This document shows positions 1 to 64,000 of a stretch of DNA of 64,000 nt, one piece after another. Numbering within the stretch: position 1 is the first letter of the stretch; each line of letters begins with the position of its first letter. The stretch is from Perkinsus olseni (lineage: Eukaryota): contig JABANN010000089.1 in NCBI GenBank assembly GCA_013115125.1, forward strand, positions 1-64,000, given 5' to 3'. A model generated the notes under the pieces. It was not told the DNA's origin. It saw only the letters and a list, made by a program, of their open reading frames with translations, and ran no database searches. A program made the position numbers and the translations under genes.

Positions 1-16
1 CATTCTGCTGACTTGT

Positions 17-104
17 GCGGAAAAGAAAGCTTCAGGTTGCGTAGAAGAAAACTTCAGGTTGCGGCGAAGAATGCTTCAGGTTGCGGAGAAGAAAACTTCA
101 GGCT
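17..104. repeat. 22-bp tandem repeat, 4 copies (GCGGAGAAGAAAACTTCAGGTT consensus)
   Basis: Units at 17-38, 39-60, 61-82 and 83-104 read directly from the sequence. Confidence 0.9.
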
Positions 105-778
105 GTGAAGGGAGAACAATATTGGTTTTTTGAAAAAACTTTTTTCACGAAAGACTCGGTATTGCGTTCGCAAAGTATGAAGGGAAAACATGAATAAGAA
201 GTAAACCTGTTAACAAGAAGCCGGCGAAACAATTGTGCTCAGTTCTATCGAGATTGACTCGAAAAAAGAGAACAGCTGGTCTATCCAGCAGTTGTCGGAA
301 GTTCCGCCTCGGAACCTGCAATCCTGTGGACGCAAAAACAGTTCTATACGGGAACAAATCTTGTTTAAGAGTATATAAGATCGGCCGATCGGACAGTGTC
401 CAAAATTTGGTCAATGTTGTCAAAAGTGTCGGCTCCAAGTAGTTGTCGACAATGTTGACTCAACATCCTTGTGTCGAAAAAATGTAGGCTCTCGAACGGA
501 CAGTAAAGTGTCGAAAGAGCAAAAGCGGCAACCGGATATCAGCTTGATGGCGAAAATCGGGTAGGACTTACTGTGGACAACTCGACATGCGAAAGATGCT
601 AAAAAAACCTGCCCTAAAAGCACGCATGGTTGTTTTTTCGACACGAGATGTCGAGCGGAAAACCGCACTTGCGTGCGCTTTTCACGAATTTCGTGACCAA
701 AAGCATACCTTACGGGGTTTTATGGTCACATGTCGCGAAAAATGGTTTGGGCAGGAAAGAGCTGTTGTCCAAAGGAGC

Positions 779-850
779 GCTGACGCAAATGAAACAGCGT
801 ACTTCTCGACTTCTATGCGGGAGGTCCCGGGTTCTATCCCAGCGTCAGTC
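779..850 (+). pseudogene. Degenerate tRNA-Arg(TCT)-like sequence (tRNA pseudogene or SINE head)
   Basis: Acceptor-like stem GCTGACG/CGTCAGT about 71 nt apart, anticodon-like loop CTTCTAT and T-arm-like CCGGGTTCTATCCCAG. The D-arm/A-box is degenerate. Confidence 0.55.
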
Positions 851-2868
851 GGTTTTTTATGTAGGTTGGTCGCGCGTCACTTACTGGCGTATTAGGTGAT
901 TTGTAAAGAACTACTTTCAGTTAAATTTTTACTGACTATTCAATTGCTCCATGAGAAGATCAAGATTAACGGAAACCATACCGGACTCGCTCGGTTTCCA
1001 CCCGACCTACTTCCACCTACCCTTTAGCGGAAAGAAGCCCACCCGTGTAGCGGGCGTTGCTGAGTACTACTATTGATACCCAATTTTCACGCGATGAATT
1101 TTCCTTTCTTTAGTCGGCCACGAAGTGGCTCTGACGTTTCTTTGAGGTGGATGTCTGCATGTAATGACGCTGCTCAGTGTAACGAGGGCAAAATCGTCGC
1201 TCAGGCCACCCGTGTCGGTTAGACGAAACCGACGACCTAGAAAAGATAGACTCTGATGCAGCCGTCTCGTAAGAGCCCCTGCCTGTGGTATGCCGCCCTC
1301 ATCTCTCTTTCGCAGGCCGTCAACGGTCGCCTCGGTGACAGTATCGCCTCCGCCATTCTATCGGGCTAGTGGCAAGACTGTCACTTTTGGTGACCAAGTT
1401 TTGGTACGCTTCTACGAGTGCCATGGGTTGGACAGACAGACACTGGGGGGAGAAGAGAAGAAACCCTCCCCCCGTCTCGATGAGACTGCTCATAGCGGGT
1501 CTCACCCTGCAGGAGTGGTACTGGATACTGGTAGTACTGGGCCTATTAACTCACGGCGTGAAGGACGAGCCCGAGCGAGCTAATCGTGAGTCTCACGCTT
1601 AGCTTGCTCGGGCGCGTGGTGAACCACTGCCAGTGACGGTTTTCGTGACGTACCATAGAAACCGATCGTCCTTCTTATCGACCTCGTCGGGTTGTTCAGT
1701 GAACCGATCTTAAAGCTCTAGATCTGTTTTTAAGCTTGGAGTGGTCAGGGGGCCACTCCTGAGCCTCAGGGTGGGTGTGCTGAATATCAACGCCGTATCC
1801 GAGTATTTTTATGACGCGCGATTCCACCTCATTTTACTCGCGTAACTGGGAAGTTTACTCTCCCACTGACATCGATTTATCCACGCTGGTCTCGGAATGC
1901 TTACCCCGAGTTCGCCGTTCTATGGTACGATACCGAAATTTTCCCTTTTTGATTCTGAATATAGCAGAAAGATGAGTAGGAGGTTTCCTCACTCAACTGC
2001 ATTTGTCAGACACAGTGGTGAAGTCCTTTGATGGTCACTCGTCTAGAGTGGTCCAAGCGGGAGGAGCAGCCAGCCAGTTCACTGACCTTGGTGAATTGAG
2101 GCAACTGGCGATTAGTATGGGGGAACGGCCACGCCCGAGTGTTAGGAACAGATCGAGGTAGTCTGGGTTGTTTCAAGCTTGTTGAAGTATTCCGCAATTC
2201 GAGTGGGTGCGTGTGATTTTTAAATCCAACGCCGAGAACTAGGCTTAGCCGGACTGAAACAGCTTTATTGTATTCTAATTTTACCGATGTATTTTGGTTC
2301 AAGAGGGATTGGCTGAGGCAAGTTTATCGAAATAGGAGTGTAGCGCTCAGACATGAGACTAGGATGAACCTTTCTTTTGCACCGACAGAATCTGCTCCCA
2401 CGGCCGCGACTGAGTGTGTAAAGTAAGGCGTGTGAAATTGCGGTTGCCTCCCGGGGAAGCTCGCGGCGGTCTGCATCGCCGGTTTATTCAGTATGATCGA
2501 TCTCCCTAGGTTGTTCTTGCGAATTCGTATAGCTGTTCTATGGGTTGTTCCAACATTGACTGTCAATCCTCGGACTCTGGTCCAGTCGTTGCCTTCGCCC
2601 TTGCCAGGACGTGCGCTACCGACTTGATCTCCTTCATGCTGGAACAGGACTCGCGGCCGAGGTATCGCAGGGGAGGCGGGCGAAGAAGGTGAGTATCACG
2701 TGTTTTAGTGTTCTTCGCGGATATCTCTTATACACCGTAGAAGCAGCGATCGACATAATAGAACATTGACGTATTTCTATCAGCTCTAGGACAGTAATCT
2801 GACCAGCTAATCCATTGTTGTTGTATTTGTCGAACAATGCATATTTTTCAGCGAAGACAGTCTAGATA

Positions 2869-3256
2869 TATCAGGATCAATGTAAAGTCTAACAGACTCA
2901 TGCTACAGTATGAATGTATCAGCATCAATGTAAAGTCTGATNNNNNNNNNNNNNNNNNNNNNNNNNNNNNNNNNNNNNNNNNNNNNNNNNNNNNNNNNNN
3001 NNNNNNNNNNNNNNNNNNNNNNNNNNNNNNNNNNNNNNTATAGACTCATGCTACAGTATGAATGTATCAGCATCAATGTAAAGTCTGATAGACTCATGCT
3101 ACAGTATGAATGTATCAGCATCAATGTAAAGTCTGATAGACTCATGCTACAGTATGAATGTATCAGCATCAATGTAAAGTCTAACAGACTCATGTTACAG
3201 TATGAATGTGTCAGGATCAATGTAAAGTCTAACAGACTCATGCTACAGTATGAATG
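2869..3256. repeat. 48-bp minisatellite spanning an assembly gap
   Basis: Unit TAGACTCATGCTACAGTATGAATGTATCAGCATCAATGTAAAGTCTGA repeats on both sides of the N run and gives 16-aa periodic spurious ORFs. Confidence 0.95.
2942..3038. other. Assembly gap (N run)
   Basis: Run of N. Confidence 1.
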
Positions 3257-3839
3257 GATCGTTGTAGGTGAACAACATTGTTGCTAGCGTATTGTAGGTA
3301 GTAGGGTAGTATATATGTCTGTGTTAGTTCCAGCATGGGACCAATTGTGTAGCTTGTCGTAGTCACCAATCGAAATTTGTTTTTTCGCTTTTATTAAAAT
3401 CGCGGCTTGCCGAGCATAAGCAGGGTCACCTTTTTTTCTGGTATACAACCATACATCCCCATGTGAGGTGGTGGGTCTTATTCGGTTGACGGTTTAATCC
3501 AACGGGGGGGGGTGGATTGACCGACAAGTCCTTTCGCCGGCAATTTTGAACTTGTTTCGTAAAATAGTGCTGTATCCACGGTACTTTCTTGTGTCCGTGT
3601 CTAGTGTGAGTAGCTTGTGCTGTTTTACAGGTTTTACTCAGAAGGAGAAGGTTGTTACTCTGATGAAGATGATGATAACGAAGAGGCCCTGTTGGCTAGG
3701 ATGGAGGCGATGCCGTGCGACCAGGATTTGCTATAAGCGCTCATTCTTAAGTACTGCGCCGCGCCCCTCTACTGCGTGCGATTTCTATTCGACTGGATGA
3801 GAGGCAGTATAAAATCGATCAGAAGGGCGCGCGCGTGGC

Positions 3840-5301
3840 GCATATCATTATTTACCTATCCTCCCGAAGGTTCCCTCTTTCATGCCTACATTTTATCGCT
3901 ATTGCCGCTGGATCGCTGCCGTTTGGTCATCACCATTTCTACTGTTGGCCTATTGATTATTGTAGGGTGAGTTTTAGTAGAGCTAGGCTCCCTTGTACGC
4001 TCGCCCATTATACCTACTGCTAATACCGCACCATTCCCGTCTTCTCATGAGGAAGAACATTCTGCTGTGACCATTGCTGCTACCGTCGTTGAGGTAAACT
4101 CCCTAAAGGCCGATAAACGGCCTTGAATGCTGATGATGGCCACTCTCATGGTGGTGACACGTATGCCTCTATTGCAGGCCTATTCAGTATTATTATTGTT
4201 CGGATGGCTGCTGTTGCTCTTCCTATTGTGGATGCGCTGTATAAGAGGGTCGTCTGGACCTTCTTGATCCATCAATAGGAGAGAGGTTGCTGCTGCAAGG
4301 TTGGTGAGATTATCATTAACGCCACTCGTTGGCGATATCTGTTGTTGCCGTCGTCTACTCCCCAGCGGTTGCATTTCTGTGCTTATAGTAATTTTATGCG
4401 ATTCTATCAGCGACCGAGTCCATCATAATATACCCCACGATGATATTGGATTCCCTTTTCTGTATTCTCAGAGCAGTAGTATGTGGTGAGCGGCGATGAT
4501 GATGTTGATGGTAAGGTGAATTCGACTCAACTCCTATTTTTGCTACTACCCTGTCAATGGTCGGTGGTGGTACCTTGCTGTACTAGGCAAATATTATTCA
4601 GTGATGCTATTGCCGTTGCATCAACAACTCGGGCTGCGGAAATTCTCATTTCCTCTGCGATTTTTCCGTGCGTCAAGAGGTGGAGACGCATCTTATAACC
4701 TTGAGGATCACCATGACGAGCTGAAGATTCCTTTGGCAACGCACTGCCAGCAGTTCGAGGCGCCGTGAGGGACTCTTTTCCGCTTCGCCTGTCATTGGTG
4801 CGCCTCCTGGGTACCGTTGAAGTGGTAGTTTTCTATTAGAGAATGTAGCATCCTACTAATACTACTGCTCGCCCCTGTTTCCTATTATTATTTATTGCAG
4901 ACTGTAAAATAGATTACGGTCGTTAGTAGTGCTCTCACAGTGTCTGCTGCTGCTGCTGCACTTACAACTTATGATCACGGCAATAGTACTCGAGGCAGTA
5001 GTCGTTCGAGTCATCTGTCGTCGTCTGTGTCCTAGTCCTTTTTCCTCTCGTCGTCGTCTTCGTTATTGTCGCTGTTGTTGTTTTTGTGGAAACGTCGTCG
5101 TAGTCGTCGTTTATAGTACTCACAAGGCGCTAGGCCTGCTGTTGCTGCTACAACCACTACCAATACCACACTCACACTGCTCACACGTCTGAGGGATGTC
5201 TCTTTCCCGTTAACAATACCACACTTCTTCCAATCGGTTGATGATGATTGCGTGGTGGTTGATGCTCGGGGTATCCGACATTCTCTATTATTGGTCATCA
5301 C
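3840..5301 (-). pseudogene. Decayed low-complexity coding-like sequence
   Basis: Short - strand ORFs with poly-N/Q/D/A tracts and a hydrophobic segment (5032-5301, 4180-4374), interrupted by frequent stops. No domain recognised. Confidence 0.3.
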
Positions 5302-5563
5302 CGATTTGCAGTAGCGACACTGCCGTATCGTTTAGACACAGGTCTCTGTCCGTGTGACCGAATCTTGAGTTAACTCAGTTCATCATGGTATGGGACGAGG
5401 TTGGAAGATACCATCTCGCCGCTAGCATTACTCACGATATGAGTTGCGCTAGGTCAACCATTTTGGTTGGGGCGCGGGTGTTTTAGTCGGACCTGGGCTT
5501 CTTTTGGGACAGGGCTGGTCTGTCGGAAGGTATGGCAAATGAAGGGACTGTAGTAGTGCGATA

Positions 5564-8500
5564 ATGTCCCTCTCTTCGCCCTCGACTACCGGTGGCCTGC
5601 TGAGCAATATCTATGCTGGCTCGAGTAGTGATTCGGAGACATCCGATTACACCACTGATGATGAAAGTGAATACACGGATGACGAGGATGATGACGATGA
5701 GGTAGTGTGGTAGGGGACTAGTGCTCGTGATAGTAGAAGTAGTTTGACGGTGCCAGGAGACCTACCTCGCTGTTCGTCGAATTGAGGTTGACCTCGAAAT
5801 TCCTCATAGCATTGGCAAGCCAGAATACACATTCGGGAGCATAGTCAGGAGATTCCACCTCTTGTGTTGATGTTCGACCGTGTAGTCGGACAGTAGACGA
5901 GAGACTCAGTACTACTGCGTCTGTAGTAGCTGACTCTCTCTTTTCGGGGACACTTTGTTGGACTCATCAACGATCGACCTGTGGATACGCGCTCTCACGT
6001 CCAAAGCGTCCTATTTTGCTGTGCAAAGTCCGGATCGTGCATGCTGTTACCTGAGCCTGTACTGTTGTCAGAGCGACATCAGTGAGTTGCCCGAGGACGA
6101 GCCAGCCCCTCCACCACGACCTGTGAAGCCGTCGAATGGCAAGATACGCGTACACTGGGCGAAATCGGATGACGGTAGTACTGGGCGGAGGGGTTCCTGG
6201 TGGTTGTGATACGACTTAGTATTCTCTCTTTGCGCATCTAGGAAGATATCGGAGTTCCCAATATATTGTTCTGGGCTCCCTGGCTTCACCGTCTTAGTGT
6301 ACTATGCCCCTAGGACCGCTACTGGATGCCGCTATCGGTAGGCTGGAGAGCGTAAAACTATACAAGGCCACCACATAGCAATATACTATGATTGATATTT
6401 AGATATCTTCGATCATCGTTTAAGCAAGCGTGAATCTAGGATATTCTATTCTTTCTGTTTACTCTCATACATTTAACAATTCACCTGCGGCAGATACCGA
6501 TGTAACGAACTTCCGCGAAGAGTTGGGCCCCCCCGCTATGGAGTTCCCCTTCGAGCTGGATGACTTCCAGAAGAGGGCTGTGCTGCGAGTCTCGCATGGG
6601 GACAGCGTCTTCGTCGCCGCCCATACCAGCGCAGGCAAGACTGCCGTAGCTGAGTAGGACCTTGGGAAGATACGCTCTGCGCGCACAGCGAAGAAAGTCA
6701 TCGTGATACTGGTGGACTGGGTCGTGAAATGTGTAGTTATTTCTCTAGGTAGATGCGGCGGTAGAGAAATGCCAGCGCGCTGGATTGAACCTGGGTTTTC
6801 TGACAGGACTGCTCCAATCTCAGATATGCGATAGCTAACGCCATCAAGCAGGGTGGCAGGGCGATATACACGTCACCGATCAAGGCCCTGAGCAACCAAA
6901 AATACAGGGAGTTCACGGAGAAGTTCGACTCGGTCGGTGTTATCACCGGTGATGTCTCAATCAACCCGCTGGTAAGAAACTCTCCTCTCGACTGACGAGC
7001 TCCTTTAGAATCAACGCGTAGTTTGTAGAATAGTACCTTGAATGATCTAAAGTAGCTAATTGCTGCAGCAGACCTGTTGGCTCGATGACCGTGCTGAACC
7101 CGTCTACATTGATATCCTTGACACTTGCCGAATCCAGCTGCCTCAAGTTATGCTGTCTTTGTTGTAGGCAAATGTCGTTATCATGACCACTGAGATACTA
7201 CGAACGATGCTGTATAGAAAGGATGAGAGCCTAGCCAATATCAAGACGGTCATATTCGATGAAGTACACTTCGTAAACGACCCTGATCGAGGAGTCGTCT
7301 GGGAGGAGTGCATCATACTCATGCCGCCAGATGTGAGTGGGGTTACGTTTACTGCTCCTCCGGGTACATGGCTGCTGTCGATGCATATAATCGAAAAACG
7401 GCCTGAAAATGCCATCACGAGTTTTGGTTGAACCTCAAAAAACCAAAACTGCTACTGGAGAGTCGACCGATGGGTGTAGTACAGACCTAGTCCCTTGAGT
7501 TAAGGCGCTGGCGAACAGCGAGTGTAGTATCATCAATGTACTTGAGAGGCTATAATATTAGCATCATCCGATCCTCGCTGGAGTATTATTATTTTTCGCC
7601 TTGCTAATCAGTTGTATCCGGTTCAAAGTAACCCGCCGTCGAAACATCAATACTGGGACGATTGGATTCAGAATCCGATCTGTCTTGATGGGCAGGTTCC
7701 AATGGTAATGTTGTCGGCCACAGTACCAAATTATCGCGAATTCGCGGATTGGGTGGGCCGAACGAAGCAGCGTACTGTGTATACTGTGAGTACTGCGTAT
7801 AGGCCAACGCCATTATGTCACTATCTATGGTGGAAGGATAAGCCCTATCTACTCATGGACAACAAGGGAGTCTTTAATACGGCAGCATATAGGAAGATGT
7901 AATGGAGTTGGAGAAGGATCGCCTGCTTACTGTTAGCGGGTATAATATTATCTCTCCACTGAAATGAATCTCTTGTCATTCGCCTGAGAAGAATGCCTGG
8001 GGGGAGTTTTATATGCATAGTAGCGAACAGCGCTGCGAGAAACGCTACCCTATTGGGAGTCAGTCGACTTGACGAAACTCGTATCGAGCATTGTAGGGAA
8101 AAGCACTTTTGTTCATGGACTGGTTAGCATGATCTCGGGAAGCTCATTGCTGCTGACTTGCCTTTTCGGTTCTTCGTTTTTGTAATGTTCGTAATGTTGG
8201 GATCTGTTTTTTACGGTATGGAACTCGGTTGCATCTATTTCTCTTCCCCTAGGATCCCCCCACTCAGTGAATTTCCTCCATTGGTTTCAGATACGATGAG
8301 ATAAGGGCCGCGGAAGCCCCAGCGCCTAATGCTAAGCAGGCGGCTGGAAAAGGCAAGGGTAGAGGGAAGGGCAAGGGGAAGGGAAAAGGGAAGGGAGTGC
8401 ATCGTGGTCCGGCGCCAAAACAACCGTTAACGGGAGAGTCCAAGATCAGACTCGAGACACAGAAGTTGCAAGGAATGATCAAGGCATTGGAAGCCGACGA

Positions 8501-10607
8501 CAAGCTGCCTGCCACGGTCTTCGTGTTCTCCCGAGTGCGCTGTGAAAGATACGCTATGGGGATGCCCCACCTGGACCTGCTCAGTGGCAGCGCTGAACGG
8601 TCTAAAGTACATGTGTTTCTAAAGGAATCTTTTTCGAAGTTGGATGAGACCGATCGGGACCTACCTCAGATTCAGGCTGTGACGGACTTAGCCTTGAGAG
8701 GCATTGGAGTTCATCATGGTGGTTTGCTCCCGATTGTTAAGGAAGCTGTGGAAATTCTATTCTCGCGCGGCCACATCAAGGTCCTTTTTGCTACTGAAAC
8801 CTTCGCTATGGGCGTTAACATGCCTGCGCGATCGGTTATCTTCTCCTCGATACGGAAACATGACGGGTCCAAGTTCCGCTACCTGCTGCCGACCGAGTAC
8901 ACTCAGATGTCTGGTCGAGCGGGGAGGAGAGGCCTCGATAGTGTTGGTAATGTGTATGTTTTGGCCGCTGAGGAGCTGCCTGACCTCAAGGCTTTGACTA
9001 CTACGATGACGAGCAAGCACACCCCGTTGCAGAGTCAGTTCAAACTGACCTTCCAGATGCTACTGCAAATGGCTAAGTTGACTCATTGGAAGGCGGAGGA
9101 CTTGATGAGCCGATCGTATCTGGAGAACGCCCGGGCGATGCAGCTGCCAACGGCGAGGCGAGATTTACAGAGGTTGAAGAAGAGGCAAGGCGACTTGCCG
9201 AAACTGGAGTGTGTGCTGGGCGAGGAGGATATGCACAGATACGCCAAGTTGGAGTTGAAGTCGCGGCATATGGCCAGCGACTTGTACGGCACACTGTTCA
9301 ATACTGATCATAAGAAGGTCTTCTGCCGAGGGCGTCTGGTCATGGTTTGGAGCCTGCCAGACATAAAGGCGTCATCACCAGCGGTGATCTTGGGGTCGAG
9401 CCCACCCTCGATGAGCACTTCGGTGGTCGCTACTGTTGACGTATTAGTAGTGTTGAGGAAACCAGTTCCCGGTAGCAGTCCAGCTGGCGACAGTGGATAC
9501 ACTGTGAGAATCAAGAACCTTCCAGTGAAGTCCGGCTTGCTGTTGGTTACTAATCATGCTCTGCCCAATGGAGTGGACTTTTCGGATGCCTTCGGGTTGG
9601 CAAGAGAAATGCGGCGATGCGAGGACGCGGGGCAGTTCGATGAGCCCTTGGAACTGGGCAAGAATCTGAAGCAGATTCAAACTGAGTACTTTGACACATT
9701 GATAGGCGTTAAGGATCTGACCAAGGCTAAGATGAAGAGCAAATGCCATCGGTGCCATCTACGGCAGGAGCACTTCGATTTAGTTGTCGAGGAGGGGCAG
9801 ATTGAGGATGATATCGAGGACCTTGAGTTCAAGATTGATGACTCGTCCTTGTATCTTGCGCCCGCACGGGAGAGAATGCTCCGAGCTCTGGTGGATTTAG
9901 GCGAACTTGATAAGGATACTATGCAGATAACGCTGAAGGGAAGAGCGGCCAGTGAGCTGGTTTTAGGGGACGAGCTTACCCTTACTGAGTTGCTGTTCCG
10001 CAACGAGTTTGGTGAAGCCGATGTACCGTCTTGTGTGGCGTTGGTGTGTTGCTTCGCCTGTGATTCGGGAGTGTCGCAGATGTCACACGAGGCGGCCGAG
10101 GCACTCCTTCCGCCGGAGACTGTGAAGCTGCTGGAGCAAGCCATGGAGACTCACGGTAAGGTAGCGGAGATCTTGACGAAGGAGAGGGTCGAGACTGACT
10201 GGACGGAGTTCGATAAACAACTGTGTCTGGGTATTGCACCGTTGGCATATGCCTGGGCTAAGGGGGTGCCCTTTGCTGAGTTGATGACGGCGGAACCGAT
10301 CCAGAGCAAGGAGGACGAGGAGGTTTATTATTCTTTGTGGAAGCCTGGAGATAAGCCGCTGCAGGAAGGGGCGGTAGTCAGGAGCATCCAGCGGTGTGAT
10401 GAGCTGTTCAGGCGGCTGGGTAAGGCTGCTGGTGTCATGGGCTCCACTGAGGTGGTGGAGAAGGTGGAGAAGTGCCGGGAGGCTATACGACGGGACATCG
10501 TATTCGCTTTGAGCCTGTACCTCGAGCAGGACGGTCAGCGGCAGGCCAGCAAAGCAGTAGACGAGGCTGGAGAGAAGGAAGGGTGTCCAGTAGAGGAAGT
10601 ATCATAG
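5564..10607 (+). CDS. SKI2: SKI2/SKIV2L-like DExH RNA helicase (multi-exon)
   Basis: Motifs [83 protein letters not shown] and the C-terminal [13 protein letters not shown]. The acidic N-terminal exon from ATG 5564 is inferred. The last exon is about 8291-10607. Confidence 0.92.
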
Positions 10608-10677
10608 CGTGCTTTACAGTATGGCTGTTGTTGTGTTGGCTACAAGTCCTCAATGAAGACGTTTCTAGCTTGCTCTG

Positions 10678-13600
10678 ATGCCATCAACGCCTCACGGGTA
10701 CGTACGGCAAGAGTCTGATATCGACATCGAGGAGGCCTCTGATGACGATGATTCCGGCAGCGTCTATGAAGGCCCCAGTGCGGACTTCGTGGACCCGGCC
10801 ATGGTGCAGAGAGATGGCTGCTGTCAGCGGCTGTGCAGGTGCTTGTGCCCCAGAAGGAAGGTCAAGGAGACAGGCTTCCGACTGGTGCGTGCTGACGATC
10901 GACGAACTAATAGACCGATCGTTATTGATGAAGACGGTGAGATGAAGGTGAGCGGTGTGAAGTCTCACCCAACGTCTTGCATTCTTCGGGTAGCTCTGAG
11001 CTGTTAGGGTCGTCCTCTCAGTTCCTCCGGAAAGTCTCGAATGTTGTGGCCAGCACCAAGTACACGATTGTGTCGTTCGTGCCAATGGTCTTCGCCCAGC
11101 AGTTCAAGTTCTTCTTCAACTTTTTCTTCCTTGTCTTGGCTGTCACGCAGTCCCTACCACCACTACGGGTAGGGTCATGCCTCAGTCAGGACGCTGCGTC
11201 CAGACGCTGTGGCTCCTTCTTAGGTCGGCCCCATGTTCACCTATATTGGACCTCTCGTATTTGTGCTCATGTGCACTATGTTGAAGGAAGCGAGTGACGA
11301 TATCAAACGGTAGCTGCTTCATATTGCGGGTTCGACCCGATTGCAGGCGTCGAGTGAGGTTTCCCTGCCGTCTTTTCGTCCCGCGGTTTGTAGCACAAAC
11401 TTTGTATACTCATATTGGCCGTGAGTACGTCGTGCATTCGGTGGGCTCATTTTTGATGTTGTGTCGCGACTTTCACCGACGTGCCGTCCAAAGCGTCATG
11501 GGCTGCACATGGTCGGCGATGTTCAGATGGCGCCGCGATAAGGCAGTGAACAGTAAGAAATACACCAGGGTCAACACAGCCATTGGTGACCTCGAAAAGG
11601 TGGCAAGCGCCGATATTAAAGTTGGAGATGTTCTCCAGGTAGGAATTTCGTGGCGCGCGACAACTAGGAGATGGGGGGACTGCGGGAGTTCGAGTCAGGT
11701 TCTTACGAACGAGCGAGTCCCAGCCGATATGATATTACTGCGGACGGAGTTCGGGGAGCAGGAAGGGTCAAAGGATGGCCAAACCTACATCAGTAAGTGA
11801 AGTTCCATGGGCTAAGGATTCCTGTATGGCTATGAGACCGCGACCAGATGGATTCAGGATTCGATAGGCCACCGCACCTGGCGTCTATGATGTCCTCAGT
11901 GGGGGGGGGCAAGCGTTTAGCCTCTTCTAACTTTCTTACAGTACAAACGCTCGCCTTCAGGAACGGATCAGTTGGACGGCGAGAAGGATTGGAAGCCGCG
12001 GAAGGCCCCAGCGTTGACCCAGGACCTCGCGGGCTGGAGAGATCTCTGTGGGGATGTGCAGATATGTGCAAAGTAAGCGCATAAACCGTGGCCAGGGCGT
12101 TCAGCTGGGGCAGTCGCTCCGGTGGCGCCATCATCGATCTATTGAGAGCATGGAGTGCTCTATTGAGAGTATCGTAGAAGGAGGATTGGAGTGAGGATGT
12201 CTGGCCGCGCTGGAAACTATTATCAGTTGACAACGAGAATCTTGCATTGGAAAAATTCTCTCGCCCACTATTCAACACTCATACGTGACACGTGATTCAT
12301 ACGACCAAAGGCAGCGGAATCGATAGACATGGCGCGCACCTTGACAGGTTGTTATACCTTTCAGGGTAGAGGCTCCCCAGATGAGCATCTACAAGTTCCT
12401 GGGTCGCCTGTCCCTCCGCAAGTTGGGAGAGGACAGCGATGTGAAGAGCGAAGCCTTAGGACTTGAGAATACCCTCTGGGCTAACACTGTCGTCACGCAT
12501 GGTCCTGTGTATGGTTTGGTGGTCTACACTGGAGTAGACAGTCGTACCGTTATGAGCTATGACGATAACGCCTCCGATGACAAGACCTGTCTCCTTGACA
12601 AGCAAGTGGACTTCTGTGCTAAGGTAGTCCGCTGTGGTTTGTGTCTCCGGAACGATGGAAATTACCATAATAGGTTGCATACAGTGGTCGGGAGTTTGAA
12701 TTTAGTCAGATCTGTTCTTTCGTCGTAACAAGCGTCACTCCTGAGGAGTGGGCCACAACACTCAATGATGTACACTATTGCTTTGATGAGGATAATATAA
12801 AGGATATCACTGCGGGACTACGGTTGACTGCATCTCGTGTCCTGGGTTGCAGGCTTACAATATTCCTTCACAGTAGCGGGGGTAAGCCCCAGGAGTTTGT
12901 GTTATGAAGGGCTCTTGTCATATTTGTGGCCCGCCTAAGTCGCCCGGTGTTCCGCATCACCGTAGATAGGGTCTGCGTGCATGGTTCTAGAATCTTTTAA
13001 TTTGGTATGCTGTACTCAGGTATGCTTCGCTATACTCATCGGATTGTCATTTATGTTGGTACTATGTCGTGGCCTCAGAGGGCAGTGGTGGATCTTCCTG
13101 CTACGGTAGGTTGGAGATAGGAGGACTCGAGTAGCCACATTCTGGTCTTCTGAAGCGTATGGGCTGCACTCGTTATGCCAGTCTCTAACACAACCTATTT
13201 CTCGCCTTCGAGTCCTTTGTGATGATTTCGCGCTTTTCAGTAGCTTCGTAGAGCTCTCAGCACGGTGTCTCCTTTTTCTGATCGCAGTGCCGCCAAACGC
13301 TATCATTGTATAACTATGCAGGTACATCGTCCTTTTGTCGTATATCATCCCGATCTCTCTTCGTGTTAACCTTGATATGGCCAAGACGCTCTACGCTAGT
13401 AGGATTGGTAACGACTCTAAGATCCCCGGTACCGTCGCCCGCAATACAGCCATTGTGGAGGTACGTGGAGCTCCTTCCTGCTCACAGTTTCTAGGCCGAC
13501 TCTATCAGGACCTTGGAACAGTCGACTACGTGTTGACGGATAAGACGGGTACTCTCACGAAGAACGATATGCTTTTCAAAAAGCTTCGAGTCCCTGCGGG

Positions 13601-16600
13601 GGAATACAGCAGTGGCACAGATACACAGCAAGTCTCCTTGGTAGGGTGTTCTCTGCGCTCCGTCATCCTCTGTTGTTTTTCCCAATGGTGTGTGCAAGAA
13701 CGATACAGGGCCTGTTGCTGTTAGATGATAACAAGAGTACTTCGACGTATCTTAGCGGCTCGGCCCAGTCCGGGAACCTTCGGTCGGTCACCTGGTCAAC
13801 GAGGGCAGACAGAGGAGGAGTCGCAAGGGCTGGGTGAGTTGATTGCTCGCTAGGAGAAGGTCGGGATCGTTTCCGACTGTTGGTTGTTCAGAGCTGCTCA
13901 CCGCCATGGTGACGTTGGCGCTGTGTCACAATGTGACTCCAGTGGAGACCGCGGGGTCGGATGAGTGGACGCTGCAGGCGCCTAGCCCTGATGAGGCTGC
14001 TCTTGTGAAGTACGCTCGTGAATGTGGAATCAAACTTATAAGGAGGGATGATGATTCCATAGTAATAGCGATAGCCGATACGGGATCTGTATGGGGATTT
14101 TTGTGATAGCGGCTTCAATTCTCGTTCTTTGCAGATACTAGAATGTATGAACATCACTGGAAGGCCTCAACTGCGGTATGACATTATAGAGTGCTTTCCC
14201 TTCTCATCGGACAGAAAACGGATGGGTGTCATCGTCAAAGAAGAGGTGGGTGGTACGGCATCGAGGACGGAAAACCCAAGCTCATCTGTCAATCATCCTG
14301 ATCGCTCTGAGGCCATCTGTAACGTATCGTCAGATATCGGGTCAGTACGTGTACCTTATCAAGGGAGCTGATTCGGTGATGATACCTCGGGTAGCCGGCC
14401 ATGACAGCAACAACGCCTTCATGGAGGACGTCGTAGACGACTATGCGCGCCATGGTAAGGACAAGTAGTGCGCCTTGGCGTCTGAACAGCGCGAGGACCA
14501 CGGTAGGGGGTGTCAGAAAGTGCGTACCTTGGGCAGGTCTGAGGACACTGGTGGTTGCATTGAAGAGAATGACGGCTGAGTCTTGTGAGGAGTTTCAAGC
14601 CGCATACCGAGAGGCGGCATTGGACGTGAGTGAGCAGAGGGGAGATAAGCTGACAGCAATAGTGGATAGTTATCTGGAGACCAACCTCGATTTGGTAAGT
14701 CTATACGCGAGGGTCGCTGATAGGACCTATTCTGTCTAAGGTATGCTTGACTGGCGTGGAAGATATGCTACAGGATGACGTAGCCCCCGTTATCGAGAGC
14801 CTCCGAGTTGCGAAAATTAAGGTACTCGAACTGTCGTCACCGAATGAGCAGCGTTCGTTGACTGTCAAGGTATGGATGTTGACCGGTGACAAAATCGATA
14901 CGGCGATATGCATCGCTATTTCCACTGCGCTGAAGTCACCGGACCAACCGCTGCTGCGGCTCGAGGCCAGTCATGTGAGAATGGGATTCGCTCATCAATA
15001 CTGGGCAGGAGGACCAGCGCTCGTACCAGCGTCTCAAACCCATAGTTCTTACCAGGTGCACAGCGCCATCGACGCACTGTCAGACCTTCGCGAGGCCGGT
15101 AACGCGAAGTCGGAGGGCCTGAGTGATACTGTTGTTGTTATTGATGGCACGGTGAGCCACAAGATGCCGGGCTGTAGCACATGGAGACGGCCGCGTCAGG
15201 TCCTGGCAATGGTGCTGTCGGCGGGCCTGTACACGTCTGAGTTCGTGGAGCTGATTAAAGATGCTCCCGCAGTGGTATGCTGCCGTTGCAGTCCTTCGCA
15301 GAAGTCGGAAGTTGTTCGTGCTATCAAGAAGTAACCCTCAGCTTCCTGGCATGGATGCAATAGCCGCTCATATGCCTGGAGTCGCTCCATCGACTGAAAT
15401 CGTCGTGTGCCGCGACCCTGTCATTACTGTGTCGCTCTTGAGCTGTGGGTGCCAGGTATGATAACGGTCAGCGGACACTTGCAATCGGCGATGGCGGCAA
15501 TGACGTTGGTGAGCCGAGTTGCTTCGCTCCGCCCTCATGGAACTCTCTTCACCAGGTATGATCCAGGCTGCTGACGTTGGAGTGGGCATCGTGGGAAAGG
15601 AGGGCATGCAAGCTAGTCTTGCGGCGGACTTCAGCATTCAAGAATTCCGGTAGGTTGATGTTATTCAGTTCCTCCCAGCAGCTCCATTCCTGCAGATCCC
15701 TGCATCGGCTTCTACTGTGGCATGGGCGAAACTGTTACCTACAGTCAGCTCGAATGTCGCTCTTCGTTATTCATCGTGGCTTGGTCATTGCCGTTATGCA
15801 AGTTATCTTCTCGGCGATGTTCTACTTCATAGCCTTGCCGCTATTCCAAGGCTGGCTAATGATTGGATACAGCACGTATGAGCGGAACCCCCTACCCTCT
15901 TCCTCGCTATGACGTGCTCATTCTCAGATACTATACCACAGCGCCTGTGTTTTCACTATGTCTCTACACCGACCTCGAGGACACGGTCGTTTACCAGTAC
16001 CCGGAACTTTATGCAATTAGTCGCCGTGGACGGCAGATGTCTCTCAAGGCGTTCCTTGGATGGGTGTGGAAGTCTATCTATCAGGGCTCTGCTATAATGG
16101 TCCTCACTGTTATTCTTTTCGGCAACGAGCTGATAACGAGCTCTCTGGTGGCCGTTGCGTTCACGTCTCTGGTCATCAGCGAGCTGCTCAACGTTGCTTC
16201 TGAAGTGAGTGGTTCAGCGGGCGTCTCATCATCAATAAGTTAACGTCCCCTCAACAGGTCCATCCGAACTGGCACCCCCTGATGATCGTGGCGGAGTTGT
16301 TGAGCATAGTGATATATGTATACTCAATGTTCATCCTGCGCTCCTACTTCGACTTGGACACCATTTTTTCCATCGGTTTCCTTTGGAAAGTAGCCATAAT
16401 AACAGCTGTGAGCTGGATACCTGTAAGTATTCGTTGAAAAGGCTTTAACACCAGCGATCTATCAGCTTACGGGACTCTCACAACATAGGAATCCTGTCGA
16501 CTGGTAGCTCTCATTCGCATCGTCCCCCATGTTTGCGACCAAGATGCATGCACTCGACTTCCTCGTTATGGTTCCGTTTCTAAGTGACAGCCGATGCTGT

Positions 16601-16816
16601 AAGACGTCCTCGGAGATGTTTTCATAATATAAGGTACATGCGTGGAAGCAAATCCGTCGATGCTGTTGCCCGCCGCACCACCGGAAGCTGCTCCGAGCAT
16701 ATCAAAGAAGTGGAGGCCATAGACCGGAGAGAACACGCTACGTCTACCACGACCCGGAAAATGACAGCGTGGAGCTCTTGGCAACTACTACCACTGGAGA
16801 GTCGGCATCTGAGTGA
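10678..16816 (+). CDS. NEO1: P4-type phospholipid-translocating ATPase, ATP9/NEO1 class (multi-exon)
   Basis: Motifs [79 protein letters not shown] and C-terminal TM helices. Stop TGA at 16814-16816 is inferred. Confidence 0.92.
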
Positions 16817-17636
16817 ATTGATAATAGAGTATCATTTATGTAACCATTGGTCCTGTTTCACCATCTTTTTGTTAAGTCCCCCGGGATGACTTCTATGTGT
16901 TGTGTGATTTTAATGTGGGTAACAGTCCTGTAGTCTCCGAGTAGATCTACTATCAGGCCCGATGCCATGGATCTCACGCGTGCATACAAAACCTTAGCAC
17001 CCGTTACGGACTCGGAACGCACTGATCTAGGGAGCTTACAGGCTCGGGAGGAGCCATGTTGGCCTTCGTTATTTTGAGGTTCGTGCGTACTGTCCCGCGC
17101 AGAGAGGTTTTTGGCTCAGTGGTCATGACGAAGTGGGTCGTACGCTATTTTGAGGCTTTCAATGAGCACTTCGAGCAGCTTTGGGTGAGCGGAGGCGAAG
17201 CCTCTGTGTGAGGGACATCTTGGAGAACACACTCCTCGTTACCCGCGCGACTCTATCACTCGAACTGTGAAGTGCAGTGGTGTACGGCGTTCATCGCTGC
17301 GTTCGGCGCGAAACGAGTATTTCCTGAGTTCTCTTCTTGGAGAGCTCCTCTGTAGTACAGTTTCTGCACGACCGCAGCCATGCTTCGGCTCTCATTGAAG
17401 CAGATAGAACTTTCCGACCGGGCGTGGCGAAAATACATGCAAGTTAGCCGCCTTATGTAGTGTGACGCCGAAGCTTGTGCTCGCGTACACCTCCAATGCG
17501 ACCACTGTGTCTACGCCTCAGGGGAGTTTCCCGTCCAGTATCCTTTTTTGCCTGAGTATGCTCAATCGTGCTGAAGCTCAGCCTAACCTCAGTGCAGAGC
17601 TCTATGTTCTAAGCTTGTAATTGGTTAAGAATATCT

Positions 17637-19748
17637 ATGGCCGTCCAAACTGCTGCCGACTCTGTGCCTCCCCTGACTTCTCCCCTGCTCGAGGCAGGTC
17701 TAGCGAGCGATGTTGAAAAGCGCAGTAGGCTACCTAAGGGCAGCAAAGTACTGCTTGCTATCGCGGCCGCCACCTTGGTTGTCTCATTGATGGTGTACAT
17801 GACTGGAACACCTATCCGTTATCCCCCGATTGTTGAAGGTGATGCCGGCCATCGCAACGCTGAGGTTCAGGTTGGCATTGAGCAGGTCCTGGCAGTCTCG
17901 CGGAGAATGCTCAGAGGAGACTTGACCATACCGTGAACGATGCTGCCTTCCATATACTCATGAATAGGCCCAAGCTGTGTGACACGAGCGTCAATCAAGC
18001 CAGCGGCTACTTTGTCGTAGACGCAGCTTCGAACAAAAAGTATGATTTCAGCTGGCAAGGCCCTCCTTGGCCTCAATCGGTTGTCTGCAGGTACTTCTTC
18101 TGGTTCTTCGAGGCTCGTCACTCTCCTGAGACCGCCCCGACCACGTTCTGGCTGAGCGGGGGCCCTGGTGCCAGTTCTATGCTCGCTGTGAGCAACATTG
18201 CCTCTTCACCGGCACTTCACTTTGGTTCTCGCTCCAGCCTGCAGCCCTCCAATACTGCTTTTCAGTTACTAGCTGAGAATGGTCCGTGTACTGTGAACTC
18301 TGAGGGAACTGATACCATTTATAACCCCTATAGTTGGACAGAGGCCAGCAATATGGTTTGGGTTGACCAGCCTGCCGGTGAGCAATATCCATCATAGGCT
18401 GCTCACATTAGCCATCGTGTTGGATTACGCCTTAGGTACTGGTTTCTCTATTGGTGGCTCGTATGATGCTGACGAGGCAGAAGTTGGGCAAGATATGTAC
18501 CATTTCATGCAAACCTTCTTTAAGCACTTCCCGACCTACAACAAGGATGTCCACGTTGTCGGGGAATCCTACGGCGGCCATTATGTGCCCGCCGTCGTTA
18601 ACACAGTTGTGGAACACAACACTGAGCTCTCCATCGGCTTGGGTAGGTGCCAGCTGTTCTTGTGTGTCGGTGGATTGGTCGCAAGTTAGCTCCCAAGGGC
18701 CGCGTCCCGATTGACATGAAGGGAATGGCTATTGGCAACGGTATGACCAATACTATTGAACAAATTAAATGGTTGCCTAAAATGGTAAGCAGTCATCTTT
18801 TTTCTCGTACTGTTGTGACACTGCTTTACAGGCCTATGATTCCGGTACCGCTCCTTCTGTTGTGGATTTCGAAACCTATCAGAAGATGCAGTCCCGTGTT
18901 GATGGCGTTGTTGACGCGGTCGCTAAATGTGACAAGACTGGCGATAAAGATGTACGTGAGCATAGTTCGTGGTGCGTCGTTTCAGCCCCTTCTGAGCAGG
19001 TCTGTCAGACCGCTTGGAATGACTTCACTAAGGAGCTGATGGCTCCAGTAATGGAAGGCGGATACAACATGTAAGCAGTCTTTTGGTGGCTACCGTTTCC
19101 TCTGTCGAGGTCGCGCAGAAGTAGATAACGTCTTCAGGTACGATCTCCGTCTGAAGGGTCACTACAATTGGACCGGTATCAATACGTGGTTGAACAATCC
19201 GGAAATAAGACGCGAAATAGGAGCTGAGAAGGAATGGGAAGCCGTCAGTATTGAAGTGGGTCTCAGCCGCCATGGATGTAGCCTTGCCGCTTGCTTCATA
19301 TCAGGTTTACAAAACTCTCACTCCGAAGGATTTCCTCCAGACCTACGATAATTTGGTCCCGCCGCTGCTGGCAATGGGGCTTAAAGTTCTCATCTATGCT
19401 GGTGACCAAGACTATCCTTGCAACTGGCTCGGCAATAGGGCGTGGACCGAGAAGCTCGAATGGGACCACAGGGATGACTTCCAGCTAGCTCCTTATCAGC
19501 AGTTCATCGCCCCTGCTGTGGGACTTGATGGTGAGGGCGCTGCTGAGTCGCCACGCTGGTTCAAGCTGTTGTGCTGCTCAGACAATTCGATCACCGAGAT
19601 TATAGTGGGGTCCATGCGACACTTTAGGAACTTTGCGTTCCTTCGCGTGTCCAACGCTGGGCATATGGTCCCCATGGACAAACCGGCTGAGAGCCTTCAT
19701 ATGTTCGAAGAATTTCTGCGCGGCCGTGTACCCGAGGCCCTTTATTGA
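17637..19748 (+). CDS. Serine carboxypeptidase, family S10, with N-terminal membrane anchor
   Basis: Motifs FFWFFEAR, WLSGGPGASS, DQP, GESYGGHYVP, AIGNG, YAGDQDYPCNW and NAGHMVPMDKP. Confidence 0.93.
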
Positions 19749-19871
19749 GTTACGCCCTTGTCTTCTCACTATTGTACTGTATTATTCTTTCTTGTATAGC
19801 AGGCGCATAGAGCGTTCTGTCTTTCTGCTCGTCTCTGCGTGATGATGATGCTGTTGTTCTTTACTGCAGCC

Positions 19872-19905
19872 GTGGTCAGTCCTTATATGTGGTCAGTCCT
19901 TATAT
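19872..19905. repeat. 17-bp tandem duplication (GTGGTCAGTCCTTATAT x2)
   Basis: Read directly, downstream of the carboxypeptidase stop codon. Confidence 0.8.
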
Positions 19906-20482
19906 ACTCGTCGTTAATTACGTCGGTACGCATGGGATTTCTTCAACCAACTTGGTGTTGAGCCTTCAGTAACCCGCAGCACGCTGTCTAGCTACTGCGC
20001 GAGATTTTCACCGCGCGCCCTGATAATCGTAGGTCCAGAAGGCCTTGCCTGTCTCACTATGATGCTCGTGTGCGAGTCACTCGCAGCGAGTTCCGAAATA
20101 GTATAGCAACCGGCGCTGACAGAGGGGATAGGGGCTCGGTCCGGGTTTGACGGTGGACCCCATCTAGCTGCCACGGCACCTCGTAGAAAATACAGATCCT
20201 CATTTCACACGGCGAGTCGTTTGAATGCGCAATTCTACAGAGCACATGAGGTTCCCAGTTCCAGAGTCGAGGGCAAGGACGAGGTCCCCTACTAGGGCGT
20301 CGATGGAGATGAGGCCTGAGGTGCTCGAGTACGCCTTCCTCCGATGATGAATATCGATTCTGCTTCAGTCTAGCGGGGGAGCCTCTCGGGTGCAGAGAAA
20401 GAATGGCTCAGTGACACCCACTGGTCAGCTGGTTCGAGCACCACCTGGAGCCCTTAGCAGCGCCGATATATCTATCAACGGG

Positions 20483-24094
<3,612 letters not shown>

Positions 24095-24341
24095 CTTCAC
24101 ATGAGTTTCATGGCCCGCGACGACTGTAATTAGTATTATTAGCTGATAACATTCTCGGGTAGGCGTAGGAACTTCGTCGTCGTTACATCCTCATCGTCGT
24201 TATCATCGTCATCAGTACCTTCATCGTTATCGGGTTCCATATTACCCATGGTAACGGGTTCCTGCCTCGACCATCATTTGTTGCGCAGTCAATGGAGGGC
24301 TCAGTGATAGAGCAGTCGGCAGCTCCAGGGCTCTGATGGAA

Positions 24342-24372
24342 GCTTGACTGGGCTTGACTGGGCTTGACTGGG
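24342..24372. repeat. 10-bp tandem repeat (GCTTGACTGG x3)
   Basis: Read directly from the sequence. Confidence 0.8.
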
Positions 24373-24567
24373 TCGTTTCCCTGGGTGGGCTCACTGGACG
24401 ATGCCGTGGAATCTCACTATATTGTATATTGTAGAGAGGAGCCGCTATACTGCTGCAGCAAGTCCTTGCGCTCGGTCAGCGTCGTTCCGGTGGATTGGAG
24501 GTTAGTTGCGTGTCTGATGATTCGTCCGCCTGTCGGCAAGCCGAGGCCATTGGGAGTATCCTTTGCG

Positions 24568-26623
24568 ATGACGATGCGGTCGCAGAGCGAGATGAAGAGA
24601 AGACGCTCCTCGGAGGGATCTAATTCTGTGGCGAGTGACGGTTATGCGAGCAGCACTGCCAGTGGTCGCAGAGCGCTTACGCCAGTTCCGAGGCCGGTGT
24701 TGAGCAGCCCGAGAGTTCGGACGCTGTCCGGCATAGTGAGTCCACGTGGAGAGACAGTGAGGAGGCCCAAGAGTGCAAGTGACGAGCGAAGTAGGGGTAA
24801 AGGAAAGGGCCAACACAGATCTACGCCGAAGGGCGCAGCACGGGCTAAGGTCGATACGAATTTCCAACATGTCAAGCATCGCACTCCCGTCGCCGCCAGT
24901 TCGACACAGAAAGAACGCGGCGTTGCCCCTCGGGGTCCGGTCGGGACGACGCGACCCTTCAGTATGAGACTGGGTTCGAAAGAAAGTGTGGAGGGCAAGA
25001 GAACTAAGCCGATCCAGGCAGGAAGCATGAGTGGATCGAAGAAGGGCTGTGGCGCGCCTGCAGGCAATAGTACTACCGATCCAGAACAGCGGAACGGTCG
25101 GGTGGGCAGAGAAAAGGATGATTCCAACGATGGGATAACGGGGGGCTCCGGGATAGTTGAGATAGAGAAGGGCGATGTAGAAGCTGAGGCAACCCCAGGT
25201 GGTGATTTGACACTGGAGGAGCTCAGCCCTGTGGTGGCCGAGGAGAGTCGGTGGCAGAAGCAGGTTGATAGTTTAACGGTAGGAGAGGGACGGTTGGGTA
25301 TGTTGTTGGAGAGTGTTGTGACAGGCTGTGGTGGGAGAGAAGACAGAGCAGATAGAGGCGCTACGGAGGGAGATCAAGCAGCAGGAGGATGCCAATAAGG
25401 CGCGATGGGAGGAGATATCGTCCCTGAGGGCGGAAGTGGAGAGCAGCAAGAGTGCACTGAGGAAGGTTACGAGTGAGTGCTTCGATAGTGAGTACATAAC
25501 TGCAGTAAGACTGACCTGGTCCGAGATTCCTCGTAAGAAAAGTCTCACGGCTCAGGGGATCGGGTCGGACTCTCTCTGTCGTCCGCTCCCCTTTCTGAGT
25601 GATCCGCTGGTGCGCTCTTCTGCCCATGGTTCGAGATGTTGCCGACGGACACTCGGAAGGAGCTTTACCTCGTTACACGCGTGCGAGAGTACGCTGGCGA
25701 GCGCAGCTGCTCCCACATCGGACCGTGACCGACTAGGCCCTAGTGACACTAGGGGCTGATGAGTCCACTCCTAGCCCGCTGCCGCCACCAGACCGATGAC
25801 CCACCGTTTCGGTTCACGATGAGCGCTGATCGCGATTCGATCACTTGGTGAACTTTAGGTAGCTTGAAGAATCAGGTGAGAGCGCGGGAGGGGAGACTAC
25901 AAAGCTTGATGGATGAACTTGAGGCGAAGAAGCAGGAGATTTCTCAACTGACCACCGAGCTGGAAGAGGCGAGGCAGCAAGTCATCTACCAGCAGGAGCG
26001 GCAGAGTCAATTCGTCGCGACAGAGAGTGAGCATTCTTCCTCGAAGACCCGGGTGATGGCCATTATTTTGAAGGAGCTAGAGCGGACAAAATCGCAGAAA
26101 AACTTGAGCGGAGCGAAGCAGAGAGGCGGGCAGAGGTCCACGAACTCAACGTTTACTACCAACAAGCGGTAGCGGAATAATGTGGCGATGACGGGTGGGC
26201 TGATGGATCGGATGTCAGCTTCACGATCTGCGAACGCAGAACGCTGCCCACGAGGCGACCATCAAGCAACTGGATGAGAGCCTGGCTGATATAAAGAAGC
26301 TCCTATCGACCAAAGAAGAGGGTGAGCGGGCAGCGGAGTTGTTATGGGATTATCGTCACTTGTGATGCATGATTTGTTCGGTGGATTTTGGCTACCTAAC
26401 GCTTCTGCTGGATATGATGATTCTGAGCGATAGACGTGCAGGTAGATCGCGCTCCTACGACAGCCCAGGCCCGATCGGCCGAGGACAGTCCGTCACGGAG
26501 GAGCTCGAAAATCACCAGCCAGAGGAGAGTCCAACAGACAGAAGGCGGCGGAGCAGCGTGAAGGAGCGAATCAGAGAGCTGGAGGCTCTGAGTGGAGGGA
26601 GAACGTCGGGCAGTAGCAGGTGA
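24568..26623 (+). CDS. Hypothetical protein with a disordered S/R-rich N-terminus and a coiled-coil C-terminus
   Basis: A long ORF at 24364-25398 and heptad-rich exons (EQIEALRREIKQQE, LKNQVRAREGRLQSLMDEL) joined by GT-AG introns. The start is uncertain. Confidence 0.6.
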
Positions 26624-26710
26624 GTGCTCAGAACCACTGGACCCACTACACTTTCCCCTTCTACGTCTCTCGTGCACAGGGCTCAGTAGTCGTTGCTGGA
26701 GCCCACAACT

Positions 26711-27921
26711 ATGCAGGAAGCACAGTATCCTTCCCTCAGCTCAGCCTGCTCTTCCTCCGCCACCGTGCCTGGGACGTCAACGCCTATCCCCACCACTGCT
26801 ACTGTCACTGTTACTGGGCTTGACGATGCTCCCTCGTTAGTAGAGCAGGAGGAGCAGGAGGAGGCAAGCCTTGGCGGAGTACTGCTAGATCAAGCTCATG
26901 AATGCTTTACTGAGGCGGTAGGCATCTCTCTGGGTTCGGGTCGCTTCCTGGGTGGTGCACGCACTCTATAGCCTCGATGAGTGTGGCATGGTATATAGGA
27001 AGGGGGCGATAACAATCAAAAAAGAGGGAGGGGAAAACAAGATGAAAATACTAAAAAATGAGTATGATCTACTCTAGCGGTGACAGACTTTGCAGCAACC
27101 CTGTGCGGAGCAATGTTGATGCCCAGACGCTACAAGGGTTCTATACCGTTGTACGCTACTTCTCCCCAGCTTGAACTATGCAGCGAAGACAAGTTCACTC
27201 TGGCGATGGCAGTACTCGAGCAAGCTCTCGGTTACCTCTCTAATGGTATGCCGTGATGAGCCTTGGCGTGTTTGCTGTTGAGATCGTCAGGTACCAACGA
27301 GAGCCTCCGGGGGTATCTTGATAGTGATGACGATGCAAAGATGCTGCTATCCGATATATACGGCCAACAAGGAGTCTGCCAGCAGTCACTGGGGAATATC
27401 GATCAGGCGATCGATTGTTATACTCAAGCGGTTGACGTATGTAAATTCTATCCCGCTTGGATCAATCCCTCGCCATGAGCGGAGTAATGACGCTTGTCGC
27501 CCCTTTTCTTTGAGTCCGTTGTGTCGATCTCGAGAGACTTAGTGATCGAGAATATGCGTGAATCCTGCAAACGCGAACGAAACGGTTGACCCCCACCCTC
27601 GAATCATACTCTCCATTGCTATTATGAGCATGACAACGGCGAAGAGTATCGTCATCGGAGCGTCGGTTAGGTAGACCCCGAGGCCCATGCCTGCCACGCC
27701 AACCTCGCTGTGCTGCTCCTCTCGCGAGTTCCACCCCAGAGTGATGACCGGTGTCTCCTTAATCGAGCCAAGGAGCATCTCAATCGGGCGGTCCAGCTCG
27801 ACCCTGGCAACGCAGAGTAGACCGCGTCATAGCGATATGGGGATGCTTTTGAGGCCTTGGCAGATACAAGGAAATCTGGACAACGGTTGATGACATGACG
27901 ATACTCGTGGGGACGACCTAG
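26711..27921 (+). CDS. Small TPR-repeat protein
   Basis: TPR-like segments IYGQQGVCQQSLGNIDQAIDCYTQAV and DPEAHACHANLAVLL...AKEHLNRAVQLDPGN. Confidence 0.7.
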
Positions 27922-28082
27922 CCCTTCTCTAATTGCTGCTGTTATTCATCGTATAACGAGTCTCTGGTATACTACTATTCCTGCACTTTCCTACTGAGTT
28001 TGTCAATTGGAAAGTGTTGCTCATTTTCGCCAGCGGTTCACGGATGACCGACATGTTCCGGGCACCCCAGATCTCGCCACCG

Positions 28083-31000
28083 ATGAGCGAGTCTCTAGGG
28101 CTAGCTCCGAGCCAACAAGGGAAGCCTCCGATAGTGCTCGAGGAAGAGGTAAGCTCTATCGAGGACCGCGGAGACTCAAACGTATGCTGAGTAGGTCGAC
28201 GAGAATTATGAGCCGACAGAGGAGGAGATACTCGAGTACGCCGAGTGGATTGGCATGGACGTCGCCGAAGACCAAGACTTGTTCTGGATCGCCAAGGAGG
28301 GTATAGTCTTGGAAACTAGGCGGAGCGAAGCTCCTTTCGATCCAAGGTCTGAAGGCGCCTCTGCCGGCTCCGTGGAAGCCTTGCCAGACGGCAGAGGAGG
28401 ATATCTTTTACTTCAACTTCGAGACGGGAGAGAGCGTCTGGGACCACCCATGCGATGAGTATTATAAGAAACTCTTCAATGAGAATAAACAGAAGAAGGA
28501 GCTCAAGAAGGAGCGGGCAGATCCTCGAGGTGGTGGGTCCGGTCCTTACGGACGCCTCACAACTTCTCATCCAAGTCCGATGTTGAATTCCTCGTCGAAA
28601 TTTTATGAGAAGTAGTGGGGCACCCTTTGCGTATTCTACCTGTGCTGCAGAGGATTCAAAGGCTGATAGTATAGCGGCTGGCGACGAGCCGCTCACAACT
28701 GAAAAGAAGAAAAAGAAAAAGAAGAAGTCGAGTGGTGCTGAAGAGGTGATCACACGGCATGTGCAGAATCGATCCGAAATGGGAAGTTCCAGTACAGGTT
28801 GTCGGACCATCGCCACCGCCGGCTCTGCCTCTTGCCCCTCCACCACCTTCCGGTGCGGATCCGCGAGCAGTCCCGCCCTTACCTGGTCTTGGCGATATAA
28901 TTAGAACGTCCATGGACTTCCCTACTGCGCGGAATCCTGGGGACAGGTTAGCAGCGGCACAGTCAATCTATACCATAGCCCCGATACATCAGGCCGGTCA
29001 CATCAGCACGCGATACTGATCCTTCCAAGGAGGTTGCCGCGATTAGGGCGAAGAACGGTAGAGAACTTGCCGTCCTCGAGGCGGAGCATGCGACTGCTCT
29101 GGCCGCGATGCGAGAGCAGAATGAGAAGGTTAGAACGATGGTGTGAAGGCAGCGACACTGCGCTCGGACTAGGTCATGACGAGCACCCGGACAGACTTCA
29201 ACCGAGCTCTGTCTCGCATGACCGAGGCCCACAATGAGGAGCGACACAAGCTGTTGGCTGAGCATGAACGGAAGATGCACGAAGAGCGGAAGAAGTTGGA
29301 AGCTGAGATGGCCAGAGAGAAGGAACGCATGGAGAAGGCGAGTCTTCCTCGAGTCCAGCCTATGCAATCACATTGTAGCTGTTTAGGAAATGCGCAGGGA
29401 GATAGAAAGGGAGGTGGAAGGTCAGAGAGAGATTCTCAGAGCAAATGCACAGCAGCAGATCGAGAGGGATATTCTCGACGCCGAAAGGTAGGTGGATAGT
29501 TGTTTGACTTCTCCTACTAGTCTCCGACGTGTTATACGTCCACTGCCCGGCAACGACTCTGTACCGCTCCGTAGGTCCTGCCGAGAGGCCGAGTTGTCTG
29601 TCATTAACGCGGAGCATGCTAGAGAGATTGAACGGCTAGTGGAGGAACACTGTGAGGCTGTCCGGAAGCTGCGGCAACAGCAAGGAGAGGAGATACACCG
29701 CATGAAAGCGGAGCATAGAGACGTGAGTTTGGCCCTTTCCTCTCAGCTGTATTGGATCATTCCTCTCAGGTGGGGGATCGTTTAGGTGTTGAGCACAGGC
29801 AGCGTCTTGAGGGAGACCGAGCCAGGGAGTACTCGAAAACAAACAGTGGTGCTGAAGAGGTAGGCTGTCAATCCTTCGCCCGCCCTCAGGCAATCGTTCA
29901 GGGTAAGCGTCGGCGAGAGATTGAGGCTCGCCTGGAGCAGGAAATACGACCCGAGCTTGAGCGGCGGCGTCTCAGGCAGGAGATGGCACCGAGAATAGAA
30001 GCGGAACTCCGTCCACGAGTCGAGCGAGATTTGCGTAGCGAACTGGAGGAGATAAACGCTCGTCGGCGTGGGGAGATCGAGAAGGAAGTGCGGCACGAAA
30101 TTGAGATGGAGTTGAAGCAGAGCGGGGCGGTTGTCGAGGCCGTTCGACAAGACCTCCGTTTTGAGCTTCGAGGGCCGATAGAGGCGGAACTCCGGGCGGG
30201 CCTGGAGGGAGAGATGAGAGAGACGGTTGAAGGTGAGGTCATGGCACGGCTTCGACGAGACATGCTGAAGGAGCTTGAGAAGGAGCGGGCAATGGTGGCT
30301 GAGCTGCAGCGCCTAAAAGGAAGCGAGAAGGAGGTCCAAACCGCTGTTGGGGAGAAGGAACTCTCCTTGCGTGGAAGCTCGGTGCTGCTCGACCTGCCAG
30401 ATCTATCCGCCATAAGCCATTGTGGAGGGCCGAGAGAGTCTCGGCTGAGTGGAGACTTCGAGGGGATTCTCAAAATTCTATCGGAGAGGCACAAGCAGCT
30501 CGAGGCGCGCGAACACGATGCTGCAGAGGCACTGTCCGAGAAGGAAGAGAGAATCGCTGCGACGTTACGACGGCTGCACGAGGCCCGGGAGCAGCTCACG
30601 GTGACCGAAGCAGATGCTACACAGAAGGGTCAAGAGATAGCGAGGTTGAGACGGGAGCTGGCTAGCAGGGAGAAGATAACGGCCGCGCTGAGGGACCAAG
30701 TTGCATCACTGGAAGCCGAGCTTCAGAGCGAGAAGCGCAACGCACAGGCAAGCGCGTCGGAAGCCATGCGTGAGCTGAGGCGACGACAGAGGGTTCTCGA
30801 CGAGCGCGAGACAGAGTTGGAGGTAAAGGAGATCAGGCAAGGTGAAGTTATGGCACAGCTGAGGGCGAAGGAAGCAGCCCTGGTCACGGAGAGGAAGCGG
30901 GTCCAGGACGACTCGAATAAGCTGGAGGCTGAGGCGGCGGAGATCGCAACGATGCAACAGACGTTGAAGAGCATAACGCATGAAGTAAAGCATGCGCAAG

Positions 31001-31653
31001 AGGTTAACTCGTCGCCCAATGTTGGACGACGGCCGATGACCTCGAGGCCCGCTACTGATGAAGCAATAATAACGGAGCTCGGGGAGATCAAATCAGCTTT
31101 GGTGCAGCTCTCTGCCCGGGGCTCTCGGCCTTTCGGAACGCGGAATGCTCATTCGGCAACCCGTCCGCGTTCGGACAAAGCGACGGACGACGAGACATCC
31201 TCAGAGAGCGCCCCAGTAGCGCGGAAAGGGGATGGGTTTAATTATTGGATGCACGCTGAGAAGGAGGCTATAGGGGCGGCTAAGAAGCGCATGGCAGCCG
31301 AGCATGCGATGTGCAGGGCGGAGAGGTCCCGACTCGAAATGGAGAGGCAGATCTGGAGGGATCGGATGAGGGAAGCTAAACGCAACGGTGACCACCGGGC
31401 TAAGGGCGAGCTGATGCGGGCCAAGTCGGTCTTGGACGCCCGAGCAGCTGATTACAATGTGTCGGTGGCGGAGTCCCAGGTAGAGTCGGGGAAGCTGGAG
31501 GAGAGAGAGCGGGCGTTAGAGAAGTACTCGGCATCCCGCATGTACCGAGAAAAGCGTCTCAACCCGAACAAACATTACTGGGGAGAGATCCCTCCGCCAT
31601 TACCCTTCTCGTCGACGTGGGCCAAGTACAGTATACCCCAGTTGAAGCCTTAG
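28083..31653 (+). CDS. CEP164-like WW-domain and long coiled-coil protein
   Basis: The N-terminus DENYEPTEEEILEYAEWIGMD...LFWIAKEGLKAPLPAPWKPC...YFNFETGESVWDHPCD is typical of CEP164. It is followed by a long E/R-rich coiled coil. Confidence 0.8.
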
Positions 31654-31858
31654 TAGTAGCACGCATGCATCCATTGAAGCATACTATGCATACACAGTCT
31701 CAACACTCCGTCGCCCCCTTGTGTTCATTGGGAGAGTCGCTTGATGATGCTCTTGTCTCCATAGTTGAACTCATATCACAAATTTTACCCTGCTCCGCAA
31801 TAATCCCCCAACCTGCAGAGCTCTCAGCGGAGTCTTTTTAATCGCTCTGAGCACCGGC

Positions 31859-32847
31859 TTGTTTCAAGTTGTCGAGGCAGCGTCGTCGCCTTCATCGAGC
31901 GGTTTCCTACAGCCAGGCGTGGTATATCAACCCGCAGCACCAGCGCCACCAGCGCCTCCTCAAGTGCTCGGCTTCGGCCCGGCACCTCCGTCATACTACC
32001 CTGTGTTACAGCAGCCAGCATGGACGCCCGCTACGATGGGCGCTCCATCTCAAACTGTAGCAGCAGCGAGTCCAACTTGGAATATGGTGGTCATTGGGTG
32101 GATCGTCTCTTTCCTGGTGGGTTTCTTGGGCACCTTCGTTCTGAGACACTACTTCCCCGACCACCATAAGAGCTTCAACAGGATCGCAGAACGTAAGATA
32201 TCCAGCGGAGCGATGCACATATGTTCGAGTTGCCCCATCTCTCAGGTATCGGATCCTCTACTACACCTTATGGTCATATCTTCCGCAGCCCTGCAGAGGA
32301 TAGTAGACCAGAGAGATCCCCGCTTATCATGCACAATCCCCATATGGTGTCCAGTCCCGTCACCGTCCACACCCGCAAAGTTGCTCCTAGAGCCTCAGGT
32401 ATGCTGCGGCCACCAGCTGCTATCGGTCACACTTGCCTGTTTTCCTTTTCAGTTGGACCGTCTAAAAGCGACGGCGAAGCGACGCAGGCTTCGAAGGATT
32501 CGAAGAGGCATCGGACGAGAGACGCTCTGTCGAACGAGGCGCCCCGCAGTCATAGGATCAAGTTGCACCGTAGCCGTCTTGGAGACGATAGCGCCGCGGC
32601 ACATCCAGCGACACGAAGTCGATCGCGGAAGCCGACCGACGAGCGAGCCGGCGCATCGGAGAGGCGGAAACATCATGACGGGTAAGAGAGTTAAGAATGC
32701 GAATGGTGCGGATGTTCAATTTTCGCCGCTCTAGGGTAGAGGTTTCTCATGCTTATCGGTCCTCCCAGGTCTCGCGAAAGAAAGCATCATAAGCATCGCG
32801 AGGACGAAGGAGCCTCGTCTTCCACCAGAAAGAAACTCTATCACTGA
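31859..32847 (+). CDS. Hypothetical single-pass membrane protein
   Basis: A P/A-rich segment, then the TM segment MVVIGWIVSFLVGFLGTFVL and charged downstream exons. The start is unresolved. Confidence 0.45.
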
Positions 32848-33991
32848 ATGCGACCATATTATTCATCCACGACCTGTACTTTAACGACTGTAATGTCGAT
32901 TCTTCCACAGTGCTTCACGCGCCATGACCCTTGTGGATCTTTGTGTCTATCTTGTTGGGTTTTACGTGTGTGCAGCAAGTCGAATCTCCTACATTCACAG
33001 CACGGCACGGGCTAAACACAGAATTCCAGGCAAGCTGTTGGTGTAACCATTAAACTGCTCTCCCTGCTATCTTCTAGTGTTTCGCATCTGATAACTTCCC
33101 CAGGAGATGACATCAATTCAATTAAGAAGAATGCCAGTTAGCGTGATTCATATCTTACAACTGCCATGGTGTCAGTCATAGCCGTAATGACGCTCAGAGC
33201 AGAGTGCCTCTGTCGTAATCGGGGGCGCTGACTGATGTGTTGTCATACTCATCGCCATCGAACTGAAAACCCTGCTCTGAAAATGATACTTTTTCAGAAC
33301 CAGTCTACTCTGGAGATCAGAATTGGCAGGGAGCTTCTTTGCAACTAACGTGACGTCAAGTCGAGACTGGGAGACCCTTAGAAGCTCCCACGCAGGAGCC
33401 CTGCGGCAGGACCTATTACTATGAAGCGTGAGCGTCCGAAGCGATGCGATATGGGACAGCGTAGGACATGTAACTGCCTCCCTAGAAAGGCTTGACGTGT
33501 ACAGCCTGCACGGTGCGGGCGCTGACTTTGTGTAATGTGTTCCCCCGCGCAACGATTTTAGAGCTGAAAGTCGGGCCTTGGAAATTATTCGAGATCCTAC
33601 TTTTGGAGATTTGCTCCAGCTACCCGTCCCTGGGTGCTCGAGCAGGGGTACGAACATGCGGGAGTATTGTCAAGAAAAACCTACCTAGTACGAGCTTCCA
33701 TACTTTTTGTGTCTCCGAGATGCGGGGGAGGGCTCGGTGACGCTGTCATAATGCTGCGTCACCATTTGTGGTGTGGAAGGTCCAAATCTGTCTCGCTACT
33801 AAGTGCATTAGCCATACACCGGAGCACACATACACACGGGAGCAGGCAGTTGTTATAGTAGCTCTAGGGTTGCCCGTTCAGGATTCCTCCCGCTGCACTG
33901 TGCCCGCAGCGATATCAGCGAAACAAAATCATAATAATCAAACTTGTTCATAAGGGCACATTCAGTGATTTAAAAACTACTTACACTCAGT

Positions 33992-34063
33992 TCCGCGGTA
34001 GTATAGTGGTGAGTATTCCTGCCTGTCACGCAGGAGACCCGGCTTCAATTCCCGGCCGTGGAA
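33992..34063 (+). tRNA. tRNA-Asp (GTC)
   Basis: Cloverleaf TCCGCGG-TA-GTATAGTGGTGAGTAT-T-CCTGC-CTGTCAC-GCAGG-AGAC-CCGGC-TTCAATT-CCCGG-CCGTGGA-A, with a T-run just downstream. Position 53 is C instead of G. Confidence 0.88.
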
Positions 34064-34100
34064 TAATCTTTTCTGGTGGGTCCCTTAGTACGAAACCTTG

Positions 34101-36652
34101 TTACTCGACTGTCTGTGCTACGGCGAGCATACCCCTGTCTTCGTGATAGAGTATATGGCAGTGAATAAGTATGCCACCAGTGAAATCAATCGACCAAAAC
34201 CTCACTGTGACACCGCTTGCGCTGAAGTTGAATCCACCCACGGTATCGTACCTGTGCAGAAAAACTACGAGTATCGCTTTGTGACGAAAGCTGCGTCTAG
34301 CCCACTCACCAGTTCCCCAAGATGAAACCAGCTTCCTCTGCCTCGTTTTTGCTGTCCTCATCACCAAATTTTACGATCTGCACCGGGTAGGTATGCATGT
34401 GCACTGGATGCTTCAAGTCCCCTTTCTCATAGATCCACTCGTTCAAGTCTCCCAGATGCATTTGGGTGAGATAATCGGTAGCAGACGAGAAGGACTTGCC
34501 ATTCACGGCAAGGTTCCCCACTTGCTGTTGGGCAGCGCGGAAATTGGACACCGAGAATAGTACGCAAAGAACCACTGCCGCGACCACGACCGTAACCGTC
34601 AATGGCTTATCGACACCGAATCGGCTGCGTTCCGCTTGTAACCGCATATACCCATACCCTTTCGAACAGTGGAGCACGAGCCACTTCCACAGAGGGAGCA
34701 TCACTAGGAGAGCCAGGGCGGCAAAAAGCCAGCCCAGGAAAGTCCGCGAGGGAAAAGTTGGATGGTAGTGGCCGAATTTGAGCCGAAACGGGGGAGAGCC
34801 TGCCGAGAGGTTCCTGGTGTCCTTGAGGTAACTAGCAGAGGGCGCTGGGTAGCGCGGTGGCGTTGGAGATCCGGAAGCCGATGATACCGGAACCACGCTG
34901 AGAATCTCTCCGGTGTACCAATAGTTGTCGGGGCTTTTGTGCTGTACACCGACAAATTGGACATGCTGACCGGCATTACGGCAACGTAGGGCAATGTCAC
35001 GGCGAGAGCCGGGAATCAGGATGAAGGATGTTACAGTCCTCGGGCCTTCCGTCAGAGGTATTCCATCGGCAGCAATCACCTAATGAACATCGCATCCTGT
35101 GGACGGCATATACTCATTTCGTACGGGCTGGACTAGTTCAGCGAGTGCAGCTCAAGCTATGCAACAAATCGATATCTACGAATCTCCAAATACAGTGAGA
35201 TCCTCACCCTCATCTCGCATGCGTCGAGAGGAAGAATCGTGATGTTGACATGCGCGGCCACTGGCGGATGGATGAAGCGGAGAACGCCCCATTCGTCGAG
35301 AGGAACTTGGATCGCTGGTGCTGAGACAGGGAAGAGCTAAGCTGACTCGGTACCAGTCTGACAGCGATTCACCAGCGTCCCTACGTACAAACGAGGCCGT
35401 TCGCGAGGTATTTCGAGAAGACTGGTTCGGTTGATTCTCGAACTGCAAGTTCCTCAGGCCTCAGTGAGCTCGGTGGTCCGTTGATGTCACCAGCCTCATG
35501 ACTGTAGAATGGCCAGTCCACACCTGATGCTTGGCAGTCGAAGGTCCGTCGGAAACAGTTCCAAGCTCATCGACGAGAGTGACGAGTGATGGGTTAGCCC
35601 ACCACAGTTGAAGACATCACACCCCAGCCGGAATTTTTTCGAGTGTAATTATGAAGATACCACACCAACAGTCGAACCTTTCCACCACCAACTGTATGCC
35701 ACATGTCATAATTTGGTTAACGAGTCGACTGAAGTCACCCGATGATCGCTCGGAACCGTGTTGCTACGATAAATACAGCGCACTGCGGCAAACGAGACCT
35801 TCGGAAAAACAATCCACGCGGGCTCCTCACCTTGTGAATCCGTGATTGGCTTCGGCTCCAGTTTGTAGCAGTGGAAACAGACATGTCCCAACACTAAAGC
35901 TTCTTCAAATAGGAATTCCTTCTGACCGTTCCTAAGGTGAGAACGAGCGGCAACTGGCAGCCGCTCAGTCAAACGCCACGGCACGACTCACTCAGGACCC
36001 ACGATGAGAGCCCCCGCAAGGCCCTGGCCGACCTGTATGAAGGTACTGCCATGCAGATGGGCGTGATACATATAGGTGCCTAGGAAGACTGCTGTGAGCC
36101 ATCGATCTTGGGAGGCGTGAAGCAGGCCCGTAAGCCAGCGTTGGGGGATCCAACTACCATGTGCATGGTCTTTGAGGATATGATAGACGTAGGTGAGGTT
36201 CTGCCCTGGTTGACACGATACCAAGACATTGTCCTCGTCTGGAGATATGTGCATGCCGTGGACGTGTAGGTTGGTAGCGTTCAACTGGAATGGAGAAATG
36301 CTTCACCCAAGCACGAATAAATGAGGGCAGCACTCTTCCTAGATGATTATTATGCCACGCTCCCTCAGGGGGCTTCAACCGGTTAACGATGGTGATGCGT
36401 AGGGTATCACCAGGTGACACACGTATGGTCGGGCCGACCAGACGGCCGTTGTAGACCCTTGGCCGCCAGTGCTGTATTCCAACCTGCGAGACGGACCATT
36501 GCAAGCCTCATACTGCAGCGTCAGCCTACACTCTCCATCAACTCTGGTTCGGCAAGGTCGAGAATGAGGTCTTGCTCTACGAATGCCGAATGAAGCTGCT
36601 GCAGCAGAGATGTCGCTGAAGCGACGAGCTGAGCGAGGAAACGGAAGCGCAT
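34101..36652 (-). CDS. Three-domain multicopper oxidase (multi-exon)
   Basis: Motifs YNGRLVGPTIRVSPGD, TNLHVHG, GTYMYHAHLHG, HPVHMH and HCHILYHEDRGM. All four copper-binding motifs and the axial Met are present. Confidence 0.9.
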
Positions 36653-37564
36653 TCGAGGAACGGATTCACAACCTGCAAGGATCCCGACTTCTGCGATCCC
36701 CGAGCTCTTGGCTACCAACATCCCTCACGTGTAATCCCGAAGTCACAGGTCAAGGCGTGCTCGCGAACCATAGAGAGTCTCTATTAGAGACTCCGAATTG
36801 GAGTCTCCGACCACTGTGAGGTTACCCGGAGGTTTCCCGGGGCATTCATGGTAAGCTGGCGATACCCGGAGCATCTCATGTCCATAGCCTCGGGCTCTCA
36901 TCATGCACTAGTCTTCAATTGGTCGCCCCACAGCGCGCGATGTTCCCGCACGCGTGCTCGCGTTAGCACGCACGCGCGATGTACCCGATCGCCACACCGA
37001 TTCTGAAGGGTCGTGGGTGGAGTCGTTGCTGAGCGCAGGAATTCATCAACACACATACTGAAGTGCATACGTACACCACATACGAGTCCCTCTTGTAGAC
37101 GCAATAATGTCACTTGGTTAGAGTGCGCCGTGGATATAGATCTTGAGATTCTGACGGGGAGAGGGCCAAGATAAGCAATCGCAGCAATCGGCTGGGCTCG
37201 TGTTCTGAACTGTAAAAGTCTCTGGCATCAAAAGGACGCTAGATATGGGGAATTTTCACGTGGCAGCGGAATGGCGGCACAAATTTTATTTTCATGTAAT
37301 ACCGTTCCAGTTACCCTTGATCTCTCTTCTAATCAAATGCGTGTGTATTCATGTAACATATAGTCACACGGTTACGATTGAGAATGCGCGGGAGGTGAGG
37401 TACTCATTCTGAGGGTATAGGATCATCTAGAGCAGAGCTGCATGATAGTTGTTGGAGGTGTGGTACTCATTCGGTGTGGGGCCCTTACGAGCATCACGTA
37501 CACAACGAAAAGACGGGCACTGAAGAGAACATCGTAGATACGTAACGCATGCCGTGGTTGTTAT

Positions 37565-40500
37565 TCAGCCCGCTCTGCGTATCTCCGTTTTCTGTTGCGT
37601 GAGCAAGCTAACCATTGTGCCATCCATAACGTTGGCCATGAAGGTCTCGTCTGAGGGCACGGTCGGCGTGGGCCAGTCACCACATAGCTCCGACTCACTC
37701 CCAAGCTCGATCACTGTATTCGGGACGCCGCATCGCTGTGCTTCATCGGCTATCAGGGCAGCGGCATGTGGTAGAGGCAGCCACTCTCCCGTGGAGTCTC
37801 TCCACTCCCAGCGACCAGCAGGTTCTGATTGAAGAAATACCTCACACGGATAGTTGCATCACGCAACCACCTCACTTCCGATCAACGAGGCTCCGGTCGT
37901 ATTTCCAACGGTGGCGGGCCTGAACACTCATTGCTGATGGACACGCGACAGTGGTGATCCACGAGCATGTAGAAAGCTGAGAGGACGGACAACTTGCCTT
38001 GGATGTGTGCTCGTTGCTTCAGGTGGGGATTGTACCTGATCTCACAATGTCTCACAATAATCGCCTTCTTCACTGCGGATTCTCACTTGCGTTCCGGATT
38101 GATTCATTGGGAATGCTGTATTGTTGTATTCATCCCCATCAGGAAGGCTGAGATACAGGAAGGTTTACCAAACGCCCTAGTCACATATCAGGTGATATGA
38201 TCATAGAAAGGCAATTCCGAGTCAACGGCCTTCCTAGTATAATTCTCTGTTCTCATTAAACGGATGGGAATCGTGATGGCACGGCCGATTGAAGCTTTCC
38301 CCATACATTGTGCTGTACGCGGTACATTCGCCACGTCTCTCAGCAAAAAAGCGCCGACTGCCACGCCAAATTAAGGCGCGACACTGCCATCTAGACGGCC
38401 CTAAACTCACCCGATCCAGCAACCCATGGGGGTCTGGTCCACCGTTATATCTGGGGTTAACTGAGTGGATGGCCCATAACTCAAGAGCATCGTCTCACCC
38501 TGCCCGCCAACGAACTCGACTTCAGCGGCATTCACGGCGTAATTGGTTACTGCGTCATTGAAGTTACCCTGCAGGGCTTGGGTTTGCGCACGTTGTAGGA
38601 TACTCTGAGATCAAAAAGCACCGGCGTAAAACTCCAGTTGATGGGCACGTCCTCAAAAACGCGCGGGCGTCGGCGCTCACTGGTCCCGAACTTGTTGTAG
38701 ATGGATTAAGATTCTCTGGGTTGAGGCTTTTCGGGAGTCCCCTGTACGCCGGATTGGTCATGTGGTACCTGCCGACGGGCTGGGCAGCTCCCGCATAGAG
38801 CGCATGCTGTACTTGCTTCTGCGCGGCCATAGGTACTGCACGGTATAATAGTCGGGGGCCTTCTCATACGCGTGGCTCAGGGACGCCTTCGACTGTTGAC
38901 AAAGACAAGTGCAACAGACGTACCTGGAGATGGTTCCCAAGCAACAGAATGGGTCGTCACGGCCCTGGCCGCCGAGCTGCCTTGGCGCCACCTGAGGATG
39001 CTCAAGGGGAGCACAAGGACGGCTGAGCTCAGAAGGATCAGCGTGGACATCTGAGCTCTGAAGGTTGGCAGTTGGCTGTCTGCCACGGAGGGGCGGATAA
39101 AGACTAGGTCCATGACGGCGAGAAGCTGAAACAGGCCTTCAATAGGACACAAGAGACTCGCGTGGGTCCCACCACGCCCGATAGCTCCACCAGAAACATC
39201 GCGTGTTTCGCTAATGTCGCAGACTGGGTGTACGGCCGCTTGCACTTGCGCAACAGCAAATACCTGACGACGACACCAGCATACTCCCAGTGAACTTCTA
39301 CTACGCGGACATACGTTTGAAAGAAGTGGAAAGAATGGTATCAGCCACAGTTTGTTAAACAAATTATCCCTACTTGCTGCTGCAGTACTGCAGAGTAAGC
39401 CCCAAGGCCACGAGGGGCAGCAGCACAGGGAGAACCGGAGCGAAGGTCATACCCAGAAAGTAGGTCTTCATCGCGTACGCATATCTGAGTCGGAAATATT
39501 CTTCTTCTTCTGCTGCTGCTGTCGTGATCCAGTTGACCTCAATGCCATGTCTACGTATACTTGACCCCTACCCCTCGTGCTGAAGCTTGTTGTATCTGAT
39601 ACTGTACACCGCGAGAGCTCACAGGATATGAGACCTCCATGAAGTACTTTTCTTGCTTCAATTTACTTTTCGCTGGGTCGATCTCTTTGATGACGTATTT
39701 GCGGATGAGCCCTCCGAGATCGAGAAATGCTACGGCGGGTGGTAGAATCTGCGTTGGATCAGAAGGGCATGTTCTTTGTTGTAATGGGCTTATCCGTAAT
39801 GACGATCGCGCAATAACAACTCCTCACAAAGTACATTCCTCGCGATAAGCAATTTTCTTAGTCTAGTGATCATAGTCACTTCGAGCTACGACAACGTTAC
39901 TTGACCGATTGGCCGGTGAGGGCGCATATTTGAGTTTAGCTCTCTTGAAGGATGTTAGCTGCATTCATCTCCGGTCCGCGGTAGATTACCGAATTGACGA
40001 GTATGGTCATGAAGACATCGGGTACCATCCCTCCAGCTCTATACCACTGGCTTGGATCGGCATTCACAGCAAAGAGAATCAAGGCAGTGTTCATGACGTA
40101 GGCGAAGCTGAGCTTCACCATTATGCTGCCTGAAAGATGGACACAGGTCCACCGGCTGCGGGTATCAGGGCAACCAGCTCACTGTCTTTCGCTGACACTG
40201 TGGCGTGGCGCTCATGAATCACACTCTTGTATGCTAACTTGGTGACAACCCAGTTGAGAATGGCGATCGTCAAGGCTGGGAGCAGGGAGCTGAGGACGTA
40301 CACTGCAGTCTGTGGTATACGGCATGAAATTCCATCAGTCCGTGCAGTAGTCATAACCCCCTTGCGAAATGGCGGATCGCCGGAGCCGTGGTAACACTTC
40401 CAATCTTGACCAGGGAGCGTGTGCAAGGTCTCCTAGCAACTGTTGGCGTCACACGAGCCGCTCTGTGCGTTACTAAAGCGTGCCCGGCATCATCTTTTAC

Positions 40501-42434
40501 AGTATAGCAGATCCACCGTCTTCGGTTAGAGACTCTTGAAGCTTCTGCAGTCCAAAACATGCTACAGCGCAGACCGCTATCACAATGGATATGAACGTCT
40601 GAAGATCACCCGAAGAGAGCCACCCAGGCAGAACCCGGGCCTCACCAGGGTCGTGAGCTGAGCTGTTCGCCGGTGTTTTGGAGTGACACGCAAGTTTTCC
40701 CACTGGAAGTCAGTAGGGTTCGGCGCTCGCTCGACCTTCAGTCGGCTGATTGATCGATTCAAATGGCTTCATCGAACTCTTCATCCTCACCGGCCTTTGA
40801 ACCTCGGCCTCCCATCAAAACAGCTACAGTCGACCCCTATGCTCACGAACTGACAAGGACAACAGAGGCTTTGACTGGGCATCTATGGCATCTAGCTCGG
40901 ACGAGATCTATGAGCCGACGCCAAATGCCATTCCAGTGACGTAAACAGTGACGGTGGTCCTTCTGGTACCTGAGACCTATACCATCATTCAATCGAAATC
41001 CTATTCGGACTCACCTGAAGATCACCACAGCGTGACCTGATGATTGTATTTTGGCTTCCCTGTCAGGAGCCACGCTAGCAAGTGCCTCATTGGCTGCTAC
41101 TAGCTCAGCCTGAGAGAGCAGTTGCCACGAAAAAATTGAGAGAGCCCCGGAACTCGCGCTAACCTGGAGATGGGGATTGCCTGGGTCCTCGGCAAGGTCC
41201 ATCTCAACACGTTTTTTCTGCTTTACAGCATCGAAAAGCTGAGCAATGTCGAAGCACACCAGTGCCTTTACGATCTGAACATTCTCGGTGGGAGAAAGGG
41301 AAGCAGCCCGGGTCCTCTCGCCTCGACTGGTCTGTCTCGAAGGGCGTTGTTGCGAAAGAATTCCCCGATTTCAGATTCGTCAGTGGCATCGTGTGGCAGA
41401 CCGGAGACGAGAATAGCGTAGTCGTTAGGATGATCTAACAGCGTGCACTGTCGCAGGAAGTAGATGCCGTATCCTTACCAGTAAGAGCGTCGCAGGTCGA
41501 CTCTAGGACTCTTATCCGCCGAGAGTAGTGTACCTGAGCCGACTCCCAGGGGATACACGGCTGGTTTGTATGCATTCGCCGGGGCCTACTGAGAATGCCA
41601 TCGTCACCAAGACCATGAGAATCATGGCGAGGCCACTGAGGAGCAGCAGCAGCAAAGTGAGCTAGCTCAGGCTGGTCCAACTGGACGACAAATCGACCCG
41701 GGTAGGGGAAAGACGGGCCTCAGTATTGCGGTAAGAGTCTCAACAGAGAGAGATGAGACTGCCAGTCCGTCCCCTTGTCCCTCACAGCTCGGATCCTTCG
41801 CTGCCGTGATAGCCATGGTTCCCAGGGGTAAGCCAAGAGCTCGGTATCTAGCGCACCAGCTATTCTCGGCCTATCCGCCATTCTCAATCGTACCTTGCGC
41901 TGTTCTAAAGGTATCATGAGGGCCATCGAGTCGGCCTTGGCATTCGAGATGAGCATGATGATCGATATCTATTTAATGGGATTTGCCTCACTCGCGCTAG
42001 CGTGGAGGCTTACCAAGAAAAGCACCACAATCAAGTTCCGAAGCGCCCTGATCAGCAGACAAGTCACATCACGAACTAAGAATGATCATCACTTTATGAG
42101 ATCAAAGTAGACTGGGAAGCCAGCTCCCAATTCGGCCAAGGCGATTGGTGAACACCAAAGTGGGAACTGCTCGCACTGGCAAAGATACTCCTCCAGCTGA
42201 CATAACGGGAGGGGTCCAGAGAAGCGAGTGTCGCCTCGTACTTGAAATTGAGCCCGTGATATCTCTCCGCGAGCAAATTTGCTGTGAAGTTCCTGCATCC
42301 TGGCAGCTACCTGGCGCACCTAACAGAAACAATAAACTCTTCCACCATAACTGAGAATCCATATAACAGCCGAGCGGTGGGCGGACCTTAGTCGCCTCGC
42401 CGTGCTGAACCGCTGCATTCTTGTCTAATGTCAT
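37565..42434 (-). CDS. OSCA/TMEM63/TMC-like multi-pass channel protein (multi-exon; 3' end uncertain)
   Basis: Motifs LGAGFPVYFDL, NDYAILVSGLP, ERAPNPTDFQWENL, ERHATVS, RYAYAMKTYFLGMTFAPVLP and YHMTNP, plus many TM exons. Exons below about 38600 may belong to a separate gene. Confidence 0.7.
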
Positions 42435-42612
42435 GTCGAGGGATGGAAGGCTGCTGAAGATGGTGAATGACTCTCACGACGTACTCCCGGGTGGCTCGTT
42501 TGTTTTGATTCCGCAGTTGTGCTGAAACACGGCTTCGGTCTCAAGTTCGTTGTGAACACGTGAGGTCCTCACGGTGAGGAGGCCCGTTCCAAGTGTCGAG
42601 TACATGGCACCA

Positions 42613-43789
42613 TCAGCGATGGGTCATCAAGTCGCTTAGCCCTCTCGTCATCACCAACTGGTGTGCGTCGACTGCCAATTGTGCTACTGCATCCATTAAA
42701 AATGGCCAAGACTCTCCTTCCCAGGCAGACTTCCATGCAACTTTGCCGCTTCCCTTCGTGAGAAGATCTCGCTCAGAAATATGTGTGTGTTCGTGCTGAG
42801 TGACGGCGCGTGTCAGTAGCATTGAACCAGCACTATACGCAAGCTTAAGGATACCAGAGCCCAGCTAGTGATCCGTCATGATGTCGCTCTTATAAGTGGC
42901 GAATACAGACTTGTCAAGTTGATGGATACGAATCAGAGAAGACAGAATGACTGAGTTTGAAGATGCTCTCATCTGATTTACTGTGAATTGGCTAACCAAG
43001 GGTAGCTAACATAGAGCGGCACTTGTATCTGAACACGGCCAAACTCTGTTGCGGTGACGACGCCTGTGTTACACGGCCTCCCACTCAGATTCCTGCGCAC
43101 TTTCGACCACTAGAGACCTGACTCCTATGCTGATTATGCACCTCAGCACGCCTCGAATGCACCCAAGCAACGGCAGTATGAGGCGTGAGGCGGAGCATCA
43201 TGGAATGAGGATTTTTATTCTCGAGCTCAACTCTCATGCATTAGTAAATATCAGGTCCAGTCGAGTTGATCCAGCTCACATTAGCTCTGTCCAGATGAAG
43301 TCGATTGAGGCCAGATGACACTAGTCTGCCTTTAACCAGGACATGACTGCCGGCGAAAGCTCGGCAGACTGCTTGCTGTCGCATAAGGTCGGCAATCTCC
43401 ATCCGTGTCTTCTTCGAGTAGGACCCCTGAAACAAGGCCGTGAACTAAGATAACTGGACGATGCCTCACCCTTCTCAAAGGGGGCGCATCCCCCTTCCCG
43501 CTCCTTTGCTTAATGTGTATCTTCAATGATGTCTCCTCGACGGGAACCATCTCGACGTCACTTTGCTCCTCGTAACCGCGCTTGTTGTTCTTGGCGCAGG
43601 AGCGAAAAGGCCAAGCCCTGAAGCCAGACAGAAATTCCACAGAACTACCATTTGAGCTCGTAGCCTGAATCCCCTCGAGTTCTACTCTCGGCGGAGGCTA
43701 GGAAGGAGCGACTCACCGGGCGGCCTTAGGTCGGTTGGAGGTGAAAAGACACATGTGAAGCTGAGAAAAAAATCGCCCAGCCTCGTCAT
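42613..43789 (-). CDS. Hypothetical protein (multi-exon)
   Basis: A chain of - strand ORFs (43332-43640, 43241-43435, 42613-42822) with GT-AG boundaries. No domain recognised. Confidence 0.45.
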
Positions 43790-44101
43790 GGATTAATAAC
43801 TATATCGCAATTTTTGAAAATGAAACCGAGCTATTAGATCACCAAACCCGACATCGGTCGAGCTCCTTGATTGAGAACCGCGCAGAAGGTCCTTACAGCC
43901 CGCCAGTGCTCCGTTTTCCCGTCTATCTTCCTCACTGACTGCAGCAGCATCCACTAGAGATCGATGGCGCTTGAATGCTCTGCTGATCTCCATAGCCTGC
44001 TCGAAGCCGTAGCTAAAGACACACCTTCTTATGCTGTCACACGGCCTTGGGAACTCGCTGATTGACTGCTAAACAACTATTCAAAATGAGACGGAGAAAG
44101 T

Positions 44102-46140
44102 ATGAATGATGATGCTTTTTCAACTGTGACACTCGTAAGCCTCCCAAACAACAGCGTCTTCAATATAACTGGCGGCTTGTACATAGGTAGATCTTAGAAT
44201 GATAATGGTCATGATGATATTGGTTACTATTGGTTGTTATTATTAACAGCCTTCCTGGGCATCAATCTTGAGATTGTCGTCACATTGCAGTATCTATACC
44301 TCATAATCTTGCCAAGTAGTCGGCATGAAGGGCAGACAAACATCACCAAGAATATTATGATAATATTCACTGGTGTATAACCAACGAAAACAACAATAGT
44401 ACTACCAAAATCAGCCCATTACGGTACAGCATCAACGACTACAACAATAGCAGTACCGTAATGATACATCGATAATAAGAACAACAACAGAAGGATATAA
44501 CTGAAACTACGGCGACAACGACAAAGACGATACGTTTTCGACTTCCTCCTCTTTTCTTGAGTGGTTCTAAAGCTACAATTACTGTACAATATTATAACCA
44601 CAATGGCAGCAGCGTCTCGACGAGAAACCGTGATTGCCTCTTATGGAGGCTAGATGATGGAAGTAGCGTCGCAGAAAATAATAGAACCAACCCCACAGCC
44701 GCGGAGCAGTTCCTTCACGATGATTATGATGATTGCCCAAAAACCCTAAGAAAAGCACTGAGTGGTACCGGGAGCTTCCTTAGCCACCGACTGATGCGGT
44801 GCAAACCAATGAGGCTTTCAGGAAAACAATGATCATGTACAACTTATAACGCCGAAGTCCCGTGAATCGAAAATCATAAGGTCCAACAACACTGCTGAGG
44901 GCTGTTGAATCGGACTCGGCGTGTCTCTAGGGCATAGCGGCAGCAGCAGCAGCAGCAGGGAAAAGCAGCAGCGTAATCATCGGTAACTACTGCTGCTCCG
45001 CAGTCCCTAGACTTGGCTTATGCCGCCGGTAATAGCGAGCTGAAAATTGCCATAGTCGACAGAAACTACGGGGAAGGCTACGCCGACAATGGAAGTTCAT
45101 GAGGAGGGCGTAGACCTGGCTGGACTACGGTCGTGTCATAGATGAGGATACAGTAGTACGGGCTTAGCAAGTACTAGGAGAGAACGATGTTGCTGAGTAA
45201 CAGCGGCCGCAGCAGCAAGTAGGAATCCGTAGAGACTAATGTGCCACAGAAAAGAGTTGAAAGATGAAAGGCTATCACCATCCAGCGAGGCTTCAATGAC
45301 GGCTTCTTCTACCTTATAGAAATCTACAGGTAGCAGTAGCAGTACAAATCCCTGCGAGAGTGGTAACTGCGATCTCTCGAGTAGAGAATCTTTTTTCTTG
45401 TGTTTTCTTGAATCGACCTCGCCTTCAAGGCCGAGGTTAGCGACTTGAATTATGAGTATGATATTATCTCCGACATACTTCCGTGCAGCTTTCACAGTGA
45501 ATACCGCCGATGAATGGTCATTGGCGGAAAATCCTCATTCGGGAAGTTGACCTGAAATGATAAGCATCAAGGCCGTCCACAGTCATCGCGAGATCACAGA
45601 GGCACAGTAAATCTTCTACCCGTACTACCACTTTCTTGGACCGCGGATACCGATATTTGGTTGTCTTCTGAAACTCAACTTGACCGTTCCCACCCAGAGA
45701 GCTCTTGGGCAATGTTGGTGTGTCGTTCCTAAACGCGGAGCCTATAACGCACCATACAGTGGCGTCCGAGTAGTACCCAGCGAAACTGCCGGTGCCATAA
45801 TATGCGCTTCCCCCAGGAGTCGCCGTGGTCGCCGCTGTTCTGCCTGAATTGCTCCCAACAGGCCCGCACGAGTACGCTTTCGCGAGCCAGGGATAAGCCC
45901 TCGATAGTGGTACGTGGATCTGAGCATCGCTCCGCTGTGAGCACTGGCGCTAAATGAGCCCCCTCCACTACATGTGCCCTTTCGAGGTCGTTTTTATTGA
46001 CGCCAACACATATGAGTTTGCCACCTCTTTGGACATGCTTTCCTGTCAGACGTCGTTGATCAGCTAATCTTGCCATCGATTTGAATACATCCCGCATCTC
46101 TCTAGAGCTCATACGCATCTGAAGACATCCCACAACCTCG
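44102..46140. pseudogene. Decayed, compositionally distinct coding-like fragments
   Basis: A + frame from ATG 44102 has an internal TAG followed by a hydrophobic segment. The - strand ORFs at 45136-46133 fall in three different frames. AAC/CAG-rich tracts are present. Confidence 0.3.
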
Positions 46141-47370
46141 CCACCGCCCGAGGAGCTAAGACGATTCTCCCGGGGTGTTCTTATGTAGCATTCGCAAGAT
46201 AATGGCTTGCTACAAACTCCCCATTTAAACTACTGATCGATTATCGAGATATCCGTTGGGAGTACGGATGTCATTACCAGTCCTTTCCCCTACTACCTCT
46301 GGATGAGTCCGAGACGTAACAGCCGGTAGCAGATCCCCCGGAGACACCTTGGCACCGGACGCTGAGCGATACTGCGAGCCTTCATCGTTGTTGGCCTGCA
46401 ATGATACAGGAGTGACGAGGAAGGAGATAGCAGCTCCAGTGGTACTACCAGCCGACGCGGAGAGAAAGAGTCAGGCAAACCTCTGCCTCGTCTTGAGTCG
46501 TATACGTTCCGAATCGGCCCCTTCGTCGAAGGATCTATTGGTAATGGCCGCGATGTCCTATGGCTACTCCCCGGAGGGATCTAAAACAGAGAGCAACTGA
46601 GTCCAGTAGCGGATAACCCCAACGGAATTACCAAATCTCCGCCATTCCGCCGTGTTCGGGCATGCACCGGTGTGTCTATCCGATTGGCTCGCGAGCCGCC
46701 ACAGAGCAGCGAAGATATCCAGGATGTAAATCCCTTCTTGCCCGAAGATGGCCCCCTGACAACACGAAGTACGTCGAATAAGGCCCCTGAAGCCCGAGGC
46801 GCGTCGCTGGTGGTCCGAGCCCAAAAACGAGAACAGCGGTCAACCGGCTCCACTGCGGCGCTCGTAAGGAGCTCAGAGGGCGTCTCGGGAGCGCTCATTG
46901 GCGAATAGGCTCAGAACGGGTATTACTATTTCGCGCCGCAACCCGGAATAGTCGAACACAAACCTTGCAGGTATAACACAGTTGAGCCACTCTGTACGAA
47001 GCACGTGTAATGTGCACAGCCACGAATTTAAACCCATTCTCGTAACCCAGGTGAGCGCGCTTCGTTGGAAATGATCAATACGTCTCCAATGGGGCATTCA
47101 GTCTTCTCAACAAACCCACGGCTTAGTTACCGATCCCGGTATTACGTTGAGGCCTCCTCATGGGCTCTACCGGCCTTAGGAACCGCCATGAAGTTGATAA
47201 TAATCTCCTGTCGCCTCAAACGGTTGAAAACACTTTAAGTGACCCCGCACGTCGCCGAGCGCGCAAACGGTTTTACGCGTGTAAAAACGTTTTATATCGG
47301 ACGGAATCACGCAGTCCGAGCGTTTGTAAACAGCTCAAGATAACTTCCGTAATACTTCAATTTTATCCCC

Positions 47371-49344
47371 ATGCTGAGCAAGCTTGCCACTCGCGCTCAG
47401 TCTGGCTGGAGTGCCGTTAGGCATGCTAGCACATCGACCATCCGTGGATACAAGGCAAGCCTTCCATCTGTTGCTTTGATGTGGTTGGATTTCCTCGTCT
47501 ACAGGTTCATGACCACTTCTACGATGCTGTTGTCGTTGGTGCTGGCGGAGCTGGTCTCAGAGCCGCGTCCGGCCTGGTTGCTCACGGGCTTAAGACGGCC
47601 TGCATCTCCAAAGTCAGTCTCCGCGGTCAAAGGTTCCTCCAACTGAATCGTGTTTGTATGTCAGGTCTTCCCGACTCGTTCTCACACTGTGGCTGCCCAA
47701 GGAGGCATCAACGCCGCCCTTGGTAACATGACCGAAGACGACTGGCGCTGGCATGCCTACGACACAGTGAAGGGCTCTGACTGGCTCGGTGATCAGGACG
47801 CCATAGAGCACATGTGCCGTCTCGCCCCTCAAGTTGTTCTCGAGCTCGAGAGCTACGGTCTGCCTTTCTCCAGAACTAAGGAGGGGAAGATCTATCAGAG
47901 AGCTTTTGGTGGTCAGAGCCTCAAGTTCGGCAAGGGTGGCCAGGCCTACAGGTGTGCCGCAGCGGCTGACCGCACTGGTCACGCCATCCTTCACACCCTC
48001 TACGGTATGTCTCTCAAGTACGATTGCTTATTTTTCATCGAGTACTTCGCCCTGGACCTTATCATGGACCAAGATGGCACCTGCAAGGGTGTCATCGCTA
48101 TGAGCATGGAGGACGGGTCTATCCATCGCTTCGGTGCCCATCAGACGGTCATTGCTACTGGTGGTTACGGCAGGGCCTATCAGAGCTGCACCAGCGCTCA
48201 CACCTGCACTGGTGACGGTGGTGGTATGGTATCTAGAGCCGGCCTTCCTCTGCAGGATCTCGAGTTCGTACAGTTCCATCCCACTGGTATCTTCCCGGCT
48301 GGTTGCCTTATGACCGAAGGCTGTCGTGGGGAGGGAGGGATACTGAGGAACAGCGAGGGGGAGCCCTTCATGGCAAGATATGCTCCCACCGCGAAGGATC
48401 TGGCCTCTCGGGATGTGGTCTCCCGGGCTATGACGCTCGAGATTCGCGAAGGCCGAGGCGTTGGCCCCAACAAGGACCACATTTACCTGCACTTGGACCA
48501 TCTCCCTGCCGAAACTCTGAGGGAGAGGCTGCCGGGTATCTCTGAGACAGCGAAGATCTTCGCTGGGGTTGATGTTACTAAGGAGCCCATTCCCGTCCTA
48601 CCTACAGTACACTACAACATGGGTGGTATTCCTACCAACTGGAAGGCCCAGTGCCTGGACCCGACTCCCTCTGACCCCAGCAAGATCGTTCCTGGTCTAC
48701 TTGCGGCCGGCGAGGCTGGCTGTGCTTCCGTTCACGGAGCGAATCGGTTGGGTGCCAACTCTCTCCTTGACTTGGTTGTGTTCGGCCGTACGGCTGCCGA
48801 CACTGTAGCTGAGATCGTCAAGCCCAACTCTCCGCCCGTGGCTCTACCGAAAGACGCTGGCGAGGCTACCATCGACCGATTTGACAAGATACGTAACGCA
48901 AAGGGCTCAGTGTCCACAGCCGACCTTCGTACTAAACTTCAGAAGACTATGCAGACTCGGGCTCCGGTGTATAGGAATGGTGATGACCTGAAGAAGGGTT
49001 GCGAAGAGGTCCGTGAAATTATGAAGGAGTTTAAGGACATTGGCATCAAGGATCGTACTTTGGTCTGGAATACTGATCTTATCGAGACTCTCGAGTTGGA
49101 AAACCTCATCACTCAGGCAGCACAAACGGTTATCTCGGGAGAGGCCAGGAAGGAATCCCGAGGAGCTCATGCCCGAGAGGACTTCACCGAGAGGGACGAC
49201 GAGAAGTGGATGAAGCACTCCCTTTCGTACCAGACCAAGCACAATATTGAGGAGTCCGATATCGCCCTGAAGTACAGAGCAGTGGTGGACCAGCCACTAG
49301 ACAGTGAGATGCATCACGTGCCCCCGGCCAAGCGGGTGTACTAG
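47371..49344 (+). CDS. SDHA: Mitochondrial succinate dehydrogenase flavoprotein subunit
   Basis: A transit-like N-terminus and motifs [53 protein letters not shown] and RKESRGAH. Two short 5' introns, the first being GC-AG at 47455-47504. Confidence 0.97.
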
Positions 49345-49550
49345 TGATTCTTATGGAAGGCGGGAGTAGTACATTGCTGGGCTCAGTCGCCTAGCATCTT
49401 GATGGTACTAATAAGTTTTGTTGATTATAAGGAACGGCTGGTCAAGCTGCATTCGAGGGTCGGTTGAGTTTTTGTGGTAGGAATCGTTTTTTAGTCTCAA
49501 CTTGTATTGAGTTGGTCACACGGGTAGGAGGCTGGGGTGCTGTAGTTACC

Positions 49551-52500
49551 ATGGGTGTATTGAGCCTCCCTGCTGGCGTCGTCCGATGGCTCATCTCATT
49601 AGGCGTGCTGAAGGAGAGGGTGGATCTTGGGCAGGCTGCTGAGCAGGCGGACCAGACGGTGCAGTTGAGCCATAGGGCTAAGCAGCACCTCATGGGAGGG
49701 TGTATGATAGCCGAGGCCGTTGCTGCGGTAATAGTGCTGCATGCATGCGTGTGGAAGAGTTCAAGACAGGTTCTCCAGAGAACCGGAACTGGCGCTAGCT
49801 CTTCTCTGAAGTCTGCGATCTCTTCTGGCAGCACACGAGACCCGTTACCTCGGTGGAAGGCAGTAGCAGAGGCCCTTTCTGAGCATATGGATGTGGTCCT
49901 GGACGACACGATCTGCCACGACCTAGCAGCGGCAGCAGACGAGTCCCTGGCTGTAGAGCTTCTCCTGGAAGTAATAGGGGGGACAATTGGACGACTGGAC
50001 CATTGAAGACTGGACGCGCATCGTCTACGATAGGTCTACACGGTCTTGCGAGCGTATCAACAGCAACATACCAAGCAGAAGGGCCCTCCGAAGATCAGTG
50101 AGGCAGGGAGGCAGAGGAAGCAGGAAGGGTACGGCTGAGGGGTTGTATAATGATCTGTAGTGCAGTGAAGTAGATACGCCGCTGCTTCTAGACGCAGGAG
50201 TAGGTCCAGAGAGCCCAGCCCAGGCAGCAGTCATAAAGAGGTACTAGCGGGGACGGGGTCGGTTGGTGGGAATCTATCATACCCTCAGCTGCGGCGAACC
50301 CCTGGGGTTAATAGAACCTCTCGGTCGCCGTCGACGAAGGCGGAGGAGAGGACTACCACAATAGGCGGACCAAACGCAGATTCCGGAAAGTCGCCTTCCG
50401 TGCGAACGCCGCGATCTCACAGATCATCGCCGCGCGCTGGTCCCTCGCCGGCTAGGAGCCGGGCTTCACAGAAAAATTCTCCGATCATCGAACCTATCGC
50501 TACACCACAACCCCGGAAAAGTCCGCAGCAGAAGCCTGCAGAAAGTCCACGCTTGTCGCCCAGCGGAGTGGGCTCCGCCCGGCAGCCCAAATCTGGCGGG
50601 CCCACACTTTCTGGCACTTTCCTGACCAGTACGGAACAGTCACCGATCAAGAAAGGAGGGCATCCCTCCGGTGCGGGCTCGGCTATTCTTAACGAGGTTG
50701 ATATGGAGGAGTCACTGCCACTGTCGGACCTAGGAGTGGAAGGCTCCGACCCTATTAGGGGCACTGTAGTCTCTGCAGCCCTGGCGACCCTACAGTTAGC
50801 GAAACCGGGGTCTCTGGACCAATCCGAGGTCGCGAGGATGGTCCTCGCTGGGGAGATATACCCCTTCACGTCAGCATCATTGATACAGTGGTTCGCTGCT
50901 GCTCTCCCTCAAAGGATCTCGGACCTTTCGGTCTCGGCGCTCTGTAATGTGGTAGTGCCGGCGCTCGACACCAAGCTCTATGGCACAGAGGTCAATGCTG
51001 CTGCAGCTGCCCTGCTGTACCTGGCCGCATCTCGGTGTCCGAGGGAAGACTATCTAGTGGACACTCTAGCAAGGGAGGGGTACATAGAGGCAGTAACGAC
51101 ATGCATACGAAACTGCGATGACGTCCAGACTAGAAGTTCTCTGGGCTCAGCAGTCTTCCAGATCTGGCACCGGGATGGAGCCTCGCTCGTGACACTGTTC
51201 TCTGGTCACCTGGGCAGAACTCATGCGGAGTTCCTGCCTGTAGCCCACAGTCTGGTTGCCTCCCTATCCCAGCACGGCGAACCTTTCTACGCCCTCTCAC
51301 CTGTAGTCGACTTCTTGCTAGACCAGCTTGTTCGGAAACGGCACTGCTGCTGCGCTGGTTGCGCTGCTCTCCTTGGCGAGCTCTGGACGTCCGGTCTGAT
51401 ATCAAGCAAGGCCAACTGCGCCGATCTAGCCGAGGCAGTTCTGCTAGCCTTGCAGGACCGGGCGTCGCAGGACCCCGGTCATGAAGATGGGCATCTCTCC
51501 TACGTAGCCGCCAGCACGCTAGTCTCAATCCTGGAGTACGCCTGCCGACAAGAGGACGAGGCGATGGCCCCAGCGGTTTGGAGGTCTCTGGTGTACTCTC
51601 TTATTGTAGCCCTTGGCACTCAAGGGCCGCCAGATTATTCTGACTTTGTTGGTTCCCTGGTCGCGGAAGCACTGCACAAGCTGCCCTGTCTTCCTGTCTG
51701 TGTCCTCTCTGAGCCTATCTGCAAGCTACTCCTCAAAAGAGTTGATGGTGTCGAGATGGAAACGATGGGGGAGAGTGAGAAGGGCTTGCTTCTCGCCATA
51801 GCGCGCCATCCTAGACTAACCGAGGCAGCAGCGGTGGAGGTGCGCTGAGTCGGCAGTAGAACGCTGGCGGACCCAGGCTGTGTTCAGGTACTCAACGTAG
51901 CATGCAAGCAGATGGTAGCAGATCCTCCTGAGGTAGACAGTGTTGAGCGAAGAATCGTCAAGACGCTTACCACACGTTACGCGACAAGCGAGACTTTCGC
52001 CTCTGCGGCAGCGGAGGGCTGCCTCAAAGAGGTCAGTCTTTCTCTTGTCGGGTCCTGGCTCCAAAAAAGTGTCATGAAAAGGGGGTTCCGTGGCTGTCCC
52101 TATCGGGCCGGTCCTCAGATACTCCCTTCGCTGCTACAAGGCCCAGGCTCGGCGGATGCTGTGGTGTCGATCGTGGGCACCATGGCACGTGCCGGATCGC
52201 GTCGGCGGTGTAGTGCTGAGGAGGACCATCTTCGCTCAGCCGTTCGGGGCCTCGTTGCCGACTTATGCGCTGCCTACCGATCTGAGTACGCGGCGCTACA
52301 TCCCAACCTCTTGCGAGCCTCCAGGGCCTTCCCTGAGTTGGAGGAAGCCCAGGACACCCCGGACCCCCACACAGAGTCCTCGGACCAGGCACCTTTACCG
52401 ATAGCCGCTCTCCTGCCATTCGGCACCAGCCATAGGGGGACATACAGCAGCAGCGGTGGGCCGCTAGATAGTTTCCGCTCGAGGGCTACGGCCCGGATAA

Positions 52501-55500
52501 AAGAGTTAGAGATACAACTAGGGGCTATGGCTGAGAAGCACAAGGAACGAGAAGGTAGGAGGGGTAATAACGGGAAAGACGCTGCGTCGGAATGGGTCCC
52601 ATTTGTGAGCCCGCTGTGTGTTAGCAGAGCATCGCGCGAAGTTGCTTTGACGTCGTGGGCTGTAGTACCATTCCTGTCCAGATTCGTTGGAATCGATGAT
52701 ACGGGATTTGGAGGCCAAGGTGGACAGCGCGGTAGAGGGCGGCACCTCTCTTGAAAGGGCCGCACGAAAGGACGGCGAGTGAGGAAAGATCGATTGTGAC
52801 TTGGTTGATTATTTGGTGTCCTGTGGAGGTCCTCTCCCGTACCCAGACTAGCACTGAGCTCCAAAGCGTCGGCCCCAGCTGTTTCCCCGCGAAGAAGCAG
52901 GAAGGACAGCGCATCAGTCTTAGCCAGGTGGAGCTGTTAGTCTTCATTAGTGACAGCCCGTGTCTCATTAGGAGCCCTCGGGCACCGGTCAGTCCACCGC
53001 CGAAGGATAGGGGCAGGCATGTAGCACGGAAAGTCCACAGAGCTTCGCTGTCAACTGAGGGTAGGCTAACTGAGGGTGATGCAGTGGTTGCTGCCAAGAT
53101 ACTCCTTACAGGCTCTCATGGTGGTGCCCCGAGCAGTGTACGGCAAAAGGGTGCTATCCTGCTGTTGGAGGGGGATGTAGCGGAGGAGTGCTCTCAACTT
53201 GTGAAGGCATTCGCCAAGCCTTTGGAGGTCATGTATTTGCAGTAAGTTACTCACCGGCGGCGCGAGTGTTCGCTGCCGAGCTCTGATCATGACGATTCCC
53301 CGCTGCTCCCATTCCATTGGCTATTGAGTTACAACACCTCCTACTTCTCCTTCGTCGTTTATGATGGCCATGATAGGTACTGCAACCAGACTGCTGGCCG
53401 TTCGCCGCTCAAGCATCCCCGGCACGGCTCCGATGGGCAGCATAGCCGGCGGCGGGACTCGAAGCATCACGTGAGGCCTAATGGTGAGCTCAGGGTTGAG
53501 GTCTTCCCGGACCCTCAGGATTCATCACCAGTCATACCACTCCTCAACCTCCTCACACTCTTGCGTGACGCCAAGATCATCCCGCACATCACACCTCGGA
53601 GCGTGGCTGGTAGGATGTCCTCATTTGGACACTATGTCCCCTACAACTAGTTCGCCCTCAGAGGAGTTCATATCGAGTATGGAACATCCCATACGGTTGC
53701 CGCAGACGATAGAGCTCATCGCCCAATGCGCCTTCTTCGGGATGGATCAGCAGGAGTGCAGGGCATGGTCCCAATGGGTAGTAGCCTCCGTCCTCCTCGC
53801 TGCTGTGAAGCGTCGGCTTTCAAGGGAGTCCTTGTCCCTCTGCCGGAGCATCAGCAGTCGCGCCAGTTGCAAAGCATGCTGCAACATCTGATGAATCTGG
53901 CGACCCTTCCTAGAGGGGCCAAAGGGGTCAGCGATAAGATCAGTATGAGTATCGATGAGTGGAACTCGGCGGTAGGCTGCCCGTGTATGAGTATGTCTTG
54001 GTATTTCGTTGGTGTAGGTCCGGAAATTAGTCCGTCGATACGTACGGTCGGTCATTGACTCTTTCGATCCCTCCACCGGAGCTCTCCACGGTACGGCCGA
54101 AGTGGCTTTCTTGGTGGGACTCGGTTGTCCGTTAGATGGCTCGCTCATCCCACCGGGCTTTGCTCTGTCTTCCGATGGCACCTCCCTCTATGTAGCGGAC
54201 AAGTCCTGGAGCCGGGAGGGCAGGACGGCCAAGCAAGCACGGCAGCAGCAGGCGTCGTCGAGGCCGGTACGATAACTTCTACTTTATTCTCTGTTCAAAT
54301 ATAGACTTCATTGCCAGGTGCATACTGAGCTGTTGTACAACGTAAACGCCACTGGCTCCTCCGACGCCAGTCTGGACTCGTCTCCGAGGGACCGGCGGTC
54401 CTCAGCTGGCAGTGCAGCGAAGCGGCATTCCGGAAGGCTCCGGTGAGGCCCGTGAACTGCGGATGGATGATCCTTTCTCTGACGACTACGTCTGATATTC
54501 TTATTTGCGGACGGTGGTCGAATCGGTTTGACAGCGAGTGCGGTGGAGGCGTGTCGCATGCTGCAGGTCGGGGAGCATGTTGAATCATGCCGGTGGGCTA
54601 GCCGGGCCGTCACTTACACCGCCAGAGGAAGCCGAAAAGTTCCTGCTCGGCCATGATCGAGCACAGAAGATTCTCAGGGAAGGGTGGCTAAACAAATCTG
54701 CGCACGCAATACACAAGTATGGTCTCCGCATCGAAGGCTCTTCCCACCGCCCTCCTCCGCAGGCACTTCCTCCAAACGCAGTCCGGTGGTGTGGACGCTT
54801 CGGCAGGGCTACGGCTCCCGGCCTTCACCAAATGTCTTACCGGTTTCCTCAAACTCCTGCCCGATGTCAGCAGTGCGAAGCTGCTCTTCCGTCGCGTGGC
54901 CGGGGCCGGATCCCAGGACGTAGACGTTGGAGGCCTTGGGCGAGCGGTCCTAGCCTCGGCCAGTGTTACGCCGTACACTCAGGCAGCCATCAAGGAATGG
55001 CCGTCGGCTCCTCAGGTAACTGCTGCGCCTGCTTCTACTCTGAATGGCTATACTCGTCTTTTCAGCTCATGGCTGAGCACCCTGACATGCTATTGGATGT
55101 GGCGGTGCAATCTCTCTACCAGCGGGACTTAAAGGACTTACAAGCCTTGAGATTGAGGCTACATCACTTTAGTGCTGGTTCTCTGCCTCAACAGACACCG
55201 GAGCAGATCAGGTGCGTCCCAGGGTGGCAACTGCGTGGGGGTGGTGAGCTTGCGGGCAGGCGAGACTTGGCTGAGCTCCAAGCAGTGGTCATCCGTTCGG
55301 GAGCGGTGCAAGTGAGCATCCCAACCGAGGAGCGCCACGCTCCAGTCGAGACAGCTGCGGAGGATATAGACCCTGCGAAGCCTTCTACCCCTCCACCGGA
55401 AGGACCCGAGGTCGCCGATGCAGCTGCGGCGGAGGAGGAGACTCTTGAGGAGCTCCGACCAAGGGCAGGGAGCGATGCCGTGGACGGCGTCCAAATCAAT

Positions 55501-56045
55501 GATACCCCGGCCCCAATTGAGAGGTGGTCATCTTCTTCAATCGGGCGCTCGAAACACGCAAGTGTGGCTCTTGTCAGTCACCCAGCCGAAAATCAGCCGG
55601 CGCCGGTGGCACCTGATCAGTCAGAGCTCCAGGAGCCCTCGGCCGTGGGGTCTGCAGAAGACGGAGATGAGACGGAAGTCAATAGGTGAGCCATGATACT
55701 GCGATATTCTCTTCATCGAATGTGGTCAGTCCTGATTCCCTGAATCAACAGCATCGAGACGGAGAAGATAGACCAGGGCTGTCCGAGTAGGTCCTGTGGC
55801 TCCCGCTACAGTTTTGCTTCCAGCCCTGCTCCTTTCCTACACTTGTTGCCGCCACCTTAGATCCTGTCAGTAGCCAGTGGCTCGAAGTTGAGTATTTCAG
55901 GCCCGCCGACGCAGTAGAGGAGCCCTCGGCTGCCGGGGGAGAGGTAGCAGATGAATCCGCCGGAGGCAACGAAGAGACTGCGGATGTCGCGGTTGAGAAT
56001 GATGACGACAACGGCGGAGTCGTAGCTGAAAACCCGTCTCCGTAA
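49551..56045 (+). CDS. Large hypothetical multi-exon gene (possibly more than one gene)
   Basis: Consecutive + ORFs (49464-50006, 50400-51848, 51912-52754, 52751-53245, 54538-55689) with GT-AG junctions. Helical middle region, NHL-like ALSSDGTSLYVAD segment and an acidic tail ending at TAA 56045. Confidence 0.5.
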
Positions 56046-56468
56046 GCCATTCCCGGTACTCACTGTATCGGCGGTATCAGTCTCTGTGAAGATTTTGCCG
56101 CGGTTCATTTCAGGGAAACGGATCCCGTTCAAGGAACATAATTAAATGATAATTAGTGAGACTCTGGAGATATGAGGTTCTGGTATTCAGCATTCAGGTA
56201 CTTTACCAGAGAAACATCGTACTATTGTTCTGCCATGATCATGCCATCACCATTATAATCGTTGTCAATACAAGAAGTGTCGTGTTATTCGAGTTTGGTA
56301 CCGAAAGGGCCAATGAAAGACTAACTACTTATGAACCTGTAGAACCACAACCCGTTTGAGCCCAGCATCGCGAGCCTTGAGAAAGCAACCCGAAACCCGA
56401 ACGAGCAGACTTTAGGCAATTGAGAGCTAGTGAAAGAAAGACTGTGTGTAGGATTTTGCCACTAACAG

Positions 56469-56553
56469 TCAGATTGGCTTGAGTGTACTATTATTATCAT
56501 ACACTTATAGATGCTTGCCTGTCTCGATGAGGGAGCGGGTTCATCATTACAGC
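56469..56553 (-). ncRNA. Candidate box C/D snoRNA
   Basis: C box ATGATGA (56547-56541) and D box CTGA (56472-56469), about 80 nt apart, directly after a U17 copy. The target was not identified. Confidence 0.55.
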
Positions 56554-56561
56554 TTTCGAAG

Positions 56562-56614
56562 GGATGTTGCCGGTATGGTTTGTCTCGCAGCTAATGGCCA
56601 CATAGTAGCTACTG
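56562..56614 (-). ncRNA. U17/snR30-like snoRNA, 3' part (truncated by gap)
   Basis: m2 AAACCAT plus ACA box, identical to the 3' end of the 56834-57028 copy. Confidence 0.6.
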
Positions 56615-56710
56615 NNNNNNNNNNNNNNNNNNNNNNNNNNNNNNNNNNNNNNNNNNNNNNNNNNNNNNNNNNNNNNNNNNNNNNNNNNNNNNNNNNNNNN
56701 NNNNNNNNNN
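56615..56710. other. Assembly gap (N run)
   Basis: Run of N. Confidence 1.
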
Positions 56711-56739
56711 TATCATCACTGCAATAAAGAACAGTATTT

Positions 56740-56825
56740 GCTGTATCAGAGAGAGGAACACTTGTTTCTGCTTTTATCCCCACGGAGAATCGGACTGGGG
56801 CGGCAGATAGGATCATCATTACAGC
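56740..56825 (-). ncRNA. Box C/D snoRNA, SNORD31(U31)/snR67-like
   Basis: Terminal stem GCTGTA/TACAGC, C box ATGATGA, guide TGCCGCCCCAGT with D' CCGA (antisense to LSU rRNA CUGGGGCGGCA), and D box CTGA. Confidence 0.85.
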
Positions 56826-56833
56826 TTTCGAAG

Positions 56834-57028
56834 GGATGTTGCCGGTATGGTTTGTCTCGCAGCTAATGGCCACATAGTAGCTACTGCAAGTCTAGGAATA
56901 TATCGGCACAGCATTAGGAGCGCAGAGGCACTCAACTAACGCATTTTGTCTCGGATGAAATCGTTGGCGACTATACACCACGTGAAGATGCTCGCATAGA
57001 CGATTACACATGAGTAGTTAGAGGCTAC
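56834..57028 (-). ncRNA. U17/snR30-like box H/ACA snoRNA (downstream copy)
   Basis: H box AGACAA, m1 ATATTCCTA (56901-56893), m2 AAACCAT (56853-56847), basal stem TGCCG/CGGCA and ACA box at 56839-56837. Confidence 0.85.
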
Positions 57029-57313
57029 TCATGTACTCATCCAAGATACATTGCCATTTCGGTGCGTTACAATCACCGGTACCCCACAAGAAGAGGCACA
57101 AGCGCGAACACGCAACAGTAGCTGTTTGCACACGAACAGGTCGACAACACTATGGAAGAAGAGCAGTCGAGGGAGAGTGTGCAGAGCCTAGCCCACTGGC
57201 AACGCAACAGCTATCGGATAACCCTTATCAAGGCGCAGAAAGCAACCCCTTGGCAACCACACGAAACCGATTCGGCAAGTGGGAGTTTCAACAGGTCATC
57301 CACAGAGTGCACC

Positions 57314-58566
57314 TTAATCGAAGAGATCGAAGTCCATCTCCTCCTCTTCCTCTTCCTCCTCCTCGGCGGGAGCGGCGGCAGCCTCAGCCTTGGCCTCACC
57401 AGCAGCAGCGCCGGCAGCGGGGGCAGCAGAGGCGAACTTGGAAGGATCCTTGAGGAATTCCTGAAAAGAAATCAGTCACAGCGATTATACCAAGCGACAG
57501 TTTATCTCAATAAAAAATTATTGCCAATATGGTTTTTCTCTCAGCTAATGGCCACGTAGTAGCTACTGAACGACTAGGAATATATCGGCACAGCATTAGG
57601 AGGGCCAAGGCACTCGACTAACGCATTTTGTGTCGGAGAGGACCGTTGGCGACTATACACCACTGGAAGGTGCTCGCATAGACAGTTACTGCGAGCATGG
57701 TTAGAGGCCACACCGCAATCCCTCCGATCGACGAATAAGCAAAAATCCACCCGTGTTACCTTAAGCTCCTCAACCTCAGGGAAGGTGAAGTCGATATCGG
57801 CGCACAAGGCAGCGATGTTCTTGAAGGCGTTGTTGATGGCATAGGGCAAGGTAGCCTCGTTGGGAATACCAGCCTCACGAGAGAAGGCAGCCAAGTAGGT
57901 GACACCGTGCATGAACTTAGCAACGAGATCATCATCACTGATATCCAAAGCAGCGGCGTCGTAGACCTCGCCGTTGTCATAGATAGCCTCAAGCTCAACA
58001 CCGTACTCGAAGGGACGGATGTCCAACTTCATGAGAAGAGCCTGCTGAGAGGCAGTGACCTTCTCGCCCTTGGTGACAAGAGCGACATCGTTGGAGATTT
58101 CGATGGAACCCTTGACAATCTTGGTGGCGATGTTCAAGGCCTGGAAGAAGTTGGTCTGAGAGGGGTCCAAAGGAGTAGGACCAGCGGGGATGTTGACATC
58201 ACACTGAGCGACCATACCGGCCTTGGCCATAGCGGGAACCTTATGCTCAGAGATGAGCTCACGGATCTCATCAATAGGGGCCATGCAGAAGATGAATCCA
58301 ATGTTACCCTTGACAACGCTCAAGAGACGGGAGAGATCGACGTCGAGCTCCTCCTCATACTGCCTGAGGGCGGTACGGAGCATGGTGTTCTTGCCCATAA
58401 CGATGACGGCCTTGCCGCGGAGAGCAATACGGATCTGCTGCAACTGGTTGGATCCGACATGGTCGACGGAGGCGATGAGGATCTTCTCACAGTTGGCGAC
58501 GAGGTCCTTGACCCTATCGAGGTAGGCGGTCTTCTTAGCAAGCTTCTGGGGATCGCGAGGTGCCAT
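57314..58566 (-). CDS. RPLP0: 60S acidic ribosomal protein P0 (uL10); exons 58566-57760 and 57460-57314
   Basis: Motifs HVGSNQLQQIRIALRGKA, MGKNTM and FFQALNIATKI, plus the spliced acidic tail AEEEEEEEEMDFDLFD. GT-AG intron at 57759-57461. Confidence 0.97.
57516..57712 (-). ncRNA. U17/snR30-like box H/ACA snoRNA (intronic in RPLP0)
   Basis: H box ACACAA, m1 ATATTCCTA (57583-57575), m2 AAACCAT (57535-57529), basal stem TGCCGATAT/ATATTGGCA and a terminal AUA variant box. Confidence 0.85.
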
Positions 58567-58797
58567 GATGTGTGGGGACTGCGAGCTAACGGCTCTACAA
58601 TCAGTTTAACCACTGAGGGGGTGTGGTGAGTTGCCACAGGACCGCGCATGGAGGAAATCGATCACCTGATCGATTATCGCACACAGCGAGGCTGAGCAGC
58701 AGCGCATCTTCTCCGCACCGTAGAGAGCCCCTGAGCAACGTGAAAGTCCGTGCTTTACTCAACGAAAGAAGTAAGCAGGTACTTTGTAAGTCTCATA

Positions 58798-61700
58798 ATG
58801 AGTGAGTTTGAGGCATACGCTGCGGCAACAATCTCTCCAATGCTGAGCCGAGCGCTTGCCGATCTCTATCAGCAGCGCGGTGACTCGGTTGAGCCCGTGG
58901 AATATCGTACTGACTGGCTCAAACTCTGGGCAGCTGCACAGGGTAGTGTAGGGGGTGGTCATCGGGTGCACCACCTTCGTGTTCAACCTTTGCGTGCCTT
59001 CAGTCGCCGAGCGTAGTCGAGGGGAGAAGGCTCGAAAGCAATCGGAATACACAGAGAAAGTTAAGGCCGATGTAACGCCGCTTGGCTCTTTTGGAACAGT
59101 CACAGCTTCATTATGGTGAATCAGTTTCGTGAGAAACAAGCAAAACATGCGGAGGAGGAAGAAAGAGCCTCGAGGCCATTTAAGATGCTTAACGAAGTCG
59201 TACGAACAGTTGCCGAGGTCGACTATCCCAAAGGTGATGCGTCATGGTGTTCTTTTGTCGGGCATGACAGACCTCTTTGCGCCACTGGTGGGTATTCGCA
59301 TAGATGGTATCTAGGTTTCAGGCTAGCTGTTGAAACGCAGATGCATAATCGGTGGCGATTCTCGTCTTGCTGTAAAGATGTGAAGTGGTCGTAAACGACG
59401 CGTTATGCCGCTGGGCGGACATGAAACTACTGTTAAATGAGAATGACCTCACGCGCTCGGGACACGCCTTGTCATTTCCCGGAACATCTTGTAGACGTGG
59501 AACGTTTAAGTTGGCAGTCGGAAGCGAGCAATACTTGTTAGATTGTAAATACTGCCAGCGTTTCCCGAGCCCAGCCGTGTGGCAAGAGCTGACGGACACT
59601 GTACGAGGGGCCGTTGCAGGATGCAGCGGATGCTACGTTGGAGAGGTTGTCACCGATGGGGAAGGAAGCAAGCATTTACGGTAGGCCACCGCTCGATACT
59701 GCGATAGCCGTGCGAGTCCGGTGTCTGACTCACCCGGCTATAAGGTATATTGCAAATTCTGGCGTCGCCCCTGGGAAGGCTAGGTTGGAGGAAGGTGAAG
59801 GAGTCGTATGGAAAGAAGTAGGGTTATGGAACATCTCCTTGTAGAGTACGGTCATGTAGGTGTTCGAGCAACAAGAGGAGGAAGAGGGGGAAGGGGAATC
59901 GTCTAAGTCGAGGCAACTGTGAGTTGTCCTATGCGTCCAGTGGTCACGTCTAGTCTTGCAAGCTGCAACCTCATTAGCCTACTAGAGTGCGGCTTGAATT
60001 TTCACGGGCCTTGCCCTCGATGCGGTCTCCCTAATGGTCCATCGCCACAGCGAGGATTCCGCTAGCTGGGTGTAGAGAGGCCTGCTCAGGTATCTTCCGA
60101 ACGTCATGGACGTGGCTGAAGTGAAGTACTTTGACTACACCAAGCCCGGTTCCTTTCTAGCTATACCGATATGGTAGAGCAGCCCCGTGGCGAGAGCCCT
60201 CGGGCGAACGATGCCCTCGTTCTCATCAGCTACTCCAGCGTTCTGAACAAGGAAGGTCTGGAAGCTACCGTTGCGGACATGAAGGAACGCCAAGCACAGT
60301 TTGTGGAGGAGATGGCTGCGTGAGTGGCCGTGGATGAATGCTGGTGGGGGAGGCCTGCCTTAGGTATGGAGAGGCCAAGACTCAGTACGATCAGGCAGTG
60401 GCCGAGCTACAGGAGGGCGATGAGGTGACCTCCATTATACGGCATGCGTTCTTTACGAATATGCGTGGCTCGGTTCACTGAGGCATGTGAGATATGGCTC
60501 CTTCATAGGCCCCCGAAGAGCCGGTCGAGCCGGTAATTAGGGATCTTAACTCACTTGAAGGAGTAACTAGGCAGCTGGTTTTGTGCGTCGATACCCTTGG
60601 GGGAGAGGGTGGATTGTTAGAGATCTGCCAACAACACAGGGACAAGGTAATAGATGGCAGTGGCTGCGAAATGGTCGTGGAGTCGATTGATGCAGTTGGA
60701 TGAGCTCTGCCGTCACCTTGGGGAGGCCATGGCTGACACAGAACTACAAGCCGTCAGAGAACAGGCGGAGTATAGTGTAAGCGTGGCGTGTGCGAAGGGG
60801 ATTGCAGATCGCCGTGTTAGACATCGGAAGCTGGTGAGGGCAATCGTACGGCCCTAATGGCTAAGTACACGGAGGCCACTACCGGAGAGGCACTACAGAG
60901 GATGGAGAAGCAAGTAGCTGAGGATATCGAGGCACTCGGGGAAGGTTCGTGGTGATGCTTCCGCGATGGGAGTGGACATCATTGTCTTAGATGTGAGTGA
61001 TGATAATAAGGAAGTCATCCGTCTAACACGTAAACTTAATACACTGCGGTAGCCTGCTGAGGGTCCACAATTGAGCGGTAGTCAGGGTAGCTGGTGTAGG
61101 TCTGCGTTGGAGGGTTCTGTGAAGACGGAACTACTGGTTGATTTGAGCTCTCGAAAGTTGCCAGAGGAAGCGTTGGCGACACTCATGAAGGTTTCCCTTG
61201 CTGACATCACTCCTGTTTGGAGTAGCATCTCCTAGGTGGTGCTCCTCTTCCTTACTGAGCACGATCCGTCTTCCTTTGCTGAAGACACCCCGGTCCAGTG
61301 GTCTCAGCTGGTGACTGCCTTTCACTCTGAAGAGGTTTGGAATAAGGTAGGTAGGGTGCTTACGATTGCCTTCAGCGTGGTGGTGGGCAGATGATGGCTG
61401 CGGATTTGAGACGCCCCAGGCCGGGTGTCCCAGCTGGGCACACCTTAGCGATGGCGAAGGCTCTGATTGAGGAGGCAACTCAAACAGGAGGGTTGAAGGG
61501 CGAGGGTAGGCTGTTAATGGGAGGTGGTGACCGGACTGTGTATGGTCTCTTAGATGGTAGTGATGAGGAAGGGGTGGCTCAGGAGCATCCAGTGGATATC
61601 ATCCTGCTGGGGTTATTGGAGGCAGCAGTGCAGCTAAGAGAGAAGGTGATGGCGATGCTACGGAGTGCTCCGGGAGGTTGCCACTCCTCCGCTCCGCCTA

Positions 61701-62134
61701 CCTTGAGTAAATTCCTTCTCGTATGGTACTCATGCTGCTCTAGGATGTATATGTGCGGTGGATGGACTGTGACCTGCACAAGAGAGTATTCGAGCCGCCG
61801 CCGCCGCCGGGAGTAGCGCAGGAAGGTGAGGAGGGGGCAGAGGGGGGCGGAGAAGCAACAGGAGCTGCCGGAGATGATGATGACGAAGTGGAGGAGGAGG
61901 AAGAAGGTACCATCGACTGACCCTTGGTAGTTGGTCGAAGCCTCCTCTCCAGCTCAACCCGTAGAGGGCGAGAAGCCAGTGGAAGCCTCGGCTCTCATCG
62001 TGACTGTTGCACCTAGCGAGGCGGCTGCTATCGATGCTGACTTTGTGCCGCTACTGGAGCTTGACCTAGCAAAGGTAGCCGAGGAGAGAGAGGCAGCCGG
62101 GGCTGCTGCTGCTGTGACTGAGGAAGGGGCATGA
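58798..62134 (+). CDS. Probable flagellar protein with an N-terminal Dpy-30/RIIa-like motif and a GAF-like region (multi-exon)
   Basis: N-terminus YAAATISPMLSRALADLYQQR..EPVEY..DWL, segments GCYVGEV, VKYFDYTKPGSFLAIP and LVLCVDTLG, and an acidic tail. The family call comes from motif resemblance only. Confidence 0.55.
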
Positions 62135-62367
62135 TAGACGTGGAACGAGCTAGATGTTGTGATAGTAGTGTTGTTGTGTTATTAGTCAAGGCGGCCAGGG
62201 ATATCGATGTGGATCATCGCATGCGTGCTAAGAGTTGCTTACTGTTCTGTCTGCGGGGATCCTGGGGGCGCCTTCTAGCTCTCATGCGTAACTCTGGTTG
62301 GTAGTCCCTTCCATTGCTGTGCGTAAGCAGTCCTATGGCCCGGAGAGTCCGTCGACCCCTCCTGGTG

Positions 62368-62756
62368 ATGGCACTCGCAGTGATGGCTATGTGCTCCATT
62401 TGCAGCCTATTTCTCACGCCTCGGTCACCATCCACGGCCGGGGCAGTCCCGAGCTTGCGGGCTTCCAGGGCGATTTACGGCGACGAGAGCATAGGGTAGG
62501 GCGTGCGCGGTTCAGTGATGATGATTTCCATCTGCTGATGTTTAGTCCGCGGAAACCGGAAGGGCCATCATTGGTGTCACGTATCATGCGTGGTGGAGCA
62601 GTAGCGTCGATGCTGGCTCTAGGCTCTGTTTTGGGATACACTCTACGGAGAACCCTCCCGGGGTTGCTCGAGAAGGCATCGCAGACAATTCGTGCATTGT
62701 CCCGAGGTAAACCAGGGATCCTCGCTTCCGCTGAGAACGAACCCACTTGGAATTGA
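62368..62756 (+). CDS. Small hypothetical membrane protein
   Basis: Signal-like MALAVMAMCSICSLFL and TM-like GGAVASMLALGSVLGY joined by a GT-AG intron. Confidence 0.4.
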
Positions 62757-63330
62757 CATGCTTGGAACCTAGAGATAGTTTTCGAGTTAGGGGAGTCCTC
62801 GCTCATCGGAGAAAGGGACACTCGAACAGGCCCCTCGTGGGCCAGGGGCTCAACTGGGCTAGGGATTCCCACTCTGCAATTTTCATCATCATGGCAGATA
62901 CTCCAAGGGAGATGCCACCGGTAGTGGTGTACCCGCCCAACACTGTGTTCTGGTACAAGAGCCCTGATCTTAGCGCCAAACTCGACATACCGGCTACGAT
63001 ACCGCTTACTGACACCCTCACAGAGGCCGCCGTCCGGACAAGGCTCTGGAGACAGGTAATCAACACCCCAATACTATAACATCTTTAGCCCTCCCTGCTC
63101 TCTCAGATATCAAACACGGAGTCGTGGAGGGATAGCCTTCCTTCGTTAGGAGCAGTGATGCAGCTTGGTTCAACTCTGTTGCCGCTGTGGTCGTCACGTA
63201 GCGGCTCCAACGGTTAACCTATTTTCTCTACTCGGAGCTTCACCATTGTGTTCAGTGTGAATTAATTCCATCGTTTTGTCTGTATATCTCAGGATGCGCT
63301 ACCGCGGTTTTCAGGCCTACGTCCATCTAA

Positions 63331-63938
63331 ATGTCGCGAGAGTCGCCTACAAGTGATCGTTCATCCTTTCTTTTGGATATACCGGACGTCGGTAACCCCT
63401 TCGACGATGACTTCTCTCCCCAGACAACAACCGAGGGGCTGTCCAGTCCTTCCGGCCCGGAAGTTCACGTCTTCGGCCTCGACGGTGATCTGCGGAACTC
63501 CTGCTGTCGATGCAGCAACTCTACGGGTGTTTCCGCCTTCCACTGCTGTCCCGTGTGTGAAGTGAGTATATCCCCCGATTATCCGTAAACTTGATGATAT
63601 GTTCGGCTCAGGCCTTGCTGTGTTCACGATGTTTGCTGGCGTTGCAGTCGCATAATGGGCCAGATGAGCTCTCCTGTCCCTTATGCGGCGACGCGACTGT
63701 TGCTAGAGTGTCTATGAACCGCCAGGCCGCTCTTCTCAAGGCAGCAGAAGAGGCCCAGGTCCCTCCTCTTCTCCGCCATTTGTTAGTGCGTGCCGTACCA
63801 GTAGCGCTCTGTCTTTTAGAAAGCCTGGTCACTAGTGTCGTCAGCTTCGAGGGGATTAGTCTCCGATGTGCGGACAGCTTGGTCAGGGCTGCTGGGGTTC
63901 CGCAGCGAGGCCTCAGAGACTGCAAATTCAACTGGTAG
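63331..63938 (+). CDS. Zinc-finger (RING/PHD-like) protein, partial
   Basis: Cys pairs CCRC, CPVC, CSRC and CPLC across a GT-AG intron. The gene probably continues past the window. Confidence 0.5.
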
Positions 63939-64000
63939 GTCTCGATAAGTGATCTCCTCCTTTTGGCCTCATTTTTTCAGAGGACACCACAGACCCACCT

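Follow-up and report, generated by a model that had tools for sequence, protein, structure and literature searches.

The window analysed here, a 64,000-nucleotide stretch of Perkinsus olseni contig JABANN010000089.1, carries the gene for the ribosomal protein RPLP0 on its minus strand, and the intron of this gene and the region just behind it contain genuine, so far unannotated snoRNA genes. The features, in minus-strand order, are as follows.

57760 to 58566, minus strand: coding exon 1 of RPLP0 (uL10/P0), from Pfam matches to Ribosomal_L10 and RL10P_insert and 99% identity to a named P. olseni protein
57461 to 57759, minus strand: the only intron of the RPLP0 coding region, 299 nt, GT-AG, host of U17a, from the spliced frame and contigs
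57516 to 57726, minus strand: U17a, intronic U17/snR30 H/ACA snoRNA, from a SNORA73 match, motifs and contigs
57314 to 57460, minus strand: last coding exon of RPLP0, with the acidic tail
57224 to 57313, minus strand: RPLP0 3' UTR, with the probable mRNA end near 57224, from contig ends
57044 to 57177, minus strand: leader before U17b, with a pyrimidine tract and AG at 57172-57150, from an X1 contig
56834 to 57043, minus strand: U17b, full U17/snR30 behind RPLP0, from a SNORA73 match, motifs and an X19 contig
56740 to 56825, minus strand: CD1, box C/D snoRNA of the U31/snR67 type, from boxes, terminal stem and D' guide
56711 to 56719, minus strand: strict C box at the edge of the gap, where a further C/D snoRNA probably begins
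56615 to 56710, no strand: assembly gap of 96 N
56562 to 56614, minus strand: U17c, a third U17 copy of which the 3' end is present, from an exact 74-nt repeat
56469 to 56547, minus strand: CD2, orphan C/D candidate, from strict C and D boxes
56350 to 56406, minus strand: long stem of the original prediction, unsupported (shuffle test)
56187 to 56250, minus strand: weak C/D candidate of the original prediction, unsupported (box count, guides, Rfam)

The original prediction had named an intronic U17, the last RPLP0 exon, a second U17 downstream of it, a U31-like C/D RNA after that, a C box at about 56719 entering the gap, and a U17 3' end beyond the gap, and each of these was recovered. The spliced RPLP0 frame comprises 317 amino acids and a stop, and its product is 99% identical to the protein named Perkinsus olseni 60S acidic ribosomal protein P0. 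The joint omitting the intron is present in all four contig sets examined, which represent 4 of 24 runs; such contigs carry no strand, start, end or level, and X14, the only set recorded as RNA, covers no snoRNA. Contigs end in the 3' UTR at 57224 (X14) and 57244 (X2), and an adapter loose end of X1 also lies at 57224, a weak hint that places the probable mRNA end there.

The two full U17 copies both matched the Rfam SNORA73 model over its full length, U17a with 35.9 bits (E 1.8e-6; 3.4e-5 for the whole window) and U17b with 53.0 bits (E 3e-11; 5.8e-10). Each has the full motif set: H box 57633-57628, m1 57583-57575, m2 57535-57529 and AUA 57521-57519 in U17a, and H box 56951-56946, m1 56901-56893, m2 56853-56847 and ACA 56839-56837 in U17b. 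The H box (ANANNA) follows the 5' domain, m1 and m2 are exact in both copies and lie in the internal loop of the 3' hairpin, and the terminal triplet (ACA in U17b and U17c, AUA in U17a) stands 3 nt from the end. Over the 61 pairs of a consensus structure predicted from these two sequences alone, the copies differ by seven both-side and six one-side changes, with no pair broken. Both scores lie below the Rfam gathering score of 74, which we read as divergence from the Rfam model because the E-values and all motifs agree. By this sequence evidence U17a and U17b are genuine U17/snR30 snoRNAs.

U17a, hosted by the intron, is necessarily made from RPLP0 pre-mRNA, and contigs lie within it (X1, 57592-57719; X2, 57540-57696), as an X19 contig (56833-57028) lies over U17b. 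The summed contig depth of X1, a quantity that cannot rank the parts of the locus, peaks over U17b. Viral contigs searched with a U17 stretch gave no match, and neither did such contigs searched with an LSU motif. U17/snR30 is a non-modifying H/ACA RNA needed in 18S rRNA processing, according to the available text of PMC3177221 and PMC6315972, and such a role for U17a and U17b would follow from family membership only. The six-base cores of m1 and m2 complement a proxy 18S at 800/808 and 835, which, for six-mers set against an 18S other than that of Perkinsus, is consistent with this role only.

CD1 starts 14 nt behind U17b. Its boxes are C 56819-56813, D' 56793-56790 and D 56749-56746, the strict C and D boxes being 74 nt apart, and its 6-bp terminal stem is the sole stem of more than 3 bp among the 13 strict C-to-D pairings of the window (48 strict C boxes). 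Against Rfam, CD1 gave E 0.34 with SNORD31 (RF00089) and 2.3 with both snoU31b (RF01285) and DdR13 (RF01563); U31 is absent from the seven whole-window Rfam matches at E up to 2. The D' guide (56805-56794) forms a 12-nt duplex with the LSU Gm2619 site of proxy rRNA, with D'+5 on that G, and equals the SNORD31 consensus in both guide and register; four of 400 shuffles were equally good on the proxy. All guide tests used proxy rRNAs in place of Perkinsus rRNA, and since these were fetched with the U31 target motif, the presence of the U31 site in them is circular. From boxes, stem and guide, CD1 is predicted to be a U31 homologue guiding 2'-O-methylation at the Gm2619 site, to which Plasmodium PFS5 also corresponds, by yeast numbering, in the available text of PMC2656528.

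The region on the D side of CD1 (56768-56751), a feature absent from the original prediction, complements the sarcin-ricin loop in proxy rRNAs and is a possible second guide. By the D+5 rule, it would direct 2'-O-methylation to the final A of the GAGA tetraloop, which we take to be the equivalent of E. coli A2662, a base with a role in activating elongation-factor GTPases. Two accounts can be offered. First, with less than an even chance, CD1 may be a single-guide U31 homologue whose 3' part, rich in pyrimidines, matches the loop by chance. On L027, the cleanest of the full proxies, the D guide has its best site elsewhere, and shuffles equalling it numbered 28 of 400 and 21 of 300; on another (L034) 44 of 300 shuffles match as well; among the 36 guide tests, one chance match at 2/300 arose. 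Among the U31 homologues inspected, CD1 is set apart by its D' box (CCGA) and is alone in complementing the loop with its 3' guide region: the U31-type RNAs of Tetrahymena (TtnuCD11) and Plasmodium (PFS5) and three Rfam consensus lines are without this element. Against chance, however, the loop is the top site in three of the four proxies that contain it, with none of 300 shuffles as good in two of them; in 21 loop contexts fetched irrespective of the loop, 12-16 of the 18 positions before box D match (median 15); and the match begins at D-2, as in guides. Second, CD1 may be a double guide that addresses the Gm2619 site and also pairs over 14-17 nt with the loop, where it would methylate that A or chaperone loop folding, being made together with amplified U17 behind RPLP0; we consider this unlikely. 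The RPLP0 product forms the ribosomal stalk beside the sarcin-ricin loop, and if the second account were true, both protein and RNA components of the factor-binding centre would come from a single locus.

Scanning metagenome sequence for the loop target of 14 nt predicted here yielded 17 stretches. BLAST to L027 identified 15 as rDNA but not the other two, and none was assignable to Perkinsus; the search pattern was derived from the CD1 guide, so these stretches show only that natural LSUs hold such a target. A literature text search for the predicted target sequence found no paper, the text of PMC13487219 contains none of five loop-related terms, and the accessible portions of the supplements of PMC3273799 and PMC2656528 hold no loop-directed guide for the motifs queried. 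According to a review, the loop seems to be unmethylated in plants (PMC11542601).

Downstream of CD1, the strict C box (56719-56713) sits three bases ahead of the gap. On the far side, U17c retains m2 (56581-56575) and ACA (56567-56565), identical to U17b, and belongs to an exact repeat of 74 nt (56614-56541 equals 56886-56813) that stops at the final base of the C box following U17, in CD2 and CD1 respectively. Because 96 N are too few for the remainder of the C/D RNA plus the absent 157 nt of U17, the gap is, on this argument from length, probably nominal; the other gap in the window measures 97 N.

For the C/D candidate placed after the U17 3' end, the strict boxes hold up (C 56547-56541, C'-like 56500-56494, D 56472-56469, with C and D 79 nt apart), but CD2 has no terminal stem (1 bp), no Rfam C/D match on its own strand at E up to 10 and no significant rRNA guide. 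Its best guide precedes a poor D' and pairs over 10 nt with the 5' end of 18S; it was equalled by 22 of 400 shuffles and, over six proxies, by 15-163 of 300; for the D guide, 61-221 of 300 shuffles were as good on the proxy rRNAs. Many ciliate C/D RNAs also lack a terminal stem, in the available text of PMC3273799. We give CD2 about even odds of being a real C/D snoRNA. Two identities for it were rejected: as U27, because its 18S match would place D+5 four bases away from the site of U27 and CD2 differs from Plasmodium PFS4, and as a guide to an LSU motif near the D-side sequence, because just seven bases pair in five proxy contexts.

In principle, the post-gap U17 and CD2 could be an effect of assembly, either an allele or paralogous unit set in tandem across a nominal gap or a join at the shared C box, in which case the true locus would have two U17 copies. 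Several observations point this way: the exactness of the repeat and its stop on the C box; the shortness of the gap and its nearness in length to the other one; the presence in CD2 of the 5' stem arm of CD1 without the 3' partner arm; and a variant U17-CD1 linker in X1, from which more than one form must exist. The sequence flanking the gap on both sides is otherwise unique within the window, however, and X1 has depth in 56501-56600, though possibly from the repeated part. We regard an assembly effect as somewhat unlikely.

Two last elements of the original prediction did not hold. The long stem is stable only at chance level (z -0.87; 35 of 200 shuffles fold equally well), and treating it as an H/ACA hairpin or a processing signal was rejected (z -0.87 and 0.46). 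The weak C/D candidate has a mismatched C box, and a C box with at most one mismatch plus CTGA at the same spacing occurs 62 times on the two strands of the window; its best Rfam score is 16 bits (E 5.3), and of 12 proxy tests of its guides 11 gave chance-level results, the exception arising in a single proxy. As neither element has support as an RNA, the cluster most likely extends no further than 56469, and 56406-56187 would be intergenic sequence. Short spacers of about 10-25 nt, as had been described, are found at three junctions (14, 26 and 14 nt), but the stem and the last candidate have spacers of 62 and 99 nt around them, and 270 nt separate the RPLP0 stop from U17b, so tight packing is not valid along the entire stretch. 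That annotation at Rfam thresholds would overlook a mixed H/ACA and C/D cluster proved right: at the gathering score, Rfam reports no snoRNA and a single tRNA in the whole window.

We favor, with a probability of roughly 0.7, a locus of two unit types linked to RPLP0, namely intronic U17a and a mixed polycistron behind the mRNA end. U17a would be freed by trimming of the spliced RPLP0 intron, as in the known maturation of intronic snoRNAs. Behind the mRNA end, a single short precursor would have a leader some 130 nt long and carry U17b, then CD1, then probably another C/D RNA, and after these a recently duplicated unit of U17 plus C/D, and would be cut within the 14-26-nt linkers. U17 would use m1 and m2 to pair with expansion segment 6 of 18S, permitting 18S processing; CD1 would direct methylation in the LSU and may pair with the sarcin-ricin loop too.

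The contigs bear on the downstream unit as follows. An X1 contig (57014-57177) connects the leader with the first 30 nt of U17b, and a variant X1 contig can be placed, by distances to contig ends, across the U17b-CD1 junction at about 56870-56756; this bridge comes from X1 alone, a set whose RNA status is a guess, with an extent estimated from one table. Of its four differences, three lie within the 8-nt linker, and boxes, guides and stem are unaffected. Together with the 14-nt spacer, the bridge makes co-transcription of U17b and the U31-like CD1 likely. The mean X1 depth over 57101-57200 (572.4) equals 743.4 x 77/100, that is, one contig ending at 57177, which leaves 57178-57200 bare. The fold of the leader (z -1.89; 9 of 200 shuffles) was not taken as a feature. 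For the origin of the downstream precursor, a product 3' of RPLP0 3'-end cleavage and transcription from a separate promoter located beyond the poly(A) site each have a little under an even chance, and other routes a slight one.

A kinetoplastid-like route, in which spliced-leader trans-splicing at AG 57151-57150 would separate the downstream precursor, coupled to polyadenylation near 57224, is improbable. Spliced-leader trans-splicing is used by Perkinsozoa (PMC9399869), trypanosomatid snoRNA precursors are trans-spliced and polyadenylated (PMC6562600), and the leader tract, with 16 pyrimidines in 20 nt, ranks in the top 1.5% of 4041 YAG sites; but the window has about 60 sites with scores equally high, the X1 leader contig is unbroken over the AG, and none of the eight loose ends listed lies there. 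Least probable is one precursor from RPLP0 through all elements to about 56200, with the stem and the last C/D candidate also RNAs: the elements share a strand without an intervening gene, neither AATAAA nor ATTAAA occurs between 56000 and 58700, the leader contig reaches within 47 nt of the mRNA end, and a Plasmodium snoRNA has been shown within the RPL7a 3' UTR, but the last two elements are at chance and widely spaced, the 3'-UTR contigs stop at 57224-57244 in three runs with none of the contigs listed joining them to the leader contig (which starts at 57177), and in the available text of PMC2656528, the source for the 3'-UTR case, the same test gave a negative result for PFS11, whose gene lies behind that of a ribosomal protein. 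A single polycistron, as first proposed, is likely for U17b and CD1 and improbable for the extension to about 56200. The region 56101-56500 is without contigs in the four runs; like the bare stretch 57178-57200 in X1, this hole proves nothing and is not counted as evidence.

Such a layout is already known in related parasites; the U17/snR30 and U31 genes are new for Perkinsus, a lineage between apicomplexans and dinoflagellates, and slip under Rfam thresholds. A literature search, judged by title and abstract, found no Perkinsus snoRNA study. U17/snR30 RNAs elsewhere (Rfam SNORA73, RF00045; ciliate Onc90, available text of PMC3177221) have in common with those described here the H box, m1, m2, 3' hairpin, ACA or AUA and a length of about 210 nt, but the Perkinsus locus has two full copies and a fragment, one in an RPLP0 intron and the rest behind the gene. 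In Plasmodium, also an alveolate parasite, snoRNAs likewise occupy the last intron of a ribosomal-protein gene and the region behind such a gene, with co-transcribed neighbors: the available text of PMC2656528 has PFS9 in the RPL7a 3' UTR, PFS10 intronic and PFS11-PFS12 dicistronic downstream. Those snoRNAs are, in the same text, C/D only, single copy and about 290 nt apart, whereas Perkinsus combines H/ACA with C/D RNAs, 14-26-nt linkers and a duplicated U17.

The Trypanosoma brucei SLA1 locus, with the order snR30, TB11Cs2C1, TB11Cs2C2, resembles the Perkinsus cluster in that snR30 heads a mixed cluster with C/D snoRNAs directly after it; TB11Cs2C2 pairs through its 3' end with a 3' fragment of the LSU and serves processing rather than methylation. 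As far as the available text of that report goes (PMC2978370), the locus is without a ribosomal-protein host and has no demonstrated homology to the Perkinsus cluster. A review labels TB11Cs2C1 "U31" (PMC6562600), but the primary paper, in its available parts, assigns it SSU and 5'-ETS pairings (PMC2978370), so we do not take the snR30-U31 order as conserved. The Perkinsus layout thus joins the Plasmodium habit of snoRNAs in or behind ribosomal-protein genes to the trypanosome habit of snR30 leading a mixed cluster, and by itself it is ordinary.

A guide to the GAGA tetraloop, if real, would matter more than this otherwise ordinary locus. Our literature search for guides at the sarcin-ricin region found stem-directed ones alone. 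Human SNORD91, which targets G4618 in helix 95 (PMC12288042), and Tetrahymena TtnuCD32, whose predicted helix 95 site gave no methylation (PMC6315972), resemble CD1 in their box-D-side complementarity to the sarcin-ricin stem-loop region; in the available text of these reports they address the stem, whereas the D+5 position of CD1 would fall on the last A of the tetraloop itself.

The locus is built around RPLP0, and its elements are the following:

58566-57314, minus strand: RPLP0 (Pfam Ribosomal_L10 and RL10P_insert)
57726-57516, minus strand: U17a, the intronic U17/snR30 copy (SNORA73, full model, 35.9 bits, E 1.8e-6)
57043-56834, minus strand: U17b, the full copy behind RPLP0 (SNORA73, full model, 53.0 bits, E 3e-11)
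56825-56740, minus strand: CD1, a U31/snR67-type box C/D snoRNA
56547-56469, minus strand: CD2, a box C/D candidate

The RPLP0 intron and its splicing are established. Segments 58566-57760 and 57460-57314, joined across a single 299-nt GT-AG intron, encode 317 residues and a stop, and the splice joint is present in all four contig sets compared, confirming the last exon named in the original prediction. The product shares 99% identity with a protein labelled Perkinsus olseni P0, and 90% and 89% with the P0 proteins of P. marinus and P. chesapeaki. The transcript comparison covers four of 24 listed runs, as contigs giving no strand, ends or level, and draws on the contigs listed, beyond which lie 314 pieces and 28 loose ends; X14 alone of the four sets is recorded as RNA, and X1 has the spliced joint and adapter ends. 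One X1 contig upstream of the RPLP0 start (58710-58900) could be an outron, an upstream transcript or library DNA.

The anatomy of the RNA genes and their spacers is likewise established. At gathering score, Rfam finds no snoRNA in the whole window, the sole match being a tRNA gene (33992-34063, plus strand, 57.7 bits) whose anticodon, GTC by eye, makes it tRNA-Asp. In E-value mode over 55900-59200, SNORA73 accounts for two of ten matches, both of them also among the seven that the whole window yields at E up to 2. The U17 copies predicted within and downstream of RPLP0 both have the H box and the m1 and m2 motifs, with a 3′-terminal AUA in U17a and ACA in U17b. They differ in 46 of 215 columns; of the 61 consensus pairs none is broken and 48 are the same in both copies, the others having changed on both sides (7) or on one side only (6). 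This count is biased toward its structure, which was predicted from the two copies themselves. The m1 and m2 cores are complementary to proxy 18S at 800/808 and 835, which we take to be the known U17 pairing site. Published work places U17 pairing in the same 18S region (PMC3177221).

The C box of CD1 begins 14 nt past the predicted U17b end. The U31-like RNA holds up: CD1 has strict C and D boxes, a 6-bp terminal stem and weak matches to three U31-type Rfam models (E 0.34, 2.3 and 2.3), and it alone, among the 13 strict C...D pairings that the window's 48 strict C boxes allow, has a stem longer than 3 bp. Its D′ guide is in register with the SNORD31 consensus. Guides were tested on proxy rRNA, namely eukaryote rDNA in prokaryote assemblies (38 stretches, with L027 a full unit). 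There the D′ guide forms a 12-nt pairing with the U31-type LSU site, equaled by 4 of 400 shuffles, and in six of six proxies only 0-7 of 300 shuffles do as well; because these loci were fetched by the target site, the tests indicate specificity, not site presence. U31/snR67 is described as the guide for yeast Gm2619 (PMC2656528). By analogy with their families, U17 would serve the processing of 18S rRNA and CD1 the methylation of LSU rRNA.

Absent from the original prediction is a second complementarity. CD1 56768-56751, before box D, is complementary in the proxies to the sarcin-ricin loop and to the 3′ strand of the loop's stem, starting at D-2, which places D+5 at the final A in the GAGA tetraloop. 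The loop is the top site for the D guide in three of the four proxies containing it, and no shuffle of 300 equals the match in L003 or L019. Against it, the match is not significant in L027, which has a better site elsewhere (28/400 and 21/300 shuffles equally good), nor in L034 (44/300), and one unrelated test among 36 attained 2/300. In its favour, across 21 loop contexts fetched irrespective of the loop a median of 15 of the 18 positions agree (range 12-16), and a perfect 14-base target occurs in natural LSUs, 15 of 17 matches being rDNA with a search pattern derived from the guide. Unlike CD1, Tetrahymena TtnuCD11 and Plasmodium PFS5, as far as the sources present them, and the Rfam U31-type consensus lines are without this element. 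We put the probability that the pairing is genuine at roughly 60-65%. Given pairing, methylation at the loop is predicted at somewhat below an even chance, held there because Tetrahymena TtnuCD32 reportedly pairs at the base of the sarcin-ricin stem without methylating it (PMC6315972). In plants the loop is seemingly unmethylated, according to a review (PMC11542601); human SNORD91 targets G4618 in helix 95 (PMC12288042). No guide to the GAGA tetraloop was found in searches of the open-access literature. A sarcin-ricin guide in CD1 seems unlikely overall; if real, it is the single feature that could make the locus more than ordinary.

How the cluster is transcribed is suggested by the contigs. 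One X1 contig, placed by the distances to its ends, spans about 56870-56756, across the U17b-CD1 junction; it departs from the window sequence at 56787, 56827, 56830 and 56832, with three of these changes inside the 8-nt linker and every box, guide and stem left intact. A further X1 contig (57177-57014) holds a 134-nt leader and 30 nt of U17b. An X19 contig over U17b ends at 56833, one base off the predicted end, and a second covers the whole intron. Thus, U17b and CD1 likely share a precursor. The proposed single transcript through RPLP0 fares less well: 3′-UTR contigs, among those listed, end at 57224 (X14) and 57244 (X2), an adapter end in X1 also falls at 57224, and no listed piece joins the 3′ UTR to the leader. 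Read-through from RPLP0 may still supply the cluster. Alternatively, an AG with a pyrimidine tract at 57172-57150 could be a putative trans-splice acceptor: the tract ranks in the top 1.5% among 4041 YAG sites, Perkinsozoa are described as trans-splicing (PMC9399869), and so are trypanosomatid snoRNA precursors (PMC6562600), but the X1 leader contig is continuous across this AG. In the proposed mechanism, a shared precursor of U17b, CD1 and a putative C/D RNA behind them would be cut apart within short linkers. U17a, for its part, would be trimmed from the RPLP0 intron.

The C box predicted at about 56719 is present, with 9 bases visible ahead of the 96-N gap. Past the gap lies the predicted third U17 3′ end, within an exact 74-nt repeat that covers the linker and stops where the C box of CD2 ends; the U17 plus C/D unit may have been doubled, either recently or by the assembler. 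The gap length is probably nominal, because 96 N could not hold the remaining C/D RNA plus 157 nt of U17, and because a second gap in the window (2942-3038) has a similar 97 N. CD2 has strict boxes and sits behind U17 just as CD1 does, but it has no terminal stem, no same-strand match among five in Rfam at E up to 10 and no significant guide on the proxy rRNAs, so that we give it even odds of being a real C/D RNA. The two most distal elements proposed find no support. The long stem is no more stable than shuffled sequence (z -0.87). In the last C/D candidate the C box is mismatched, a type that occurs 62 times in the window; its guides stay at chance level in 11 of the 12 tests on proxies, and Rfam's best match has E 5.3. 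Overall, the original observation is partly confirmed and its interpretation partly supported.

Plasmodium snoRNAs are described from three positions at ribosomal-protein genes: the last intron, the 3′ UTR and the downstream flank. RT-PCR detected a dicistronic precursor there, and read-through was positive for one snoRNA and not for another (PMC2656528). T. brucei has a mixed cluster of snR30 followed by two C/D RNAs (PMC2978370, PMC6411936, PMC3091756), and U17 and snoRNA clusters are known in ciliates (PMC3177221, PMC3273799). The Perkinsus locus therefore belongs to kinds already known; the available literature naming both Perkinsus and snoRNAs yielded no Perkinsus snoRNA study.

A convergent gene (54532-56045, plus strand) bounds the cluster downstream and seems to end near 56045; it has no Pfam family (54535-55689 searched) and an X1 contig at 55901-56037. 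Farther off, 47647-49344 (plus strand) encodes succinate dehydrogenase flavoprotein in an uninterrupted 565-aa frame (Pfam FAD_binding_2, Succ_DH_flav_C). As for the proxies, at least 38 prokaryote-assembly stretches with eukaryote LSU rDNA (L001-L038) represent contamination of those assemblies, and L027 and L031 hold tandem full rDNA units with a group I intron. In L053 a 5S rRNA gene (679-800, minus strand) follows the LSU end by about 290 nt in the same orientation. The metagenome contig L042 has a match to RNase MRP RNA (631-971, plus strand; 50.3 bits against a gathering score of 50, E 9.7e-12) about 130 nt past the LSU 3′ end on the rRNA strand, with a 5S gene farther along the same strand (5206-5324, plus); an MRP gene within an rDNA spacer would be unusual.

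What the first reader, a model, noticed from the sequence alone, without database searches (positions are those of the whole stretch)
57516..57712. U17/snR30 18S-processing snoRNA homologue inside the only coding-region intron of RPLP0
Seen: the 299-nt intron is far longer than the usual 45-70 nt here. On the - strand it carries an ANANNA H box, then a 3' hairpin whose internal loop has ATATTCCTA and AAACCAT on opposite sides, closed by a 9-bp stem and an AUA box. Known: AUAUUCCUA (m1) and AAACCAU (m2) are the diagnostic snR30/U17 elements that pair with 18S ES6 and are needed for 18S maturation. Inference: this is a compact (~200 nt) U17 hosted by a ribosomal protein gene, linking stalk protein synthesis with SSU processing. 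I do not know of this arrangement being described in perkinsids.
Basis: partly seen in the sequence, partly recalled or inferred. Interest (0 to 1): 0.85.

Follow-up and report, generated by a model that had tools for sequence, protein, structure and literature searches.

The report
U17 snoRNA copies around RPLP0
The long intron of the ribosomal stalk protein gene RPLP0 does carry a copy of U17/snR30, the small nucleolar RNA needed to make 18S rRNA, but it is an expected housekeeping gene and the far more abundant copies lie in a snoRNA cluster just downstream.

Summary
RPLP0 lies on the minus strand as two coding exons split by a 299-nt intron (57461-57759); spliced contigs in two runs confirm the splice. 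The intron holds a full-length U17/snR30 (SNORA73) H/ACA snoRNA, copy A (57516-57726). It has an H box, exact m1 and m2 motifs in the 3' hairpin loop, the family's 7-nt spacing, and AUA in place of ACA.

Rfam matches it over the whole model (35.9 bits, E 3.4e-5 for the window), below the curated cut-off of 74 bits.

- Copy B (56834-57043) has a canonical ACA box and a better Rfam match (53 bits, E 5.8e-10).
- A U31-like C/D snoRNA follows it, then a run of N.
- After the N run come the 3' end of a third U17 copy and another C/D snoRNA.

Copies A and B differ at 45 of 214 aligned columns, yet all 60 predicted pairs hold in both, 7 through changes on both sides.

In one RNA run, copy B (plus C) is covered about 200-860 times deeper than its flanks. 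Copy A is about 100-fold lower, near host-exon level.

Pairing with this organism's own 18S could not be tested. This is a new member of a known, ubiquitous family; U17 in ribosomal-protein introns is already known from Xenopus and Fugu.

The parts
57760..58566 (-). RPLP0 coding exon 1 (269 codons, ATG at 58566-58564)
   Evidence: Open frame. Pfam Ribosomal_L10 E 4.3e-18 and RL10P_insert E 2.2e-22.
57461..57759 (-). 299-nt GT..AG intron of RPLP0, host of U17 copy A
   Evidence: Sequence. A joint skipping 299 nt is seen in X1 (1 contig, depth 5022) and X2 (1 contig, depth 111).
57314..57460 (-). RPLP0 coding exon 2 (48 codons plus TAA at 57316-57314)
   Evidence: Pfam Ribosomal_60s E 5.2e-7. 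The joined protein of 317 aa ends with the acidic stalk tail.
57516..57726 (-). U17/snR30 copy A (intronic, about 211 nt, AUA box)
   Evidence: RF00045 full-length match, 35.9 bits. Fold -72.8 kcal/mol, z -3.38, 0 of 200 shuffles as stable. Copy-specific contigs 57522-57599 and 57592-57719 with 0 mismatches in X1, and 57540-57696 in X2.
57628..57633 (-). H box ACACAA of copy A
   Evidence: It follows the 5' domain closed by pairs 1-93.
57575..57583 (-). m1 motif of copy A
   Evidence: Identical to the m1 listed for human, yeast and Xenopus in PMC7601244.
57529..57535 (-). m2 motif of copy A
57519..57521 (-). AUA box of copy A, 7 nt after m2
   Evidence: AUA is a known alternative to ACA (passage of PMC7991803).
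56834..57043 (-). U17/snR30 copy B (downstream of RPLP0, canonical ACA box, major expressed form)
   Evidence: RF00045 full-length match, 53 bits, E 5.8e-10 for the window. Fold z -4.00. X1 depth 151,000-639,000 in bins 56860-57027 against 743-881 in the flanking bins.
56946..56951 (-). H box AGACAA of copy B
56893..56901 (-). m1 motif of copy B
56847..56853 (-). m2 motif of copy B
56837..56839 (-). ACA box of copy B, 7 nt after m2
56743..56826 (-). C/D snoRNA 1, U31-like (C box 56819-56813, D box 56749-56746, 5-bp terminal stem)
   Evidence: Weak matches to three U31-type models that share the same guide core: SNORD31 20.4 bits E 0.04, snoU31b 19.6 bits, DdR13 17.8 bits. All are below their gathering scores. 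Boxes.
56711..56722 (-). Start of a second C/D snoRNA (C box 56719-56713), cut off by the run of N
56615..56710 (.). Run of 96 N (gap or withheld stretch) inside the snoRNA cluster
56562..56614 (-). 3' end of a third U17 copy (C): m2, basal stem and ACA box; the rest is hidden by the N run
   Evidence: The 77 nt at 56538-56614 are 99% identical to 56810-56886 of copy B (family D2). Sequence.
56465..56552 (-). C/D snoRNA 3 (C box 56547-56541, D box 56472-56469), family not identified
   Evidence: Boxes. No minus-strand Rfam match at E up to 5.

Best explanation
The locus encodes at least three paralogous genes for the U17/snR30 (SNORA73) box H/ACA snoRNA, all on the RPLP0 strand. Copy A sits in the single coding-region intron of RPLP0. 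Copies B and C sit in a tandem snoRNA cluster that starts about 270 nt after the RPLP0 stop codon, each followed by a C/D snoRNA.

Shown here:
- family-level sequence and structure match;
- exact m1 and m2 motifs at the right place and spacing;
- a structure kept between paralogues by compensatory changes;
- splicing of the intron;
- RNA accumulation limited to the snoRNA bodies, with B (plus C) about 100-fold above A.

Inferred from what is established for this family (PMC2664660, PMC7601244):
- Copy A is bound co-transcriptionally by the H/ACA core proteins. It is released by splicing and debranching, then trimmed by exonucleases to the hairpin base at the 5' end and to 3 nt past the AUA box.
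- B and C are cut out of a longer cluster precursor.
[quoted passage not shown] They do so in the inverted, non-pseudouridylating orientation. This refolds ES6 in the early pre-ribosome and allows the cleavages that release 18S rRNA.

The cluster copies most likely supply the bulk of U17. The intronic AUA copy is a minor but intact contributor.
For: Covariance model:
- RF00045 matches B and A over model positions 1-219 of 219, at 53 and 35.9 bits.
- E-values are 1.1e-11 and 6.4e-7 in 1.2 kb, and 5.8e-10 and 3.4e-5 in the whole window. No other snoRNA family reaches E 0.05 or better there.

Motifs:
- The pattern m1...m2 + 7 nt + AYA occurs 2 times, against 0.00 expected.
- The 7-nt spacing equals the invariant spacing reported in PMC2664660 (passage).
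- AUA is an accepted variant of ACA (PMC7991803 passage).

Structure:
- Each copy folds into a 5' domain, H box, internal hairpin and 3' hairpin. z-scores are -3.38 and -4.00, with 0 of 200 shuffles as stable.
- A and B differ at 45 of 214 columns, 20 of them in paired columns. All 60 of 60 pairs are standard in both copies.
- Mixing the 5' sides of one copy with the 3' sides of the other leaves 55 and 54 of 60 pairs.
- 7 pairs changed on both sides, against 0-1 when partners are slid by 1-3 columns; 3 of 500 shuffles reach 7.

RNA:
- X1 holds the spliced joint, so it holds cDNA.
- Depth over B is 151,000-639,000, against 743-881 beside it.
- A-specific contigs have 0 mismatches at depths 2,523 and 7,387, against 601 for the 3' rest of the intron. 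Host exons are at 5,000-21,000.
- In X2 the only intron coverage is 57540-57696, inside copy A.
Against: - Both Rfam scores are below the curated gathering score of 74 bits, so the default Rfam scan is blank for them.
- The 5' domain of copy B alone gives no Rfam match at E up to 10. The match therefore rests on the 3' domain plus the overall layout.
- The structure used for the pair counts was predicted from the same two sequences, which favours it (noted in the output), and two sequences are few.
- X1 and X2 are Logan contigs. They show presence and rough depth, not RNA ends, strand or size, so no ~210-nt species was actually sized. Part of copy A's depth in bin 57574-57615 comes from words shared with copy B.
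- One A-specific contig stops matching at 57522, just before the AUA box, and I could not see why.
- The two raw-read RNA runs laid no reads, so they are no test.
- 18S of this organism was not available, so m1/m2 pairing is inferred from motif identity only.
- No relative's locus could be examined.
Confidence: 0.9

Rival explanations
1. Copies B and C are the working U17 genes. The intronic copy A is a decaying or nearly silent paralogue, whose signal in RNA runs is mostly intron or pre-mRNA carry-over.
For: Copy A scores 17 bits lower than B on RF00045. It carries AUA instead of ACA. Its specific contigs are about 100-fold less deep than B's and no deeper than the host exons.
Against: - Copy A keeps exact m1 and m2, the H box and the 7-nt spacing.
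- All 60 predicted pairs are kept despite 45 differing columns, 7 pairs through double changes. This points to purifying selection since the duplication.
- AUA is a tolerated box variant.
- In both X1 and X2, coverage within the intron is concentrated on the snoRNA body and not on the intron ends: 601 and 0 in bin 57490-57531.
Confidence: 0.2
2. The elements are ordinary pseudouridylation-guide H/ACA snoRNAs that happen to resemble U17.
For: They share the generic H/ACA layout. The Rfam scores are under the family cut-off.
Against: - Both 9-nt m1 and 7-nt m2 are exact. [quoted passage not shown]
- The model is matched end to end.
- No other H/ACA family is listed for these stretches at E up to 10; one lower-scoring overlapping match within a clan was left out of that output.
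Confidence: 0.03
3. Chance motifs in an intron, with no RNA gene.
For: None beyond the sub-threshold Rfam score.
Against: 0.00 pattern matches are expected against 2 found. E-values are 3.4e-5 and 5.8e-10. There are duplicated copies with compensatory changes and strong local RNA accumulation.
Confidence: 0.01

Closest known systems
Vertebrate U17 / SNORA73 (human U17a and U17b, 207 nt, in introns of the non-coding U17HG gene)
   Same: - Size (about 211 nt).
- Layout: a 5' domain with two inner stems, H box, small internal hairpin, then a 3' hairpin with m1 and m2 (description in PMC7601244).
- Identical m1 and m2, the same 7-nt spacing, and two or more paralogous copies.
   Different: The host is a protein-coding ribosomal protein gene for one copy and a tandem cluster with C/D snoRNAs for the others. 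Copy A has AUA. The sequence outside the 3' domain is not detectably similar.
[quoted passage not shown]
   Same: U17 is hosted by introns of a ribosomal protein gene. The snoRNA-bearing intron is larger than the short introns typical of the genome, judging by the title of the Fugu paper. Maturation is presumably by exonucleolytic trimming of the excised intron.
   Different: The host is RPLP0, a large-subunit stalk protein, not a small-subunit protein. There is only one intronic copy. The bulk of the RNA comes from non-intronic cluster copies.
Tetrahymena thermophila U17 (about 240 nt), the protist U17 listed in the table of PMC7601244
   Same: A protist U17 of similar size with a conserved m2 and 18S rm1/rm2 partners (PMC2664660 passage).
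   Different: The last letter of Tetrahymena's m1 is G. Here m1 is identical to the animal and yeast form. The genomic context of the Tetrahymena gene was not seen.
Yeast snR30 (606 nt, independent gene)
   Same: The m1 and m2 motifs, their spacing, and the function from which the mechanism here is inferred.
   Different: Yeast snR30 is three times longer, with a huge 5' hairpin and a leader. It is an independently transcribed, capped RNA, not intronic or clustered.

Membership tests
U17/snR30 (Rfam RF00045 SNORA73) | Box H/ACA layout: hairpin domain, H box (ANANNA), 3' hairpin, ACA/ANA box | tested here: met
   Folds of both copies. H boxes ACACAA and AGACAA; boxes AUA and ACA. The 3' end lying 3 nt after the box was not mapped.
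U17/snR30 (Rfam RF00045 SNORA73) | [quoted passage not shown] | tested here: met
   Exact in copies A and B; m2 also in partial copy C. The motif definition is from PMC7601244.
U17/snR30 (Rfam RF00045 SNORA73) | m1/m2 element invariantly 7 nt upstream of the ACA box (PMC2664660) | tested here: met
   7 nt in both copies (pattern with a fixed 7-nt gap; rule quoted).
U17/snR30 (Rfam RF00045 SNORA73) | Significant full-length match to the family covariance model | tested here: met
   Model 1-219 of 219; 53 and 35.9 bits; E 5.8e-10 and 3.4e-5 for the window. Both are below Rfam's curated gathering score of 74, so Rfam's own pipeline would not annotate them.
U17/snR30 (Rfam RF00045 SNORA73) | m1 and m2 complementary to rm1 and rm2 in ES6 of the cognate 18S rRNA | not testable with these tools
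   There is no rRNA in the window and no genome is held. Inferred only, because the motifs equal those that pair with conserved rm1/rm2 in human, yeasts and Tetrahymena.
U17/snR30 (Rfam RF00045 SNORA73) | Accumulates as a stable small RNA | tested here: met
   strong, sharply bounded depth over copy B and modest depth over copy A in X1; copy-A-only intron coverage in X2. Size and ends were not measured (contigs only).
U17/snR30 (Rfam RF00045 SNORA73) | Required for the early pre-rRNA cleavages that give 18S rRNA; bound by Cbf5, Nop10, Nhp2 and Gar1 | not testable with these tools
   Needs depletion and immunoprecipitation experiments.
U31 / SNORD31-type box C/D snoRNA (for the neighbour at 56743-56826) | C and D boxes, terminal stem, and the conserved U31 guide core upstream of D' | tested here: inconclusive
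   The boxes and a 5-bp stem are present. Three U31-type models align the same guide core, but at E 0.04-0.28 and below their gathering scores. The rRNA target was not checked.

The most novel reading that the evidence does not exclude
The AUA-box copy in the RPLP0 intron is not a redundant spare. It would be a separately regulated U17 isoform whose output is tied one-to-one to RPLP0 transcription, while a tandem U17 plus C/D cluster supplies the bulk. Together with the vertebrate-like four-hairpin, ~210-nt layout, this would mean that both the compact U17 form and its hosting by ribosomal-protein introns go back much further than vertebrates, or arose twice.
Probability: 0.15. Interest if true: 0.4.

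Novelty: new member of a known kind. Interest (0 to 1): 0.3.

Why it matters
U17/snR30 is essential and is thought to be present in all eukaryotes, so finding it here mainly fills an annotation gap. Rfam's default threshold misses all copies.

The practical value is threefold:
- It gives exact coordinates for at least three U17 genes and two or three C/D snoRNAs of this organism.
- It shows that the RPLP0 intron is long because it carries a gene.
- It shows a mixed organisation in one locus: one intronic copy plus a tandem cluster.

It also warns that the assembly hides part of the cluster behind a run of N. It does not change what is known about how U17 works.

Tried and rejected
1. Whole genome of the window: none is held. 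So there is no 18S ES6 test and no genome-wide copy count.
3. Raw-read RNA runs X21 and X23: 0 reads laid from about 4 and 6 in 100 of each run. This is no test of expression, ends or strand.
4. The 24-letter loose end of the X2 mRNA contig at 57244, tested as a possible 3'-UTR splice into the cluster: 0 matches in the window with up to 2 mismatches. The idea was dropped and the origin of those letters is unknown.
5. The abundant X1 signal at 57196-57321, right after the stop codon. The fold is not unusual (z -0.39, 66 of 200 shuffles as stable). Rfam gives only noise (Y_RNA E 3.8). I see no canonical C/D or H/ACA boxes by eye. Unexplained.
6. RPLP0 loci of relatives. The metagenome scan gave 362 pattern matches, of which 115 were relatives and 80 were kept; the best identity is only 62% and most are about 1-kb transcript-like contigs. 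0 of 80 loci (105,113 nt) carry the m1...m2...ANA pattern. None shows a split match; 20 of 80 have one match running across the intron site. So there is no informative relative and no test of conservation.
7. A 30-nt similarity upstream of RPLP0 (59275-59304, 77%). Alignment with copies A and B shows no U17 elements. Rejected as chance.
8. Ancient conservation of the 5' domain. The full-length Rfam alignment shows some identical letters in stem 2. The 5' domain of copy B alone gives 0 matches at E up to 10. Not supported.
9. Census of intron lengths in the window.
10. Literature. 'Perkinsus' plus 'snoRNA' gave 9 papers, none on the subject by title or abstract start. 'U17' plus 'snoRNA' plus 'dinoflagellate' gave 0 papers. 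'snR30' plus 'Plasmodium' plus 'snoRNA' gave 4 papers, none describing a myzozoan U17 by listing. The original U17 papers (PMC344193, PMC146072) are not held. Supplementary files were not consulted.

Full report
**What is at the coordinates**

On the minus strand the window carries RPLP0.
- Exon 1 runs from the ATG at 58566 to 57760 (269 codons). It matches Pfam Ribosomal_L10 (E 4.3e-18) and RL10P_insert (E 2.2e-22).
- Exon 2 (57460-57317, then TAA at 57316-57314) matches Ribosomal_60s (E 5.2e-7).
- Between them lies a GT..AG intron, 57759-57461, of exactly 299 nt.
- Contigs of two public runs skip exactly these 299 nt: X1 with 1 contig at depth 5022, and X2 with 1 contig at depth 111. The intron is therefore real and is spliced.

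**The intronic element (copy A)**

- H box ACACAA at 57633-57628;
- m1 at 57583-57575;
- m2 at 57535-57529;
- a 9-bp basal stem with one G-U pair;
- AUA at 57521-57519.

Rfam's default scan of the window reports only a tRNA. With E-value reporting, RF00045 (SNORA73, the U17/snR30 family) matches 57516-57726 over the whole model (positions 1-219 of 219) at 35.9 bits. The E-value is 6.4e-7 in a 1.2-kb search and 3.4e-5 for the whole window. The curated gathering score is 74 bits, which is why the default scan is blank.

It folds to -72.8 kcal/mol, with z -3.38 and 0 of 200 shuffles as stable. The fold is a branched 5' domain, single-stranded H box, a small internal hairpin, and a 3' hairpin with m1 and m2 facing each other.

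The same scan finds a better U17, copy B, at 56834-57043, about 270 nt after the RPLP0 stop. It scores 53 bits, with E 1.1e-11 locally and 5.8e-10 for the window. It has H box AGACAA, exact m1 and m2, and a canonical ACA box.

Downstream of copy B, in order:
- a box C/D snoRNA (56743-56826) that aligns weakly to three U31-type models through the same guide core (E 0.04-0.28, all below gathering);
- the start of a second C/D snoRNA, which runs into 96 N (56615-56710);
- behind the N run, the last 53 nt of a third U17, copy C (56562-56614). The 77 nt at 56538-56614, which run on into the next C box, are 99% identical to the matching stretch at the 3' end of copy B;
- a different C/D snoRNA (about 56465-56552).

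RPLP0 is therefore followed by a tandem U17 plus C/D snoRNA cluster, part of which the assembly hides.

The combined pattern (m1, 30-55 nt, m2, 7 nt, AYA) occurs twice in the 64 kb, against 0.00 expected from 100 shuffles.

**Tests of family membership**

Fayet-Lebaron et al. (PMC2664660, passages read) state two things. First, m1 and m2 pair with rm1 and rm2 in 18S ES6. [quoted passage not shown]
- In both copies exactly 7 nt separate m2 from the box, ACA in B and AUA in A.
- AUA is listed as a naturally occurring alternative to ACA (PMC7991803, passage).
- The review PMC7601244 (section 2.3 and other passages read) lists m1 and m2 for 14 species. The motifs here equal the human, yeast and Xenopus form.
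- That review gives U17 lengths of 203-240 nt outside fungi. The ~211 nt here is therefore ordinary, not compact.
- The layout found here (two inner stems in the 5' domain, H box, small internal hairpin, 3' hairpin) is the one the review describes for human U17.

**Paralogue comparison**

Copies A and B align with 85% mean column identity.
- 45 of 214 columns differ: 20 in the 120 paired columns and 25 in the 94 unpaired ones.
- All 60 of 60 predicted pairs are standard pairs in both copies.
- Combining the 5' sides of one copy with the 3' sides of the other leaves 55 and 54 of 60.
- Seven pairs changed on both sides, six in the 5' domain and one in the 3' hairpin. With partners slid by 1-3 columns the count is 0-1, and 3 of 500 column shuffles reach 7.

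Caveat: the structure was predicted from these same two sequences, and two sequences are few. Still, the pattern is that of two RNA genes kept under structural selection since their duplication. This argues that copy A is not simply decaying.

**RNA evidence**

X1 holds the spliced RPLP0 joint, so it contains cDNA. Many of its contigs end in what I recognise from memory as Illumina adapter letters, which points to short inserts.

Depth in X1:
- over copy B: 151,000-639,000 in bins 56860-57027, falling to 743-881 in the flanking bins;
- over copy A: specific contigs with 0 mismatches at 57522-57599 (depth 2,523) and 57592-57719 (depth 7,387);
- the 3' rest of the intron: 601;
- host exons: 5,000-21,000;
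- the 44,000 in bin 57574-57615 is inflated by a 29-nt stretch identical in A and B.

In X2, a run dominated by the mRNA (exons at 111), the only intron coverage is one contig at 57540-57696, inside copy A, at depth 2.9. The cluster is not covered at all.

From this I conclude:
- U17 RNA from B (and C, which cannot be told apart over the shared part) is very abundant.
- Copy A yields RNA at roughly 1% of that level.
- Within the intron, the snoRNA body is what persists.

Limits:
- These are contigs, so no size, end or strand is measured.
- One copy-A contig stops matching at 57522, just before the AUA box, for reasons I could not see.
- The two raw-read runs laid nothing and are no test.

**Mechanism**

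Shown: the genes, their structure, the splicing, and local RNA accumulation.

Inferred from the family's established biology (PMC2664660, PMC7601244):
- H/ACA core proteins assemble on the nascent RNA.
- Copy A is released by splicing and debranching, then trimmed by exonucleases.
- B and C are cut out of a longer precursor. Low continuous depth of 425-743 across the spacer 57070-57195 in X1 is compatible with this but does not prove it.
- m1 and m2 then pair with ES6 of 18S in the early pre-ribosome, without pseudouridylation, allowing the cleavages that release 18S rRNA.

Not testable here: the 18S sequence of this organism. No genome is held and there is no rRNA in the window.

**Comparison with what is known, and novelty**

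U17/snR30 is described as ubiquitous, and a protist example (Tetrahymena) is in print (PMC7601244 table; PMC2664660). Hosting in ribosomal-protein introns is classic:
- all six introns of the Xenopus S8 gene;

New here are the organism, the host gene (RPLP0), the AUA variant, and the mixed organisation of one intronic copy plus a tandem cluster with C/D snoRNAs. My searches of the held library found no description of U17 in perkinsids, dinoflagellates or Plasmodium. That library lacks most subscription journals, and I did not verify the organism's identity.

Relatives could not be examined:
- the 80 metagenome RPLP0 loci are at most 62% identical and mostly transcript-like;
- 0 of 80 carry the motif pattern;
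- none has a split match at the intron site.

**Verdict**

The finding is a new member of a known, expected family in a known kind of arrangement, and the intronic copy is the minor one. Interest is modest (0.3). Its value is in annotation and in flagging the hidden cluster.

Noticed in passing
window 57196-57321 (minus strand; the first ~120 nt after the RPLP0 stop codon): Run X1 shows depth 19,000-134,000 here, several-fold above the RPLP0 coding exons, with an adapter-flanked end at 57224. The fold is not unusual (z -0.39), there is no credible Rfam match, and I see no canonical snoRNA boxes by eye. It may be a stable 3'-UTR-derived RNA or a library artefact. Unexplained.
   Followed up: partly
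window 57244 (minus strand): The X2 mRNA contig leaves the window sequence at 57244 and continues with 24 letters that occur nowhere in the window. This could be an allele, a chimeric contig, or a joint to sequence outside the window.
   Followed up: partly
window 56743-56826, 56711-56722 and 56465-56552 (minus strand): Two complete box C/D snoRNAs and the start of a third alternate with the U17 copies. The first carries the conserved U31/SNORD31 guide core (E 0.04-0.28 to three U31-type models). The one at 56465-56552 has no family match.
   Followed up: partly
window 56615-56710 and 2942-3038: Runs of 96 and 97 N. The first interrupts the snoRNA cluster and hides most of the third U17 copy, and possibly further repeat units.
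   Followed up: no
window 33992-34063 (+): A tRNA gene, the only Rfam match above a gathering score in the window (57.7 bits).
   Followed up: no
window 8271-10604 (+), 10941-11294 (+), 17882-19745 (+), 47647-49341 (+): Pfam matches on open frames:
- a helicase with Helicase_C and DSHCT domains (Mtr4/Ski2-like by my recollection of that domain pair);
- the N-terminus of a phospholipid-translocating ATPase;
- a serine carboxypeptidase S10 gene split over several frames, so it has introns;
- a succinate dehydrogenase / fumarate reductase flavoprotein.
   Followed up: no
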